Origin: Vicugna vicugna
Lineage: Eukaryota
Length of the DNA stretch: 64,000 nt
Assembly: GCA_013265495.1 (NCBI GenBank)
Contig: MU057416.1
Coordinates: forward strand, 56,545 to 120,544
Direction: 5' to 3'
Shown here: in pieces, positions 1 through 64,000 of the stretch
How the letters are laid out: each line of letters starts with the position of its first letter
How positions within the stretch are numbered: position 1 is the first letter of the stretch
The notes under the pieces: generated by a model
The model's input: only the letters and a program-made list of their open reading frames with translations
Databases searched by the model: none
Told to the model about the DNA's origin: nothing
Program-made: the position numbers and the translations under genes

Positions 1-722
1 TTGGTTCCTGGCATAGGTGCTTTCTTGCTGTTTCCTCTCTCTCCCTCCCTCCCCCTCCCCTCCTTCCCCTCCCCACCCCCACCTCCCTCTTTCCACATTT
101 GTGTTTGCGTTCCCATCAAGTCCCTTCGGGTTCTGGGGAGAGCCGCACCATCGGTCTCTTTGCTATTGTGTCCGATTGAGAGGGTGGATGGGGCGCTTCC
201 TTTTAATTACATCTTCAGTCTGAGACCCCTAGTCCATTCCCAGAGCTTACCGTGCGTGGTGGTCATGCCCGTGAACTGATCCTGGCTGCAAAGCTAGACC
301 TCACTTTTCCTGTCTGGCACAAAGCAGTCTCTGAGAAGCAGTTGCTTTTTCAGACCATACTGGTCTCCCAATTGCCGTATTCTTCTATTTACTTTCACTC
401 TTGATTGCAAACCAGTCTATTCTTTTCGGAGATCATCTCTTTTTCTTTTTTGTGCTACCTTCCCAGTGCAGCTGATGTCCATCGGCAGACGCTCTCATTT
501 TCTATTTAATCTTTCTCCTAGAGCAACAAGTTTATTTCTGTCTTATAGATCAGCATAGGTGATAACACAACCAAAGGATGTGCCACCGCCTATGACTGAT
601 GGCCATCTTCCAGCCTCCACGGGAGGTGGCCATCCACACCAGCCCCCCCACAGGACCCACGCTGTCTCGCCACATATTTTAGAGTTTTTGTCATGGCAGC
701 ATCTAATCCTAGTATAAAAAGC

Positions 723-1100
723 TGTATTAGTCAGCATGGATTTGGTTAGGCTGTATCAGTAAACAACCCAAAATTTCAGTGGCTTGCGACACAAAGATTT
801 ATTTCTCTCTCATTCAAAGTCCACCAGCAGCTCGGAGAACTGTTGGGGCAGCTCAGCTGTCCTCCCCGCTGGGGCTCGGCCTGGTCCTCCCTTAGCCAGG
901 TGGCCTTCCAGTAGCCACACCAGAGAAAAGGTGGGGCACGGGGTTGAGGACCAGTAATTAAAATGCGTCTTCCTGGAAGAGATACACAGAATTTCTGCTG
1001 CCCTCCACCTCTAAGGGGCAGGGGTGTCTATTTTGTGTCCCGAAGGGAAGGAGAACTGGGCAGCAGGGAACAGAGGTCACGTCTACAAAATATGCTGGCT
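723..1100. mobile_element. MLT1-type (MaLR) LTR relic, approximate end
   Basis: tgtattagtcag...aaacaacccaaaatttcagtggctt...caaagatttatttctctctca. Confidence 0.65.
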
Positions 1101-4100
1101 CCAGGGCTGATGAAAGGGCACAGGAGCCGAGGGAGCACTTCCTGACTTCCTAGTTCTGTAAGCACTTTATTTTCTACATTTTTAGAATCACTTGTTATAA
1201 ACTTACTAGCCCTTTCCCATACTTCAGATGCAGGTTTTAATAATAAATAGAAATCAAAGGCTGGAAATTCATGGGTTTTTTTCATAAGAGGGCAAGGCTT
1301 CTGTTTGCTCATTAGCCTTTGCACACTTGGGGCCCTGTTCCTCATTCACCACGCCCTGTCCCAGCTCACTGCCGGCACGCTGGATTCAACAGGTGGGCAA
1401 AATCTCTGGAAGTTTTGTTTGGAATGACATCACTGGATCCCAAGCCAGGACCAAACCTAGAAATGATCCTTGATCCTCGAGCACAAGGAAGGTCTCGTTT
1501 CCATTTCTTACTGGCTCTCCGGTGTCCTCTGCCCAAGTAGATTTGAAACTGACTTTCTTCAGAAGAAAAGCGTTTCTCATTTTCTGCTTTTTGTTACTTT
1601 TTAATTATTATTTTTGCCTCTCAGACCCCACCCCTCATTGGATAGAAAGGCAATCAAAAATACCTGTAGAAAAATACACGTTTTCTTGATGAGCCCATTC
1701 TTGTGTTCTGCCTACATTTTACTCTTCTCCAGGCAAAAACACTGACATAATAATAGAAACAGAATGACAGTAACACCGACGTAGAGTCACCTTTTTGCTG
1801 TTGCTGTAGGTTCTGTTTAAAAGTAAACTGATGGCATGTGACAATGAAGGTTTTGTTTGAAAATAATATTTCCTAAATAATGAGTGGAGCCTCACTGTTC
1901 CCATGGTCAAAAAAATGGAAAACTCAACACTTTCAAATTCACTGTAAGTTTTGCAAAGTGACATTTTATATCAATACTTGCCGAAGACCAGGACAACAGA
2001 CCTGAGATGCTCAGTGGAGGAAAAGCCTGAGAGTCACAGTGGATGTATATCTGTCATTCTACCTCCTTGAGTGCACTGTCTGTTGTTTCCTCCGTCCCAC
2101 CAAAGACGCCTTTTTCATTTTACCTTATCTGTGTTTCATTTCGATATGCACAGCAGCACAGCCAGACAAGCACCTAATTGACAGAGCATAAATGTAAAGA
2201 AAACGGCATTGCTTGGTGTCTTATAAAGAAGCTATGAACATAATGTGCTGTCACCTGCACTGCCAGGCACTTGCTTGTCAAGGCTTGTGTGTCTTGCATG
2301 GACTCAGCTTATATTTTTAAGAGTTTTCTGTCTCAAAACTTACACAAACAAACAAATATAAATGCAGACCAGTTTTACAAGTTTTTTAAGTAAAACCCAA
2401 ATAATCCATAAATTTTTTGTGTTTCCTCTAAAATTCTTATTGGCTTATCCTCATAAATTGCCTTATCCTCATAAATCTATCAAGTTCTACCCACCTCTTT
2501 ATGATTATCCATGCCTTAGGTCCAGAAGACATGAGCGTCTGTTAGAAAAAGTCTATATTGCTTATTGACTTAATTATCAGAGTTACTTTGTCCCTTTTTC
2601 CTGTTTTTTTTTCCTGCTACAAGGACCAGCTTGTATTCAAAGGACCCTTTCATTGCAAGTGTTAGTAAACCAATTCAGATGCTTGTTAGCAGAAAATGTA
2701 GTTTATCAAGTCCTGTGATCAAAAAATAGAGACAGATTCAGATGCAGTTTGATCCAGGAGCTCCAACTATGTAATCATCTCTTCCTCTTTTTTTTCCTAT
2801 TCCTCTCTAGTTGCCTTTCCTCTCTTGTTAGTCTGCTCTTTGGCTTCATTCATGGTTCCTTCTGTGGTGGCTGCAAGAAGTTGAAAAGCTCTAGGCTTAC
2901 GTCACCTCAAGCTTGGAAATCTGATTAGAAAGTTCTATTAACTTCCCAAATAGTTAAAAGAGGTTTTAGGATTGATTTTGATCCATTGGATCTGGGTTGT
3001 TGGATTTGCATCCATGCACCAACTGCCGTGGCCAGGAGAGGGCGTACTCCTGAACTAGACCTGGGTTACAGGGCCATCTCTGGAGTCAGGGGACTGGGTT
3101 CAAATCCTCCCTGAGTCCCATGGACCCAGGAATGAAAGATAGGAGTTAGCTGATGGCAAACCTCAAAGTAGTGATCAAAAAGGAGAGGTTAGGGCAGGCA
3201 GAGAGCAATGCTGTGTAGTAGGGAACTCGCCCGCACGCAGCAGCAGGCACAGCTTTGCGGCTCTGCACACTGACACGTGGTAAGGGTGCTTGGTGGAGCC
3301 CTGGTGGAGCCCTGCTTTCCAGAGCTGGTATAGTTGCAGAAACTGCACAAGTGCTTCATTCAAATGGTCGTTAGTTCTGTTTACAGAAGTTCAGTTTCCA
3401 ATCAAGCAGGAAGATCAGAAGTAAAAAAGAAGAGGACAGACTCTTCAGACTGGCTGGGTTTCGTTGAAGAAGAGAAATAGTGGTGTTGGTGGGTTGGGTT
3501 GAGGTTGAAACAATGTTTTTGGAGAAACTCTGAGCACCTAATCGTTGACTTCTTTTTTTTTCCCACTTCCAGGTTCTTGAGAATTTTATGTAGACAACGT
3601 TTCTCCACAAACACCTAATAAAAATGGGGACTAGGAAAGAGAGGCAGAGAATTGTACGTAGATTTTTGAGCTGCCGCCTGGCTTTTTATCAGACTCGCAC
3701 TCCGATATTCCACAGGCTGCCTGATGTCTCTTCGTTCTCATGAAAGTACTATGCTGCCTGTTTTAATGACTGCTGAAGACAGGCTTGCTTTTGAAGCCAG
3801 CGAGAGTTGTGAGTCCTTTAAGCTGAATCTTGCGTCTTTGAAACAATTAGACGATTTGCTTAGTTCAGTTTGCCATTGGCTGTTTGCATGAACTTGAGGA
3901 TTATAAAGAGACTTAGAAAACAAACTGAAAAAAGTTTTCAGAGCTGTCAGCTCCCTTCCTTCATGCAAAAGAACAATTATTCAGCATAAACCGTGCTTTT
4001 TCGGTGTAGAATGACTGATCCCACAAACTGTGTCGAATGAGAGTGTAAGTGGTATGCATCCTGGGTAAGGCTTGGTGTTTTAATGAGATAAAAAATGGTT

Positions 4101-4235
4101 ATTATTTCTTTGAAGACATATCCTAACAAAACGTGTGTGTTGACTAAATCTCTGAACCATCTGATGATAGCTCATCACTCCTTTCAGGATAAAGATATCA
4201 GTTTATATAAACAAACTGAACACTCAAATCTAGGG

Positions 4236-4360
4236 TTTTATTTTATTTTTATTTATTTATTTTATTGATGTACAGTTGATTTACCATGTTGTATTAGTTT
4301 CTGGCATACAGCATAGTGATTCAGTAATACACATATACCTACATATGTACATATTCTGTT
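4236..4360 (-). mobile_element. L1 3' end fragment
   Basis: ttttattgatgtacagttgatttac...gtattagtttctgg...cagcatagtgattcag, a typical laurasiatherian L1 3' terminus. Confidence 0.75.
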
Positions 4361-4389
4361 TTTGTTATAAACCCTAGGATTTTACTTCA

Positions 4390-4497
4390 CTTTTTTAATT
4401 TTTAATTTTTTATTTTTTAGTGGAATCCATTAAATTGAACTCAGGAACTTGTGCAGGCCAAGCAGGTGCTCTACCACTGAGCCCTTACCCCCTCCCC
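4390..4497 (-). mobile_element. tRNA-derived SINE (camelid Vic-1-like)
   Basis: ctctaccactgagc A-box region and T-rich tail; flanks aaaccctaggatttt / aaagcctaggacttt look like a degenerate TSD. Confidence 0.8.
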
Positions 4498-7354
4498 AAA
4501 GCCTAGGACTTTAAAAAGAATCCCAGCATCCAACACTGAAGTGGGACATTGGATATATTCAGAATGTATTTGTTGAATTAATATATTTTTAGTAGAGTTT
4601 GAGTCATCGAGAAAGGTTACACTCCAGGTGTGATCAAAGCGGTGGAGTCAAAGAGTGGGAGGGCTTGGTCATGGAGCTGCTTGAAGAATGAACTGGAGTG
4701 AGGCCTGCTGGCTGGGCAAGCGGATGGAGGAGGAGGGAAGGCGGGCGTCAGGAAGGAGGGAGGCCTGGAATGGAAGGAACCACCCATCAGCCTGCGATGC
4801 CCTGAGAACCTCCGGAATCCAGCGGCCGCAGAGCTGGGAAGCAGAGGAGGCAGTGCTGGGGGCCAGGTCAACCTGGTGCCGCAGGACCCGGACTCTCCGA
4901 GAGCCTTGCCGGCCGGCGTGGCCCACGTTTTGTCTCGTACAGGGGCTAATAACCAAACGTGTGTGTTGACTGAATCTCTGAACCATCTGATGATAGCTCA
5001 TCACGCCTTTCTAAAAGCCTCACTGATGCATCCTTGTTAGGACAGAGTGCAGTCTCACCCCTCAGCTCGGAGGAACAAGCGGCTTCTGTCCTCCACGATG
5101 TCCTTGGGCCCTTGGTGCTCCGGGGCCGCCGCCTCCGGGGATGCCGCCTCCGGGGATGCTGTGCGCTTTGCCCGGATCCCTCAGCCCTGTGCCCAGCTCC
5201 CAGAGCCATACCCCTTTCTGGAGACAAGGCAGATGCCTCCTTCTCCACAAAGGCTTTGCCAATGCCGACTGCTTCTCTAGCTTGCTCCCAGGGAAGACAT
5301 CTTCTTTCTCAGTTGTGGTTTTAAAATGCTTCCTTTTTCATTTTCAGCATTTCTCACTTCTCTTTTGAAGTTTAATTTTATATATGTGTATGTCTCTGTA
5401 TGTATTCACATAGGTCCATACTACGTAAAATATGCGTGTGCAGGTATGTATGTAAATCTCACTAGTAAATTTAAGAACCTAGACCACAGGGGCTGCTATT
5501 TATATATTTTATTAATTTCTTCCAGTGGCATCCAGCACAGCACTTTGTGCTTGGTGGTCTAGCTGGGAGGGGCAAGCACCATATGATGGAGAGACAGTGT
5601 AGGCAGTGCTTTCTGCAGACTGATTTTTTTTTCAGGGAGCTCATCAACTTAAAAGAACCATTTTGGGCTTCTCAGAATGACATGTGACTTGAGAAATAGA
5701 TCAACTAGCACAGTGATTTTCAAGTGGCTACTGAGTAGCAGTTAGGGCCAAACTGTGAACCTTTATGGACCACTTTTAAAACTGCAGACTCTTAAAAGAG
5801 TTTGCTTGAAAGAAAGGGCTAACTTGGGTGAGAATTTGGCCAAACACAATGGAAAAAGTCTAAAGTCAATCTAATGATTTTCCGGAACTGTTAGCTGACC
5901 TTTGAAAATCATGGTGAATCTAGTGTGATTGTTTCTGGATGAATTCATAAAAATCCCATCTCCTCCAATGTCTGTGCATCTCAAATTTTATTGCACATGG
6001 CCCACATCGTCTTAGATTACTGAAGTTCATCCTATATTTTATTTTTGAAGCCTGGAGGTATATTTCAGTCTCCCTGTTAGTGCCAGGAGAAAACGCTTTG
6101 GCAGTAACATTCAGTGGAAAATCCATTCTCGGATGTGCGGGGTCGCAGCCGGCACCCAGAGCACGTGTGAATTTAACAGACAGGTTTAGTGGGCTGGTTG
6201 GCAGCAGAGCTTAAGACGCTGAACTCAGTAGTTTCACAGACGCTGACGTTATTCAACTTCTAGTAAAAGGCATTGCCTGTGTTGAAAGTCTGGGCCGGTT
6301 TTAACCACGTACGGTAAATGAGGCTCTTGAAGCCTCGGCAGTTCTGCATAATCATAACCATATTCTCTGAATCCTTGGAAAATTTTATCAGAAGAAAAAC
6401 ATGATTCAAGATGTTTAGCTATTCTCAGCTTACAAAACAATGCTATAAATTCTAGAAATTGCAATCTGAGAAAGCGAAGTATTTACCACTTTACTTTTTA
6501 AAAAACGTATTTTACTTTTAGTCGATTTTTGAAAAGAGATCTTTTTGGACCACAAGTGGTCACAGTCCTGTATGATATTTAAGCACTGTTACTGGTCCTG
6601 CTGACGGGCAGATTTCCAGAACACGCCATCAGTGTCCCCCTTTCCTTCGTCCGTCCTCCCTTCATCTCCTGAGTCTGGTCTTCATCTTCTGATAGTCCTA
6701 CTCTGGCCCGAATCAAGGACACTTCACATTCCTGAATATTAATTCTGTCGGAGCTCTTGAAAAGCAAAGCAGTTGTTTTGACATTTTAATCTTTTTTCTT
6801 TCTCTTTCCCTTTCTCTTTTTTATTTTTTCATTTGTTTCTTCCTTCTTTCTTTATAGCTTGAAATCTGTGATATTCTTTATATCTTGATTTCTTTAGGAT
6901 TTCAGGTAATTTACTGTATTGAAAACATTTGTGTTTTCAGGTAGGAGAAAATTTGGACCTAATTGCAATAAAAAAATCATAAAAATCAACATTTGCTTCT
7001 AGAACATTATTTATTGCATATATAAATATACATATATACGAAAGTTTTAATTTCCATAGGACCTGGGGTTGGAAAGGACACACAAGCTTTCCTTCAATGT
7101 TTGAATCCTTCTGTACAAGAGTTTCTCCTTTTCTACCACAGGTTACTAATCCAGCCTCGTCCGGACCATCTCCAGTGTGACAGCAATTTCTCTCCATCTC
7201 TTTGCTCCACAAGAAGGACCTTCTGCTCTTATTTTGAGGCTCAATTTGTTTTTTCATCTGTCTTCTGCCTTCCCATCCTACTTTCCTCTTTTTTCTGCTT
7301 GCGGCCATTTAGAAAAGGCAAACTCTTTTTCTTTTTCCCCCAGTAGCATTACTT

Positions 7355-7505
7355 CTTTTTAAAATTGAAGTATAGTCGGTTTACAATGTTGTGTTAGTTT
7401 CTGATGTACAGCACAGTGATTCAGTTGCACACACATATTCCTTTTCATATTCTTTTTCATTATAGGCCATTACAAAGTATTGAATATAGTTCTCTGTGCT
7501 AGACA
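7355..7505 (-). mobile_element. L1 3' end fragment
   Basis: attgaagtatagtcggtttacaatgttgtgttagtttctg...tattgaatatagttctctgtgct. Confidence 0.85.
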
Positions 7506-9740
7506 GACTTTTGTTTTTAAATAGGAAAGCACTTCAGATATTTTAAATATAGTTTCATAAAGTATCCTCGAAGGGTACACAAAAACGGTTAAAAATGACC
7601 ACTTTTATGAAATGGGACAAAGAATGGGGAGAAGACAGAGAAGACAGTAATTAGCACTCACTGGATTTAAAGCACAGACATAGCTATATTTTAAATTTAA
7701 CTTAATTGTAATAAATGCTATTATTTTAAAAGAACTTACATCCTCTGACTCTCCTTCAAAAATTTAAGTGCTTACAGGTTTCCATCTTTTCCTCATATAA
7801 TAATAATTTTGAATACCTGCTGATTCTTTTTTATTTTCTCCACTGGTGCTCCTACTTTCTTTTGAAGTATATTTGAGGTGGCAGCCAGAATGGAACCAAA
7901 ATGGTACATTTCTTGGATGGTGATTCAGTTGTGAGAATGTGTATAGATCTCTGTGCATTGATTCATACGTTCAGATCAGGTAGCATTTCACATACAACCC
8001 TTAGCGTGGGACAGTGGGGCTATCCAATCTTAATAGAAGAAATTATGACAGCCACTAAAAGTGGAACAAAAAAGGGTAGTAATAGAAAAAATGCCTTAAC
8101 AATATGTCATTTTCTATTCAGGATGGAAATGATACGATCTTGATTTTGAGGCTGTGGGTCTTCTGACCAAATTTTCTCAACTGAACGGAGAAAAAAAAAT
8201 CTAGCAAATTATTCTTCAAAACTTAACAGGACAAAAATACAGAAAATATGCATTTAAAGATGTATTTGTTTTCAAATGCATGATTTTTGTGGTGGCTGTT
8301 AATAAAAAATCTACTTTCCTTGAGAAACATCTTGCCTGTTTTAATTTTTGAATTTGACTAATTAAACATTTTTTCTTTTCAGTGATATTGAGATATTCAA
8401 AACAGCAGCATCTTAAAGGGCCAAGAATTGCTCCCCCCGCAAAAAAATAAAAAAGACCAATGTTTTATGGTGAAATTATGGCAAGTGCAGAGTATATGTA
8501 ACTGCAGTCTGAGGATGCCGCGGCCTTCCCGAAGGTAAAGAGCACTGCACTGTGTCAGCTCCGGCTGGGAGTTCGGCTCGTTCTCGGGGGTGATGTCATG
8601 GCAGCCAGCGAGGGCCTGGGAACGGAGAGGGGCGGGCAGGATGCTGCGGGGCAGGACTTGTGCTCCTTGCTGACCCTGTGAGTCAGTCCTCTGAGTCAGC
8701 GCATGACACGTAGACGTGGAATCCCATGAGCAAGGCTCGTGGAATGGACTCGGCCTGGGGGACATTCGTGGATGAGGGAGTTCTGCATCCTGAGTCGCTC
8801 AGGTTCTTACACTGAGCCCCCGCAGCTGCGTGTCAGCTGACCTCCCTGTGCCGTTTCTCCATCTGTGAAGGGAGGAGATCAAACTCCATCCATAGGACAT
8901 TTTCTGTTTTTGCCCTTTTGCAATTATGGGGAATCACAGTGGAAATCTGAAAGGTGACACCCAGGAGGAAAACCAAATAAAAACACTCGCAAAGTGCAAT
9001 GCCAGCAAGCCTCTGGGTTCTCGAAGTTTCACAAAAATATGAGTAACTATTGTTCCTAGCTGACTTCTTCTTCTCCTCCTAGTGGGGACGACGCAGTCAT
9101 GAAGTGAGAAGGTTTAAAGGGATTCGACCTGAGAGGAGCTCTGCCAACAGTGGGAGCCCAGACCATCGCAGTCTCCCTTTCACTCTCATAAATCTGACAT
9201 AGAGTGGTCCCGACTTGCAAAATTTCTCTTTCCTTTCAGTTTCTGCAGAAAAATGTAGACAGAAGAGCTAAACATGATCTGTCTGTAGATATTCATGATT
9301 GAAAATGGATGAAAGTAGTTTTAAATATCCAATCATTTAACCTGTTGGTTTTTAAAATAGTTCAAAATTTCCACAGAACTCAGTCAATATTTTAAATCCG
9401 TACAGGATTGCAGGGCATTGATTCTTATTGTGTGCTTTAAAATGTGCAATATTTTCTGTTCAATTTAGTGTTTCTACAGTCTTAGTGTCTGTGTTAGAGT
9501 GAAAACTGATATACATTATGCATGGAAGGCGTAAATATCCAAAGAGTTGACTATGGAACCAACAGCTAGCTTCTTCCATTATGATTCAAATCTAGTTTAC
9601 TTCAAAGTAAAATGCTTCAGAATAGAGCTCTTCTTACTTAAACTGCGAAGGTACTTATTCTTGTGGCAGAATTCTATGGGTGTAGAAATATTTCAGGAAA
9701 AAATAAAACAAGTTTTTCTTTTTAAAGGATAAAATGTAAC

Positions 9741-9831
9741 TTTTTTTTTTTAAAGTGGAGGGACTGGGGATTGAACCCAGGACCTTGTGCATGCTAAGCA
9801 TGTGCTCTACCACTGAGCTATACCCCACCCC
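9741..9831 (-). mobile_element. tRNA-derived SINE (Vic-1-like)
   Basis: Reverse complement is ggggtatagctcagtggtagagcacatgcttagcatgcacaaggtcctgggttcaatccccagt plus an A tail. Confidence 0.9.
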
Positions 9832-10049
9832 AAAAATAAAACACATTTTGAGATTCTTAGGATATAATCTTTTCTATTGTCAAATTAAAGTCACTGGTAA
9901 CTAGCAAGTTAAATTTATTGAGGCCAGATTTATGAAGCATGGGAGGAGAATCTGTTTTCTGGAGAAATCTCATGAAAAATTTGAGAGTTGTGGAATTATG
10001 CTGATTCGGAAAGAATGTTCAAATAAATAGAGAATTAAAAGAGTGATTT

Positions 10050-10207
10050 TATAGCACAGGGAAATATATTCAAGATCTTGTAGTAGCTCCAGTGAAAAAG
10101 AATATGAGAACGAATACATGTATGTTCATGTATGACTGAAAAGCTGTGCTGTGCACCAGAAACCGACACAACATTGTGAACTGTCCATGACTCAATAAAA
10201 AGAAAAG
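10050..10207 (+). mobile_element. L1 3' end fragment
   Basis: tatagcacagggaaatatattcaagatcttgtag...caccagaaaccgacacaacattgtgaactg...caataaaa. Confidence 0.85.
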
Positions 10208-11617
10208 AGTGATCTGACGGCCAGTGGACAATGATCCTTGCTTGTATATGGGGGGACAGTCTTTGGAATTAAAATTAGTTCCTTTGTGCAGTCTGCATCT
10301 TAGAAGAAAAACTAATTTTGGGACCTGGGGCCAAAGAGGAGTGTGATGTCAGAGCAATACAACTGAGTTTATCGTTTTGTCTTTTTAGTGAATTCTTCTC
10401 ACAGCAGGGACTATTCGGAAGTAATCGTGGGGACATTGCTGTGGCTTGGTTTACATCCGCCCTGGCTCCACAGTTGAAATGAGCCGGGCAAGCTCCCGAG
10501 ACTGGACACTCCCTTAGGCCGTGAGAGCTTCCTGGCTTTATGCTGGCCAGAAATGACAGCCCAGAGTGTTTTTACAATAACCCCACTTTTGGGTAAAAAC
10601 AGGAAAGGGAGAGGCATGTTAAAATTAAATATTTTATAAGATGAACAGACCCAAAAGAAAATAGAGTCGTTTCCTTTCAGTTGGAGGAAAACTAAAATTG
10701 AGTCTGATTATCCAAATTATTTCCTTGCCTGTTTTGGAAAAAGTATCCTGAAACACCCTTCAAAGATGATCAGATTTCCGTTCTTTTTTTCTCTCTGAAC
10801 CTGGACTCCCAAGCGCAAGTGACGGTATTTAACTCAGCACTCGGCCCTGCTTGGAACACTCACCTGGTTGGAAAGACACACCGCAGGCAGGCTGCCGATG
10901 CCAGTTCTCAGGATCAGAGCCTGTGCTTTGCGTACTTGGGGATGCTTCCCCTATTGCTTAGCACTGAAGCAGGTTCCTGGAGCCTGTTTTGTTTCACCAT
11001 GTCTCCGCGGCAGCAATCAGCTGCTGCATACCACGTATGTTTTACTTAGCATTCACTGCCTGTGTCATTCTGAAGTCCTAACTCTCATATTTCCGAAATG
11101 ACGGAAAGAAGCCAGCCCCTATTGTTAATAAATACAATATCACTCCGCAGACTGTGAAAGGGACAGCGTCACTAGCTAAATGGACTCTCAGGAAAGCGCA
11201 GACCATCCTTCGCCTCTTCGCATTTTCCTTGGGGCCTGTTCTGGGGCGGACAATACCCGCGTTTCCTGTGTCTGGCCGTCAATGCTGTTTCCCTCCGTTC
11301 CTTTTGAGACAGCATCCATTTTTCTTCTGACACGACTCTTACCCTTTCCAGCGTGGCAACCTCGGGCGAGCAGCAGACATCAGTAAATGCTATGCTTTTC
11401 CTTTAAGGCTTTTCAAATTTTTAATTAAAAAGCCAAGCTCTCGCTGATCACCTGCAGGAGTGCGACTCTCCATGGTTACCTGCCGCCCGGAGCGCGGGGC
11501 GCTGAGGAATGCTGATGAGCGCGCCGGCCGAGCCGAGCGGGCGCTGCTGGGGGCGCCGTCCGGCTTCCGGGACGCACGAGCGGGCGCACAGGGAGGCGGG
11601 GCGCGGGAGCTGCGCGT

Positions 11618-12007
11618 TCCACCTGCCGTTGTCCCCTCCTGGCTCCACAGTGATGATCAAGATGTACTCTGAACACCATGTCAACACTGGGGGAAGAAAG
11701 GTTTTCTCTAGCCGCAGGAGAAATGACCTGCAGCACCGGTTTGACGGTCACCTCGATGACGCTGATCCGTTTAAGCTGTGGATAATCGTCACGATGGTCA
11801 CAGGTGCGTGTAGTCCACCTGCCGTTTTCCCCTCCTGGCTCCACAGCGATGATCAAGATGTACTCTGAATACCATGTCAACACTGGGGGAAGAAAGGTTT
11901 TCTCTAGCCGCAGGAGAAATGACCTGCAGCACCGGTTTGACGGTCACCTCGATGACGCTGATCCGTTTAAGCTGTGGATAATCGTCACGATGGTCACAGG
12001 TGCGTGT
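11618..12007. repeat. Tandem duplication, period 196 bp, two copies
   Basis: 11618-11811 versus 11814-12007, 3 internal mismatches. Confidence 0.97.
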
Positions 12008-13469
12008 CTGGGGGAGACAGCCTTTTCTGTGAAGGAGGGTGGCGTCTGAACCCAGACAGCAGACCTTACAGGAGAGCTTCGCGGTTATCTTTTTGGAGAA
12101 TGAAAGAGAAAGTTCTTGGCCCTGTGTTGTCTCCCAGACACGTGAACACTGGCCTTCAGGCAATTTGAAAGAGAAAATAAAATTCAGTGGATAAAATCTT
12201 AGACCTTCATTTCTAATGAAAGAGAAAAAAACCTAAGATAATCGTGTTTCCAAGGGGTTTTATCTTCTCTTCAACTCAGCTCTGAAGGTTAACGTTGGAA
12301 AAAAAATAATTGTAAAAACAAAAGACACCTGGCACAGCAGAACAGTAACCCCCGCGTCGCGGCGAAGCTGTTCTTTACCGCAAGCTCCCTAACCTCAGGG
12401 TTTTTTTTTAAACTGAAGATAGTGTTTTGTATAATCGTGGAATCACCATGTTTTTGAGCTTCAGGGACCTTTGATAGAACATACCCAACTCAGAAAGTGA
12501 GACGTGGAGAAGCTGTCTCTAGCTCCAACCACACAGTGAATGGTGAATGAAGCTGGGAGTAGAACCCAGGGCCTGGACCCCAGGTTTCTCATTTGGAACA
12601 AACAATTCAAGGCAGTAGATACAGTACTTGATTCTAAGATGGGTCGTGCACAGGGCAGGGTGCACAGGTCAGAGGATTCTGTTCTGTGCTTGGTTATGAT
12701 GCAGCATCTGCAGCACTTAAATCGTGCCTGGTGGCTCCCCGCCTCCATGTATTTGTTGAATGAATAAATGAATGGGCACATTCTTATATGATTTGAATAT
12801 TTCAATTTGCTTTCAAATATTTAAAATGCTGGACCACCCAATAAGATAATTCTGCACCTTTTTATTTTGGCTCATGCTGGGTGTGCCTCAGTCTAGAGGT
12901 TTAATTGGATGTGGTGACTTTGACAAATGTCTGGTAATAACGGGGAACCACTGTTATCCTAACTTACCGAGCCATGTGTTATAGACTAGTTACCTTATCC
13001 TTCAGAGAAGCAATTACGACACACTTAAGCAATATTCATAGAAAGCCCAACATATAAGAATCAAAGGAAAAAATGAAAACAAAAATATAGCCCCACTGAG
13101 TAAGTAGCTACCCTATTCCAGGCACATATGTTTATGCAATTCCTACAACACATCCATAATTTGATACTGTCTGCATGTTTTAGAGATGAGGAAACCAAGT
13201 TTCAGAATGTGTTAAGTAATTTTCTCAAGGTCATAAAACCAGTAAGTGAAAGAGCTAGGGTTTGAACCCAGTTTTACTACAAACTCTGCTCTTTCCAAAA
13301 CACTGTGTTTCATTACGACTTCCAACCACAATCTCCTAATCTCTGTAACATGGAAGTCCACACACTTCAAAATCAGTCCTCTTCAGTGACCTGATGGAAT
13401 GATGGTCATTTGCATCACTGTGTGGGCAACATTATCTGTAAAGTGTGACTCTTCCAGCTACTGACATCC

Positions 13470-13825
13470 TACTTTGTTGGGGTAATCGAGGAAGACTTCC
13501 TGAGGGGGTGACCTTAGAGCTGAGGCCCAAAGAAGGAACAAGGGCCAACCAGAAAAGGCAGAAGGAGCAGGTGCAAAGTCCCTGGGAAAAAAATAAGCTT
13601 CTTGTGTGAAAATTTGATGGAGGACCCCAGTACCTGGAGTGAAGCGGACGGGAAACGACAGAAATAGAAGATGACGTCACAGGAAGGGAGGAGGCATTCA
13701 GCTCTTACAGAATCTTGTAGGCAAAGTGCAGAATTAAGAGTGTCTTTAATCACAGTGGGAAGAAACGCTACAGTTTTAAGAAGAAATGGTCTGTGATACC
13801 ATTTATGCTTTAAAGAGGTCACAGA
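13470..13825 (-). mobile_element. L2 fragment
   Basis: gaggaagacttcctgagggggtgaccttagagctgagg...gtgcaaagtccctggg...tctgtgataccatttatgctttaaagaggtcac. Confidence 0.7.
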
Positions 13826-14440
13826 GAGGATAATGCACCGAGGGGAGCGGAAGGGAAGGCGGGGGATAGTTGAAGAGTTAGGCCGCTTAATTTGTGGACA
13901 CTCAGTGAACGCCTCACTGGGACAGAAAGCAATAATATAACCTCATGTGAAATATGGCCACTATTTTAAACTAAAAAAATAAATAACAAAAAACGCCAGA
14001 GTCACAGTTCATAGTAAGGTATATATCAGAGTGCCATTCAAGAAACAACATACGTTTAGAAGAGAAATGATTTTAAACAGTTCTGAGATTTCTTCTTCAG
14101 ATCATTTGGATAGGCTGTAGGAGGGGAAAAAAAGAAAGAAAGAAAAGGAAAAGCCACAATGAAAAGCACGTCAGACTGAGTGTTTGCCACACCTTTTCCC
14201 ACGTGGTGAGAAGTCACCTCTCGCCCAACCTGCACCGTTCTCCTGAGCGGAATGCCGCAGGGAGCCCAGCCCTTCCCACCCCCTTGACTCTTTCTCTTTC
14301 ACACTAAAGTAAAAACATGTAAAAATAAAATTTGATTTTGGGTAAAAAGAAACTGACCACAGCATAAGAGCCTGAAAGATAATCATTATTAGAAATACTC
14401 TGATTTTGCTGCGCCTTTATTTACAGTTTGTAAGTGACGG

Positions 14441-14482
14441 TGTGTTTGTGTGTGAGTGTGTGTGTGCGTGTGTGTGTGTGTG
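14441..14482. repeat. (TG)n microsatellite, imperfect
   Basis: Direct read. Confidence 0.95.
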
Positions 14483-17400
14483 AGTATAAAGGCTTTTTCT
14501 TGTCTTCCAGTAACAGCTGCCCTTAGTTTTCTTAGACACAGCGTGTGGGATTTTTAACCTCTTTATTGAACACGAGCATCAACACATATAATGTTGATTA
14601 ATAACCCAAAATACCAGAAATTTAAGTTTGTTCTAAAATTGGTGAGAGGTCTTTTGCTGAACTGACTTATGAAGACTTTTTCTGTCAGCACTTCAGTTTC
14701 CCACCTTGCCTTTTGCCCAGAACTGCTCAGCAGTCCCTCCTGTTCATTCTCCTCCCTAACTTACTGCTCTTTCTTTCCTTTTGCCTTTAAAACGTAAATA
14801 CTGCATTTCTACTGCATTCATTTTTCCTTTTCAATACTTTGCTTGTAACTATTCTTTATTTATTTTTTTTTTTACCTATTTTCAACCTTCCTCCAATCTC
14901 CTCAAATCCAGAAATACACTGAGGGGAAGAGGGGTGCAGGAAGAGATGTCTCTGGCAGAGTGACATGAATAAATGTCACCTGAACACGTTTGCTTTCTCT
15001 TTTCCTATGACTCAGATGTTGGGACTTCAGGCTGGGGGACGCACACCCCCAGGGTCCGTGGCGTTTCTTCCGGGCACAGCGTGGACAGAGCGTCAGGTTG
15101 TTCCCCCTTCAAGGTGTCCACACAATCATTTACATATTTTACTTCAGTGTTGAGTGTCCCTAATCCCTTCCCTAACTTCCAAGAACCAGGTCTCTGATTT
15201 GCTCTGTCATGAAGCACTAAGAACCAATGAAGTCAGGGGTACTCCTGTGGATGAAAAGGCTGAAGTCAAGAGTGCCACTGAGCAATTAACCCAAGGCTGT
15301 TGAGAGAAATGGGGCAACGATTTCTGGTTTCTGAAATCAACAACGTTTAATCTAACCACGAGTTGTCTCCATGCATTCCATCCCCATTATGTTTGAAGTA
15401 AAGAAAAAGTAAATAATTCTCCAAATAAAATATCTGGGAGCTTGCTCATTTTGCTTGCCATTTTTCTTTTGGCGTTGAAAATGGCAGGGATGCTGAGCGG
15501 CAGAGTGTAGTTTTCCCTCGACAGTGTGTGTCGTAATAGTGAGGGTTACCCTTCTACTTTCCCGTATGCGTCCAGGGACAGTGTGGCTAAGCTTTGGCCA
15601 GTGAGATGCAAACAGATGTGTCGTCGTGTGCTTTAGGGGATAGGCAAGTCATTCCTTTCCCCTTTGCCTCTTCCTGCTGGCAGGGATGTGAACCTAGGGG
15701 TGCGCCTTCTTGGACCATATGAATGATGCCAACCCCCCAGGAACCGCAGAACATCGTGAGAGGACAGGGTCCGAGCTCTTGTGATTTTTTGGACCAGAGC
15801 CATGAAGTCACTCAGACTCGTATGAGGGATAAATACTCCACCCTGTGTCTCTGTCGCACTCATATCAGTTTATATCCTATGTAAATAGAGTATCAAAATA
15901 TCCTGTTGAAACAATGTAATATTCAGACAAATCAATGTTTGAGATTAGGTAGGAAAAAAGCCTGTAAAATGTTAAGTTCAGTCTTAGCAATTTGCATGAG
16001 TAGCCCCGCTTACGCTGTGTTGACTTTGTTACGTATGAGAGCTGACTTCTATTTTGGTGAATGAGAAATATTTCATCTTAGCGATCCTTATGGGTGAGTT
16101 TACCCTGCGCAGCATAGAAATCGACACACTGAACCAAACGAATTGTTCTGGGTGACAACACTCACATTAGAATCACACATTTCAATACAGAAATCAGAAG
16201 CGTGTTTGAAATAGTGATTTTTGTAGTGTCTTGCGAAGTTCCTCACCTTTTGGAAGATGAAATAGAGCAGATATTGGAGATTGCTCAGGGGTAGACCCCA
16301 GAAGGGGTATACCCTTCCTGAATCTCTTAATTTTGGGATATAATTTCTACATAAAGCATAAGACTAGAATGGCCAAACATATTAAGTAGCCGTTCTGGAC
16401 CCTTAATGAGGATAAGGTGCACATGAGGATGGAGAGAGAGTAGAGCCAGGAGGCGCTGTAAGAGCCAGTCGGCACGCTGGCTGGTTCAGTCACCCGTCCC
16501 CACACGTCATACTCACACAGCATCGAAGTGATCGAACTCGTGCTGTAGAAAAGCCATGCATGGCTTCACGTCAAAGACTTAAGAAGTTTCTTGAGAATTA
16601 AAGCCTCGAATCTTAGATCTGTGAATGCCCAGGGTCTGCAGGATGGCATTGACTGCTTTGCTCTGTTTGACTCTCTGGGGGGCCCCTTCTGACAGGTGCT
16701 ACCTAACAAGCCTTTAGTGGTGAAGCCACGGACACCAGGAAACACGGGGCCGGAAGCGGCTCGGTTCATGTAGTAGCAGACGCCGGGGGCAGCAGCGGGT
16801 TGTAAGTGTCGGGTCTGTCCGACAGCACCCGTGCGATTTCCTGGTTTGTGGCTCACACCCTGAAGAGGTCCTGCTTGGCAGTCTTCAGGGCTACGGGCTG
16901 ATCACGCACACTGAAGGGTCTCTGGGTAGACACTGTGCTTACATCCTCGGTGACTCTGGGAGCACGCTCGCCACTGTAGCTGCTCACTGGAATCCTCAGA
17001 TAATGGCCAGGCAGCGGCAGCAACAGAGGAAACCCAGGCTGGGAACTGCTCCGCGTCAACCGAAGGGCCCCAAGTGGGATCATGTGTGAAAGAAGTCTTT
17101 CCAGGGGGACCGGCACTGGCCTCCTTTACTGAGTCCTTGCCCAGGTTCAAAGGCTTGCTAAGTACTTTCTATGGATTATCTCACTGAAGCTTTAAATAAT
17201 CAAATGGCATAGTCACCATTATTTTCTTTTTTCTCACCATTATTGATTTAAAAAGGAAGCAGACTCAGCGAGTTTAAGGACATTGCCCCCAAATCACATA
17301 ATCGATCACCGACAACGCCAAGACGCACATCCCACTTTGTCTTATTCCAAAGTTCACGCTCTTGATAGGAAGTGTCAGTCTACTTATTAACAGAACAAAT

Positions 17401-18819
17401 AACCATATTCCATTTATTGTAAGAAATGGAGTCAATGCGATGTACATTTTCACGACACAGTGGCTTGGTGTCTTGTCCAGGCAAGGTCTTTCCTAAACAA
17501 GCAGTTGAATCTATTTAGTGTATATAGTCCCTCCTTAAATGTCCGTTTTCCAAAGATTTTACTCCTGTTATGGAAGCTTCTGGCAAAATGCACTTGGTCG
17601 CCCAAACACGTCGCACAGTATCCCGGTGGGCTTTGCTGTTCCTGTGGAGATGCTGGGACACTCTTGTCAGCGCTGCTTCCATCAGGGGACCCTCTCAGGC
17701 TCGGACAGCTGTGCTATGCCATTGGGTGACTGCAGGTGTCTGGAAGAGAAGAAAGTGCCACTGGTTTCCTCTTTGCCCCTAATTGGACCGATGTATCAAT
17801 GATCAGAAGTTAACTCCACATTTGAGAAATAGTTAGACTTTGGAATTGAAATGTTATCTCTGGAAGTTGAAATAGTGTAGCCACATCAATGTTTAAGGTA
17901 GGGTATACGTTTGTGGGGTTGAAAGGTTTAAAAAAGAAATGAAGTTGGAGAAAGGGAAGAGGAATGTACACTTTATAGGATGTTATAGCACATGAGTTAT
18001 TCTGCAAACACGTGGGAGAGAAAGACGGGACATTTTGGATTTCCCTCAGGAACTCCTTACTGACGACAAACCATTGAAAATATAGTCAAAATGGTGTCAG
18101 TGTGGCATATAGTTGCCTCTTTCAACCATTTCTAGAAACTCAGATTGATTTATATAAATAAGCCAAATAGAAGACTTTGCCTTTTAAGTGAAAAGTAACT
18201 CAGTTAAAAATGTTTGTCTCAGTGGAAATTAGGTAGAACACCTCTTTTACAGAGACTATGTTTATTTAGTATCTGATAAATAAAATAAGATGTGACAGTC
18301 TTACATTTACACGTGGCTAAAATTGGGAATAACATGCAGTCATTAAAATAATACCTTAAAAGAATATTTATTAGTATAAAATTTAGGAAGTATGATTAAG
18401 GGGAAACAATTGTAAGATATTATATAAACGTGAAATGTGGACATTATGATTCCATTCATAACATCTCTCCACCTGTCAAGAATAATATAGAAAAAAAAAG
18501 GAAATATTTATTATACAGGAAAATGTATCATTTTATTCTGGATGGTGTTTTCCAAATTTTGCAAAGCTTCTACAATAAACATTTGTCTCCTAACAGAAAC
18601 ATTTTATAAAACTAAAATTAAAACAAATGTTTCCTAAGACAATACTTAGATGAGACACTGGCGATAGAGTCCACCTTCTCTTGGAGGAAGTTTCGAGGCC
18701 AAGGACAAGGGGTCCGTGGGGCTGAGGGGGACAGTGGTGGGACTGCGACTGAGGAGGTGACTTGGTGTGGTTAGGAGATTGGTTACACACAGAGGGGTTG
18801 AGCAAATAAGCAAATATAT

Positions 18820-19640
18820 TGGGTCTTTCTAATGATTATATTCGGCTTTTGCATCTTTGGCAGAAATGGGACAGAACTGACACCGAGTTCTCACTGCATC
18901 CGTCTGGGGCTCACAAATTTCACTCGTGGTGATGCTAACTTTGATCACTTGATTAAAGTGGGCCTTTCAGCCTCCTTTGCAGTAAAGTTTATTCTCCTCT
19001 TTGTAACTAACAAGGATTTTGTGGGGCAACACTTTGAGGCTCTGCAGATGTCTTTTTGCTTATCAATGTTCTAACCTAATGGATTAATATCAGTATGAGT
19101 TCATGAACGCCTATTGTATTCAACTCTCTGTTACTGTCATGCCTTTGTGACCGAGTATCTCAGATGTCATCCCAGTGGATTCTCTTCAAGCTGATCCCCG
19201 TGTCCTTATAACACGTCCCCGCCATTCCTGGAGCACTTCCTTACTTTCTGGCAAAACCAGATGTTCAGATTCGTCTGTTATTCTCATTGCCCCGGTTCTG
19301 GGACAAGCCCCTTCTGCAGAGTCCGGGAGGAACACGGTATTTAGAAACCGAGATCTGGGCGCAGGGTGTTGCCGCAGGGACACTGCTGCTCCCTCTGCCA
19401 TCTGGGCGGGCAAAGCAAGGGAACATACAAACGGAGGCACAGATACAAGCTCTCATACATTTCACACATTTATATCTGCACTGCTTTTTCTACCTGGCTC
19501 CATATACTACAGAAAAAAATGCGTTCACATCAGTATTTCCAATTGCAATTCAGCACCACAGTGTTCATTCTACGATTTTCCTTTTCCCTGTGTCTGACTC
19601 CTCCAACGTTGTCCCATTGTTCTTAATATGCTTAGTCATG
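18820..19640 (-). mobile_element. Old L1 (L1MC/MD-like) 3' region, approximate bounds
   Basis: Motifs such as ggtgatgctaactttgatcacttgattaaagtg and tcacttccttactttctggca resemble ancient L1M 3' UTRs. Confidence 0.55.
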
Positions 19641-19734
19641 TAATCAAGCCCCTGTATGCAGCCAGTCTCCAGCCGCCAGCCCTCGCCCGGCACAGGAGGC
19701 CTCCTCATTGGCTCCGCTCTAAGACACGTTGCCG

Positions 19735-20452
19735 CTTATCAGATACGTGATTTGCAATTATTTCTCCCATTCTGTAGGTTGCCTTTTCATTCTGTTGATG
19801 GCTTCCGTTGCTCCAAGAAGACTTTTAGTTGGATGTAGTCCCACCTGTTTATTTTTGCTTTTGTTTTCTATGCTTTTGGTGTCAAATCCAAAACGCAGCA
19901 CCAGGACCAATGTCTACACGCTTACCCCTGTTTTCCCCCAGGAGTCCTCTGGTTTCAGGTCTTGGCTTCTAGCCTTTAGTCCATTTTGAACTGACTTTTG
20001 TGTGTGGTGTAAGACGGTGGTCTGTTTTCCTTCTTCCGCAGGTGGCTGTCCGGTTCTCCCAGCACCAGCTATTGAAAAGACTGCCCTTTCCCTGTTGCAT
20101 ATTCTTGGCTCCTTTGTTATAAATTCGTGGACCGTATACGCCTGGGCTTACAGAGAACAGACTAGTGGTTGCCAGAGGCAGGGGGTAGAGGCTGGGCAAA
20201 ATGGGTGAAGGGGGTCAAAAGGTACAGATTTCCAGTTACAAGCTAAACAAGTCCTGGGGAAGCAGGATTCAGCATGGCGACTATAGTGGACAGCACTGTT
20301 GGGTATTTGACAGAGGCTAAGAGAGTAGATCTTAAATGTTCTCATCACAAGAAAATAAACTTTGTAACTTTATGAGGCTGACGGATGCTAACTAACCTTA
20401 TTCTGATCATCATTTTGCAAAATATACAGATACCAAATCACAATGTTGTACC
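19735..20452. mobile_element. L1 with an inverted 5' part (ORF2 piece on minus ~19735-20148, 3' UTR on plus ~20149-20452)
   Basis: The minus strand encodes ORF2-like IYNKGAKNMQQGKGSLFNSWCWEN. It abuts plus-strand acagagaacagactagtggttgccag...aaaggtacagatttccagtta 3' UTR sequence. Confidence 0.8.
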
Positions 20453-21777
20453 CCTCCCACTTCTTGCCCCGGCCTCCCTTCTCCATTGTAGAGCTCCAGC
20501 TCCTGCCCCTCCCCTGGGCCACTGCAGTCCCTCGTCCCCACCCCCCACCCCCAGCAGGTGCCTCTGTCCCTGGGCTTTTGGATTAAGTGAGCAGGAAGGA
20601 AAAGGGGAGGGAGGAAGAAAATGTAAAAAGAGAGAAAAGTGGAGAGCGAGGGGGAAGACGGGATGGAAGGACAAAAAGAGGCATGTTTAAATATTATTAT
20701 CTTCAGACTAAGAAGCGTTCATTTCTGGAATTTCCATCTAAAAGTAAATCAAGATTCGAGAGTATGTTGAAGAAAACATTTTAATTTGTTATACTTACTT
20801 TATACCTGTTTCTCAGCACTGAAGATTTCCCAACTCCTTTATAATATATTTCTGAAAAAAAAAAGTGCTGAACAGATCAGCACGGTGCCATCTAGGCGAT
20901 TTTTCAGAAATCAGGATTAATAGATATGTACTATATCTAATTTAAGATCTATATCATATATACGTATAAAAATTGATGGCCTATGTAATGTGATTTAGAA
21001 CAAAATCAGTATGCCGGGCATGTTAAATCATTCAGTTGGCTATTACTACAAATGACCAGCATGCTTCAGTAAGAAAGCTAATCCATTTATTTAATTTAGT
21101 AAATATGCATTGAATCCAAATATAATGTACTGTTTTCATATAACACCTAAAATATAAAGAATTTAAAAATCATTTTAACTTAGAAACATTATGGATGTAT
21201 CTTGTGATTTAATATTCAAAGAAAATATTCTTTAAACTATAAGTCATGCTATAAAATTAGTGGGTCTCAGCCAGAATAGATAGAATAGAATATTTGAGTG
21301 ATTGCACAAAGGAAGCATATGTGCTGCTTCGTGAAATTTCTGCTGCAGTTAAACGTATGTGTATGTCTGTGAGTTCCTGGATCACGATATGAAATGCTTC
21401 TTACTGTTGCTCATTGTCAAAATAATTCAAAGCCACTGATTCAAAATACAATCAAAATTTACTATAAATTAGATGAAAGAGACTTCCCAGTATATAAGTA
21501 AATAAACAGCTATCAAGTCAGCAGACAAATTTAACATCACAAGTGAGGTTTTAGAGCTGTAACGTAGGGGCAGTGGAGCTTTGTTCTCGGGGTTAAGGAC
21601 CCGCACTTAGCCTTGCCACCTGCCGGGTGTTGCTGGCGATGTGTGCGCTTTCCCGGGGCTGCTGACGTTTCTGCCCTCGGGTTGGCCCACTGATGGGGTT
21701 TCTTACTGTCGATGCAAGTTGCAGAGTGAGCAAAAAAAGAATCTAGAACAAAGCAGTTGTGGCTTTTTTTTTTTTTT

Positions 21778-22588
21778 NNNNNNNNNNNNNNNNNNNNNNN
21801 NNNNNNNNNNNNNNNNNNNNNNNNNNNNNNNNNNNNNNNNNNNNNNNNNNNNNNNNNNNNNNNNNNNNNNNNNNNNNNNNNNNNNNNNNNNNNNNNNNNN
21901 NNNNNNNNNNNNNNNNNNNNNNNNNNNNNNNNNNNNNNNNNNNNNNNNNNNNNNNNNNNNNNNNNNNNNNNNNNNNNNNNNNNNNNNNNNNNNNNNNNNN
22001 NNNNNNNNNNNNNNNNNNNNNNNNNNNNNNNNNNNNNNNNNNNNNNNNNNNNNNNNNNNNNNNNNNNNNNNNNNNNNNNNNNNNNNNNNNNNNNNNNNNN
22101 NNNNNNNNNNNNNNNNNNNNNNNNNNNNNNNNNNNNNNNNNNNNNNNNNNNNNNNNNNNNNNNNNNNNNNNNNNNNNNNNNNNNNNNNNNNNNNNNNNNN
22201 NNNNNNNNNNNNNNNNNNNNNNNNNNNNNNNNNNNNNNNNNNNNNNNNNNNNNNNNNNNNNNNNNNNNNNNNNNNNNNNNNNNNNNNNNNNNNNNNNNNN
22301 NNNNNNNNNNNNNNNNNNNNNNNNNNNNNNNNNNNNNNNNNNNNNNNNNNNNNNNNNNNNNNNNNNNNNNNNNNNNNNNNNNNNNNNNNNNNNNNNNNNN
22401 NNNNNNNNNNNNNNNNNNNNNNNNNNNNNNNNNNNNNNNNNNNNNNNNNNNNNNNNNNNNNNNNNNNNNNNNNNNNNNNNNNNNNNNNNNNNNNNNNNNN
22501 NNNNNNNNNNNNNNNNNNNNNNNNNNNNNNNNNNNNNNNNNNNNNNNNNNNNNNNNNNNNNNNNNNNNNNNNNNNNNNNNNNNNNNNN
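21778..22588. other. Assembly gap (811 N), flanked by poly-T and (CCTT)n
   Basis: Run of N; simple repeats on both sides. Confidence 1.
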
Positions 22589-22652
22589 CTTCCTTCCTTC
22601 CTTCCTTCCTTCCTTCCTCCCTTCCTTCCTTCCTTCTTTTTTTCCCCTTCCT
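22589..22652. repeat. (CCTT)n microsatellite
   Basis: Direct read. Confidence 0.95.
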
Positions 22653-22739
22653 TTTAGAGAGTAGGCAGAGGGAGAGGATGTTACCACATTTACAAATAAT
22701 TTTTGGAAAAATAATACATTCATTTTGTTTGAAATAGAT

Positions 22740-23435
22740 GACTCAGATTTTTAGAGCAGTTTTATATTTACATAAAAATTCCAGACTAGCACAGAGAGCT
22801 CTTCTGTATCTTGCACCCAAGATCTCCTATTATTAACATCACGTAATAGCAGACACATGTGCCACAGTCAGTGAACCAGTACTGCTGGTCCATTAAGTGC
22901 AGTCCATACGTCACTCATGTCTCCTTGGTTTTAGCCTTCTGGGTACCACGTGCCACTCAGCTGTCTTGCCTCCTGAGGCCCCTCTTGGCTGGGACAGTTT
23001 CCTTGTTTCCAGTGACCGTGACAATTTTCAGGAGGCCAGGTCAGATATTTTGTCCAATGTTCCCCACCTGGGGTCTGGCTGCTGTCATGGGGAGAGTGGA
23101 GTTACGGGTTCTGGGGAGGAAGACCGTAGCCAGAAAGTGCCGTCAGCACGACTTACAACAGCCGCCCTCGGCCACCTGGCTGGGGTGTGCCTGTCGGGTC
23201 TCCCCGGTGAAGCCACTCTTCCTTCTCTCTCTCTATCCCGCGCCGTGTGGAAGACGTCTTGCTCAGACCGCACTGAAGGGCGAGCAGCTTGCTCTGCTTC
23301 CTTGAGATGCAGTGTGTCCGCGTAAGCCCACCAGCATCCCTCTGGACAGGCGGTTCGCCTAATCTGCCCCACGGGCTAACTTATGCAACTGCTCACATTA
23401 ATGAGGACCATGAATATTTACTTTATACTTTGGGG
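22740..23435 (-). mobile_element. Old L1 (L1MC-like) 3' fragment, approximate bounds
   Basis: tttttagagcagttttatatttacataaaa...cctattattaacatc...gggttctggggaggaagacc motifs. Confidence 0.55.
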
Positions 23436-25194
23436 GTCACAGATTTTTTAGATTAAGCAAAGCTCAGCTGGTTTAATGCAGACCCAGTATTTTACCAGCT
23501 CAATTCCTGCCCACTCCCTACCACCTACGGGGACTCCTGAGGGTTCCCAGACCTGTCTCTCAAGCACGCTGTCTACTCCCTGGGGATGCCCTTGTCCCCA
23601 TCTCGCAGTTGAGTGCAGGTCAGTCCTGCAGGCTGTAGCTCATCTCATTGCCTGGCAGTGAGCCCCTCTTGGCTTCCTTGGCCCTTTGTGTGTCCGTCCA
23701 CTGTGCCGTTTGCCACCTCACCCAGTGTTTGCCTGTCTATCCCCCCAGTGAGTTTGCGAAGCCACTGTGGCCCTGGCTGTCTCTTCCTCACTTCTGCATC
23801 CTTCCGGACCTGGCTCCCTGCCCGGCATCCAGGAGGCTCTTAACAGCAGATCTGAATGGATGGATAAGGAGTGAAAGTCTACAAGTGAATGGAACTGGTT
23901 TTGGAAGCACTGAGTCCTTTCCAAAGAGGAATGACTTCGCAGACCTGCGGTTAATGGGGTTCACGTGCTGAGCCGTTTCCACCTGCTTGTAGTGATGTGT
24001 TTATTCTGATCATCTGATTTCCGGATGCGGCCACCTTCTCAACTCAGGCAGCTCCTGGCCAAGGAACAGTCCTGCCCTCTGTGAGGAGAATGCTGCCTCC
24101 CCCTGCGAGGATGGGACCGGGGTGACCTTTGTCTCATTAGCAGGCGGCCCTCGCTGGCCAAGCTAACCGGCCAGGCTACAAAGGAGGAGGCACCTCTCAG
24201 ACACAGAAGCTCACTTTGTAACATAAAAGCTGCACCCTGTCCTGACACACACAAACTGGCTTGACTGTTTTGACTGTCAAGTCGTCAGGAAAATATTTAA
24301 TTCAGTAAAAAAGCAGTCGTTAGCCAAAAAAGCCTGTCTGCCTTTTTATTTTTTCCCTGCCGAGACTCTGAGTGCTGATTTGACTGGTCTGTGTTTGCAG
24401 AAACAGTCACATTTTCCTTGCCAAAAGAGGATGCTTTTTTTTTTACTGAAATTTAATGAAATAACTGTTACATCATATAAATTCATTTCCTCAAGAATAT
24501 GTGTCAGACTATCAAATCAATTCAGGAAAATTCTTACCTTTTTTTCTCTGAAATTCTGGAAGGGTGCGCTTGGTTACAAATTAAGTGAATTCATACTGCC
24601 ATCTAGCGCCTGAAAACGGAATGTCAGCACAACTGCGGAGAAACTGTAAACCAGGCTGTATACAGCGTCCTCAAAGCCACTGGTCTGGTTCAAGCTAGCG
24701 TTTTTTCTGGTTTTAAGATTATTACTCACAGTTGATTGGGTATTGATATTTTATCACACTTACTAGTGTGAGTAATTTGGGTTAAATTTCAGTTTGAAAA
24801 ACATCCTCAAAACATAGCCAGAAACATATACCCCCTTTCTTTTAAGAATATTAAGCATGAAATGAACACACAAGTAAAACTAAACAGTATCACACAAGAT
24901 AAATAGTGAAAAGCGAACCTTAAATTAAGTCCGTTCCCCCCACCCCGCCCCGGCCAAATAGAGTGAAGTCTTCTCTCCCCCAAATAGGGTGAGCAGATCT
25001 ATGTTTTTGGAAAATACATATTCTCTCGAGTGTGTCTGGGACTAAAATACAGAAAGGAAGATGTTCACTGAGGAAGAAAAGCCAATTGCTTTGCCCTACT
25101 TCAAGTAAACAAGGCAAAACCTCTATTTGCCAATTTCTGCCTTGATTAAACCACTCCTTCCTATAGAAAATTGTATGAATTTTGAAGCCACTCA

Positions 25195-25637
25195 TTTTTT
25201 TTTAAGTTGAAATTTATTTGGTTAACAAAGTTGTGTTAGTTTCTGGTGTACAGCATAGTGATTCAGTTACACATACATATATTCTTTACATTATAGTTGA
25301 TTACAGGATATTGAATATAGTTCCCAGTTCTATATAGTAGGACCTTGTTGTTTATCTATTTCATCAATAGTAGTTTGTATCTGCGAATCCCAAACTCCTC
25401 ATTTATCCCTCCCTCCTCCTTCCCCTTTGGTAACCATAAGTTTCTTTTCTATGTGAGTGTTTTCTGTTTTGTAAATAAGTTCATTTGTGTCTTATTTTAG
25501 ATTCCACATATAAGTGACATCATATGATATTTGTCTTTCTTTGTCTGACTTACTTCACTTAGTATGACAATCTCTAGCTCCAACCATGTGGCTGCAAATG
25601 ACATTATTTTATTTATTATGGCTGAGTAGTATTCTAT

Positions 25638-25673
<36 letters not shown>

Positions 25674-25735
25674 CATATATATAGCACATCTGTATCTAAT
25701 CATCTGTCAGTGGATCTTAGGTTGCTTCCATGTGA
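25195..25735 (-). mobile_element. 5'-truncated L1 with ORF2 C-terminus and 3' UTR
   Basis: ORF 25497..25703 contains EYYSAI...SFAATWLELEIVILSEVSQTKKDKYHMMSLICGI, the classic L1 ORF2p end; a poly-T tail lies at 25195. Confidence 0.93.
25638..25683. repeat. (GT)n(AT)n compound microsatellite inside L1
   Basis: Direct read. Confidence 0.95.
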
Positions 25736-27383
25736 AGCTACTGTTGATTTGGAACCATTTCTGACCAAGACACAAATGTGACATACTTAACATTTTTTTC
25801 TTGGTCATCAAAATCTAATAACATTTTCTCTTTCTCTCAAAATGAAAGTTTAGGAGCATGTGTGTGTGCTAGTCCATCTCTCACTAGCTCCTGAAGTATG
25901 ATCAGCCCCGTTTCCCAGTGAACAGCAGAGCTGGCATTCAAAAGCTTCCTCCTTCCCTCCACGGCACTGACGCTGCAGTGTGTGTCTTAGACCCCTCTTC
26001 TTAGTGGCATTTTGAAAGGTGGGATGAGACAGCAAGAAAAGGAGGAAGAATCAGGGACACTGGTCAGGGAGAGAGGGTGGCTCAAATCAGAGACAAGAGA
26101 GGAGAGCTGGGCAAGGTTTATGCAACACTGTATACAAGACTTCTTCGTAACCCATAAAGTTACAGTTCCAAAAGGATGGAAAAACATGACAATGGTAAGC
26201 AATCCCACTGTAATGACATAACCCCAAGTAGAAGTTTAATAACTAACAAACACTTGCTGAAAACTGCTGATGTAAAGAGATGATAAAAATTCACCGGGGA
26301 GTTTGTTCAGCATAGCAGGTACCACCCCATCCGTCATGGCTACTCACACACAAACAACATTTTTCTTTTTTGTCTTTTTTTTATCCATTCTGATTCATTT
26401 CAGTCATTCACTTTCGGATTTGAACATTGCTAGAGAAGCACAATCGTATTTTGTAAATAATTCACAGATTAAAAAAATAAACAAATGGTGTTAGTTTTTA
26501 AAATGTGATAATAAAGCTTCGTTTTAAGTTGCGCTTGGTGTGAATCAGCGCGGATCAGCGGCGAGAGGTACTCAATTCAAAGCGGTTTTCTTATGCTCAT
26601 GAATGTTCTAACAGTCGTCGCCTCTCCCTAATTGCCTGTCCTGGGAGAAAATCCTTCGCCACTGCAGGGTTATGTCACCGTGGATGAAAAAGATGCCTGC
26701 ATGTTAAAATATTTATGACTTGGTCTACCTGCATATCAACTCATCAGGGCTTATTGGTAAGCAGCCGCGGTGCCTCTCGGCTGAAGAACAACGCCAGGAG
26801 AAGCGAGGGTCACGCCGACAGCTGGGCCCCGGCTGCCGCAGGCTCCTTCCGCGCGCCTTGCCCTCGGCGAAGAACCGAGCAGAGAACAAGAAGACATATT
26901 GTTGTAAAACAGTAGAAAGTGCTCAGTTTGCCAGTTTGCATATTCCTCTGCTGCGACCCGGGATGCAGGTAGCTGTGGGCAGACCTCGCAGCCCTGCCAG
27001 CCTCAGTGCCTTTGAACAGAAGTGTTCTGTTCCCGGCCATACTCCTGGGTGGATTCCTGCGGGTATTTGGAGGAAGACTGGGGAAAGAGATAAGTTTTTT
27101 TGTTTTATTTTGCCTTCATTTTATTTTTTTAATAACAAACAATAAATCACGAATCCACTGACTCCCCACAAAATGGAAACAAACGAAAAACGCCTTTGGG
27201 AGTCACCTTTGAAAAGAGCCGGCTGCCAGGAGGAAGAAAACATTGGCCACAGCAGTTAGAAGCACGGATTTGTTTGACTGGATTGACTTTTTTCCTCATT
27301 TGACTTAGCTGTCATGCTTGGTGGCACAGGGTAAGGCCTGCCTACAGCGGGCAGGTGGCCCCCTTGCCTGGAGCCTCCCCACG

Positions 27384-27492
27384 GGGGCGTGGCCTGGCCG
27401 TGGGCGTGGCCATGGGCGTGGCCCTGCTGTGGGTGTGACCCTGGTTGTGGGCGTGACCCTGGCTGTGGGCGTGGCCCTGCCCGTGGGCGTGG
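27384..27492. repeat. GC-box minisatellite, ~7 degenerate units around GGGCGTGGCC
   Basis: Repeated gtgggcgtg(g/a)ccctg units of 12-18 bp. Confidence 0.85.
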
Positions 27493-29746
27493 AGTAAAGC
27501 TGCCTTCGCAGCCGGGAGTGCCTCGGGTGCTGGCAGGAAAAGCGAGCTGACGCCAGGTGAGTGCCAAGCCCCCAGATCAGAAAGAACATGCAGTTCAGAC
27601 TGAGCTAACCAAGTAACACTTTTTGTGAGCCTCTGGAAAGAAAAGCGTGAGTGATTTTCAGTTGCATTTTTCTGCTTTCCTGAAAATATCAGCCTTCTGC
27701 CTCGGCTACGCAGTCGCAGTGCTTTACTGAAAACCACCGTCGGCAGCGAACACGTTAAACCGCATCGTATTTATATACTTCTAGCTTCAGAGAGTGGACT
27801 CTGGAAATCATCCTTCTCTGCATCACCTGGAGGGTCGCACGAAGCCTCAGACGCAGGGTCTACTGAATAGTCATTTGTTGAGTGAATGAATTTACAAGAT
27901 TCCCTAGCAATATAATGAAGAGAGTTTTCACAATTAAATTAAGGTGGAGACAGTGCAAGATCGTGTTATATACGAGTAAAGTATATTCTTGAAATGGCAG
28001 AGTGTAGGTAAATACGTGGTTTGTCTCAGTATTAACATGGGCGCCCAACCAAGTCTTGCTCCTGTGCCTGTCAGGCAACCTGTTCCTTCTTAATCGTATT
28101 TTAGTTTTTCTGTAAACCATCAAAAACAGCCAACTTTCTGTTTTCAGAAGACAGTTTTTTATTGCTTCCTTTCTATAGAATGAAAATCTGTTTCTAAAAA
28201 TAGATAAAAAATTTTTTTTCAAAGGAAATTGAAAATCAGCGTTGGCTCAGGTCTAACTATGTTCAAGGAACTTAATTTTACATGAGCTTGTGTTGCCTAC
28301 AAATAAGTTAGCAGCAATGATTCGATGCCAAATTCAAGTGAATTAATACAGCCTGCTGTAATTATAAGAAACACTTAACGATACAAGACAGGAAACAATC
28401 ATGTTAGTTTTATCTTCCTCGCCTCCTACGCTTCTTCCTTTCGAATTTCTCTCTCTCTCTCATACTGAGGGATTTACACAGGGTACGTTAATCCAGAAGT
28501 TGCTCTCTTCCTATCAAAATTCATGGCAGCATATAAAGTCCTGCTTAAAATAGTCATGTGTGAAGAAGTAGCTCCAAGTGCTTGTTTGGAAGAATGTGCT
28601 GCCTTATCAGATTCCCACGTGTGCATAGATCTATGCAGTAGAATGTGGAGAAACAAAACCAAGAAGCTAAAAGTTATGGAAATACCATAGTTGAAAGACA
28701 TCAATAATCGCAGACTGAAAGACTGATAGCATTTTGTAATTAACACATCTGAGCAGAGAAGGCGAAATGTCCAGCTGAGATGAGAGAAGTTGTTTAGCAT
28801 AAAACACAGACGAACAGAACACATGTGGAATCGTGCACACATATGCACACAGGCACGTGCACAGTGGCAGTAAAAGAGGACTGGGTAGGATCAAGACCAG
28901 AACATTTTTCTTAAATACATCTGGCCAAAAACTGCTTCACCTCTTGGTGGGAGGTTTGTTATCAAAGACAAATACTACAATGTCAGTATATTGAAACAGT
29001 TAATTAAAACACAATGACTTTTTGATTGGCATATGAACATAAGCTTAACATTTAGTAAATAGTTCGTTGTGTGAATTAAGTTGTTCTATACAAAACTGTT
29101 ACAGAACTTTTGCATTTAAGAGACAACAAAAACTAAAGCCTTGGTATAGTGTTCAGAAAGGGCCCCCATCCCAGTGGGATACAACCGGTAAGACAAAACT
29201 CTAGCACTCGGGGTGGAAGCCAGTTAACCAGGGCCTGGTGGTGGCTCCACACAGAACACTTTGCGAGGCAATGACTCTGCACTGATGTCCGTCATTGGCA
29301 TTTCTTGACTCTTACCCCTTCTCTCCGCTCCCAACCCTTGCTCTGCCTTGGCTCTGATCCTCCTCATCTTTCATTTGTTACAATGCAAATTACTCTGAAG
29401 GGTGAAAATCTCTGAGCCCCCTGACATCGATTTTATCCTTTCCTGCCTCCCATTCCCTCGTAACATCCTGTAATTTACTTTCTATGGAGTATCTCTTCAT
29501 CATGCAAGGACCACTCGTAGTCATCTTCTCAAGATTTCTTCCACAGATAATTCAGTCTTTCTGTGAAAAGAAAAGAACCCCAGCTTTAGTGGTAGAACGA
29601 CATGAGTTCAGAGGATCACTTATTCCTCACCAACCGCGACACTGTGATAGGGTTCCTAGGTTTTCTTATCCATAAATGAGGATCATAATGCCTACCCTAC
29701 AATCTGGTGTTGAAATTAAATTAGGAAGTAGGTGAGGTAGTGGTCC

Positions 29747-30294
29747 TGTTGCAGGAAAATGGGGCCCGAGAGGATGGGCATGTCTCAGGTCCCCAGCCAG
29801 TCCCTGGGATGCTCCCCACCAAGTCAGGGTCCTTGGCTTCTTGCAGGAAAGAATTCAAGAGCAAGCCACAGCAGAGGGAAGGCAGATTTATACAGGGACG
29901 CACACACTCCACAGACGGAGCGCAGGCTGTCTCCGAAGGCGAGCGGCGCCCTGGAGTATGGGGAGCGTTAGTCTTTATGAGCTGGGTAATTTCACAGGCC
30001 AACAGTTGGGAGGGTTATGCCAGCTACTTTGGGGAAGGGGTGGGGATTTCCAGGAACTGGACCGCTGCCTACTTTTGGCCTTTTATGGCCAGCCTCAGAA
30101 CCGTCGTGGTGCCTGTGTGAGTGCCTTTTAGCAGCTAATTTATTACAATGAGAGTATAATGAAGCTCAAGGTCTCCTGGAAGTTGCATCTTCTGCCATCT
30201 TGGGCCAGGTTGGTTCTAACCAGTTTTTGTCGTGTCCTCACCTGCTGTGTCATTCTTTCAGTGGTTGTGCCCTGCCCCCTTCCCTCCTGTCTCA
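29747..30294 (-). mobile_element. ERV1-type solo LTR (~548 bp) inserted into a MIR relic
   Basis: TG...CA termini (tgttgcagg ... cctgtctca) and a caggaaagaattcaagagcaagcca motif; MIR-like sequence immediately upstream. Confidence 0.75.
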
Positions 30295-30676
30295 GTGTCA
30301 GACTAGCATCCGATTGAAAGTTTTAGGAAAATGCTATTTCCTTTCTTGCAAATATCACCTCACCCCCAAGATACTTTGTTGACTCTCTGGGTCATAGTTG
30401 TATGAATCACACTCATTGTTTATTGTTGAAACCCAATAACTCATAAGAGAGGAAAAAAACAAAAAGGAGTGTGGTTTGTCAACTGTGTGGGTGGTCATTC
30501 TCTGCTACAAAAATAAAAGATCACTTTATGCTGCAGATCAACTCTGATAACGAGAGTTTAGGGAATATTGCAATTAGGGAAGGACTAGAGAATCCTCGTG
30601 CATGGTGAGTTTACCTTGTTTGTAAGAAGAATTGCAGCCAAGCAGACAAATGCAAGAGGACATAGGTGGATATATA

Positions 30677-31350
30677 TGTAGTTGGTTTTCATCCCTATTT
30701 CTGGCACTGAGCTCCTAAAACCCTTAGAATGTCCTAAGGGATAGAGTGATAAAAGTGTTTTTTTATTATTTTAATGAGGTGACCTTTGGAATGGCTCTAG
30801 GTCACCTAAGGTTGGGGGCTGATCACCAGGGAAACCAGCCTTGTGATTAGAGGGCTGGAAACTTTAGTCCTCACTCCTCACCCCCACCTGTGGGGAGGGG
30901 GAGAGGCTGGAGACTGAATCAATCTCCAAATGTCAATGATTTAATCAACTGTGCCTGAGAATGAAGCCTCCATAAAAACCTGGAAGGACAAGTTCTGAGA
31001 GCTTCCGGATCTGTGAGCATGTGGAGGTGCCGGGACGGTGACCACTAGGAGAGTGAGGAAGCTCGGTGCCCTTTTCTGTCTCTTCCATCTCGCTGGGCAT
31101 CTCTTCCGTCTCACTGGGCATCTCTTCCATCTGGTGGTTCCCAGTTGTATCCTTTCATGATAAACTGGGAGTCTAGGAAATAAAACACTTTGAGTTCTAT
31201 CAGCCGCTCTAGCAAATCAATCAAACCCAAGGAGGGGGTCGTGGGAACCTCCAGTCTGTAGCTGGTAGCTCAGAAGCACAGGTGACAACCTGGACTTGGG
31301 ACTAAAGTCTGAAGGGGAGCGTGAGGGAGGAGGGGCTGGGAGAGGATGAG
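30677..31350 (+). mobile_element. MER21-like LTR
   Basis: gagctcctaaaacccttagaat, gtgattagagggctggaa, gaagcctccataaaaacc, aaacccaaggagggggtcgtgggaacc motifs; an internal 21-bp tandem repeat at ~31082-31131. Confidence 0.8.
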
Positions 31351-32851
31351 AAGGACCTTTATTTGATGGCAGAGGCTGACGTCTTCCTAGATGAGCCACT
31401 CAGCTCTAATTGATTTTGATTAAACATAAACATAAAATATTCTCAGTAGGAATTTGAAGACATAATGTGATGCCTCTTACATCTGTGTAGCATTAAGTAG
31501 AACATGACGACTAATGTTATTAGAAAATTATTCTCTTTAAATATTAAAATTCATGTTGCTACCTTCTGAAATATTAAAAGGATTTCTTTCCAGTGAATGA
31601 GTTGACCTGCAGAGAAAAATCCTCCCAGAATTAAAACCCAAACTTGCAGTGTAATTTGAGAGTCACCTAGAGCTCTCCCTGTCCCTTCTGGATCTTTCCC
31701 ATATTAGCCCAGGAGCAGATCACTTCTACTATTAGTCTGAATTAATGCAGGGCTTTAATTATACATAAGAGTTTGGATCAATTATTTGTTAATTCATTCA
31801 AAAAATATTTATTGAGAACCTAAGTGCCTGGCACCGTTCTGTGCTCTGGGAACAGCAGTAATAGTAGGGCGGATGGCAGGCAGTGCACGTGAACAGAGAA
31901 AAGGTCAAGACGGTTTTAAATAAAGAAAGTCATGGGAAAATAAAACAGGGTGATGGCGTTTGGGGCTACTTCAGATAGATGGTCAAGAAAGGTCTCCTTG
32001 ACACAGGGATTTAAGAAAGGAATAGTCTGTGTGGTTGAATAATGAGAAAAATAGGAGAAAAATCCACATGTACGTGACAGAAGAATGGGCCACACATGGT
32101 AGTGTGTTTACCATGAGAAATGGTCAGCTAGAACTTCAAAACTGTCTTAGTACATCCTTAACAAGAAAGAACGGGGTTCCCCAAAATATGACAAGCTGAC
32201 ATGTTGGTGTGGAATTCCACGTGTGATCACATCCTGTAAGCGCTATGTTGATTATTAATAATATTCCAAAGTCCTATTTACTAGCATTTTGCAGTGACGA
32301 TATTTGGATCATGTGTTCGCAGCCTGTGCTACCATTCCTTAGGGAAGTTTCCTGTAGTTTCAATTGTCTTTTACTATCACATGAAGGGCAACAGAAGATA
32401 GAAAGTCAGAGCAGCCGCGATGCATCTGAACGACGTGAGCGGGGTGCTGTGTACGAGGCGGCCCCTTCACTTTGTATTTGTGGGTTTAGTGAACTGAGAT
32501 ATATAGAGATCCAAGGTCTGCTAGACAGCGCTCTGAGCAAGCAGATCAGAAGCTCACGCTTTAGGAACTGCAAGGTGAAGTTCACATACAGAGTGAAAGC
32601 AAATTAAAACAGATTAATCTGATAAGGTTAATCAGCTTGAACCAGGAACCTGAGCATTATTATTTAACAACTGAATTGAATTCATAACACTTTTTTCTCC
32701 AGAGATTGTATCAAGTTTAATTCTAAGACACACTATATAATTTCCTAATAAAATTAAATAAGAACACTGGGAAGTTTCATAGCTGTTTATGGGCAGTCCA
32801 GCTTCTGAAACATGGCCCTCAAAAAATATGGATGTTTGTCTTTTTATATAG

Positions 32852-32990
32852 CTTGTTTTTTGATTGCAATATTGTTGATTCACAGTGCTTCAGGTGTACA
32901 GCAAAGTGATTCACTTATCTGCTATATACATATATATATTGTTTTTCAGATTCTTTTCCATTGTATGTTATTACACGACATTGAATATAA
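32852..32990 (-). mobile_element. L1 3' end fragment
   Basis: caggtgtacagcaaagtgattca...tttttcagattcttttccatt...attgaatata. Confidence 0.75.
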
Positions 32991-33908
32991 GGGATTTTGA
33001 GAAAGACGGAAGAAAAGACAACCACATCATAAGCTCTGGGTGGGCAGGGACCCTGCCTTTTGTTTTATTTGAAATCCATCTGCTTCATGATACGCATACG
33101 CCAAAGGTAGTTGCTAATATGTCAGGAAATTAGTCTCTTAGAAGATGTTTATTGGCCCTATTTACAGGCAGGGCACTGGCCTGCTTACTGGGGATAGAAG
33201 TTGGCCTTCAAAGATCTCACAATCTGATTGGAGGATGGAACACACACACATATCCTGCAATTCAATAGTGTGCAATTTAATAGGGGGCCAGTGGTAGCTC
33301 CAGGAAATGTATGGATATAACGCTTGATTTATTCAGACATGGGTGCATATTGACATGGATTTGTATGGTCAAAGCGCCATTCTGATGGGGCATTCTGGCT
33401 TTCCAAGTCTGCGGACTAAAGTCTTGACTAATTCTAGTTGGAGATATCCATCTATTTCAGAATCAATCTTTCAGTGGAGGACTCATGTGTAGACAAACAA
33501 CAAGATTAGTTCAGAGCCCCATGTTGTGAAATCACATGTATACAGTTTGTCGAATAACTAACTTAGATGACAATTACATTTCGGCTGTGTGATCTTGATG
33601 GTGACAAACAGTATCTCCTCCCTAAAAAACGGGGGCGGTGCACAGCCAGCTGTGGCCAACGGGCATGTTCTCTGCCCTGATAGTAGCAGAAACACTTCCT
33701 CTTAGATTTCTGATTCAGATTATTATTCCAGGCTATCCCACCTCCTATGCCTGGTGGCTCGCACTACAGTGTAGCAGTTTAGACCACCGGCACTGGAGTT
33801 GGACAACCCGGGTTTGAATGTCACTCCATCGTCATTTCAGAGCTGTGAGCCCATGGGCAAGTTGCTGTCTCCAGGCTTTAGTTTTGCAGAGTGAAGATGA
33901 TTATACCA

Positions 33909-34302
33909 CTGCGGTTGGATGAAGGGTGGTCCCCAGGAAGATAACTCCACATCCTCACCTCTAGAACCTGTGAATGTAAACTTATTTGGAAAATGGATCC
34001 TGGTGGCTGTCATTAAGGATCTTGGGATAAGCTCATCCTGGATTGGACTCTACATCCAGAAACAGAAGAAACAGAAGAGGAGCCGCAGGGAGCAAGGTGG
34101 CCACAAGCCAAGGCGGCCGGGCACATTGGCAGCCGCCGGGGGCTGGGCGAGGCTGGGAGGATTCTCCCCTGGTGCCTCCAGCCCCGCGGAAACCTGGATT
34201 TTGACGTCAAGGCTCCAGAACTGTTGAGAGAACACATTTCTGTTGATTTAAGCCCCTCAATTTGTGGCAATTTTTTTTATGCAGCCTCGGGGAAGTAGTA
34301 CA
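33909..34302 (+). mobile_element. MLT1C/D-like LTR, interrupting a MIR
   Basis: ctagaacctgtgaatgtaaacttatttggaaa...ctccagaactgttgagagaacacatttctgttgatttaagcc...tttgtggcaatt...taca. Confidence 0.85.
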
Positions 34303-35899
34303 AGTGGCTGCATCTGAAATTTGTTGTGAGAATCTCCACCCACAGGTAGCACGTCCAGCAGAGTAAGTGCTCAGTAAAGCTCAGCTGTCGTTGCTGTTGG
34401 GACGGTCGCCTTCAGCAGTGAGCTCTGTTGTTTTTCATGCCTGACACGCATTCCTCTAACTTCTTAACACGACCTTGGTTTTCCTCGGGGGAACTTCTGA
34501 TGTTTAACCTTGAGTAGATGATGCATGGGGACAAAATGATTGGTACCAGTTCATCGAGGTGTCCTGAAGTGACTGTTGATTTTCTCCTGACATCAGACCT
34601 TGAGATGCTCCGATCTTGGCCTGTAGTTCCGTTTAGAATAGAGGTAACCTCTGGAGAGCACTTAAACCATTACCCGGACATGCTAAGCGCTAAGCAAAAT
34701 AAGTGCTATTAATGTTACTTCCGATGGTGGTCCAATTTTGAGTCTTATTGTTAAATTTCTTGTTGGATATTTCCACTTGATTGTTCTGAGATGATTTCAC
34801 TCTCAGTATCTGTAAAATAAAACTGTATCTTTCTCAAAAGCTCTATTTTTAGATTCCCCTTTCTCTGATAAGTACATTATTTTCTTATTCAACCTTCATT
34901 TTAGTCATCTTTAACTTATTTCTTTTGTTTGTTTGCATATTTATTTAAGTACACGACTTCCTTCATTATTAAGCCCTCCTTAGATATTTCCCCAGCTTTC
35001 TCAGCGTTAACGCCTCCTGGTGCCCATATGGTAATCTGCAAATCTGTTCTTTAAATTGAAGTATAGTTGATTTACAATATTATATTGGTTTCAGGTGGTC
35101 TTTAATTGATTTCTATCTACCATGGCTAATAACCATATAAAAAATGACTAATGCTATGTAATATTATTCAAAATTCCTCAATATGCTTTTCTTGTTTCCC
35201 CCAATACTCAGCCTAGTTCTGATATGCCATTTTTCATACTGAGATTATTAAGATAAATATTAGCTGAATGTAAGATTTTTTCCTCCACCTGTATTAAGAA
35301 TCAATTTCTAAAGATGTTTTTCTTGAATACTGCTTTTATTCACAATATTTCCCCACTAAAAACTAAAATTCCACTTATCCAACAACAGGAAATGATGAAA
35401 CTCCACAGAAGCACATGTAAAATAATTGTCAAAATTGTGGTACAAACTAGAAATAGTGTAGACTTTATGCAATTCTAATATCTTTAAATTCCTGCTCCAG
35501 TGTTTTATTTGAGCTTTAATAGTTGCTGCCAAATCCAAAGTTACCACTATTAAATGCTAAGTATTAGAAAACATTTCAAATTCAGTTTTTGTTTTGTAAT
35601 ATGCAGTCTTTTTGAAGGATTAGCTTATCAAAAGTTACTATGTTATCACCTATGGTGGTCACTGAACGGTGTTGCTTTTGGGGCCACATTGACATCTTCG
35701 CCATTCACCACAATGTGATGAATGGGATGAGACAGAAAACCCAGGAAATCCTACCCCAGAATGAGCTTCTTAGAAGAGAAATTCTCTCTCAGAAACAACG
35801 AAGATCACTTCTAACCGGGAAAAACTCAGCTCGCACTTTAACGTCTATGCTGCTGCCTTCCCTCCTTTTTCTTTCTTTCTTCTTCCCTTCTTCCATGAG

Positions 35900-37570
35900 G
35901 ACGATACCGGAGACTCCACGTTGCGGAGTCCCCGTCTCCGTTCACATCTCCCTTATCTCCTGGGGCAGCCAGGTCCCGGGGATGCTGGGCGTGCCGTGGG
36001 CGGTGGGCGTCCCTGCCGGGCGGAGGGTCTCTAAGGCCTGACCAAGCCATTCTCAGCAGCTCCAGTTCTGGACCGCAGCGGCGGTGTGACTAGCCCGTTC
36101 CTCGTTCAGACTCCAGAAGCCCCACGATTGATTAAATCCATGAACTCAGGGCTATTATCAGCTGCCACGTAGGAACATGGAGGGACATTTGGCAGCAAAA
36201 GAGCAAGTCTGAGAATACAGAGAATTGTCCACCGCCTGCGCTCCTTGGTGTGTTGGGGACCTGGGAGGGTGTCTTCAGGAGGAAAGGGGGGTCTTGAGAA
36301 AGCGGCGCGGGCGGCAACAGCCCAGGGGTGGGATCGGTGCAGACACCGAGCGGCTAATTAATTGCAAGTAACTCTGCAGGTAAGAAAGGAAGGGCTCTGC
36401 CTTGGACAGGGTGAGAGAGCGAGGTCACTGTCACCGTGTTGCTGTGCTATCAAGAGTGGTTTGGGTGTAGAGAGCCGGGCGTCACAAGTCCCTTGTCAAA
36501 GTGACACGGTGTGTAACCTTCACGGCGCAGAAGTACGCGCTTCCCCAGAGCTCACTGTCCTGAAGCGGACTCGGAAGCAGCCGTGCCCTCTTCGGGCTCC
36601 GGGATGAAAGGGTCCGAGCGCAAACGCTGGAGCGAGCCCCGTCCACCCACCCGCACGCCGGAGCTCCCGGGCGGTGGTGCAGACAGCGCGCGGGGAGGAG
36701 GAAAGCAAAGAGCATGCATTCCGCTTGTGGCGGGGGAGCAGAGAGACACAGACACAACAGCGGAGGGTAAATAGGCGGTTCCCCGGGAGCGGCATCGGGG
36801 GAAGGCGGCTCGTGGAGGCGGGCGCAGCGGCCTTCAGGGCAGCGCGCTCTGGCTGGGATCCAGCGCGCACGCGCAGAGGAGGCCGCGCAGCGGGCGTGGG
36901 ACTGAGCGGAGAAAGCGAAGCGAACGGGGTAACAGATCTGCGGACGCGACCCAGGCCCGGGCGGAGAGGGAGGCACGGAGGGAGGGAGGGAAGGAAGGAC
37001 GAAGACAAGGGCAAGGTTAGGGTCACATGTGGCAAACGCAGCCGCCCTCGTGACCCGTTGAACGCTGACGTTAGATGACGTCACCCCTACTCAGATCCCG
37101 CCAAGGTCACCGCGTCATTGGGAACAGCCAGATTTCCCGCCAGGGACGGGGCCCTGCGTGACCCGGCCCCTTCCGGGGCGCTGCTTCCGCTAACCTCCCC
37201 CTGCTCGCGGGGCCTCGACTCTTCTGCCGGCTGCTCCCCAGGTGCCCGGTCTCCGGGCTGGCCCCTTGCCTAACGCCCTTGGCGCGCCCTGAGCTGCGCG
37301 TGCGCAGCTCTCGTTGTGACTCTTGCTCACAGCTGCTCGGTGGCTCCTGCTCCCTTGCAGGTAAAGAACAGACTTCTTAGTACGGCCTCAAAGGGCCTTC
37401 GCACGCGGCCCTGCCAGCCTCGCCGACAGCAAGGCGAGCCTTCTTCTCCCCAAGTGCAGCCCTTCCGCTGTCTCCATCTCCGCGCTTCGTGCACGCGCCC
37501 CTCTCCGGGTGTAGCACCCCCCGCCCTCCCATGTTCGTCAGGCTGCCTCGTAATCAGCGCCACGTTTGGG
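35900..37570. promoter_or_regulatory. CpG island / promoter-like region with no recognisable gene
   Basis: Visibly dense in CpG and GC. Motifs: TGACGTCA (37076-37083), TGACGTTA (37066-37073), TTTCCCGC (37133-37140), CTTCCGG (~37170), TGCGCGTGCGCA (37295-37306). Confidence 0.7.
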
Positions 37571-37634
37571 GTTTCTCTGTCCTTCTGGCAGGCCGGTAAG
37601 AGATTCTAAGTAATGTCTTTAAAAATGTAATTTA

Positions 37635-37785
37635 ATTTAATTTTTAAAAATTGAAGTGTAGTTGATCTACCATGCTGTTAGTTTCAGGTATACCGTGATT
37701 CAGTCACCCGCATATAGACATATTCTTTTTCAGACTTTTTTCCCATTGTGGTTGTCACAAGATATTGACTATCGTTCCCGTGCTA
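37635..37785 (-). mobile_element. L1 3' end fragment
   Basis: attgaagtgtagttgatctac...ttagtttcagg...caagatattgactatcgttcccgtgct. Confidence 0.75.
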
Positions 37786-38619
37786 AGTAGTGTTTTAAGT
37801 TCTAATTCTGTGAAATTCCTGTTGCCGTGCTCATGAGAGGCTCTTCTCGTGTTACGATGATAACTGTTGTTTCCTGTGAACATTAAATTTGGTCATTAGC
37901 CCTTAACCAACCCAGTGTGCCAAGCACTGATACCTCTTCTGCGCGGTGGTGGATGGTTTTGGACGGGCGTTCATGAATGGTGGGCCATCCGAGTTTCAAT
38001 CAGCAAAATCACGGCTCTTTCAAACTTTGCTGACTCCGATGCAGTCACCGTGGGAAACTTCTTGCTTCTTGTGTAGACTGCTTTGTACAGAACATTCGGT
38101 GCTGGTGGTTTTATTTGAGATGTTTGGGCATATTTACATTTTTGCTTAGGAAAGCATCTTTCCGAACTGTGACTACAAACTGTGAGTTCACTAGGAAACG
38201 GGTCTTTAGAATATTGGCAAGGTTCTCATGTTCACTGTAAGCTCTGTTTAAATATCTTTGGGGTTGGTCTGTGGAACACATATGTTCTTATTAATTGATT
38301 ACACATTAATAAAAATGGTGACAAATTAACACTCGCGGGTGCTTTTGCAAGGGGAGAGCTAGCATGCTACAACAGTTTCCGTCAAACTTCGGCACTGTTG
38401 GAGTCTACTTAACCGAAGAGAAATAGTTTACTTTAAAAATAAGATCATTTCATAAGGGTCTATTTAAACTCTGCAGAAGTAAATTACAGTAATTTTTCTG
38501 CCATTCCTACCTCACCACCCCCTCCCCTCTCATTCTATCTTTTAATCAGATTATTTGACTCAGTTCTCTTTCAACTGTACTCGTAATAATTGCCATTATT
38601 ATTATAAACTCTTACATAT

Positions 38620-38830
38620 AACCATTATGTGTGATATGGGTAACATTCTGAGTATTTTCTGGGTTTCTAGTTATTTAAAACTTACAATAACTCTCTGTGA
38701 TAACACCGTTGCTATTCTGTTTTACGGATGAGGAAGCTAAAACACAGAGAGGTTAGTAACACGCTCAAAGTCACCGAGTTAGTCACTGATGGTTTTGGGG
38801 TATGAATCCAGATGATTTATTTGCAGGGAT
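38620..38830 (-). mobile_element. MIR
   Basis: MIR core ttttacggatgaggaagctaaaacacagagagg...aaagtcac. Similar cores at ~13.15-13.3k, 17.16-17.37k, 42.47-42.66k, 53.56-53.74k, 61.23-61.39k. Confidence 0.75.
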
Positions 38831-41309
38831 GGTGATCTTTTATACTGTGCGATACTCTGTGTTTAAGAATGGTCCTGGTTCATGTGCGTGCTGTTCACAT
38901 AGCAGGGGTGTCACTGATTTGAGGACACAGGGAACCCCACACACTCAAGGTGTAGTGCGTGTTGGACTGGAAGTGAGAACTTGGTCACTGGAGGTGGGAG
39001 TGAGGACCCGGAACTTGTCGACTGCAGAATAACCATGGCTGCTGTATTTCAGATCTCCAGTGTGTGACTTAATAGAGTTCAGGAGTCTTGGTTGAATAAA
39101 TGAATGAGTTGATTACTGTCACACGGGGTGTAAGATGTCCCAGTCATGTCATTGGTAAGTAGCTCCTTCAGGCCACTCTTTGAGGTGAGTGAAGGAACTC
39201 GCTGCATCTAAGTCCCCACGATGTCAGTGTCCACCAGCCCTGAGAGAGTGGACAGAGGAGAATGGGAAATGGGACCACCAGGCAGAGACCGCAGCAGCTC
39301 CGTTCCCTCCCGCTGGTGAAACAGAATCATAACATCTTCAGTGACCTTTGTGCTTAGATTCCCATCTTTAATTTTAATGCTTTTCTCCCAAGAATCTTGT
39401 TTTCTCTATGTCGAGGGCTACCGTAGCCACCTGGAGGAGAATTATCCCGGTGCAAGTGTTGAGCTGAAGGAAGCAGGGCAGGAGCTCTGCTCTCAGGTCT
39501 TGGCTGCTGAGTCCGGAGGGGGAACCAGATTATCTGCCCACCTGGGCCTGCTGCTGCAACCCGCCAGCGCTGAGAGAGGCCCACAGTGGCCTCCAGCACA
39601 TCCTGACAGTGGGGCGATGTGTCTCGTGTGGACCCCCAACACTGCCTGGCCGCCCTGTCACCCTCCCTAGCATAGCCATCTCCTCGCTTCCCAAAATGAC
39701 CGTTTTACCCCTTGTCTTGATTCGTCTCCCAGAATTTCTCAATCAGCCAATCATTTCCCTCCTGTTCTTCTAAAACCGTGGCAGTGAATCACACAGGAGC
39801 TTTCTCGTCTTCCTACCGCTGAGTCTGCCAGCGCACGTGTAAGTCAGTGCCACCGCCGTCTTCTCGTTTCAGACAAGAGTCCCTGGTTCTATCCAAGACC
39901 AACTCTCCTGCGTGTGATCAGAAGCCAGTGCTTCCTGACCCCCCAGGGACGTTGCTTCTGCAATCGTTTTCTTCTCTGCTGCATGGAAATATTTTCCTCT
40001 TTAGTGGAATTTCAGTCGACGTATGAATATGCTCTAACATGTCCTGTCCCAAACAAAAGATACACGTTCAGTACATGTCTGTCTCAAGCTGCAGCTCCGT
40101 GTCTCTGATGATGTTTACAGCTTAGGGTTCTCGGGAGCTGGTGTCTCTCCCTTTCTCATCACACTCATTCGCTCCGTGAACTCCTCCTCCCCCTGCCTGG
40201 ATCTAGTGTCACCATCTCTGACTTCTTTCACTGGAACTCCCAGCAGCGTTCCAGACAGACCACCCTGCTCTCCTTTTTGAAGGACACCTAGTAGGTGTAC
40301 CAGTTAGCGATTGCTTCCGAACACATCACACTCAAACTCGGTGGCTGGAAATGTCAAGTTACTGCTTCTCCTGAGTCTGTGGGTCTCCTGGGTGGTTTAT
40401 GCGGTCTCCTTTTGCCTCACTCAAGTGTGGCGGTCAAGTGCGGGTGGCGCAGCTCTGCAGATCTAGGCTGGATTCTTCCAGGCTGTGGGCTGGCTGGTTC
40501 TGGGATGGCCTCGGCTGCAGTATTTCAAAACTGGCAGCTTTGCAGAATGTGGCCAACTCTATTCTAGCTCAGTCCCTCCAGAAGGTAATAGGTTTCATTT
40601 ATTGGTGGCAATTCCTGACTTTGTGTGTGCTTGTGTGCTAATCTAGGGAAAGCATAATCTGAAACCTTTTTACTCCTCCGCATTTCTGTAAGCTGCATGG
40701 CTTCATTTTAAGGTGCCAGGGAGATGAGTGAAACCATGGTGGAGTCATTTCTCATCTTACAAAGGATCAAAACAAAAAATGAGCAGGGTTCAGAACATCC
40801 TTAGGGTACTCCATTTCTGTGTGAAGACCTGTGTGAGCAGAAAAAGCATTTTAGGATAAGTACATGTACAAAAAGTCAAGTTTTTTTGTGGCTAAGAAAG
40901 CTATCATAGATAAATGAGTTATCTCTGAAATACGGAAAACCTCTTTTTTTTTTAAATATGTAAATAAAGTGAACCGTAGCGGCTCTGCCATCTGTGTGAG
41001 GCTGAGAGTTCCTGGAAAATGACTCATTCAGTTCAGCAAAGACGTGAAACCAGATTTGAATGTAAAAAATACATGAGTTCCAGAGAACCTAGGATGCAAG
41101 GATTAGCACAGACACTTCCCAGTGCAGTGTTTGGAATAGAGGTGGGGTCATGGAAAAACGAGCAGACACCGTGGACGTGGACGGGAAGGCTCTTCAGTAG
41201 TGAGCACTGCTCTTTGAAATTGCTTTGATTTAGTTGCTGGAATTAACTGTCCAAGGCCTGTAGGGGTCATTTAGTTCAATGCCATTTTGTCTGTTAAGCC
41301 ACTGAAAAT

Positions 41310-41500
41310 AGATGAACAACAAGTTTCTACTGTAGAGCACAGGGAGCTATATTCAATATCTTGTAGTCACCGATAATGAAAAAGAATATGAAAAGGAATA
41401 TATGTATGTGTGTGTATGACCGAAACATGATCCTGGACACCAGAAATGGACACAATGTTGTAAACTGACTATACTTTAATTAAAAAAAGAAAAGAAAAAG
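41310..41500 (+). mobile_element. L1 3' end fragment
   Basis: aacaacaagtttctactgtagagcacagggagctatattcaatatc...caatgttgtaaactgactatactttaattaaaaaaa. Confidence 0.85.
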
Positions 41501-42686
41501 GGTCCGAGGCCGAGAGAGACTGAGTTGCCAACAGGACAGCGAGACTCTGGGGGCAGAGCCAGGACCAGACACACCCAAGCTCCCTCCGAGTCTCCTGAGA
41601 AGAAGCCTGTGCTGATTTTAGTGTGTTTGTCTAGTGCTCGACACCTGGAAAGTGCACCCATCTCCTGTGCAGGCTCAAGGGTTTACTGACTTGGGTTTTC
41701 TGGACACTGTCTGAGCCTTTTTCTATTCATAAAATGGACATCTTGATGGTTTTCATGAGACACACTATTTAAGATACTATTCAGGAGATAAAAGGCAATC
41801 ACAAGGCTGCGTTTTTCAAATGTATCTTTTCACGTGGCAACTTCTCAGACGTGTGGCTTTACACACCTCACTCTGTAGGGGAGTAACGGGAGCCTGACAT
41901 CTGTGTCCAGGTGGAAATCCTCGACAGCCACCCTCGTCTTAGGGAGGCAGCTCTACTGATGTCTCCCTGTCCCCGCTGCCCCCTGAAAGATGAAGAACAG
42001 TGTCCCAGGCAAGGCTGATACCTTTCTGGTCATTAATTGGGAAATCAGTTGTCTTCCTGGCAAATGGAGACATCTACCACCTAAAACCAATAAACTAGTT
42101 TTCCTTGCTCCCAAAGTTGGGAAAATAGAGAAAAAAAATGAAGTTCAATTTCTCTTCCATTTACCAAATATGAATGTGAAACTGAATCTCTCTGAGATCT
42201 AAAGCTGTGCTGAAGTTTTACCTTTGTCTGCTAAGGGAACAAGGATGCTAGTAGCCTGAACTGGTGAGCAGTTGGAGTTATTTCAGTTTATATTTGGAAT
42301 TGAGTGTGTGAATAGTTGAGTAACAATTAGAATTTACTAACTAAATTTTGTTTGGACTGGAATAAAAATTTGTCTGCATACATTATTGGAAAATCAGAGC
42401 ACCTTGGATTCTTAATGATAAAGGTATAGAAACTTTTCAGGGAGGCAGCATGGTCATGAATGAAGAGTGGGGACGCTGGAGTCATAGTGCCAGGTCGAAG
42501 CCCAGTACTGCCACTCTCAGGCAATTCCAGGCAAGTTCCTTAATCTCTGTTTTCCATTTTGTAAGATGGGGCTGCCAATACTAACCCCACAATAGGATCA
42601 GGGTAGTTTATACATTGCATTTAAACGACCTGGTTCTCCACAAGAAATTAGCTCTTACCGTGTGGGCAACTGAGCTAATGGCACGC

Positions 42687-43061
42687 TGTGTTAGTCAGGC
42701 GGGGGTGGGGGGGGCTCCGATAACAAGGAACCACAGACTGGAGGCTTATAAACATCAGAAATTTATGTTTCACAGTCTGGGGGCTGGAAGTCTGAGATGA
42801 GGGGTGCCAGGGTGGTCAGGCTCTGGTGAGGACCCCCTTCCAGTCTACAGACAGAGGACACCTTGTATCCTCTCACGGCGCAAAGAGGGTGAGAGAGCTC
42901 CCCGGCCTCTTAATTAGGGCACTAATCCCATTCACAAGGGCACCACCCTCATGGCGTCATCACCTCCTGAAGGCCCTGCCTCCAAATACTACGATGTTGG
43001 GGATTAGCTTTCATTAGCTTTTTTTGGGGGTGGGGTGGGGCACATATTCTGTTCATAACAC
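42687..43061 (-). mobile_element. MLT1A-like LTR
   Basis: tgtgttagtc...ccacagactggaggcttataaacatcagaaattta...ggctggaagtctgagat...ttcataaca. Confidence 0.85.
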
Positions 43062-43256
43062 ATACCTAAGCTACTATATCTCCCGGGAAGATTTTTGTTG
43101 TTGTTTTTGTTTTGTTTTTACTTTTGTCTTTTTTAGCCTAAACGTATATCTTAGCAACTCATTTAATTGTCATTTAATTTTTTAAAAAATTTATACTCGA
43201 AAAAGAAGAGTATTTGGTTAGTTGATGTTAGGCAGAGAGAATGCTTATGTAACCCA

Positions 43257-43355
43257 TTTCTTTCTATCTATCTGTCTGTCTGTCTATCTATCTATCAGTC
43301 TATCATCTGTCTGTCTATATATCTCATCTGTCTGTCTGTCTATCCATCCTATCAT
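43257..43355. repeat. (TCTA/TCTG)n tetranucleotide repeat
   Basis: Direct read. Confidence 0.9.
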
Positions 43356-43787
43356 TTCTCTATGAAGTTCTTAGTGTTTTCTTTGAACTAGTGGTAACAT
43401 CTTACTGGTTTCCTCACTGATTAATGAGTTAAATAAAACCCTGAGCACATGTTTATTGTGTATCTATTGGAGAAATGATGATATCACCCTTAAAGATAAT
43501 CTTTTAGCAACTGAAATGAAGAATATATTTTCTAAATTGATAGAAAGGAGAAGAAATTTAAAAAAGCAACACCCACTCACTAAAAAATGGTTGGGTCCAT
43601 GTTTTTTCGTTCAGGTGTCCCAAAATATGTTACCCTGCCTTCTTGACTTGCTCCAAGTTAAGCGACAAGGTCGTACCTGTGACCAGGAAAGCTTTAACAA
43701 CTTTTTGTTGGTTGGCTTTTAAATACAGTCCTCATGTATGGACCACATCACATTAAAACCCATAGGTGCCTAGCAAATTTAAGACAT

Positions 43788-44045
43788 CTATGTCACATCT
43801 CTTACTATAAACAGGAGCCATAGCAATGAGGTGGCATGTAGACACTGTTTATTGAACAACGGAGTGCTTGTGTAGTTGGTGACTCTGTAGTTCGAGTGGA
43901 TTTCCGGTTTCACATCACAGACGATGCTCAAAAGCTGGTTGATGACACTTTCCATGGACGTGCTGTGGCTCCCATCCAGCTCTTTTATCTTCCTCAGTGT
44001 CTGTGCTTCTATCTCTCTGGAGAGATTGCTCTGGGAGCCCATTGT
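43788..44045 (-). CDS. ATP6V1G3: ATP6V1G3 exon 3 coding part; orthologous stop position 43872-43874 is TAC, frame runs on to 43788
   Basis: Acceptor ttctgttctggtag|ACA ATG GGC TCC CAG. ORF 43788..44042 matches the G3 C-terminus up to NYRVTN and then continues for 28 extra residues. Confidence 0.93.
   Translation of the reverse strand, partial: TMGSQSNLSREIEAQTLRKIKELDGSHSTSMESVINQLLSIVCDVKPEIHSNYRVTNYTSTPLFNKQCLHATSLLWLLFIVRDVT
43848..43853 (-). terminator. Candidate polyadenylation signal AATAAA (another at 43452-43457)
   Basis: tttatt on the plus strand, ~20 nt past the orthologous stop position. Confidence 0.35.
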
Positions 44046-44745
44046 CTACCAGAACAGAACAGACGGAGTTCACCACATGACGCTTCGGATTAGAGTCTCA
44101 TTGTTTTGCAAGTTAAACTTGTCTTCACCTGTTTATGGGTGATTGTTCTCTGGTGTATGTGTTATTTTTCCAGAATTCTCTCAGAGAACGGACAAGATCA
44201 GCAATGCTATGAGGAGGATGGATAAACTTTTCTAAAAAATATAATTGGAAAAAAAAAACAAGACAAAACAAACAAAAATAAACCACTATACTATACACCT
44301 GAAACTAATGAAATATTATTAATCAACTATACTTCAATTAAAAAAAGCAAATGGAAGCTGGCCACGGCATGTGAGCTCTGCTTCAAGGTGACCTTTGCAC
44401 AGTAGAAATCAAATAAAAAGTTCACAGCCATTACACCACACGCAGAAGTTTCTTCATGGTTTTGTAATTGAGTCCCCGTATCTGCCCTACTGCTTTCTGA
44501 ATTAAAAGTCTGGACAATAAAGTTGAAAGACTTCAATCCATTTTTGCTGGTTTTTAAAGAGCAAATAACTGGCTTGTCAATTTTTAAAATACTTTATCTG
44601 AACTGATTAAATCTTGTTTCTCAGAAAGATACAGCCGCAGTATGCCCAGTGAGATGCTTCTACATGCACAGATAAATATCTTTTTAGGCAATGGATATAA
44701 TCTTGAAAATTTTGGTATAAACTGGATTTCTTTCAAACTGAGATA

Positions 44746-45236
44746 TACAGACATTTGGTCCCCAATTTTGATGCTGTGACTCAGAATTTTTTGATGGTGA
44801 GAAAGTGATAGTGTATTCTGCAGGGACCGTAACTTGCCTCTGGAGCTTCTCCCCAGGCCAGTGATGTCCAGTGGGACGCTCTCCGGCGATGCTCGACAGT
44901 GGTGAGCCCCAGCTCCCAGCCAGCCCAGGAGCCATGAACGTCAACAACTCACTCACACAACCATTCTGCACCAGACAACCATTCTCTGTTTCACTTTCTG
45001 TACTGCATTCAATCAATTCCATGAGTTATTCAAGACTTCATTATAAGATACGCCGTGTGGGATGAGTTTGCCTAATTGCAGGCTGATGACAGTGTTCTGA
45101 TCACGTTTAGGGTAGGCTGGGCTGGGCTGTGTTATCGATGGATTAGATGTCATCAATGCATTTTCGACTTTGCTATTTTTAGTTTACAGTGGGTTTGTCA
45201 GGACGTAACCCCATCGTGGTCAAGGAAGAGCTGTAC
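44746..45236 (-). mobile_element. Tigger-family non-autonomous DNA transposon (MER47/Tigger5-like)
   Basis: aatgcattttcgactt...gggtttgtcaggacgtaaccccatcgt...ctgta end and tacag start. Confidence 0.7.
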
Positions 45237-46348
45237 TTGTCGACTTGGTTCCATGATGATTCTAGACTCAGCGTAACTCATCTTTCTGGTTGTTCTGTCA
45301 TTGGCAGTGATTCTGGTCTTTCCTACTTCATCCTCTGTCTCTTAGCCTCCCTGTCAAGGAATGACAAGATTGAAATGCAATTTTACCAGGAGAGTTACCA
45401 ATTTAAAAGGATTCTTCAGTGAAACCCTCTGTGAAATTATCCACTGCTGAAGCCAACAGCCAGCTCCTAATTTATCTCCTTCGTAAACTCAGCCTTTCTT
45501 GAACAGGGCATCATTAGGTGACACAGCTGGTTTTTGTTTGTTTGTTTTTCTCTCCTGTGAGTGTTTAGGGAAGGTATGCATTTAATTTAATCCAAGAGGA
45601 CTCCACTAATGACTGATTTTTACTGCCAGGTTGTTAGACTGTTCTAAATCCTAGAATCCACAGGATCTTTCTGGGCCCTGAATTTGAAATAGAAAGCAGT
45701 TGAGGCTGTCCGGTTCCGGTTCTTTCCTGTTTACAGTCTGGGCAAGAGGGGCTTCCTAGTTCAAAGAAAATCATTTTGAGGAGATACAGCTTCTAAGACA
45801 TCAAATAGCTTTCATAAAATTACATTTTGGTAAGTATGCATGCAGGAACAACAGACATTTGGATAAAATTTCCCTTGCTACAAGGAAGTTTGAAAATAGA
45901 GAACTACTTACCAAAATAGTTCTACCAAAATCAGATTTTTCCTCTAAATCCAATATCTTAAGTGAGATTCTACCAAACTCAAAAATAAAATTACTTTTCC
46001 TAAATACAATGTCTTAAGTGGTGAAAAATTTAAAAGACAAACTGTTACGAAACGATTATCTATTTTTCTTAGGAGCAGTGTTAAAAATGGTTATTTTTAG
46101 GCTAGATTACTGCAGCTATCCTGAAGGACTTTGGAAAAGTTCATCTCAACCTTATGTTCTTTATTTTTTAAATACGGATAACATCAGAACATCACCCATT
46201 TGATGGGACTGCTGTAAAAAGTCAACCAGAGTCATGTGTGCAAAGTATGCAGAGTGGTGCTGCCCAATAGAATTGTAATATGAGCCACCAATGACCCATA
46301 TAAGTGACGTAAATTTTTCTATAGTATTAAAAAAGAAAAGAAAAAGAT

Positions 46349-46505
46349 GGAGGATATAGCTTAATGGTAGAGCATGTTCTTAGCATGCACAAGGTCCTGG
46401 GTTCCAACCCCAGTACCTCTGTTAAAAAAAAAAAACTAAGTAAATAACCTAATTATCCCCTCCACAAAAAACCCTAACTAACTAACTAAATAATTAAAAA
46501 AAAAA
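46349..46505 (+). mobile_element. tRNA-derived SINE (Vic-1-like)
   Basis: tatagcttaatggtagagc...gtcctgggttccaaccccagt, A-rich tail, aaaagat on both flanks. Confidence 0.88.
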
Positions 46506-47932
46506 GATAAGTGCCTCGAACACTGCTTGGCACATAGTAGGTGCTCAGTGCATCCCTGTTGAACAGAATAGAATGAGCTGCTCACCAGGCATCAGGGAGA
46601 ACTGATTACCTGTGTTCTACTGCTCTCGTCGGCCGAAGCCTGCTGCCTGAGTATTTGGGACACTATATAAATTAGAAGTCGATAATTATGTGACGTGGAA
46701 CTTGGTATGTTTGGCCGAAGGGTGCCGTTTGAGGACTTCTCCAGGCAAATTTCCCACCCTTCAGTGCTGCGGCCGCTGTGTGCAGCTTTGCAGAGTAATG
46801 ACTGATGGTGTTGGCGAAATCTTTCAGCGTTCAATAAGTTTCCTTGTAAGTTGTTCAAATGTTCCAATTTAAGGGAAACCAGAGGGTCAGGTCTCACACA
46901 GTCTTGCATTCTCAACTTGTGGTTGCTTCAAGGAAACAAAAATGCTTTCATGATAGGAATTTAGAAAGAAAGGAAAAAGACATTTTTTAGATCTTTTGTT
47001 CAGATTCGTGGTCCGTCTAACTTTTACTTGCATTAACAGTAGATACAACTTCCCACTGCAGTCCAGATCTCTTTTCGGCCAAGTACTGTTTTCTCCAGTA
47101 GAGGATGTTATTTTGCAGGACTTTCCGAGGTCCTGCAGGATGGCCGCAGGAGCTCCATCACCGCGGTTTTGTCTTTCTGAGAGAATCACAGAAACGGAGC
47201 CCTGCAGTGTGAACGGCCGCCTTCTTCCCTCAGCAGAGCTTCTTCTTAGAATCACCCCAGCTGTCACGTGTATCATTCGTTTGATCCTTCTTATTGCTGA
47301 GTGGTGCTGCAGTTTAGCAAGAGACAAAGTGAAATAAGGGATAAGTGTACAGCAGGAGATAGCAAAGTAAATCTTTGTTATAAAAATATTCCTTGATATA
47401 CAGCCCACCTTGGGATACTCACTTCTACTGATAAAGGAGGGGGGTGGAAAATGAGTCAGGGGGTGTGGAAAAAACATACATTAGCAAGAGCTAAGAAGCA
47501 CCCAAAAGAGTAGCATTGCGGGGCAGCAGCCACAGCAGGTGGGAAACTGGTTTCCCGGGGCTCCTCCGGGAGCTCCTCCGAGCCCCGGGTGAGCGCCCAC
47601 GAGCTCCGCGCGGGACAGCGGCGTGTGGCCCCCGCGGGCCGTGGCGGGAAGGCGCTGGGCTCACGCTTCACAATATGCTTGAAGCCGCAGAGGCCCGAAT
47701 GCGTTGACCTTCCTATGTGAGATTTTGATCAACTAGCTGTTAAATTGGCTTAGAGCTCTCATTCTGAGAGCGGTGAGGAGTTTTAATTATTCTCCAGCTC
47801 AGAGAATAAATACCATGAGCCAGACTTACATCTTATGAGATTCTTCATGAGACGTAATATTTCAAGAGATTAAACCCAACCACTTTCTAAAATTGTGGTC
47901 AGTTTTGTAATTATTTAAAAAAAATAATAATA

Positions 47933-48110
47933 TGGGGAGAAAGTATAGCTCAGTGGTAGAACACATGCTTAGCGTGCACAAGGTCCTGGGTTCAACCCCC
48001 AGTATTTCCATTAAAATAAGTAAGTGAATAAATAAACCTAATTACTTCTCCCCAAAACAAAAACAAAAAATAAATAAAATAAAATATTAAAAAGTATATT
48101 AATTAAAGAA
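47933..48110 (+). mobile_element. tRNA-derived SINE (Vic-1-like)
   Basis: gtatagctcagtggtagaacacatgcttagcgtgcacaaggtcctgggttcaacccccagt plus tail. Confidence 0.9.
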
Positions 48111-49332
48111 GAAGAATAATTCATATGTTAGAAATATCTTCTGCAGGATCAGAAAAGCTGATTGGTGTTAAGGGTGATTATTTTTTGGATCCTAATAAGT
48201 CATGGTTATGACAGGACTCAATAGGAAAGATAAAAGCATAGAAGAAATGTTGAGTTACTCATTCTTTCAATGAATACTTACTGTGTATTTACAATGGGGC
48301 AGTAACGTCTAGGAAAGCAACAGGGAACAAAATAAAGAACCTGCCATTTTGGTGCTTACAGTCCAGAAGGAAAGATAATCAATAAGCAAAAAATGTGAAT
48401 GTATAGTATATCCTGTAGTGATAAATGCTATGACTATAATTAGTACTTTCTTTTTTTATGAGAGACACAATCTTAGATAAGGTGATCGAGAACAAGAGCC
48501 AACAACTAACTGAACAGAGATCAAAGAGCAATGAATGTCTGTGAAAGAAGAGGATTCCTGGGAGTGGCTACAGCATATGCAAAGGCCCTGTGGCAGTGGC
48601 CTGTTCAGTTCACCTGGGGAAGAGCAGGGAGACACATGTGGCTAGAATAGAACAAGTAGAGACAAAGGGAGTAGAATATGTTACAAATGACCAAAGTAGA
48701 CATTGTTGCCAATTGCTGACAAGTCTTCTGGTATTTCCTTATGATTTTCTTTTCAACTAGCTGGCTCCACTCAATAAACCTTTCATACAAAATATAAAGA
48801 CATGCTGTTCCCTACACTAGCATTTAAAAAATATCTGCACTTTCAAAGGCAAGTGCATGACACTCAGAGCCCACAGGTCAGAGAGAGAGCCGAAGGGCAG
48901 TTGTGAGGGGCGTATGTGTTTGTGTGGACTGGGGAGTCTATGATTCCTTTTTCCAAATATCGATAAGAAGAATTTATTTTTGCTGAGTGGTCCACTTTAT
49001 TCTAAGGCCCTTTTGTTTCAAGAAACAGCCCGTTGGAAAAGTTTTTCCTATCGTGGGATCTCATTCACCTGATCTAACGCAAGCTCTGCATTGACTCCCA
49101 CTAAAATCAAAGCTGTAAACGGAGAGATTTACAAACTGCTTGCAGTTCATCTTGCCGTGTCAGGCTTCTGCACAGACCTTTATTTGTGTTTTTGCCAAAG
49201 AGAAAATACATCAACTTTAGTTATGGCGCATGGAATTTAATAATTCCTTTTAGTTCATGTTGCAAATCAGCTCTGAAAAATTCCTGCACTTATGTATTTT
49301 ACTGTAAACTGCAGATATTTTTTAAACGCTAA

Positions 49333-49463
49333 TGTATGAAAAAGCATTTCTTTACATTTTCATTAAAGATTGGTTGAAGGGAGCCAGCCAGTTGAAAAGG
49401 AAATCGTAACGGAATACCAGAAGCCTTTGCAGCAATTTGCAACAATATCGACTTTGATCATTT
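49333..49463. repeat. Intronic source copy of the 131-bp dispersed duplication
   Basis: Aligns without gaps to 50013-50143 (offset 680) with 4 mismatches. Confidence 0.97.
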
Positions 49464-49933
49464 ATAAATCTTGAATTAACCAAAGGAAATTTGGCCTAAC
49501 AAGCTCACTGTAGAACATTGTTCAACACTTTTTATTGATTCTACTAGTAAACATTAATAGACAAAAAAAAAGTTCTCTGTATTTTTTTCTTACTAAAATG
49601 TGTTAGTCAATCATCTGTAGTAGGAATAAAACTAACCAATTCCATCAACTTGTATATCTGAGAATATGATTTTTAACACATACGATGTATTAGATAAGAA
49701 CTATGGATTGACAGTCTCTATGACGAATGTGAAAACGTCAAATCGGTGATTCTGGGATGTTTCTGATTTGATTTGCGGTTCAGCCATGGTGAAGTCTATT
49801 TGCTCCATCCGATATGTTCTCTCCTGATATCCTGCGTCGGACCTTATGAAGATGAAGATCTCATCACTGTTCATGGATGTTAGTGTCTTACCATCTAAGC
49901 TGCTTGGAAATCGGTGCCAGCCGTCTCGCTCAC

Positions 49934-50157
49934 CTTAGCGTGTTTCAGCCGGAATGCCTGATCTCTCTGCATCCTGTACTGGTCAGTCTCTGCCATCGCT
50001 TCCTCCTTGGCCTGTATGAGAAAGCATTTCTTTACATTTTCATTAAAGACTGGTTGAAGGGAGCCATCCAGTTGAAAAGGAAATCGTAACGGAATACCAG
50101 AAGCCTTTGCAGCAATTTGCAACAATACCGACTTTGATCATTTTGGCTTGGCTTTTC
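49934..50157 (-). CDS. ATP6V1G3: ATP6V1G3 exon 2 (224 nt, disrupted by an insertion; ~101 nt expected)
   Basis: Acceptor tgttaattttcag|GA AAA GCC AAG CCA AAA TGA (stop at 50138-50140). Homology resumes at CAG GCC AAG GAG GAA GCG ATG (50014) and ends CAC GCT AAG|gtgag. Confidence 0.92.
50013..50143. repeat. Inserted copy of the 131-bp duplication inside ATP6V1G3 exon 2
   Basis: Direct repeat of 49333-49463, flanked on both sides by exon 2 coding sequence. Confidence 0.97.
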
Positions 50158-52454
50158 CTGAAAATTAACAGTGGCACAGAAAGGACAGATTTCTCTTCAG
50201 CATACAGAATTTCAAACTTGCTTTTTAGAAATACAGGTGAGGTCTACATGATTTTCAGATGCTCCACCCCCCCCCCCGCCTCAAATGATGCCCTTTGTTT
50301 AGAAACAAGCAATACTGAAAAATTCCTTGTTTTTTCAACTGGATTCTTTCGAACACGGAAATGACAACTTTCTTTTACACTCACATGTTTAAATGAAATA
50401 TCTTCCCGTTTACTATCACAGGAGTAACAGCCAGAGAGCAGATCTGAGCTGTCACTTACTCAGAAAGACATTATTTGGTCAGATCTGCTGTCCTGATTTG
50501 CTGCCAGGAATCCTTCAGTCCACACCAAATGAATCTGTTTAACGCTGGCAGACCTCCAACCGGCACTACAAACATGTGGCTCAGACTCTCTCAAACCAAC
50601 TTACAGTTTTTTAAAGCATTTTATTGGGGTGTTTTCCTTACCGTGTGTTGACTCTAGAATGTCTGATTAAGCCCCAAAGCACATCAAAGTAGACATTTTT
50701 TGTAGTCGCTTTCTCTGAGGGGGACTTGAAAGTGGTTGTAAAACCAACGGTTTTAATGGTTAGGAGATTTAGTTAAGTAGCTCTCTTTTCTTTTATTAAG
50801 AGCAAAGGTGTAAGCCTTAAGCCAGCAGATAGCACGGTAGATGAAAGTTTCAGAAAAATGTGAAAAACTGTGGAGATCATTAGGTAAGCACATGACTTTT
50901 TTGACAACCAGAGGAAGTATTGGGGGGGAGTGACAGAGTCATGTTAATCACTGCTCAGCCCTTACCACCCACCACCTTCGGGGAAGCTAGGTACTAACGC
51001 TCTGTGATCATTAAAACTTTAAAAAATCTCTGAACTGTATTGAAACTAATTTTCTTCAGAATCTATTGTCTTTCTATTTTAGTTAAATGCCTTGATTCAT
51101 TTGCCCGTTTAACATCATTTTTTTCTTCTGGTAAGATCTCTTAAGCTTTGGTTTATAATTTTTGTCAATGGTTTGTTGCACTATGTAGACTTGGAACTAA
51201 ATGTGTTTTCATTAAGTAGCATGAAAGAAAATCTTAACATAAACCTTATCTGTCATCTAGATACACAGGTTTACATGGCTTTGTTTTTGTGTAACTTTGT
51301 TGCATTTGAGCAGAGATGAGTCCTAAATTTCTCTTCCTGCTGCACAGAAGTTGCTTTGCGAGTCGCTGTATATGTGTGGACAAGAGACAGTCACTGTGTT
51401 ACACACTGAAATGTGTCTCTTTTAGTACCTCTTACCCTTGAGCGGGACTGAGCAGACGTCATTCACAACGCATATTTAGCTCTGTCTTAATTGTCCTTAG
51501 AATCCAAGGTCTAGTGAAAATGAGTGTTCTTCCAATGACTGAGCCTTAATGGAACGTTACCAGTAATGCTTTCCTTTTTCCTCCTCAATTCATGCTCGTT
51601 ACCATCTTGTATGTACACTTTTCTTCCTCTCTGGAGCTCTGACCACTTCCTGGCAACCACACACACGCCGTTCACAGGACAAACAAGCGAAATGTTGGCA
51701 AGGAAAACCATTCCTAGCCCCCAGCTCACTTTCTTATCCCTGCTTGTCACTAACATGAGGACAAAAATATATGTAAGAGGTGAGAAGATTTCTTAGTCGT
51801 AACGTGCTGTGGGTTACGTAACGAGTGGTCGGACACTATCTGATTGAGCAAAAAACCCCATAAAACATCATTACTTTCCATCTTAATTGCATATTGTGTA
51901 AAAGTACTTGTTTCCAAGTTGCAACTCGAGCACATTAAAAAAAACAACAACAACTAATAATAGGAAAAGCGCTGCGTGCCCGGCCCCTGCGCAGAAGCTG
52001 GCGCCCCTCTTCGGAGGCTGCGTGAGCTCCGAGTGCGCCTGCTTCCCCGGTGTGGCGCCGGTCACCTGCTGGTTCTCATTCAGTTAAACAGGGGAGCCAC
52101 GGGGACCTCGGGCGGCCCGCGGCGGGGAGGCGCAGGGCACCAGCCAGCCCGCATGGCCTGACCGCTGCTGGCTTCTGCGTCTGCGTGGGAACCTTCCAGA
52201 TTTTACAATTGCACCTCTTCCTTCTTTAAGCATTAAAAGCGTGGCTGCTGGGAACCCAAATGAGATCACGTTCCTATTTCTCAATACTTTCTCTCTCAAA
52301 CACAGGGGTGACCTTTTGGGACAGTCCAGATTTTAAATAGAACAGTCACATATTGGTCCCCAATTTCCTATAAGGTCACACGAGGCCAAATGTCCTGATT
52401 TTTGGTTTAGAAAATGAGACAACTCGTGCGTCATGATTTTATTACTTTAGAAAG

Positions 52455-52556
52455 TTTTTTGTTTGTTTGTTTTTTTAGCGGAGGTACTGGGGACTGAAGG
52501 CAGGACCTCGTGTAAGCTAAGCGCGCTCTCTACCACTGAGCCACACCCCCCCACCC
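52455..52556 (-). mobile_element. tRNA-derived SINE (Vic-1-like)
   Basis: gaggtactggggactgaagg...ctctaccactgagccacacccc with a T-rich tail. Confidence 0.85.
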
Positions 52557-54229
52557 CGTGCTCCCTCATCGTGATTAAAAATACTCCCGAGCAGGTGCTG
52601 CCGAGTGGTGTGGGAAAGGCTGGCTTCCCTTTATCCATCCATTATTCATTCAGTATTTATTGAGTACTTGCTGCATATTACACAGAGGGCCAGAACCAAA
52701 CGTGCGATACGGTTTTTGCTTCTAGCTGACATGCATGCAGTGTATTTTGGAAATACGTACATGCTGCTCCAGCGTCCATGAGGAGAATTAGAAAATGCAT
52801 AAGATTGTCAAGAAGGCACAAAACCAACTATGAAGACAATGGAATGTAAGTCTTGGTTCAGTGTGTTTTGTGACAGCGAAAAACTACATTTATGGAAACC
52901 TCTCCTACTAAAATTCTTGAGAATCGGTGCTTGCCCGCACCCCGGTGGTCATGTCATGTCTTGTGGTAGCAGAGTTAGTAAAGAAGACGAACAAACAGAC
53001 CCACCTGTGCAGGGTGGGGGCTCAGAGGAGCCGCCAGGGGGGATCAGGGAAGGTGTCTGAGGAGAAAACTGTTACACTGAAGAGACTCATTAGCCAGGAC
53101 AGACATGGGAGTGGACAGTGTATTTTGGCATCAGAAAAAAAAAAAATGGCAAGACGACCCCTTCTGTTTCTGGGAACTCTTTATAAATAGTTCCCCTTTA
53201 AATCATTCGCTTTTAGACGTTCGGTCTGCTACACCCTGCTTTCAACGAGCCGTTGCTGAGATACATTCCATAGGGTGTTCTGTGGGAGGAAAAGTAGGAA
53301 AGGAAGGTGTTTGGACTGATTTCCAGGTGATTGTGGGGAAAGGATTAAAAAATCAATTTAGGGCAGGTTAGAACTGAGCTCTGTTCCCGGGGCTGGGGGA
53401 GTGGGCAGGGCTGTGCGCCGGGTTCCGCTCGGCTTCTTGGTGAGAAAAAGCCGAGGGGCTGAGGGCCCCAAGATGCTTATGAGCACCGCTCCATGCTGGG
53501 ATTGCTAACCTGCTTCTGGATCCCTTTTCTGAAGGGAAGAGAGGCTTCATTGATCGTTTCAGAAAGAAATCAGAACTGTACCCTGGGCACCACTACAGTA
53601 AAACGTTAGAAGCTTTGTAACCTCGAGCAAGGTAGTTTCCGAACCTGAGCTTTCTCACCTGTAAAACAGATTTAATGCTGTACTGCAGAGTCATCGGAAG
53701 GATTTGCAACACATACATAGTGCTTGATGAAGAATGTTCAACAATTTCCAATCATTATTAGGAAAGAAAGACCGATTCCCGGGGCCGTTTGCTAAGAAGG
53801 AAGGCAGTGAGGAAGGCGGGGGTTGAGGAGAGAGCTCCGGGCTGTCACCCAAAAAAGCCCCTGCGGGCTTCCCTGAGGTCACCCACAGGGAGATGCCCAG
53901 AGGGCAACCGGACGGGCAAGTCTGGAATCCAGGAGAAAGGTGTGAAACGGAGACGAGCTCTGCTTTGGCGTCATCTGGGTCTGGCGTGCTCGAGGCGGCG
54001 CAGTGGGTTTGGGACAAAGTCAAGGGGTCTGCACAGAATGAGCAGGAAAGAGGGCTAAGGTCTCAGCCGAGGCGGGGGCGGGGGGCGCCGACGTTGGGAG
54101 GATGAGAACAGGAAGAACAGCGTCAGGAAAAGCCGAGAGCAGTCACCGGAGTCGGAGGGGAACCAGAATAGAGAACAGCCCAGAGAGGAGGTGGCCAACA
54201 GATGCTACACGGACTGGATGTGAATGGGC

Positions 54230-55540
54230 CGTCCTCAGTCAGCCATCATTCCTGGGGGTCTGCCACGTCGCACACTCTTCTAGGTCCCGATACAGCAGTG
54301 AAAACCACAGGCAGACACACTTTCTGCTCTCGTGGCGTCCCGACTGTCGCAGGGAGAGGTAGAAATGGAAAACTGACAGGAGGACACAGTGCAACGGGGT
54401 GATGAGTCCTGGGCGGAGGAATAAAGGAGCCATCGGGACAGAGAGGCGGCTGGAAGCTAACTGAGATCAGGCAAGCCTCTCAGAGGATGTGCCATGCGAG
54501 CAGAGACCCCAAGGGGTAAGACAGCTAGCCATGCAAACGCCTGACAGGGAAGGGCGTTCCAGGCAGACGGAACAGCAGGGCAAAGACCCTGAGGTCGAAG
54601 GGCATTTGACACGCTCAAGGAACAGTAAAAACATCATCATGGCTGGGTCAAAGGTCAAAGAGCAGAATGGTTGAATGTCAGGAGGACTATCACAGAGGTG
54701 GCAGTAGGGCCAGGTCACAGAGCTCTCCTGGGGAGGGCGAGGATCTCGGTCCTTGAGACGCTAAATCCATGAAGGGTTTTTACCAATGGGTGGCATAATG
54801 TTCTTTATGATCTAAAAGGAGTTCTTTGGCTGGTGTGGCGAAAGAGACTGTAAGAGCAAGGAAGATGCAGGGAGAGTGGTTTGAAATCTACTGCACTAGT
54901 TCAGACAAATGTTAGTGATGCCTGGCAGTGGTGAAGTGGCCGTGCAGTTGCTGCGAAGTGACACAGACGTTGAAGGCAGAGTTGATGGAGAAGCAGGAGA
55001 GACAGACAAATCAATGACGGCTCCGACATTTTATTTTGGTGGGGGGGTCAAGAATGCAGTTTGAGACACCCGTTAAATATCTGGTGGGGATGGTGAGAAA
55101 GCGGATGTTAATGTGAATTTGAAGATCAGGGAAGCAAGTCAGGCTGGAAATACTGAAGTTTGGGGAACATCAGCCTAGAGCCGGGATTTGAAGTCGTAGG
55201 ATTAGGTGTGATCACCTGGGAAGTGTCTGCGGATGCAGGACAGAACAAGTCCAAGTGGGGGCTGGACTCTGGAGGGAGGGGGGGAGGTAGAGGAAGGCCG
55301 AGCAGGAGGGCGGGGTCACGCAGGCCAGTGAAGGGAGAGCTTCAAAGATGAGAGACGGACCCCGTTGTGACAGAGAAAGCTGATTCACCGGGGTTAGCAA
55401 CACTGCTGGTCTTCGCAAGAGAAGCTTTGGTGGAGTTGGAGGGACTGAAGCCTGATTAGAGTGGGTTTCGGAGAGAATGGAATTTAAAAATGCAGACACA
55501 GGGAATCTAGGCAACTTCTTTGAGAAGTTTTCAGTTACAA
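54230..55540 (-). mobile_element. L2 fragment
   Basis: gggaagggcgttccaggcagacggaacagcagggcaaagaccctgagg...ggtggagttggagggactgaagcctgatt. Confidence 0.7.
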
Positions 55541-55594
55541 AAACAGACAAAGAAGATAAGGACTCAAGATGGTCAAGTGGGTTTGTCAAGAGGA

Positions 55595-56050
55595 TGTTGT
55601 GGGTTGAACTGTGTCCTTCAAGGTGTGTTTATATCGTAATGGACGTGACCTTACTTGGAAATAGGGTCTTGGGAGATGTCGTCAAGTTAGGACGAGGTCC
55701 TACTAGATTAAGATGGGTCCTACATCTGATAACTGGTGTCCTTATAAAGAGAGGGAGCTTTGGACACAGAGACAGAGCAGCACAGAGCAGACATGCGGGG
55801 AGGAGGCCATGTGATGGCAGGGGCAGAGACTTGAATGATGCAGCTCTAAGCCAAGGAAAGCCAAGGGCTGCCGGCCATCAGAAGCTGGGAGAGAGACGTG
55901 GACACATCCTTCCTCAGTTCCTTCTGGAGGAAGGAACCACCAGCTCGTGTTTGGACTTCTGGCTCCCAGAACTGGAGGCTAATATACGCCTGTGGTTGGG
56001 AGCCATCCTGTTTGTGGTGATTTGTTTAGCAGCCCTAGGAAGCTAACACA
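55595..56050 (+). mobile_element. MLT1B/C-like LTR
   Basis: tgttgtgggttgaactgtgtcc...gtgaccttacttggaaatagggtctt...ttggacttctggctcccagaactg...gcagccctaggaagctaacaca. Confidence 0.85.
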
Positions 56051-59000
56051 GTGGCTCAGAGACACAGACACACAAGGTCAGTTGAGCACCAGATGCAAAG
56101 TCACGTGCTTGAGTGTGGTACTAGGAGTATGTTTCCAAATGAACGCACCGCCTGAAAAAAAAAATGCACAGACAGAGCAGAGGCCACCTTGATGTGGTCT
56201 GAACACAGAGGGCACTCTGGGAATGTTTGAAGATTTCTATGTGTTACTAATTGCACATTTTTACTCTGCTCTACCAAATAGAAGAAGAAAAGGCCTTCTT
56301 GGCTTTGGGGGTGGTTAATATGATGACACAAACAACCTCATTCAAAGAGCGTTCTTATTCTGCTCGCCCTACAAACTTCGGAACAGTGGTCCGTTACCAG
56401 GAAACAAAGGAGCCACCTCTCTTTTGGCACCTTGAGTGTTCCCATGCTTCTCTGCTGAACCACATCTCTCCTTTCATACCTCTGACTTCTTTGTGAATCC
56501 TTTGTTATTCCTTTTTCTTGTACATCCTTATTAAAAAAATAAAACTTAAGTAGTTTTGTGTAGATCCTGGATTGAATATAACCAAACATCATTAATAAAT
56601 GAAAATGTCCTGTGGTTATTATTTTAATATGACCCACTCGAAGAAATGAAAGGCCAGCGTAGCCATGAATACCCATTAGTCTGTGGACTGTAAGAAGAAG
56701 GAAGGATTTACAGGCCTACAAAACATACAGAGCAGGGTCGTGAATTTCTCCTATAACAATTTTCATTTTATTCGTTTATTAGAAGTTATGTCTTCACGAA
56801 TCAAAACACTCCCTGGCACAGTGAAGCGTTTATTAAACCAAGGTGCTTGGTGAAATAATTTGGAATCTCTGTATATTTGGAAATAAATCAGCAATTCAAA
56901 TTGTGATTAAAAAAATCAGCGGGAGGCCTCCTCGAGACCCACAGAAGTGAACATGCCTCACTGTGTTTGCTGATGAGTTATCCAGGGAGAAAGCAGAACT
57001 ATTTCAAGGCTTTAGTTTGCACTGGAGTACAACTCAATGCACAGAAATATTTAAATTATTTTACTTGTTTGTTTTATTTGCACTGCAGTAGAATTCAGTA
57101 GAAGGTCGTGCTGGATTCATCAGAGGGGGCCCTGCGATTGCCCTGGACCCGGCACAGAACCCTTTTCACTAAGCGGTGGAGGAATTTTCCCAGCTGACAC
57201 GGGTGCAGCCCCTGCTGGGGACCAAGGCGTGTTTTAAGTCCTTGATAAGCGTTAGCTCAGCTAACCGTGAGGACGACTCCCTGAGGGCGACGGGGCCACC
57301 TCCGCCGTGAGGCTCAGGAGGGGAAAGACCAGGGGGCTCAGGGATAGCCAGCCCCACGTCGCCCGGCCAGTCGGAGGCGAGAGCTGGGCTTGTAGCCGGA
57401 GCCGCCGCTTGCTCCTGGGGGCGAGGGGGGTCTGCGCTGTCTGGGTCGGACACCCCAGGGTCGCGACCCTCGCTTTTATTAAGACTGCCCAGAGCTTTCA
57501 GAACCTCTTTCTTATACCTGCTTGTTCAGTGTTTCTCATGCCCAGATTTGAACATTTATGTTTACCGCATCTTTTGATCTGTATCCCATAATGCAAATTG
57601 TAATTTTGGGTTAAACACAAACGTTATTTACCGCAGCTGCCAGAGTAGACAGGTGGAGTGTTAATTTGTGGGGGAGGCCACGGTGCACATTTGGAAATAT
57701 GTCAGGAATATGGATTCTTTATGTGACGTGGAGCAATTCAAATGACAGCATTAGGGCCGAATGGTAGAGCCTCCCAGGTTTGCAGTGGGTGTAAATGAAA
57801 TAGACACTGTGCTCTTAAAAGGTGTAACTTAAAGTAAAAAAAAAAAAATCACGTGTTTCAGAGAAGACATGGATGAGGGGGCCCTGACTTCCTATTCTAA
57901 TTCTGATCAAAGATGCAGGTAATTTCCCCAAAGCTGGAGCTCCAGGGCAGGTCCGATGCTCTGTTGTGAAAGTGTAACTTGCGTCGACCAATACACTCAC
58001 TTTTATGTTTTGAAGGATGCACAATTTTAAGCAAAAGGTGTTAACTTCAAGTGAGATAAATTAAAATAATGCCATAGCAAGAGGTAAACAAAAATAATAA
58101 AAAATAATGCCAACCTACTGCAATTCCACCTAAATTCAAACAGTTTTTACACATAAAAATTTGGGTGAGTGTCTTAACTAGTAAATACCATTCAATCCAC
58201 ACTCAGTGAATAGAGGCGAACGTCTGAGTTCTTTCACTCATTTTACTAGAAGCAGCGCTGGTCTCCTCACTGGAAGAAAAGTTGAGCCCCCCCACCCCCA
58301 ACAGAAAACAGAAAAGTTGGCCGAGAACTTGCAGCCGCTGTAAAAAAGGATGAAACGAGACTGTTGTTTCTGGTTTCCTACTCCAGTCTTCTGTTGCTTT
58401 TACCTACAGTCACATACAAGTATACATACTGTATAAATTAAAAAGAAGACTAACTCATTAGTTTTTACTCTACCACCTTAGGTACCATTTTTCTGATCCT
58501 TAAAGCATTTTGGTCACACATATTAAATATTACATATAATATTTTATTCTTCTGTATATTTCTGTTTTCTTTTTTAAAAAAAGCAAAGATGGAAGCTCAG
58601 AGATGCTCAGTAACTTAAACAAAGAAATAAAAGGAAAAAGCCGGTGCTCTTTCTACTCTGCTGCCTCACAGCCCAGCTTTGCGAGTCTGTTGGATATCCG
58701 CACTTCCGTACCACGCCCCCCCAACAGCAAACCAGCCTGCCAGTCCCACCTCTCTGCAGCTGGAGTCTTGAGAGCAGGGACCTGTGATTGCATTTCCACG
58801 GCTCTAACAGCCTTCAGGAGAGCCCCTAACACCCTTGTCTGTGTCCCGAAAGGCAAAGCATTTACACACGTACAGGACTGTGGAGTAACTTCCCTGGGAT
58901 CTGAGGCCGTCCTCCTGAATGGAATATGTTCATAGTTTTGCAACATCATATGTACATACTAGCACTATGTTAACCTTGTGTTTTTCTAAAATGATTAACA

Positions 59001-59075
59001 TGTGACTTACTATTTTTTCTCTCTCTGTCTTTCTCTCCCTCCCTCCATTTCTCCCTTTTTAAAATATATTTCACA

Positions 59076-59232
59076 GGGGGAAGGGTCTAGTTCAGCAGCA
59101 GAGTGCATGCTTAGCGCGCAACAGGTCCTGGGTTCCATCCCCAGTAGTGCCATTAAGAAATAAATAAATGAATAAATAAACCTAATTACCTCCCCCTGCC
59201 AAAAAAAATTTGATTAATTAATTAAATTTTAC
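59076..59232 (+). mobile_element. tRNA-derived SINE (Vic-1-like)
   Basis: Diverged A box, gtcctgggttccatccccagt, and the shared aaacctaattacctcccc tail. Confidence 0.85.
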
Positions 59233-60208
59233 AAATACACTCACAAGCCTTGCTCTAGCAGGGTAAGTTCTGAAAGTCTTGTAAATAAACGGATTTAGGA
59301 AGAAGATGGTGAAGCTAAGCCTGCAAGTGTGTTGCTGCTGTGATCGATTAGTTGCCGTTCTGAGTCTCTGTTCTGCCTCTGTGTCAGATTTTCAAATGAA
59401 TCTCTTTTTGGAAAAAAGGCGAGTAAATCTATGGGTTTACAAAGATGACGGCTCTCTGTACCTCGCATGGCATTTCCACATCTGTCTCGTGGGGGAGTCT
59501 TCTGAGGAAGGTCTTCTCATCAGTGAATATACCAGAGCAGCCTGAAAATCACTGGCACCCAACAAGTACTTACTGAATTAAACACATAAATAAAATTAAA
59601 AAAAATAGTGAAATAGCAGAAAAGCTACGAAATAGCAGGTACACAAGGCAGCATTGCACTTGGCCGCGGCGAGCTGAAGAAGCGAGTGACGGGCACGGGC
59701 CCCGGAGCTGTCACCTAGCCGCCCCTGCGTGTGGCGTCTGGGCAGGGAACGGCCCCCGTCTGTCCGGTGAAAACGGCCCCCGAGCCCGTGCTCCCCGAGG
59801 CCAAGGACGGGCTTCCTCTGAGAAAGTGAGCGCAGAGCTCACTGGTTGAAACAACAGTTGGAAAGATATTTTCCAAAATATTTTTAAGGCCAGGGTATTT
59901 ACTATTACTGGTTGATATTTGTTCAAAGATTTATGAACAAAGACCAAGAAAAAAAAGTACATAAGTATTTTAAGTGACTGGTCAACAAAATGAACATTGT
60001 GTATACAAATAATACAGTATGGACCTTCCGGTACTGACTTCCGAGGAGAGATTGCCCGAACACAGCATACTGACCAAGGGGAGGGAAAAATAGCCTGTCT
60101 TCTACCTTTCCTGTGAAAGCTGAGGTTAGATTGTTCTGAGAGGTTCCCACCTCCAAATGACTTGCCTGATTCCCAGTGCCTCTCTAATGACTGAGGAATG
60201 AGAGATAA

Positions 60209-60351
60209 GGGGGAAGGGTGGGGTATAGCTCAGTGGTAGAGCAGGTGCTTAGCATGCAGTAGGTCCTGGGTTCAATCCCCAGTCCCTCCATTAAAAAAAT
60301 AAATAAGTAAATACATCTAATTACCTCCCTCCCCCTCAAAAATTAAAGAAA
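60209..60351 (+). mobile_element. tRNA-derived SINE (Vic-1-like) with TSD
   Basis: Full A/B boxes; TSD aatgagagata at 60197-60207 and 60352-60362. Confidence 0.92.
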
Positions 60352-62068
60352 AATGAGAGATAGGTGGTAAGTATCATTTGGATCAAATGACAATATTGAC
60401 TATGTGCTCAATATTGTCATTTTGTTTCTTCCATCTTGAGGAAGGAATGGTAACATAATGACCACATCTTAAAATAAACTGATCTTCTGTTCTGGACATT
60501 TTAAATATAGAAAAGAAATTTGAATAAAAGATAAGGGAGTTTTCTACACTGTTTCAACCAGCAGGTCCTGGGCTGCTTTGTTTTCTCAGCAGTTACTCTG
60601 TGTTCATCCCATTTGGCCATCATTTGCATGGTTTGTTGTAGCGAAAAAAAAAATGGAGAAGTTGGTCAAGTTTGCCTTCGTTAGCTTGAGCCTTCCCTTT
60701 CCCTTCCAGCACCTCCACGTGGACTCTTTTTCTTTTGTGCTTTGGTGCCCACATTGCTGAGTGTTCAGGAAATCAACTGATCTTAAGAAAGGAAAATGAC
60801 TTTATATGTGATTGAAAACCCCAGGGGACTGAGTAGTGAGTGTCTGCCTTGCCTTCCTTTCTTACACTATCACGTCCTGTGCCCACGTTACATTCAATGC
60901 ATTGAAACAAGCTTCTGTCAATACCGACTCTGTTCTGATCTCTTCACGCAGCCAAAGTCTTACACAAGCAACGCTTTAAGACGTGATCCCTGTCTGGCAG
61001 GGCTTGGAATCTAATTGCAGAGACAGGACATGTAATTAGGAAGGTAAATGACACACCATGTTGGAGATTAAGTAAGGATGTGAGTGAAATGGGACAGTGG
61101 GGGAAACAGAGGTCTTGGCCCCCAGGGACCAGAATTTGGGGTGTAGATCTGTGACATTCGTTTATTCGTTATGAAAATCACGTACATTTTGTACAGTGCC
61201 TTGTTTAGATTGTGGCTGGGGGATCAGACCCCACCAAACCCTGTCTCTACCATTAACCTCTGTGTGATCTTGAGCAAGTTGCATCATTTCTCTAAGCTCA
61301 CTTTCCCCTTTTTGCAAAGAGGGTTGGTGTGAAGAGTAAATAAGATAAGGAGTAAGTAAGTAAACAAGATGAGCATGGGCCTGGCACCCTATTTTCTGCT
61401 TTTTAAAATATGGCTGTCGGCAAACTATAGACTCTCAATTTCTGCATAAGTGAAATGGAAATGTAGTTATTATGCCTAATCCGTGTGGTTGCTGTGAATG
61501 TCAAAGAAACATTCTCTGGGTAAGCACGTAGATGAATGACCAAATAACAAGAAATCAGAAAGTGAGAATAAAATGGAAATATTTTTAAAGGTTGGACATT
61601 AAAAACCATCAAGAAAGGGAGAACAAATGTAACTTTGTCACAATGTGCAGAACAGAAACCGATGCCTACAGAGGCTAAGACACTTGCCCAAGCTCGCTCA
61701 CTAGTCCGTCACTTCGGTCTGGAAGTGGCCTGTCCTTTCTTAACCATTCTGCAACATTGAGACACCGAGGCGTGGCGGCTTTAGGGAAGTTGGAGGCAAA
61801 GCTCAAGCCCGAGTCTCTGCAACTTCAGCGTCCATCATCATTTCCCACGGAGCGCGATGTGGCCAAAAGATCTGAGCTGGGGAAATTCATCCCCACTCTA
61901 GTGATGGGAGACATGCAACTGGGAAGCTTTAGTGAGCTGGCCACGGTCTCCCCGAGAGCGTGGCGGAACCAGGGAGTAACCTGTTCGAGAGGTCCGCGCT
62001 CCTCCTCCTGCACGCCCCTCATCCGTTTTGTGACCAGTCCCTCACAGGGCAGACAGGAGGGGGCTTAC

Positions 62069-62150
62069 TCCTTTTGGCTTCCTCGAGCTTGTCCTTGGCC
62101 CTTTTCTCTGCCTGGAGGAGCTGGTGGATCCCCTGGGACTGGCTGGCCGT
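62069..62150 (-). CDS. ATP6V1G3: ATP6V1G3 coding exon 1 (82 nt, starts ACG instead of ATG)
   Basis: Minus strand reads gccggccaccACG GCC AGC CAG TCC CAG GGG ATC CAC CAG ... GCC AAA AGG A|gtaagc: 27 codons plus 1 nt, phase-1 donor. Confidence 0.95.
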
Positions 62151-62374
62151 GGTGGCCGGCTCCAAGTCAGGTGGCTTCTGAGAATCTGGGAAGGGATGGA
62201 AATCACCACAGAGCTCACACTGTTGTGTCAGCAGTGAGCACTCAGCACAGCTGTTGGCTCCCAAGCGGCCTGATCAGGTGGGGGAGCGGGGCTCCAAGGA
62301 GAGCCCAAGGGTGGAATCCAGAAGAACAAGTCAAGTCAAGGAAGCTGAGAGCTCACTTCTGCCAGCTTCAGGTC

Positions 62375-62381
62375 TTTTATA
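62375..62381 (-). promoter_or_regulatory. Candidate TATA box of ATP6V1G3
   Basis: TATAAAA on the minus strand, ~225 bp upstream of the exon 1 start codon position. Confidence 0.4.
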
Positions 62382-64000
62382 TGCAATCAAGAGAGTTTCA
62401 GGGGGTGTTGAGTCTGCTTACAAAGAAAGGAGTAAGATCTCTGCGGGAGGTTAACTTCTCTCTTCTTCCAAAGAACCTTGACGTTTTTGCTGACTTTTTC
62501 TTTCAAGTTACAAGGCCTTTCTGTGTTCTTTGTCCTTGTGGTTCTAGTTTGAGGTCTTTTTCTTTAGTTTCCAATGAGTCAATTATCTGCTTGGGACAAG
62601 TGTATCAGCCTTTTGCGAGGAAGGAGATCTCCTGGCTTTGTGCACAGAAGGTAGGCAAGGCGTTTACTGTTCTTCCCCAGGCCTCGGGTGACAGGAATGA
62701 AGAGGCTTCTCGGGGTGTCGCAAGGCGCTGTAGCAATGCTGCGCGCTAGGGTTCCAGGAAGCCTGCCGCGTGCTGATTAAATCAGCATTAGAGGAAATGG
62801 GACTGTAGGTTTTGAGGTTCGCTTAAAATCATCTAAACATGCGTGTTGTGTTACTCTGGGCTTGCCCTGGGGGACGTCCTAGTAAGAGAGTCCAGTAAAA
62901 TCCACCTTATTCGAGTGGATTCAACCCGCTAGTGACTGACAAATCAAAACGGCGGGGACAGTGGAGAGATACAAAATATCGCTTACATGAATTGAAAGTT
63001 TTGTTTGAAGTGAAAAGCTAGTCTTTTGACATACGGCCGAGGCTTTTTTCTCTGACATAATTGGCAGATAGGACTGTCACTTACGATGACTTCCACCAGC
63101 TGCACCTCTGTTGCCTCATCATTACATACCAGGTGCAATTTCTTTAAATAGGTGCACAAAGTTAGAGAGTAATGGGAAGCATTCTGCGCGTTAAGTCCGT
63201 AAGGGGTTAATGATAATTCTCCCCTAACAGTTTAAAGAGATCTTGCTGTGATACCTGCATCACAATGCCACGCTCCGGCTTCATCACGTGCACAGATCTT
63301 TCCACACACGCACACACAAAAGCCCTTTTTCACAGGAGCACCTTTCCTTCTCTTTGTGTTCATATTTAATTAGTTTATAAAACTGAACTGTTATTGCATA
63401 ATTACCATCCTTGGTACATCCGGAATAAACAGGTCTGTGAACAAACACAGCTCTTCGTAAACGTGCATTTCACCTGTCAGAGCAGAAGTGTGAAGTCAAA
63501 CCGGCGACTGGCTCGCCAGCCTCTGGCGGGGCCTGGCATCGGCGTCGGCGGACTTTTTACCGAGTGGGGACCGCCAGCGACTTCTGTGAACGTTCAGTGG
63601 AGGTCGTTACAAGCAACTTGCTTTAATCTGATACCAGCAGTGTCTACTGACTTTCTCCTGAGTGCATCCCCCTGGATGAGGCCAGTTCAGGGAACTGGAT
63701 CTTGAGACACAGAGAAGGGATAATCCTGCAGGGAGATCACTGGGGAGGATCTGGGTAAGAAGGCTGATTCCTCAGACTGGCGTTAATAAATACACCGTCT
63801 CCTAAAAGTCTGAAGAGACGGGGTGACTCTGTGAGAGTTCGAACAGGTTGCGTGATCACATTGTCACCAGCGAAGGCTTCCTGAGTCCACAGTAAGCGCC
63901 TCCCTGCCTAACCCTAAGACTCCTTTCCTGGCTGCTGCGTTTTTTAAATTCAAATCTGCCAGAATAATATACTACTAATGTGCATGTGTTTTAAGCCAAC

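Follow-up and report, generated by a model that had tools for sequence, protein, structure and literature searches.

The ATP6V1G3 locus, which lies on the minus strand of the analysed window (the whole stretch of 64,000 nt), is best read as a lineage-specific unitary pseudogene, since each of its coding exons carries a lesion that breaks or alters the open reading frame. We assign a probability of about 0.8 to this reading, in which start and stop codons would have been lost in the camelid stem and an insertion would have followed in the lamine lineage; it rests on comparison of gene and protein sequences. ATP6V1G3 encodes G3, the isoform of the V-ATPase peripheral-stalk G subunit that is enriched in kidney, and its 118-codon frame from ATG to stop is not intact in the window. 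The sequence-only reading had proposed an ACG start (62148-62150), an exon 2 insertion with an in-frame TGA (50138-50140) and a TAC in place of the stop (43872-43874), and all three were confirmed on the minus strand at precisely these positions.

Coding exon 1 (62069..62150, minus strand) holds codons 1-27 and the first base of codon 28 and ends at the donor A/GTAAGC (a slash marks the splice junction), with its GT at 62068-62067. It translates as TASQSQGIHQLLQAEKRAKDKLEEAKR, equal to sheep G3 residues 2-27 without a single difference, codon 1 alone being different from sheep. Exon 2 (49934..50157, minus strand) spans 224 nt where orthologues of 118 aa would predict 101 nt, a surplus of 123 nt or 41 codons, and is bounded by the acceptor ...TTTTCAG/GA and the donor AAG/GTGAGC; exon 3 (43875..44045, minus strand) carries codons 62-118 behind the acceptor ...CTGGTAG/AC. 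The introns, of ~11.9 kb and ~5.9 kb, one in phase 1 and one in phase 0, are laid out as in orthologues. All 4 of the 4 splice sites are canonical (GT-AG), which bears out the earlier claim of a genomic, intron-bearing locus and removes a retrocopy from consideration. Functional mammalian genes, including those of right whale, sheep, muntjac and human, share the three coding exons and intron phases, with identities of 78-82% in exon 3 and of 96% to sheep in exon 1; the window departs from them in having neither the ATG nor the codon-119 stop and in carrying the 123-nt insertion with its TGA. The closest relatives are G3 proteins, not G1 or G2, the named mammalian matches listed being all G3 or hypothetical protein. 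Exon 3 together with its tail matches the Pfam family V-ATPase_G (PF03179) at 31.5 bits (cut-off 28.6), and the exon 2 remnant by itself stays under that cut-off at 25.3 bits. A Pfam scan of 9 of the 17 window ORFs of at least 130 aa gave no match. The attribution to a camelid also held and can be narrowed to a South American one, since window and alpaca model P0048 agree at 100% of 59 exon 3 and 32 exon 2 residues, and at 38/39 in exon 1.

Where orthologues start, the window reads ACG (Thr; 62148..62150, minus strand) in the context GCCACC-ACG-G. No ATG occurs in any frame of the minus strand between 62700 and 62060, a span of ~640 nt that includes exon 1. Upstream of the ACG, the frame meets a TGA at a distance of 42 codons, at 62276. 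Conservation was judged against 45 placental G3 proteins, chosen as exactly 118 aa long among 120 matches listed. Met1 is present in 45/45 of these, and threonine occupies the position in all three of the camelid models extending this far, those of dromedary (XP_031294134.1), C. ferus and alpaca. Given its perfect Kozak context, the ACG could still support low-level initiation. TRPV6 is a cellular gene translated from a conserved ACG start. Like starts of that type, the camelid ACG has a strong Kozak context at the start position and is kept in two lineages; unlike them, it arose from an ATG that does not vary among the other mammals compared, and it is accompanied by stop loss and, in lamines, by an internal stop.

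At the other end of the frame, directly after ...NYRVTN, the orthologous stop is replaced by TAC (Tyr; 43872..43874, minus strand). Reading continues through 27 further codons to a TAG at 43790-43788 (tail 43788..43871, minus strand), so that stop loss adds 28 codons, TAC included, in a tail that is partly hydrophobic. The same tyrosine and the same 28-residue tail appear in 4/4 camelid protein records, whereas 45/45 comparison placentals end after residue 118, a length by which that set was chosen. The G chains of solved mammalian V-ATPase structures are likewise 118 aa long and align over residues 2-117. Within the read-through tail lies an AATAAA (43853-43848); placed after the lost stop and ahead of the new TAG, it could give rise to non-stop transcripts. 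Inside the former frame the window also carries Y88H at a position that is Tyr88 in 45/45 other placentals compared; Met1, R32 and Y88 are constant throughout that set. Camelus in turn has K19N, A40V, R56W and K80N, so that both lineages altered conserved positions once they had separated, which speaks for the pseudogene reading.

The lesions appear to be of unequal age. Among the matches listed there are four camelid G3 records, all with lesions; the altered start and stop are found again in alpaca, in C. ferus and in the dromedary, the last represented by two assemblies. Their presence in models of Camelus dromedarius and of C. ferus, the wild Bactrian camel, makes the start and stop loss older than the divergence of Old from New World camelids, and the absence of the insertion from 3/3 Camelus records makes the latter lamine-specific. 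The earlier proposal of a lineage-specific loss with damage to every coding exon is retained and refined, two of the lesions being shared with Camelus and the third confined to lamines. This pattern resembles that of mammalian unitary pseudogenes from comparative screens, which likewise combine an intron-bearing locus and shared, stem-dating lesions with later private ones. A search of metagenome contigs for related loci returned 209 pattern matches, of which 0 were confirmed.

The lamine lesion, delimited by blastn and alignment, is a net insertion of 123 nt between codons 32 and 33 (50021..50143, minus strand). Its second codon is a TGA in the G3 frame (50138..50140, minus strand), which is the sole stop in exon 2 in that frame. 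The inserted segment is of local and not of foreign origin, with a source copy in intron 2, 680 bp downstream and in the same orientation (49333..49463, minus strand), with 120/123 positions identical to 49463-49341 by blastn; the duplicated tract continues to 50013 through an 8-nt microhomology, CTCATACA. An older inverted copy of the element, at 79.5% identity, also lies in intron 2 (48685..48806, plus strand). The insertion has no counterpart in 3/3 Camelus records, where exon 2 is unbroken; the window shows it directly, and its presence in alpaca is implied by that species' model, which carries its 3' end (KCFLIQ). Reading of the TGA as selenocysteine was dropped because the codon sits in recently copied intron sequence. 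Splice rescue fared no better: use of the second CAG acceptor (50014) would throw the frame out, the GT within the insertion comes after the TGA, and use of an in-phase cryptic acceptor, CCAG/TC, would swap out conserved residues 28-34 and was judged unlikely.

That one or more of these lesions are assembly or sequencing artefacts is highly improbable. The window does contain an 811-N gap (21778-22588), marking an unfinished assembly of less than finished quality, but the start and stop changes are repeated across the dromedary, C. ferus and alpaca records named above, and the alpaca model retains KCFLIQ. The three mismatches between insertion and source (3/123) argue for an old, real duplication and against an assembly slip. 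In addition, 14 runs from 6 studies hold at least 0.90 of the words sampled from the 10-kb exon 2-3 stretch, a measure that is not lesion-specific. In two RNA runs the word shares were 0.33-0.34, which is no evidence of expression.

A more substantial alternative, though still an unlikely one, is that inactivation is confined to Lamini, the exon 2 insertion alone having killed the gene in the llama and alpaca lineage, and that Camelus retains a working but remodelled G3, started at the ACG or at an ATG in a new upstream exon and tolerating the 28-residue tail. Exon 2 is indeed unbroken and the ORF body open in all three Camelus records, the ACG stands in the favourable context described above, and window exon 1 equals that of sheep save for codon 1. 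Both shared lesions affect the ends of the ORF and spare its body, so a remodelled working gene would look alike. Against such retention, Camelus has its own changes at conserved sites (K19N, A40V, R56W and K80N), no conserved alternative start is visible in the camelid models, and the AATAAA before the new TAG could mean non-stop transcripts. The open Camelus ORF body has a probability of ~0.3-0.5 under neutrality anyway and is uninformative either way. Residues unseen elsewhere number 6-7 in camelids, compared with 10 in Loxodonta and 8 in Tupaia; the camelid count is no outlier, which fits a retained gene, and, being no more extreme than what other long branches show, it does not discriminate for relaxed constraint. 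Amino-acid differences between window and dromedary are as frequent in the former CDS (6-7 of 116-117 codons) as in the translated flanks (4/86), with Fisher p = 0.76-1.0 on small counts of low power, and two species with normal G3, sheep and muntjac, differ at 6/118 residues. The substitution pattern is, weakly, compatible with neutrality. The more specific version, in which Old World camels make a working remodelled G3 from the family-wide ACG with its conserved 28-residue tail and outright loss came later, in llamas and alpacas only, is slightly less probable again. Were it correct, the camelid stem would have altered the dosage and the ends of the kidney proton-pump stalk without losing it.

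NCBI annotates the camelid G3 genes as protein-coding, and the models score 95.5 and 111 bits against V-ATPase_G. Unless it is labelled "partial", each depends on upstream exons that are non-orthologous and differ from model to model: the upstream exons of the alpaca and C. ferus models are unrelated, the dromedary model has none, and it is for this reason that no conserved alternative start can be seen among them. Their frames are kept open solely by non-orthologous exons. In the alpaca model the ORF is closed by a non-orthologous terminal exon (LVDTDIVGT, then stop; 39208..39240, minus strand), and a micro-exon-like TGSGA (59775..59789, minus strand) aligns with KTGTAS, a micro-exon found in the 124-aa isoform of human.

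The alpaca model P0048, with its 95.5 bits, has precisely the structure that would be needed if the gene were still protein-coding in the species of the window, with alternative splicing past all three lesions yielding a G3-like protein of 170 aa. Such splicing would begin in an ATG exon lying upstream, take in the micro-exon, use an acceptor close to where the insertion ends and finish in the downstream terminal exon. A good acceptor in the 5' region, CCCTTCCCAG/AT, also speaks for this route. Two other junctions do not: exon 2 would be entered inside the insertion at AATGTAAAG/AAATGC, a weak acceptor without a pyrimidine tract, and exon 3 would be left through a poor GC donor, ACAA/GCACTC. 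The product would have conserved residues 28-34 swapped out, among them R32, found in 45/45 placentals compared. The N-terminus of subunit G pairs with subunit E, and here it would bear 35 extra residues. Furthermore, the KTG of the model's micro-exon was looked for in the window and is not encoded there, a mismatch which points to another assembly, or to a close relative, as the likely origin of the alpaca model. Taken on these points, continued coding by such splicing is very unlikely. On the pseudogene reading, the camelid G3 models at NCBI look like patched pseudogene translations and would be unsuitable as orthologues in alignments and selection scans.

The preferred history of the unitary pseudogene would begin in the camelid stem, before the Old and New World lineages separated, with mutation of the start ATG to ACG and of the stop to TAC, the latter adding 28 codons. 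Afterwards, on the lamine branch, a nearby 123-nt segment of intron 2 would have been copied into exon 2 via the 8-nt microhomology, and we infer template switching as the probable mechanism. The insertion would have placed a TGA two codons in and split the N-terminal helix at residue 32/33, leaving canonical exons that could not yield full-length G3. The shared start and stop loss, the lamine-only insertion, its intron 2 source with microhomology and the patched NCBI models appear to be new here. Text searches of the literature, with supplementary tables of gene-loss screens outside their scope, found no report of ATP6V1G3 loss in camelids.

To our knowledge, there is no explanation of why mammals, besides having the ubiquitous G1, retain a distinct G subunit of kidney, epididymis and inner-ear type. 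The entire camel family may be a natural G3 knockout, as its gene sequences suggest. If so, a mammalian family with remarkable renal physiology would have lived for more than 11-25 million years without G3, the isoform would be dispensable for urinary acidification given G1, and camelid intercalated cells would offer a system for asking what G3 adds elsewhere. The pump of these cells presumably runs on ubiquitous G1, by analogy with compensation of G2 by G1 in the mouse. Atp6v1g2 knockout mice are reported to look healthy and to have raised G1 protein, G1 compensating for the loss of G2 (PMC4564858). The likeness is that a tissue-restricted G isoform is lost where ubiquitous G1 is expressed (PMC4564858). 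The mouse case, in contrast, is engineered and concerns a brain isoform, whereas the camelid one would be natural, family-wide and concern a kidney isoform, with G1 compensation extrapolated from the mouse. The sequence-only reading had also connected the loss with a low acid load in herbivores; records of sheep, muntjac and yak have normal G3, and this explanation is rejected on the ground that G3 is intact in ruminants.

ATP6V1G3 (G3), which encodes a kidney-enriched isoform of V-ATPase subunit G, lies on the minus strand of the window, and its two introns (about 11.9 and 5.9 kb), both with canonical splice sites, rule out a retrocopy, bearing out the genomic locus proposed in the sequence-only reading. 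Exon 1, translated as TASQSQGIHQLLQAEKRAKDKLEEAKR, opens with ACG at 62150-62148 (context GCCACC-ACG-GCC); its last base is 62069, followed by the donor GTAAGC. The acceptor ...TTTTCAG leads into exon 2 at 50157 and the donor GTGAGC follows its last base, 49934. The exon measures 224 nt against the 101 nt expected from 118-aa orthologues; in the G3 frame it reads KAKPK-stop-SKSVLL...KKCFLIQAKEEAMAETDQYRMQRDQAFRLKHAK, the stop being the TGA at 50140-50138. The acceptor ...CTGGTAG sets the first base of exon 3 at 44045, and the exon's C-terminal end ...EIHSNYRVTN is directly followed by TAC at 43874-43872, 27 sense codons and a TAG at 43790-43788. The positions of ACG, TGA and TAC reported earlier, one lesion per coding exon, were all correct on re-reading the exons. 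Translated exon 3 scores above the cut-off of Pfam V-ATPase_G; its closest database relatives among the matches listed are cetartiodactyl G3 proteins (71-82% identity), and a dromedary record is 95% identical over all 85 residues, tail included. The 170-aa NCBI alpaca model P0048 agrees with the window at every one of 59 residues in exon 3 and 32 residues in exon 2 (100% identity), and at 38 of 39 in exon 1, which marks the window as DNA of alpaca or of a lamine very near it.

Four camelid G3 records occur among the protein matches listed: two from dromedary (KAB1258690.1, a partial record that begins at residue 29, and XP_031294134.1, likewise partial and without a start), one from C. ferus and one from alpaca. 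All three that cover the start position carry Thr there, preceded by an identical translated 5' flank, ...SQKPPDLEPAT, and Tyr fills the stop position in all four; the 28-residue tail and its terminal stop are likewise the same in the three Camelus records. Met1 and an end at residue 118 are found in 45/45 other placental G3 proteins, a set of exactly 118-aa sequences picked from 120 matches listed, with other lengths, isoforms and non-placentals left out. Since both changes are common to Camelus and alpaca records, ATG>ACG and stop>TAC are placed by these sequences before the Old/New World camelid split, dated to 11-25 Mya in PMC4884201. Exon 2 is uninterrupted in 3/3 Camelus records (RKAKRLRQAKEE), which assigns the insertion, on the same kind of comparison, to a later event in the lamine lineage.

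The insertion is exactly 41 codons long, with TGA as the second. A blastn search against the window recovered a same-strand copy of the inserted stretch in intron 2 (49463-49341; 120/123 identical), 680 bp downstream, and a second, inverted copy at 48685-48806 that is 79.5% identical and the older of the two. Within intron 2 these repeat copies, each of about 120 nt, form an inverted pair, about 80% alike, with some 535 bp between them. Judged by alignment, the same-strand copy is the donor. Homology extends 8 bases past the insertion (CTCATACA in the exon, TTCATACA in the intron) and, because this tract covers native codons 33-35, necessarily L-R-Q in Camelus, the apparent R34I is part of the insertion event itself. 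The near-identical intron source and the 8-base microhomology point to a templated, microhomology-mediated copy-in of the intron 2 segment, and the 3 differences in 123 nt suggest an age of some millions of years, with a very wide error.

Relatives were compared as proteins only, and selection was judged by four tests weaker than dN/dS. The dromedary model extends its translation into the flanks, by 58 codons on the 5' side and 28 on the 3' side, and differs from the window at 4/86 flank codons versus 6-7 of 116-117 former coding codons; on these small counts (Fisher p = 0.76-1.0) the former coding sequence appears to have changed no more slowly than its flanks. When post-split changes were polarised with the 45 outgroup placentals, Y88H (Tyr in 45/45) fell at a conserved site on the window side, and K19N (Lys 44/45), A40V (Ala 44/45), R56W and K80N on the Camelus side. 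Camelus G3 may alternatively be a constrained, remodelled gene: camelids, with 6-7 residues unseen elsewhere, are no outlier beside elephant (10) and tree shrew (8), and sheep and muntjac, in which G3 is normal, also differ at 6/118 positions. The four Camelus changes at conserved sites and the equal pace of coding and flanking codons nevertheless speak against such remodelling. Nor is the open ORF body in Camelus an argument for function, since its probability under neutrality, given the observed change, is about 0.3-0.5. The comparisons fit neutral decay of camelid G3 since at least the split.

No ATG occurs in any frame of the gene strand at 62700-62060, the 640 nt that surround exon 1; the frame of the ACG is closed by a TGA 42 codons upstream, and reading the canonical mRNA in frame meets its first ATG at Met41. 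Each NCBI model begins differently: the dromedary model is left partial without a start, the C. ferus model draws on upstream exons (MSPAPERPHH...), and the alpaca model uses another upstream exon (MANHGLQDL...) absent from the window. The latter enters exon 2 between AATGTAAAG and AAATGC, within the insertion and beyond the TGA, exits exon 3 through a GC dinucleotide right after the lost stop, and closes its ORF with an unrelated terminal exon (39240-39208, minus strand). Its TGSGA micro-exon (59775-59789, minus strand) aligns with a human micro-exon, KTGTAS, of the 124-aa isoform; the preceding KTG is encoded nowhere in the window, which suggests that the model derives from another assembly or a close relative. 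As the three models differ in their upstream part and rely on weak splice sites, they are read as probable annotation artefacts that obtain an ORF only by patching. An AATAAA (43853-43848, minus strand) lies 19 nt past the lost stop and 58 nt ahead of the new TAG; should this serve as the poly(A) signal, transcripts of the canonical exons would carry no stop codon. In intron 1, the translation of 60083-60184 (minus strand) shares 50% identity with a fin whale G3 model (its residues 28-61) in which an alternative exon replaces exon 2; the stretch probably represents the alternative exon conserved in other G3 transcript variants. Near exon 1 the plus strand holds a 330-aa ORF (61757-62749) without a Pfam match, and several long ORFs called at 21778-22588 are artefacts of an assembly gap, a run of 811 N.

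In the peripheral stalks, subunit G, a helix of 118 residues, is paired with subunit E; in solved mammalian V-ATPase structures the G chains align over residues 2-117. The canonical mRNA of the window's species would have no AUG start and a stop at would-be residue 34, and read-through of the TGA would still place 41 foreign residues in the N-terminal helix; as predicted from these lesions, the gene cannot supply a stalk subunit. By analogy, the likely substitute in camelids is G1, which is ubiquitous and found in kidney, and which is raised in mouse brain on G2 deletion (PMC4564858). The link to herbivory offered earlier finds no support, because G3 is normal in sheep, muntjac and yak records.

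Taken as sequence evidence, camelid ATP6V1G3 is best read as a lineage-specific unitary pseudogene, a new case in a familiar class, whose value lies in offering a natural knockout of this isoform. Full-text literature searches turned up no report of camelid G3 loss among the matches listed, and supplementary tables of genome-wide gene-loss screens may list it; by title or abstract, the listed matches to ATP6V1G3 concern other subjects, among them a bat kidney study that mentions G3 solely as an expressed gene. The dugong (Dugong dugon) record P0068 is flagged LOW QUALITY PROTEIN, with two conserved residues missing, and the pangolin (Manis javanica) record P0148 is unusually divergent; G3 may be eroding in further mammals.

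Follow-up and report, generated by a model that had tools for sequence, protein, structure and literature searches.

The 64,000-nucleotide stretch of Vicugna vicugna DNA analysed here (the window) carries the ATP6V1G3 locus on its minus strand, in three coding exons separated by introns of 11,911 and 5,888 nt (11.9 and 5.9 kb), with GT/AG at all four splice sites (Table 1). In the proton pump by which urine is acidified, G3 is the kidney-restricted isoform (intercalated cells) of a subunit of the peripheral stalk. Exon 1 and exon 3 (30.6 bits) both score above the curated cut-off of 28.6 bits of the Pfam V-ATPase_G model (PF03179); the 25-residue piece of exon 2 reaches 21.3 bits, under the cut-off, as expected for a piece of such length. 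Proteins named G3 are the best named relatives of these exons. They are 76-86% identical to whale G3 (86% for exon 1 over residues 2-30; exon 3 was aligned to residues 62-118), whereas the G1 and G2 exons and the G1 retrocopies of the same genome reach 41-75%. The contig also carries, ~113 kb past exon 1 and on the other strand, an exon of PTPRC with the CD45 domain (PF12567; C107:231794-231967). The locus is the true genomic ortholog of ATP6V1G3, not G1 or G2.

An earlier note on this DNA had described a genomic locus with intact introns and splice sites rather than a retrocopy, had named synteny with PTPRC as a check, and had suspected a camelid. All of this is borne out. The exon translations are exact substrings of the NCBI Vicugna pacos model and ~95% identical to the Camelus models. 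A processed (retro-)pseudogene is ruled out by the two long introns with their GT/AG sites and by the presence of PTPRC on the same contig.

Our reference set of orthologs comprised 44 mammalian G3 proteins of 118 aa (whale, sheep, muntjac and 41 others), all starting with Met. Working orthologs such as those of Eubalaena glacialis (isoform X2, P0006), Muntiacus reevesi (P0012) and Ovis aries (P0009), 118 aa each, share the layout of three coding exons, the phases and the flanking gene with the locus described here, and exon 1 is identical letter for letter to the sheep protein, start codon excepted. In the working orthologs, the frame opens with an ATG, the RK(A/V)KRLRQ segment is unbroken and residue 118 is followed by a stop; all three are missing here.

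Table 1. Features of the ATP6V1G3 locus in window coordinates.
Feature	Position	Strand	Description
5' leader without ATG	62151..62400	-	in-frame TGA at 62274-62276; AG acceptor at 62184-62185 (alpaca model)
Coding exon 1	62069..62150	-	82 nt; ends in phase 1; donor A/GTAAGC; V-ATPase_G 30.2 bits
Lesion 1: ACG (Thr) in place of ATG start	62148..62150	-	Met in 44/44 mammals; Thr in dromedary, C. ferus and alpaca models
Coding exon 2	49934..50157	-	224 nt against ~101 nt expected; acceptor TTTTCAG/G; donor AAG/GTGAGC
Lesion 2: 131-nt insertion from intron 2	50013..50143	-	displaces ~8 nt of R-L-R-Q codons; net +123 nt
In-frame TGA carried by insert	50138..50140	-	204 nt upstream of exon 2/3 junction
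Two AG acceptors within insert	50029..50051	-	exon starts 50049 and 50029
Source copy of insert, intron 2	49333..49463	-	680 bp downstream in gene sense
Older inverted copy of same element	48681..48843	+	~80-85% complementary
Coding exon 3 to lost-stop position	43872..44045	-	acceptor GGTAG/ACA; 79% identity to whale G3 62-118
Lesion 3: TAC (Tyr) at orthologous stop	43872..43874	-	stop there in 44/44 orthologs
Read-through tail	43788..43871	-	27 further codons; hydrophobic stretch; ends in TAG at 43788-43790
AATAAA	43848..43853	-	between lost stop and new TAG
Downstream exon, LVDTDIVGT + stop	39208..39239	-	spliced to exon 3 after NYT in alpaca model

Lesions in the three coding exons

Each coding exon carries one lesion, and the ACG, TGA and TAC all read as the earlier note had stated. 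In exon 1, the ACG is followed by TASQSQGIHQLLQAEKRAKDKLEEAKR. Its Kozak-like surroundings are kept (GCCACC-ACG-G), and an ACG in strong context can allow initiation at low efficiency. No ATG occurs in any frame of the minus strand over the 250 nt upstream of the ACG, and the in-frame TGA of the leader lies 42 codons before it. The genome also has, ~7 kb upstream, an exon (MANHG...KTA) that offers an in-frame ATG and a GTACGG donor; the alpaca model joins an upstream ATG exon to exon 1 through the AG acceptor in the leader.

Exon 2 is entered in phase 1 and reads RKAKPK before the TGA, which is the sole stop in the frame of this exon and lies 33 codons from the ACG. The exon has 146 nt ahead of the conserved GCCAAGGAG (50011), against 23 implied by the Camelus proteins, so that the insertion keeps the frame. 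Camelus has an intact exon 2, and its proteins read RRKAKRLRQAKEE without the insert. The insert and its source in intron 2 share 97% identity, with four mismatches over 131 positions, and these two are the only copies in the genome. The insertion in exon 2 was templated by intron sequence close by. Of the two AG acceptors that it contains, the one with exon start 50049 would skip the TGA and leave the exon-1 frame open, and the one with exon start 50029 is implied by the alpaca model and requires entry in phase 0. With 14 of 20 pyrimidines against 12, the normal acceptor of exon 2, itself intact, is stronger than the acceptor within the insert. The alpaca model stays in frame by means of a 7-residue piece for which no match was found within the 64-kb window.

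Exon 3 ends in NYRVTN and runs through the TAC, which extends the frame by 28 residues in all, including the Tyr. If the AATAAA were the poly(A) signal in use, the mRNA would carry no stop codon.

Gene models of other camelids and age of the lesions

NCBI holds ATP6V1G3 models for Camelus dromedarius (XP_031294134.1, 204 aa, partial; KAB1258690.1, partial), C. ferus (223 aa) and Vicugna pacos (170 aa). They describe the same locus, and the alpaca model matches the exons described here exactly. The Thr at position 1 (...EPATTASQSQ) is present in the dromedary (XP_031294134.1), C. ferus and V. pacos models, and past RVTN all three read into YT. The full read-through tail is found in the two Camelus models; after NYT, the alpaca model instead goes on into a different exon. 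The sequence KCFLIQAKEE, with which the insert ends, is seen in the alpaca model and not in Camelus. Since Camelus and Vicugna have both the Thr at position 1 and the read-through tail in common, the start and stop lesions would predate the camel/llama split. The three lesions thus differ in age, as judged from the available models, with the ACG and the stop loss shared by both genera and the insertion seen only on the llama/alpaca side.

All of these models are annotated as protein-coding, by means of an open N-terminus or of added, unrelated upstream exons, and the three camelid models have three mutually unrelated N-termini. The alpaca model additionally relies on the 7-residue piece and on an acceptor inside the insert. 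In our reading, the annotation has worked around a broken gene in these coding models.

Amino-acid changes at conserved positions

The pattern of changes was examined at the protein level, where a position was taken as conserved if the same residue occurs in at least 38 of the 44 mammals. Since the camel/llama split, 5/7 amino-acid changes fall at conserved positions, compared with 14.6% of the deviations of working orthologs (P=0.001; P=0.001-0.026 over thresholds of 35-42), in a test whose changes number only seven, whose counts lack phylogenetic independence and whose thresholds were set after the data had been seen. The same count is compatible with a uniform spread (P=0.41). Y88H strikes a position that is Tyr in 44/44 mammals, and R56W and K80N are found in 0/44. 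These few changes would fit neutral decay and do not match the pattern of working orthologs. Conserved initiation at ACG would imply purifying selection after the loss of the ATG; the changes on the Camelus stem instead lie at conserved positions in four of four cases (P=0.0005 under the working-ortholog pattern). On the camelid stem, one of six changes does so (stem versus crown, P=0.078, one-sided).

In relative-rate tests, Camelus shows 11-13 unique changes versus 2 in whale (P 0.007-0.022); the same tests against ruminants were not significant. Camelus keeps an intact frame except at start and stop, and the frame described here is intact as well if the insert is also set aside. By a rough estimate, chance alone would leave a frame open for such a time in about one third of cases, which is weak evidence either way.

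Paralogs and search for further copies

G1 and G2 belong to the same family and share the 118-aa, three-exon design of G3. Both are intact here, with an ATG and open exons (contigs C12399 and C1666), whereas G3 is broken. Six-frame searches of the 2.03-Gb assembly (12,405 contigs) with exon 3 of this locus and with whale G3 found no second G3-like locus. Beyond the contig of ATP6V1G3 (C107), the matches are G1, G2 and three intronless G1 retrocopies, at 41-75% identity. In other camelid annotations, only the ATP6V1G3 locus was found among the best 120 of 135 matches. The earlier note had proposed unitary status with a search for an intact copy as a check, and the outcome supports it: the locus is a disabled syntenic ortholog, no other copy is present in the assembly, and related lineages have working orthologs.

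Discussion

We propose, with a probability of roughly 80%, that ATP6V1G3 in this llama-group camelid (Lamini) is a single, syntenic unitary pseudogene. The start and stop lesions would have arisen on the camelid stem, and probably late on it, since the changes on the stem still avoid conserved positions and the later ones do not. After the loss of start and stop, the gene may have drifted neutrally in both camelid tribes. The llama lineage would later have gained the exon-2 insertion by local templated repair or a template switch. A transcript started at the ACG would end at the TGA of the insert, and because of the distance of this stop from the last exon junction it should undergo nonsense-mediated decay. 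In kidney intercalated cells, the G subunit is presumably supplied by G1. G1 is a ubiquitous isoform and is reported to rise in mice lacking G2 (PMC4564858). With G1 and G2 both intact in this genome, the buffering by G1 that the earlier note had considered is plausible.

The presence of coding models in three camelid species raises the question whether the gene has been remodelled rather than lost. Here, a G3-like protein would be made from the ACG or from the upstream ATG exon and would carry a new C-terminal tail, and in the llama group a cryptic acceptor in the insert would skip the TGA. In line with this, the context of the ACG is kept, the MANHG...KTA exon has its GTACGG donor, and the acceptor for exon start 50049 is in frame, with the remaining frame open. 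However, the changes after the split strike conserved positions as under neutral drift, the three unrelated N-termini argue against a conserved rescue, and the 7-residue piece of the alpaca model is not found in the window. The normal exon-2 acceptor, intact and stronger, would have to be passed over, and either bypass swaps the conserved RKxKRLKQ for unrelated residues of different length. We therefore consider a remodelled gene improbable. A role of the locus as a transcribed non-coding or regulatory RNA, which would be compatible with a pseudogene, is a little easier to accept but still doubtful; the splice sites are intact, and the extra 5' and 3' exons of the alpaca model may rest on transcript data.

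The fragmentation of the assembly, which has an N gap at 21778-22588 of the window, could in principle point to assembly or sequencing errors as the source of the lesions, or to a working G3 copy elsewhere, either unassembled or a diverged duplicate. Errors are extremely unlikely. Models of dromedary (two records), C. ferus and alpaca repeat both the Thr at position 1 and the read-through tail, and the tail of the insert is present in the alpaca model, although that model possibly comes from the same animal as the present assembly and may not be independent. Moreover, the mismatches between the insert and its source are unlike a collapsed or mis-joined repeat. Lesions at the start, the stop and a conserved basic stretch, together with the recurrence of the start and stop lesions in other camelid assemblies, argue that neither chance nor an error in a single assembly is at work. 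A working second copy is very hard to reconcile with the data: the assembly is perhaps incomplete, but G3-like exons were found on C107 only in the whole-genome searches, the broken locus occupies the syntenic place beside PTPRC, and the other camelid annotations gave just this locus among the best 120 of 135 matches.

As an event, a unitary pseudogene of ATP6V1G3 is nothing out of the ordinary; the clade in which it occurs is of physiological interest. AQP10 (bioRxiv 10.64898/2026.09.20.752922) and the testis Na+/K+ ATPase (PMC12862489), both tissue-restricted paralogs, are reportedly lineage-specific unitary pseudogenes in Cetartiodactyla. These losses are of the same kind, in that a syntenic ortholog is disabled in one clade and its paralogs remain, but concern another gene and another clade. 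A literature search found no paper that reports the loss of ATP6V1G3 in camelids. New here are the intron-2 origin of the insert, the sharing of the start and stop lesions (and not of the insert) with Camelus, the fall of most changes since the split at conserved positions, and the intact state of G1 and G2.

Camelids are known for their unusual renal physiology. Every living camelid might be a natural knock-out for G3 in its intercalated cells, the gene having been disabled shortly before camels and llamas separated, with a physiological consequence or cause in renal acid-base or water handling rather than a neutral loss covered by G1. We regard this wider reading as rather unlikely. If it were true, camelids would be a ready-made model for the contribution of G3 to the kidney proton pump; if the loss were merely buffered by G1, this would be one more routine unitary pseudogene. 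A link of the loss to herbivory as such, which the earlier note had also suggested, finds no support, as sheep and muntjac keep an intact 118-aa G3. A loss across the clade would demonstrate that a large mammal can do without G3, would offer a comparison of camelid and ruminant kidneys for the role of G3, and would correct the public protein-coding annotation in three camelid species.

The exon-2 lesion, for its part, is a clean case of a templated insertion from a source 680 bp away, beside an inverted repeat. This repeat is formed by the older inverted copy of the element and positions 49306-49467, with a spacer of ~460 nt.

Lesions and orthology of the ATP6V1G3 locus

ATP6V1G3 lies on the minus strand of the window, and the three lesions proposed in an earlier note, a lost start, an exon-2 insertion with an in-frame TGA and a lost stop, can all be read from the sequence at the expected positions. 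Exon 1 opens with ACG in the context GCCACC-ACG-G. Residue 1 is Met in all 44 mammalian 118-aa orthologs, and the stop follows residue 118 in 44 of 44. No ATG was found in any frame within 250 nt upstream of the ACG, and an in-frame TGA is located 42 codons 5' of it. Exon 2, read from phase 1, encodes RKAKPK and then the TGA. In exon 3, NYRVTN is followed by TAC, after which the frame remains open for 27 further codons up to a TAG. Each of the three exon pieces matches the Pfam family V-ATPase_G.

Features of the ATP6V1G3 locus and related sequences (window coordinates, or contig and position)
Feature	Position	Strand	Remarks
Exon 1	62150..62069	minus	reads TASQSQGIHQLLQAEKRAKDKLEEAKR; end A/GTAAGC
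Lesion 1, ACG	62150-62148	minus	
Exon 2	50157..49934	minus	acceptor TTTTCAG/G, donor AAG/GTGAGC
Exon-2 insert	50143..50013	minus	131 nt
Lesion 2, TGA	50140-50138	minus	
Exon-2 start, alpaca model	50029	minus	AG inside insert
Exon-2 start, second AG	50049	minus	AG inside insert
Insert source	49463..49333	minus	intron 2
Inverted repeat arms	48681-48843; 49306-49467		intron 2
Exon 3	44045..43872	minus	preceded by GGTAG/ACA; final residues ...NYRVTN
Lesion 3, TAC	43874-43872	minus	
AATAAA	43853-43848	minus	
New TAG	43790-43788	minus	
Last exon, alpaca model	39239-39208	minus	
Start exon, alpaca model	C107:125737-125808		outside window
SINE-like repeats	46325-46475; 47914-48063; 59056-59207; 60194-60342		introns 1 and 2
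Microsatellite	43262-43348		TCTG/TCTA-type tetranucleotide
Stop-free frame	61679-62749	plus	356 codons
N run	21778-22588		assembly gap
PTPRC CD45 domain	C107:231794-231967	opposite to ATP6V1G3	PF12567
G1 retrocopies	C7665:1285077-1285424; C10921:6424079-6424423; C10886:5612312-5612644		intronless

The locus is the true ATP6V1G3 ortholog and the sole copy in the assembly. The introns (11,911 and 5,888 nt) have GT/AG ends, so the earlier reading of intact introns and splice sites holds. The PTPRC-specific CD45 domain lies on the same contig (C107, of which the window spans 56545-120544), ~113 kb past exon 1. This confirms the PTPRC side of the anticipated NEK7-ATP6V1G3-PTPRC synteny; the contig ends short of NEK7. 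We take the PTPRC-ATP6V1G3 neighbourhood to be the human arrangement. A six-frame search of the whole 2.03 Gb assembly, using this exon 3 and right-whale G3 as queries, returned G3-like exons on C107 only (76-86% identity). An intact copy elsewhere was not found in this search; its other matches were G1, G2 and G1 retrocopies. G1 is encoded by three exons on contig C12399 and G2 by a compact locus on contig C1666, both with an ATG start and open exons. Two of the three G1 retrocopies have full-length open frames from Met; the remaining one carries Ile for Met, a deletion and a TAG.

Antisense to exon 1 and the promoter region runs a long stop-free frame (GC 0.48-0.57) with no Pfam match or obvious domain, which is probably due to chance, in GC-rich sequence antisense to coding exon 1. 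Seven long stop-free frames of the window had no Pfam matches, and the N run creates spurious long open frames. A microsatellite is located just 3' of the gene. Among 24 sequencing runs, 14 DNA-type runs from two organisms contained a share of 0.90-0.93 of the words sampled from 43600-53500, and four runs recorded as RNA contained 0.07-0.34; these shares are uninformative on lesions or expression. A 27-nt stretch spanning the lost stop had 0 matches in metagenome contigs.

Age of the lesions and origin of the exon-2 insert

Four camelid G3 protein records were compared: two from dromedary (KAB1258690.1, 118 aa, and XP_031294134.1, 204 aa, both partial), one from Camelus ferus (223 aa) and one from alpaca, Vicugna pacos (170 aa). 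The alpaca model contains, as exact substrings, the window's exon 1, the insert end with the remaining exon 2, and exon 3 as far as NYT, which identifies the source of the window as alpaca or a very close relative. Every camelid model covering exon 1 reads ...EPATTASQSQ, with Thr at the Met position, and all four records read through past RVTN into YT, with the tail STPLFNKQCLHATSLLWLLFI.RDVT common to the three Camelus records. Because Thr and read-through are found in both the Camelus and alpaca models, the loss of start and stop predates the camel/llama split. Exon 2 of Camelus is RRKAKRLRQAKEE, without the insertion, and the alpaca model includes the insert tail KCFLIQAKEE, so the insertion is confined to the llama side.

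In exon 2 of the window, the conserved GCCAAGGAG is preceded by 146 nt; the length expected from the Camelus proteins is 23 nt. This amounts to +123 nt net, and the frame is preserved. The insert is 97% identical (4 mismatches) to its intron-2 source, which lies 680 bp downstream in gene sense, and these were the only two copies in a genome search. The source itself belongs to an older inverted repeat, of which it forms one arm (arm length ~160 nt, complementarity ~80-85%, spacer ~460 nt). As the genome search revealed no further copies of this repeat, it is not a high-copy element. The junctions suggest that ~8 nt of R-L-R-Q codons were replaced. The insert probably represents a local templated insertion, formed via template switch or synthesis-dependent repair and perhaps promoted by the nearby inverted repeat. 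When polarised by the older inverted copy, the insert carries the derived base at all four mismatches (4:0, two-sided P=0.125). The copying event itself may thus have introduced them, and we rejected them as a clock for the age of the insert. Four ~150-nt SINE-like repeats with 68-72% identity and A-rich tails (60-82%) are distributed over introns 1 and 2.

Public gene models and the question of rescue

In public annotation the locus is protein-coding. The dromedary models leave the N-terminus open, and the C. ferus model has extra, unrelated exons at its 5' end. Translation of the alpaca model begins at an ATG ~7 kb upstream of exon 1, in a predicted exon (MANHG...KTA) that is present on contig C107, supplies the first 22 residues and ends in a GTACGG donor. 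The model then splices to an acceptor located 33 nt 5' of the ACG, shifts phase through an added 7-residue piece, enters exon 2 within the insert and leaves exon 3 after NYT towards a further exon. The 7-residue piece (KTGTGSGA) was absent from the window in exact, fuzzy peptide and degenerate DNA searches (≤3 mismatches); the degenerate DNA pattern had 3 matches vs 1.02 expected, with 0 in intron 1 on the gene strand. Its nearest match, STGSGA in a GC-rich repeat at ~59795, was discarded, as it comes without usable splice sites. Three species with three unrelated N-termini argue against a conserved rescue. A second AG in the insert would keep the frame from exon 1 open. Its use would replace the conserved 8 residues with 13 unrelated ones, and the normal acceptor is intact and in competition. 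RNA editing of ACG to AUG was also rejected, since mammalian nuclear start codons are not known to be edited in this way.

Selection on the reading frame

Selection was tested at the protein level against 44 working mammalian orthologs, with conserved positions defined as those where 38 or more of the 44 share one residue. Seven amino-acid changes have arisen since the camel/llama split: K19N, A40V, R56W and K80N on the Camelus stem, Y88H in the window lineage, and two others at positions 75 and 90. Five of these affect conserved positions, compared with 14.6% (120/821) of the deviations from consensus in the working orthologs (P=0.001; 0.001-0.026 for thresholds of 35-42, set after viewing the data). 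Under neutrality, a uniform spread over positions would place 59% at conserved positions, which 5/7 fits (P=0.41). Among changes common to all three camelids and absent in six outgroups, leaving aside position 1, 1/6 is at a conserved position; the stem vs crown (before vs after the split) comparison of these shares gave P=0.078, one-sided. In relative-rate comparisons, Camelus had 11-13 unique changes vs 2 in whale (P 0.007-0.022) and 9-11 vs 4-7 in ruminants (not significant). This pattern suggests constraint over most of the camelid stem and then neutral drift in both tribes, as judged from few changes, phylogenetically non-independent counts and thresholds picked after the data were seen.

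Expected consequences and context of the probable loss

With no AUG, little or no G3 product would be made. Translation from the ACG would terminate at the TGA, which lies 204 nt upstream of the last exon junction. Stops well before the last exon junction lead to nonsense-mediated decay, which would be expected here. A Camelus product initiated at the ACG would end in 28 extra residues that include a hydrophobic stretch, and read-through extensions of this kind tend to make proteins less stable. An AATAAA is present 3' of the lost stop and ahead of the new TAG; if this site is used, the mRNA would be without any stop codon.

ATP6V1G3 is most likely a unitary pseudogene, and the decay of paralogs with tissue-restricted expression is a well-known kind of event. 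Among the matches listed in full-text searches, judged largely by title, none concerned a loss of ATP6V1G3, whether in camelids or in other mammals. Herbivory, previously raised as a possible link, is by itself no explanation, as G3 is intact in sheep and muntjac. G1 is ubiquitous and is up-regulated in mice lacking G2 (PMC4564858), which makes it plausible that G1 would replace G3 in the kidney.

Some other mammalian G3 models seem irregular. The exon-2 region is altered in pangolin (Manis javanica), the dugong (Dugong dugon) model is flagged 'LOW QUALITY PROTEIN', and Bos taurus isoform X1 is without the usual exon 1. These models might reflect further, independent decay of G3.

Follow-up and report, generated by a model that had tools for sequence, protein, structure and literature searches.

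Exon 2 of ATP6V1G3 in the Vicugna vicugna DNA analysed here carries a nearly exact copy of 131 nucleotides of intron 2 of the same gene, placed in the same orientation. We favour, at a probability of roughly two in three (about 0.68), the reading that a break in exon 2 was repaired with a patch copied from intron 2, and that this took place in the New World camelid (Lamini) lineage after the split from Camelus. As a mutation the insertion is of an ordinary type, one more break-repair patch. It can be resolved cleanly because the donor and the copy share one window (the whole stretch of DNA analysed, 64,000 nucleotides long) and because the state before the insertion survives in Camelus proteins. 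The two copies are located as follows.

50013..50143, minus strand: the inserted 131-nt copy in exon 2 of ATP6V1G3, identical to 49333-49463 at 127 of 131 positions.
49333..49463, minus strand: the source segment in intron 2, which makes up the outer 131 nt of a palindrome's right arm, as established by repeat search and copy comparison.

Both a repeat search and a self-blastn comparison of the window recover this pair as a gap-free direct repeat, with an offset of 680 nt between the starts of the copies. The copies differ at four positions (49340/50020, 49370/50050, 49387/50067 and 49448/50128). The origin of a 131-nt match of 97% identity by chance within 64 kb is far outside expectation. 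A search with nhmmer found three copies of the 131-mer in the 64-kb window, all at this locus, with none beyond the direct pair and one inverted arm. The first-pass annotation had proposed a 131-bp same-orientation repeat and had listed its mismatches; the repeat is borne out by both searches, and all four mismatch positions prove exact in the alignment of the copies. Its description of the source as unique intron sequence is wrong, as a second, inverted version with about 82% identity occupies 48681-48843.

The host gene encodes subunit G3 of the V-ATPase, a kidney-enriched isoform, and lies on the minus strand, where G3 proteins map to three coding exons by tblastn. A minus-strand frame over 49895-50137 matches Pfam family PF03179 (V-ATPase subunit G) with an E-value of 1.2e-5 and a score of 26.2 bits, which is below the curated cut-off of 28.6 bits. 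The nearest proteins in protein searches are G3-named proteins of Camelus, Vicugna, whales and ruminants, with those of camelids closest. A protein search with the 80-residue frame that spans the insert junction gave one candidate and no matches, and a metagenome scan for G3 relatives gave 173 pattern matches, none of which was confirmed. The coding exons, together with a stop codon at the start of the insert, are these.

62069..62150, minus strand: coding part of ATP6V1G3 exon 1, with ACG at the start position (62150-62148) in the context gccaccACGg.
49934..50157, minus strand: ATP6V1G3 exon 2, 224 nt compared with an expected ~101 nt, reading R-K-A-K-P-K-stop.
50138..50140, minus strand: in-frame TGA created where the insert begins, read in the phase that exon 1 imposes.
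43875..44045, minus strand: coding part of ATP6V1G3 exon 3, with TAC (43874-43872) at the former stop and a frame that continues to TAG at 43790-43788.

Canonical splice sites are present at all four positions, and exons 1 and 3 keep their reading frames intact. Three splice variants of human ATP6V1G3 have been named (PMC2835735). Several other elements were observed in the window. A short interspersed repeat recurs several times in and around the ATP6V1G3 introns, with a likeness of 74-92% between copies (46315-46500, 47903-48093, 52463-52552, 59075-59227, 60208-60354 and 9739-9830); their translations suggest that they are tRNA-derived SINEs, which are typical of the group. Two G+C-rich stretches with long open frames on both strands, one in intron 2 (47460-47730) and one in intron 1 (51960-52230), may be CpG-island-like elements. 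The sole assembly gap in the window, a run of 811 N at 21778-22588, is far from the insert.

The size of exon 2 corresponds to 101 + 123 nt, between an acceptor that ends in cag and a donor that begins with gtgagc. Compared with the Camelus sequence KAKRLRQAK, the window is without the R-L-R codons, and 6-8 nt would have been lost, as judged from the Camelus protein. These codons are replaced by CA and the 131-nt copy, whose final CA overlaps the CAG codon of Gln, for a net gain of 123 nt. At this junction (50012/50013) there is a 2-nt CA/TG overlap, for which the ancestral state is taken from Camelus proteins only. At the other junction, with the ancestral state drawn from the same proteins, there is either no overlap and two filler bases or an overlap of 1 nt. 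On the coding strand, the extra CA (50145-50144) that precedes the inserted copy is either filler or the terminal CA of the palindrome.

No target-site duplication, poly-A or A-tract was found at the insert. The hexamer GCCAAG flanks the insert on either side, and it represents the ancestral KAK...QAK repeat that is present in Camelus too. A candidate 9-nt target-site duplication (CAAGCCAAA / CAGGCCAAG) was rejected as this same ancestral repeat, whose removal would break the frame. An apparent extra-A frameshift at the start of exon 2 was also dismissed once the phase of exon 1 was applied. Much of what had been described earlier for this exon holds: the placement of the insertion in exon 2 against an expected length of ~101 nt, the replacement of about 6 coding nucleotides (here a deletion of 6-8 nt relative to the Camelus protein) and the 2-nt CA/TG overlap at one junction were all recovered. 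The accompanying statement that there is no target-site duplication, poly-A or transposon signature stands for its first two parts; the third is not supported, since the source belongs to a palindrome that looks like a transposon and the copy stops where the arm has its outer end.

This palindrome spans ~780 bp of intron 2, with arms of ~160 nt, a centre of 462 nt, and a TA dinucleotide beyond the outer end of each arm.

49306..49467, no strand assigned: right arm of the palindrome, with weaker similarity extending to about 49291.
48681..48843, no strand assigned: left arm of the palindrome, inverted relative to the right arm and ~82% identical to it.
48685..49463, no strand assigned: predicted long DNA hairpin, whose outermost pair is 48685/49463.

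When folded as single-stranded DNA, the region 48660-49490 is predicted to form one long hairpin of -140.4 kcal/mol, compared with -88.4 +/- 7.0 kcal/mol for 20 shuffled sequences (z = -7.4). Position 49463 is both the last base of the copied segment and the outermost base of the predicted hairpin stem, and for this reason the copied piece corresponds exactly to the outer 131 nt of the right arm. By a rough estimate made without a formal test, an endpoint would land within a few bases of the palindrome boundary by chance in a few per cent of cases. This coincidence at the foot of the hairpin suggests that the palindrome was involved in the insertion. The palindrome at 48681-49467 resembles a miniature element of the Tc1/mariner type. 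A conserved motif of the arms had no matches in a metagenome scan, which is uninformative on the repeat family. The arms differ by ~18%, whereas the direct copies differ by 3%, and the exon copy was therefore taken from this arm or a near-identical one rather than from an old independent member of a family.

The distribution of the insertion among camelids was assessed from annotated proteins. Two records of Camelus dromedarius (XP_031294134.1 and KAB1258690.1) and one of C. ferus (P0013) have an uninterrupted exon 2 that reads ...RRKAKRLRQAKEEVMAETDQ..., and the normal exon 2 of these three Camelus records spans ...RRKAKRLRQAKEEVMAETDQYRMQRDQAFWLKHAK... The annotated alpaca protein P0014 reads ...KCFLIQAKEEAMAETDQ... 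and is identical at 32 of 32 residues to the translation of window positions 50029-49934. These residues include the following segment.

50012..50029, minus strand: KCFLIQ of alpaca P0014, encoded by the terminal 17 nt of the insert and by the opening base of the exon.

The presence of KCFLIQ in P0014 means that the junction between insert and exon exists in the alpaca assembly annotated by NCBI. This assembly may be the same as the source of the window, in which case it is not independent. The alpaca gene model implies the use of a putative cryptic acceptor inside the insert (taaag/AAATGC, 50029/50030). All aligned exon 2 and exon 3 residues of P0014 match the window, as do all but the first of 39 aligned residues of exon 1. 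The same model takes in two tiny pieces, KTG (~60101) and TGSGA (~59789), and an extra downstream exon (..DTDIVGT, 39214-39231, minus strand); canonical splice sites for the two micro-exons were not found near 60101 or 59789. Because Camelus proteins retain exon 2 and the alpaca protein carries residues encoded by the insert, the insertion is, on the evidence of annotated proteins, confined to New World camelids. A comparison of Old World with New World camelids had been suggested in the first-pass annotation, and its outcome is absence from Camelus proteins and presence in alpaca P0014.

The inverted arm gives polarity to the four mismatches. At each of the four variable sites this arm sides with the intron copy, and overall it is identical to the intron copy at 107 of 131 positions and to the exon copy at 103 of 131. 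By parsimony, all four changes would thus lie on the exon copy; if both copies changed at equal rates, the one-sided probability of a 4:0 split is 1/16. Read in frame, the window and dromedary differ at 10 of 197 codons, which converts to roughly 2% nucleotide divergence, and the direct copies differ by 3% although the insert postdates the split from Camelus. The 4:0 polarity and the 3% divergence between copies, set against ~2% divergence from dromedary, suggest that some of the mismatches arose during copying, with the numbers being small. These mismatches had been proposed as a clock for dating the inactivation of the gene. They make a poor clock, because all four are derived in the exon copy, where they could be copying errors, and because the gene was probably not inactivated by the insert.

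This last point follows from lesions that are shared more widely than the insert. The Met1 position is Thr in the dromedary, C. ferus and alpaca proteins, and is Met in all 68 other 118-residue G proteins. Beyond the lost stop codon, the read-through tail is whole in both Camelus proteins, and the alpaca model has its first two residues only. Two substitutions are found in all camelids, E54A (acidic in 65 of 68 others) and Q59H (Q in 63 of 68 others). The changes K19N, A40V, R56W and K80N occur in Camelus only, and the residue replaced is the one present in 63, 67, 59 and 53 of the 68 others, respectively. Y88H occurs only in the window and alpaca, and the residue is Y in 62 of 68 others. When the window is compared with dromedary in the same frame, 6 of 111 coding codons differ versus 4 of 86 in flanking non-coding sequence, where the counts are small and include no synonymous sites. 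Although these counts are small, the pattern, with coding and flanking sequence differing to a similar extent, may point to relaxed constraint also in the lineage that lacks the insert.

Camelus is without the insert but has the same ATG-to-ACG change and the same lost stop codon, so that the insert probably came as a secondary lesion and was not the original knock-out. ATP6V1G3 was very probably decaying already when the insert arrived, as judged from the sequences compared. The proposal that exon 2 had been knocked out by the insertion is therefore doubtful, given that Met1 to Thr and the loss of the stop are older. Translation can begin at an ACG codon when the initiation context is strong, and for this reason the gene may still have been working before the insertion. 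NCBI models proteins from the ATP6V1G3 locus in three camelids despite the lesions.

We consider ATP6V1G3 to be a candidate unitary pseudogene whose disabling lesions are ACG at Met1, TGA in exon 2 and the change of the stop to TAC. It is like unitary pseudogenes of tissue-specific paralogues (here with the paralogues G1 and G2) in having a lost start, a premature stop, a lost stop and changes at conserved residues. It differs from them in its intact splice sites, in the intact frames of exons 1 and 3 and in having NCBI protein models. In the literature searched, no paper was found that treats ATP6V1G3 together with camelids, and among the listed papers that pair ATP6V1G3 with "pseudogene", none is about camelids by its title and abstract. 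The supplements to PMC12127551 include ATP6V1G1 but not ATP6V1G3 among one-to-one genes, which is no explicit statement on its loss.

The structure of the insertion was compared with those produced by known repair and replication pathways. Class 2 templated sequence insertions, or TSIPs (Onozawa and Aplan), are described in passages of PMC5110952 as having a microdeletion, microhomology, filler bases and no target-site duplication or poly-A. The ATP6V1G3 insertion resembles these in patching a presumed break, in its microdeletion, microhomology and possible filler, in lacking a target-site duplication and poly-A, and in being fixed in the germline. It differs in its donor: class 2 donors, in the same passages, are distant and are argued to be RNA-derived, whereas the donor here belongs to the same gene, at a distance of 550-680 bp, and is one arm of a palindrome. 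Polymerase-theta end joining, as outlined in sections of PMC4490562, yields deletions of ~7-13 bp with single-nucleotide homology and, now and then, an insert templated by sequence near the break. The likeness to this pathway (PMC4490562 and PMC7165422, in part) extends to a deletion of 6-8 nt compared with 7-13 bp, to a possible 1-2 nt of homology and to an insert identical to nearby sequence. However, the inserts characterised in those sections of PMC4490562 are short and break-proximal, and 131 nt from more than 500 bp away goes beyond that description.

Replicative template switching (MMBIR/FoSTeS) provides a third point of comparison. As portrayed in portions of PMC8421209 and PMC7954356, a polymerase leaves its template to copy sequence close by before going back, with microhomology where it switches, and secondary structure or inverted repeats are often invoked; these features are shared by the insertion. 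The detection tool presented in portions of PMC8421209 takes only inverted copies of at least 10 bp templated within 100 bp. The template switches searched for there are thus inverted and within 100 bp, whereas the present copy is direct and at 550-680 bp. Because 131 nt and 550-680 bp exceed the inserts described in the relevant passages of PMC5110952 and PMC4490562 and the search range of PMC8421209, no single pathway was chosen. We commit to no more than the repair of a break or a stalled fork with a patch of local origin. Within this reading, the sequence does not separate polymerase theta from replicative template switching, from fragment capture or from an RNA-derived patch, all of which would be sub-variants. 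The first-pass annotation had put forward a locally templated insertion from break repair, and the local same-orientation copy, the microdeletion and the 2-nt overlap uphold this; its more specific designation as polymerase theta-type is not upheld, as the insert is much longer and the template much farther away than the parts of PMC8421209 and PMC4490562 concerned describe.

Three other explanations were weighed against a patch copied from local DNA. Among these, an RNA-derived patch is rather unlikely. Such a patch would be an intron piece of the pre-mRNA, itself a long double-stranded hairpin, that was reverse-transcribed into the break, in the manner of the class 2 insertions known from human genomes. 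The orientation of the insert is indeed that of the transcript, and the lack of a target-site duplication and poly-A, the microdeletion, the microhomology and the possible filler fit class 2 as given in passages of PMC5110952. All four mismatches are on the insert, as error-prone reverse transcription would give, and two of the four run from A to G on the transcribed strand, as expected of double-stranded RNA editing. However, the remaining two are not A-to-G on that strand, and an RNA-editing signature was rejected with only two of four fitting. Furthermore, the patches of PMC5110952, in the passages concerned, come from distant regions, and a donor 550 bp away favours a DNA template in cis; RNA and DNA templates are otherwise indistinguishable from sequence.

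Quite unlikely is an origin linked to transposition, in which a terminal fragment of 131-134 nt from a Tc1/mariner-like palindromic element arrived by independent insertion or by an aberrant one-ended local hop. The inverted arms of ~160 nt with TA on the outer side of each would suit such an element, and the exon copy stops 0-4 nt from the outer end of the arm, as expected for a transposon end. In addition, the CA before the copy, with one extra A, matches the terminal CA of the left arm. A cut-and-paste Tc1/mariner-like MITE is nevertheless expected to bring both terminal inverted repeats, whereas the exon holds only the outer 131 nt of one arm and the second end is missing. A TA or other duplication is absent from the exon site, where the flanks read GC/CA... 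and ...CA/GG on the coding strand, and there is a deletion of 6-8 nt instead. The arms are 18% apart versus 3% for the copies, so the element looks far older than the insertion, unless the arms were never alike. The 64-kb window contains no additional copies, and recent cut-and-paste activity is not known in camelids, which likewise speaks against a transposon. LINE-1-mediated insertion differs as well, in that a target-site duplication of at least 5 bp, a poly-A tail and a TTTT/A target are all absent at 50008-50150.

An artefact of assembly or polishing, under which the exon copy would be absent from the animal, is very improbable. The four mismatches between the copies, and an insert coupled to a precise small deletion, are evidence against it. 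There is no gap nearby, with the sole run of N at 21778-22588, and the NCBI alpaca protein encodes residues across the junction between insert and exon, possibly from the same assembly as the window. Fourteen sequencing runs from two organisms and six studies contain 0.91-0.93 of sampled words from the surrounding 10 kb; these values are not specific to the junction, and no support was drawn from them. Two RNA runs contain 0.33 of sampled words from the same 10 kb, from which no conclusion on expression was drawn.

Repair of a break with a local patch remains our preferred reading, and its steps can be proposed as follows. A DNA break, which we infer from its apparent repair, would have occurred in exon 2 of ATP6V1G3 on the Lamini lineage. 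Intron 2, 550-680 bp downstream, would then have supplied the template for a patch of ~131 nt, and 6-8 coding bases within the R-L-R codons would have been lost during the repair. One side would have been joined via the 2-nt CA/TG overlap, and the other via two filler bases or a 1-nt overlap. The palindrome may have served as a site of stalling or cleavage, or as an exposed junction of single strand and duplex where copying started or stopped. The product would have been an immediate in-frame TGA in a gene that was very probably decaying beforehand. Both the enzymatic pathway and the role of the hairpin in this scheme are putative.

A more specific version of this scheme, which we regard as possible and hold only tentatively, would have a hairpin or cruciform that was cut, or that caused stalling, at its foot, such that a second lesion, 550 bp away in exon 2, received the outer 131 nt of the arm through error-prone copying or through capture. 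This version also takes ATP6V1G3 to be non-functional in all camelids. This reading, a hairpin-anchored repair event in a mammalian germline together with camelid-wide loss of G3 function, was not found in any paper in the literature searched. If patches that end at the feet of palindromes recur elsewhere, structure-forming repeats would be tied to locally templated insertions in the germline. ATP6V1G3 appears compromised in every camelid examined, with start and stop codons lost, and this would represent a family-wide loss or remodelling of a V-ATPase isoform in animals of unusual renal physiology.

Follow-up and report, generated by a model that had tools for sequence, protein, structure and literature searches.

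The ATP6V1G3 locus

The sequence analysed here, referred to as the window, is a stretch of 64,000 nucleotides from Vicugna vicugna (GCA_013265495.1 MU057416.1:56545-120544). As judged by homology, the gene interrupted in it is ATP6V1G3, which is located on the minus strand and codes for subunit G3 of the V-ATPase, an isoform known from kidney intercalated cells. An open frame running across the insertion gave as its best match the NCBI model of the Vicugna pacos V-type proton ATPase subunit G3 (E 3e-11), a protein of 170 aa that carries Pfam PF03179, and a tblastn search with this model returned minus-strand exons at 62186-62070, 50029-49931, and 44045-43869. The last part of the insert codes for the residues KCFLIQ of the model, with the exon-copy variant at 50020 included. 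The features of the locus are compiled in Table 1.

The splice sites of all three exons are intact. In the second exon, to which the initial annotation had correctly assigned the event, as confirmed by the acceptor, the donor, and the orthologue length, 101 nt are expected from the 118-aa orthologues, compared to 224 nt in the window. The exon begins with 12 retained nt, continues with 2 filler nt and the copy of 131 nt, and closes with a further 79 retained nt; the net gain of 123 nt agrees with the earlier figure. This gain keeps the frame within the exon, yet a TGA stop codon arises in frame when the exon is conceptually translated.

Outside the gene, the bin 36001-38000 is the only 2-kb bin of the window with a G+C content above 0.55 (0.589); it lies about 6 kb past the end of ATP6V1G3 and is possibly a neighbouring gene's promoter or a CpG island. 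The assembly has a gap at 21778-22588 (811 N).

Table 1 Features of the ATP6V1G3 locus, with positions counted from the first nucleotide of the window
Feature	Position	Strand	Remarks
Exon 1, coding part	62069..62150	-	82 nt; donor gt at 62068-62067
Start-codon position	62148..62150	-	ACG (Thr), context gccaccACGg
Exon 2 in its present form	49934..50157	-	224 nt; acceptor cag at 50160-50158, donor gt at 49933-49932
Two bases at the 5' junction	50144..50145	-	CA on the minus strand; window compared with the 11 letters of X17
Inserted copy	50013..50143	-	131 nt; derived differences at 50020, 50050, 50067, and 50128
In-frame TGA at the insert start	50138..50140	-	Translation ...K A K P K stop
Source (template) copy, intron 2	49333..49463	-	Also present in the relative without the exon insert
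Proximal arm of the inverted repeat	49306..49467	+	Fold with MFE -290.1 kcal/mol, z = -18.0
Third copy, inverted, about 82% identical	48681..48843	+	Distal arm of the long intronic inverted repeat
Exon 3, coding part homologous to orthologues	43875..44045	-	57 codons
Orthologous stop position	43872..43874	-	TAC (Tyr); same extension in Camelus models

The copied segment and its source

A repeat search showed that the segment 49333-49463 recurs at 50013-50143 in direct orientation over 131 nt with 97% identity and a start-to-start spacing of 680. The recurrence of intron sequence within exon 2, which the initial annotation had described, is thus found by the repeat search and by a script alike, and the script, with 127 of the 131 positions identical, returns exactly the four mismatches listed before, i.e. 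49340/50020 (A/G), 49370/50050 (T/C), 49387/50067 (G/T), and 49448/50128 (T/C). The match breaks off sharply at either end, where the seven flanking bases on each side differ except for one chance match. A match of 131 nt at 97% identity is far above the chance expectation.

In the genome of 2.03 Gb (12,405 contigs), the 131-mer was found in three places only, all of them at most 1.5 kb apart and within this intron and exon; copy counts obtained by such a search of the organism's own genome are lower bounds. The flanks of the insert in the window contain no target-site duplication, no poly-A stretch, and no terminal repeats. With three local copies only, a single-copy spacer between two of them, and neither target-site duplication nor poly-A, a reading of the 131-mer as a transposon or dispersed repeat was rejected, in accordance with the earlier statement that no transposon signature is present and that the 131-mer is not a multi-copy repeat.

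The description of the source as unique intron 2 sequence had to be abandoned because of the third copy, which is inverted; the template is one arm of an inverted repeat. The arms, 49306-49467 and 48681-48843, have a length of about 163 nt and are 82% identical, and the spacer of 462 nt that separates the inverted copy from the intron copy occurs once in the genome. When the region 48670-49480 was folded as gene-sense RNA, a value of -290.1 kcal/mol was obtained versus a mean of -189.3 for shuffled sequences (n = 20), which corresponds to a z value of -18.0. The copied segment lies wholly within the proximal arm and starts 4 nt from the base of the hairpin. An Rfam scan of 48500-50300 detected no family; MESTIT1_2 remained below threshold with 22.7 bits compared to a gathering value of 80 (E 0.52).

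Occurrence of the insertion in llamas and camels

Among 24 listed public sequencing runs, 14 contain a share of 0.90-0.94 of the sampled sequence words; these runs, which are DNA or unlabelled, belong to two coded organisms, A and B, and to six studies, and contigs were examined for two of them, X12 (organism A) and X10 (organism B). Each of the two yields a contig of 680 nt (49418-50097) which crosses the junction 50012|50013, is unbranched there, and agrees with the exon copy of the window at 50020, 50050, and 50067. The core of 60 nt common to both copies forms a separate contig with about 1.7-fold depth, as for a sequence present twice. Since X12 and X10 depart from the window at 49814 and 49822, they do not derive from the assembled individual. 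Neither run has contigs over 48600-49387 or 50098-50400, and such holes prove nothing. The other junction, 50143|50144, is supported in other samples by the share of words and by the NCBI model, whereas no contig spans it. Two independent DNA runs, one each from organisms A and B, thus have the junction and the exon-copy variants in their contigs, which bears out the earlier view that the insert is not an artefact of assembly.

Two further runs, X15 (an RNA library) and X17 (of uncertain kind), served for comparison and come from a relative that differs from the window at 49 of 1,927 bases (about 97.5% identity). Their contigs extend over intron and exon alike and contain no joints between exons. 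At 49951, X15, which is about 97.6% alike, shows the G>A exchange that corresponds to the Arg-to-Trp change of the Camelus G3 proteins. A contig of 960 nt (48856-49810) from this run spans the intron copy and differs in it solely by G>A at 49412. This position is G in both copies of the window and A in the relative and in the inverted copy, which fits a llama-lineage substitution predating the copying. The X15 contig 49781-49981, which spans the donor of exon 2 together with 150 nt of intron, reaches a depth of 67.8 compared to 9.0 in the adjoining intron contig; contig depth in this RNA library cannot show transcription.

The start of the uninterrupted exon is visible in X17, where a contig covering 50146-50372 is preceded by 11 letters that are unlike the window and read R-L-R-Q on the minus strand, i.e. 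the exon continues. This ancestral reading consists of 11 loose letters of one contig with a depth of 5.8 and is too short for bridging; it fits RKAKRLRQAKEE of the Camelus ferus and C. dromedarius models, which lend it independent support. Exon 2 is uninterrupted in all three Camelus models, one of C. ferus (223 aa) and two of C. dromedarius (118 aa and 204 aa). Because the relative has the intron copy together with an uninterrupted exon start, and exon 2 is intact in Camelus, the copying ran from the intron into the exon. In the comparison of Old World with New World camelids, proposed earlier as a means of dating, the X15 and X17 contigs and the three Camelus protein models place the insert outside the Old World camels. 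On the sequences compared, the insertion is an event of the Lamini lineage that took place after its split from Camelus.

The four differences and the age of the insertion

The inverted copy and the intron of the relative, as read in X15, both have the base of the window's intron copy at each of the four mismatch sites, and the four changes therefore all occurred on the inserted copy. The assignment of the substitutions that the initial annotation had left to outgroup data is thereby settled, with the inverted copy and the X15 intron providing the outgroup states. A 4:0 split of the changes has a two-sided probability of 0.125, and no more than 1.67 changes would be expected on one copy of 131 nt over the time since the split, compared to the four observed (P = 0.088). 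The four differences may include errors of the copying polymerase. Taken at face value, they give an age of 1.2 times the camel/llama split, with a 95% Poisson range of 0.33-3.07 times (3.1 when rounded). With all four differences on the inserted copy, possible synthesis errors among them, and such a range of ages, they do not provide the clock for dating the inactivation that they had been taken for.

Older lesions in ATP6V1G3

Two lesions lie outside exon 2. The seven non-camelid orthologues that were aligned have Met as their first residue and terminate at the usual point (118 aa), whereas the window has ACG at the start position and TAC at the stop position. Between the ACG and the upstream stop at 62276, the translated window contains no in-frame ATG. 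Beyond the stop position, the frame is open for 28 codons, TAC included, up to a TAG at 43790-43788. Both Camelus models that reach the start (P0002 and P0121) have Thr there, and the read-through tail is common to all three Camelus models that cover the stop position. As the loss of start and stop is shared with Camelus, these lesions are older than the insertion, and both codons were probably lost in an ancestor shared by camels and llamas. The event in exon 2, regarded as the inactivating one by the initial annotation, is for this reason, and in view of the coding divergence at a neutral rate reported below, probably not what put the gene out of action.

Two side observations concern the ends of the frame. 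A sequence AATAAA at 43848-43853 (minus strand) falls into the part of exon 3 that is read through beyond the orthologous stop position, and precedes the TAG at 43788-43790 by 58 nt; were it a poly-A signal in use, transcripts would be devoid of an in-frame stop codon. Upstream, the in-frame codon 62274-62276 (minus strand) is TGA in the window and Arg in the RefSeq model P0121 of C. dromedarius (…RSGHLGANS…), so that this model, labelled 'partial', extends further upstream.

The coding divergence was assessed between the window and C. ferus, which differ in amino acid at 6 of 114 codons when the residues affected by the insert are left out. The neutral expectation, simulated with an intronic divergence of 2.54%, is 6.3-6.6 differences, and the probability of six or more would be 0.002 at an omega of 0.2 and 0.025-0.03 at an omega of 0.35, where the yardstick for the neutral rate consists of 1,927 nt of intron and protein models from draft genomes. 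In relative-rate comparisons with the right whale, the camel branch shows an excess of changes (12:3, 13:2, 11:2, and 8:2; p = 0.035, 0.007, 0.023, and 0.11, respectively), whereas comparisons with sheep and muntjac gave 7-11 to 4-6 changes, which is not significant (p = 0.18-0.77). These data make it likely that ATP6V1G3 was already non-functional before the insertion, which would then probably have had no functional consequence.

The alternative is that the insertion killed a working gene, in which case G3 would until then have been translated from the ACG or from an upstream exon and the tail would have been tolerated. Such a history is in keeping with the ACG being placed in a perfect gccaccNNNg context, with the intact splice sites, with a Camelus frame that is otherwise open, and with an NCBI annotation as protein-coding in three species. 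It is opposed by the missing upstream ATG within the exon and by the upstream exons of the public models, where those providing a Met in alpaca and in C. ferus are unrelated to one another and the dromedary model is the partial one; furthermore, Lamini and Camelus differ in as many amino acids as expected under neutrality and two independent classes of lesions are shared between them. We therefore regard a working gene at the time of the insertion as unlikely. The remaining doubt concerns the ACG, which in its optimal Kozak context may initiate weakly, and the C-terminal tail, which may be tolerated.

Junctions and proposed mechanism

At the 3' junction with respect to the minus strand (50012|50013), three nucleotides are shared between the copy and the exon, ACA on the minus and TGT on the plus strand. 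The initial annotation was right in noting microhomology at one junction, of which it counted only two nucleotides. At the other junction, the CA at 50145-50144 matches neither the template nor the ancestral order and is either filler or, in an alternative parse, a retained CA; microhomology is therefore found at one junction only and the other one has two unexplained bases. Depending on how the overlap is counted, 7-10 ancestral exon bases were lost, rather than about six as previously given, with the ancestral exon start taken from the loose letters of X17 and the Camelus proteins.

The direct copy of intron sequence, the small deletion, and the overlap of 3 nt fit microhomology-mediated copying and hence the locally templated insertion that had been proposed for this exon. 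Within exon 2, a break or stalled synthesis would have occurred once the Lamini lineage had separated from Camelus. The 3' end ...AAGC (50146) would have gained two bases and primed at 49463 on the intron, present as the resected partner strand, from where it may have been extended to 49333 before it dissociated. Re-annealing through the ACA/TGT microhomology at 50015-50013 would have led back to the original exon, at the cost of the lost exon bases. Taken together, a templated insertion in the Lamini that arose via repair or replication and fell into an already non-functional ATP6V1G3 is the account which we consider quite probable. End joining by polymerase theta and a two-step FoSTeS/MMBIR switch would fit equally well, and the sequence alone cannot separate them.

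Copying of a templated insert from near the break, minimal homology, and small deletions form a signature of polymerase-theta end joining according to PMC4490562. The insert in ATP6V1G3 shares with this class the match to a flank on the same chromosome, the deletion of 7-10 nt, the short filler, and the inheritance through the germline, and has a homology of 3 nt at one of its junctions. In contrast, its template is located 550-680 nt from the break, downstream in the gene, and not tens of bp away; with an insert length of 131 nt, this is atypical of the published cases, for which PMC4490562 and PMC8421209 mention mostly shorter inserts and templates in 'close proximity' or no further than 100 bp away. 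In MMBIR, as portrayed in PMC8421209, templated insertions arise by template switching at microhomologies of 2-12 bp, on average 3.7. The ATP6V1G3 event resembles MMBIR/FoSTeS in its two template switches and the return to the original exon, with a 3-nt microhomology at one of the switches, and is unlike it in that the second switch has no microhomology. It also differs from the search signature set out in PMC8421209, an inverted copy within 100 bp, since the copy is direct and 680 nt away. The class of templated insertions is already known, and the case of ATP6V1G3 is a well-documented addition at its long and distant end.

A history of two events would consist of a tandem duplication of 680 bp (49333-50012) and a later deletion of about 557 bp, comprising the remainder of the second unit and 8 exon bases. 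A 680-nt unit in head-to-tail arrangement would give exactly the junction seen at 50012|50013, TGT microhomology included, in accordance with the spacing of 680, and polymerase-theta-dependent tandem duplications are a class described in PMC13031629. A tandem duplication should, however, comprise two complete adjacent copies, and the repeat covers no more than the first 131 of the 680 nt. Moreover, two rearrangements are invoked where one is enough, the same 10 nt of the exon would have to contain the second breakpoint by coincidence, and the intermediate allele was not seen in X10 and X12. We give this history a small chance of being right.

The intronic inverted repeat might itself have caused the templated insertion, with the hairpin acting both as the site of stalling or breakage and as the template, or with edited double-stranded RNA as the template of repair; the probability of this is slight. 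In its RNA form, the proposal holds that intron RNA, stabilised as a hairpin arm, was reverse-transcribed into a break in exon 2. The insert is in transcript orientation and its source lies entirely in the hairpin arm, with its end 4 nt away from the base of the hairpin; read in the sense of the transcript, two of the four changes are A-to-G, the type that editing of double-stranded RNA produces. The two others are T-to-C and C-to-A in the same sense, and a 5' G, a neighbour that is disfavoured for ADAR editing, precedes one A-to-G site. Templating by DNA predicts the same orientation equally and nothing demands RNA, so that we consider an RNA template very improbable. If a hairpin or RNA route were true, the locus would be a natural and datable case of hairpin-directed or RNA-templated repair in the mammalian germline.

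An assembly artefact, for which only the prior experience that short local duplications are sometimes mis-assembled can be adduced, or a dispersed repeat inserted independently can practically be dismissed, because the junction and the copy-specific variants occur in two other individuals from two coded organisms and are echoed in the NCBI alpaca model, and because the three copies in the genome are all local and free of target-site duplications and poly-A.

Gene models and status of ATP6V1G3 in camelids

The public models of ATP6V1G3 in camelids are ad hoc, with lengths of 170, 204, and 223 aa, and carry a protein-coding label. Gene predictors placed a cryptic acceptor inside the insert and thereby avoided the stop codon, which shows for annotation practice that predictors can hide a pseudogene by their choice of a cryptic splice site. 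As a separate candidate, a frame-restoring acceptor at the end of the insert (tgctttctcatacag|G) was tried and discarded, as the exon, with its end at 49934, would have 79 nt versus 101, not a multiple of three, and would meet a stop codon.

The NCBI alpaca model contains the residues KTGTGSGA, which resemble the KTGTAS mini-exon of a 124-aa isoform in human and other species. A search of the window for KTGTGSGA led to TGSGA only (59775-59789, minus strand), which is preceded by different residues (…GSTGSGA). Either the mini-exon of the alpaca model differs from the genome of the window or it is located elsewhere.

On the evidence of its lesions, ATP6V1G3 appears to be a unitary pseudogene across the Camelidae. 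As is typical of such pseudogenes, it is an orthologous, intron-bearing locus with lesions shared across the clade and later, lineage-specific ones on top, and intact orthologues exist in other orders. It is unlike recorded unitary pseudogenes in that its loss is absent from the literature searched and that the public annotation is protein-coding. No report of a camelid ATP6V1G3 loss was found in the searched literature, although subscription journals and non-text supplements may contain one; the matches listed for ATP6V1G3 with 'gene loss' or 'pseudogene' include no loss in a species, and the term 'ATP6V1G3' does not occur in the supplements of the comparative gene-loss papers PMC12127551 (six files) and PMC7498332 (one file).

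The insertion is an unusually well-resolved natural case, in which source, product, ancestral target, and the outgroup state at every variable site are available. The apparent, unrecorded camelid pseudogene is the more useful by-product of this analysis. If the loss of ATP6V1G3 in camelids is true, renal acid secretion would be managed in these animals without the G3 isoform.
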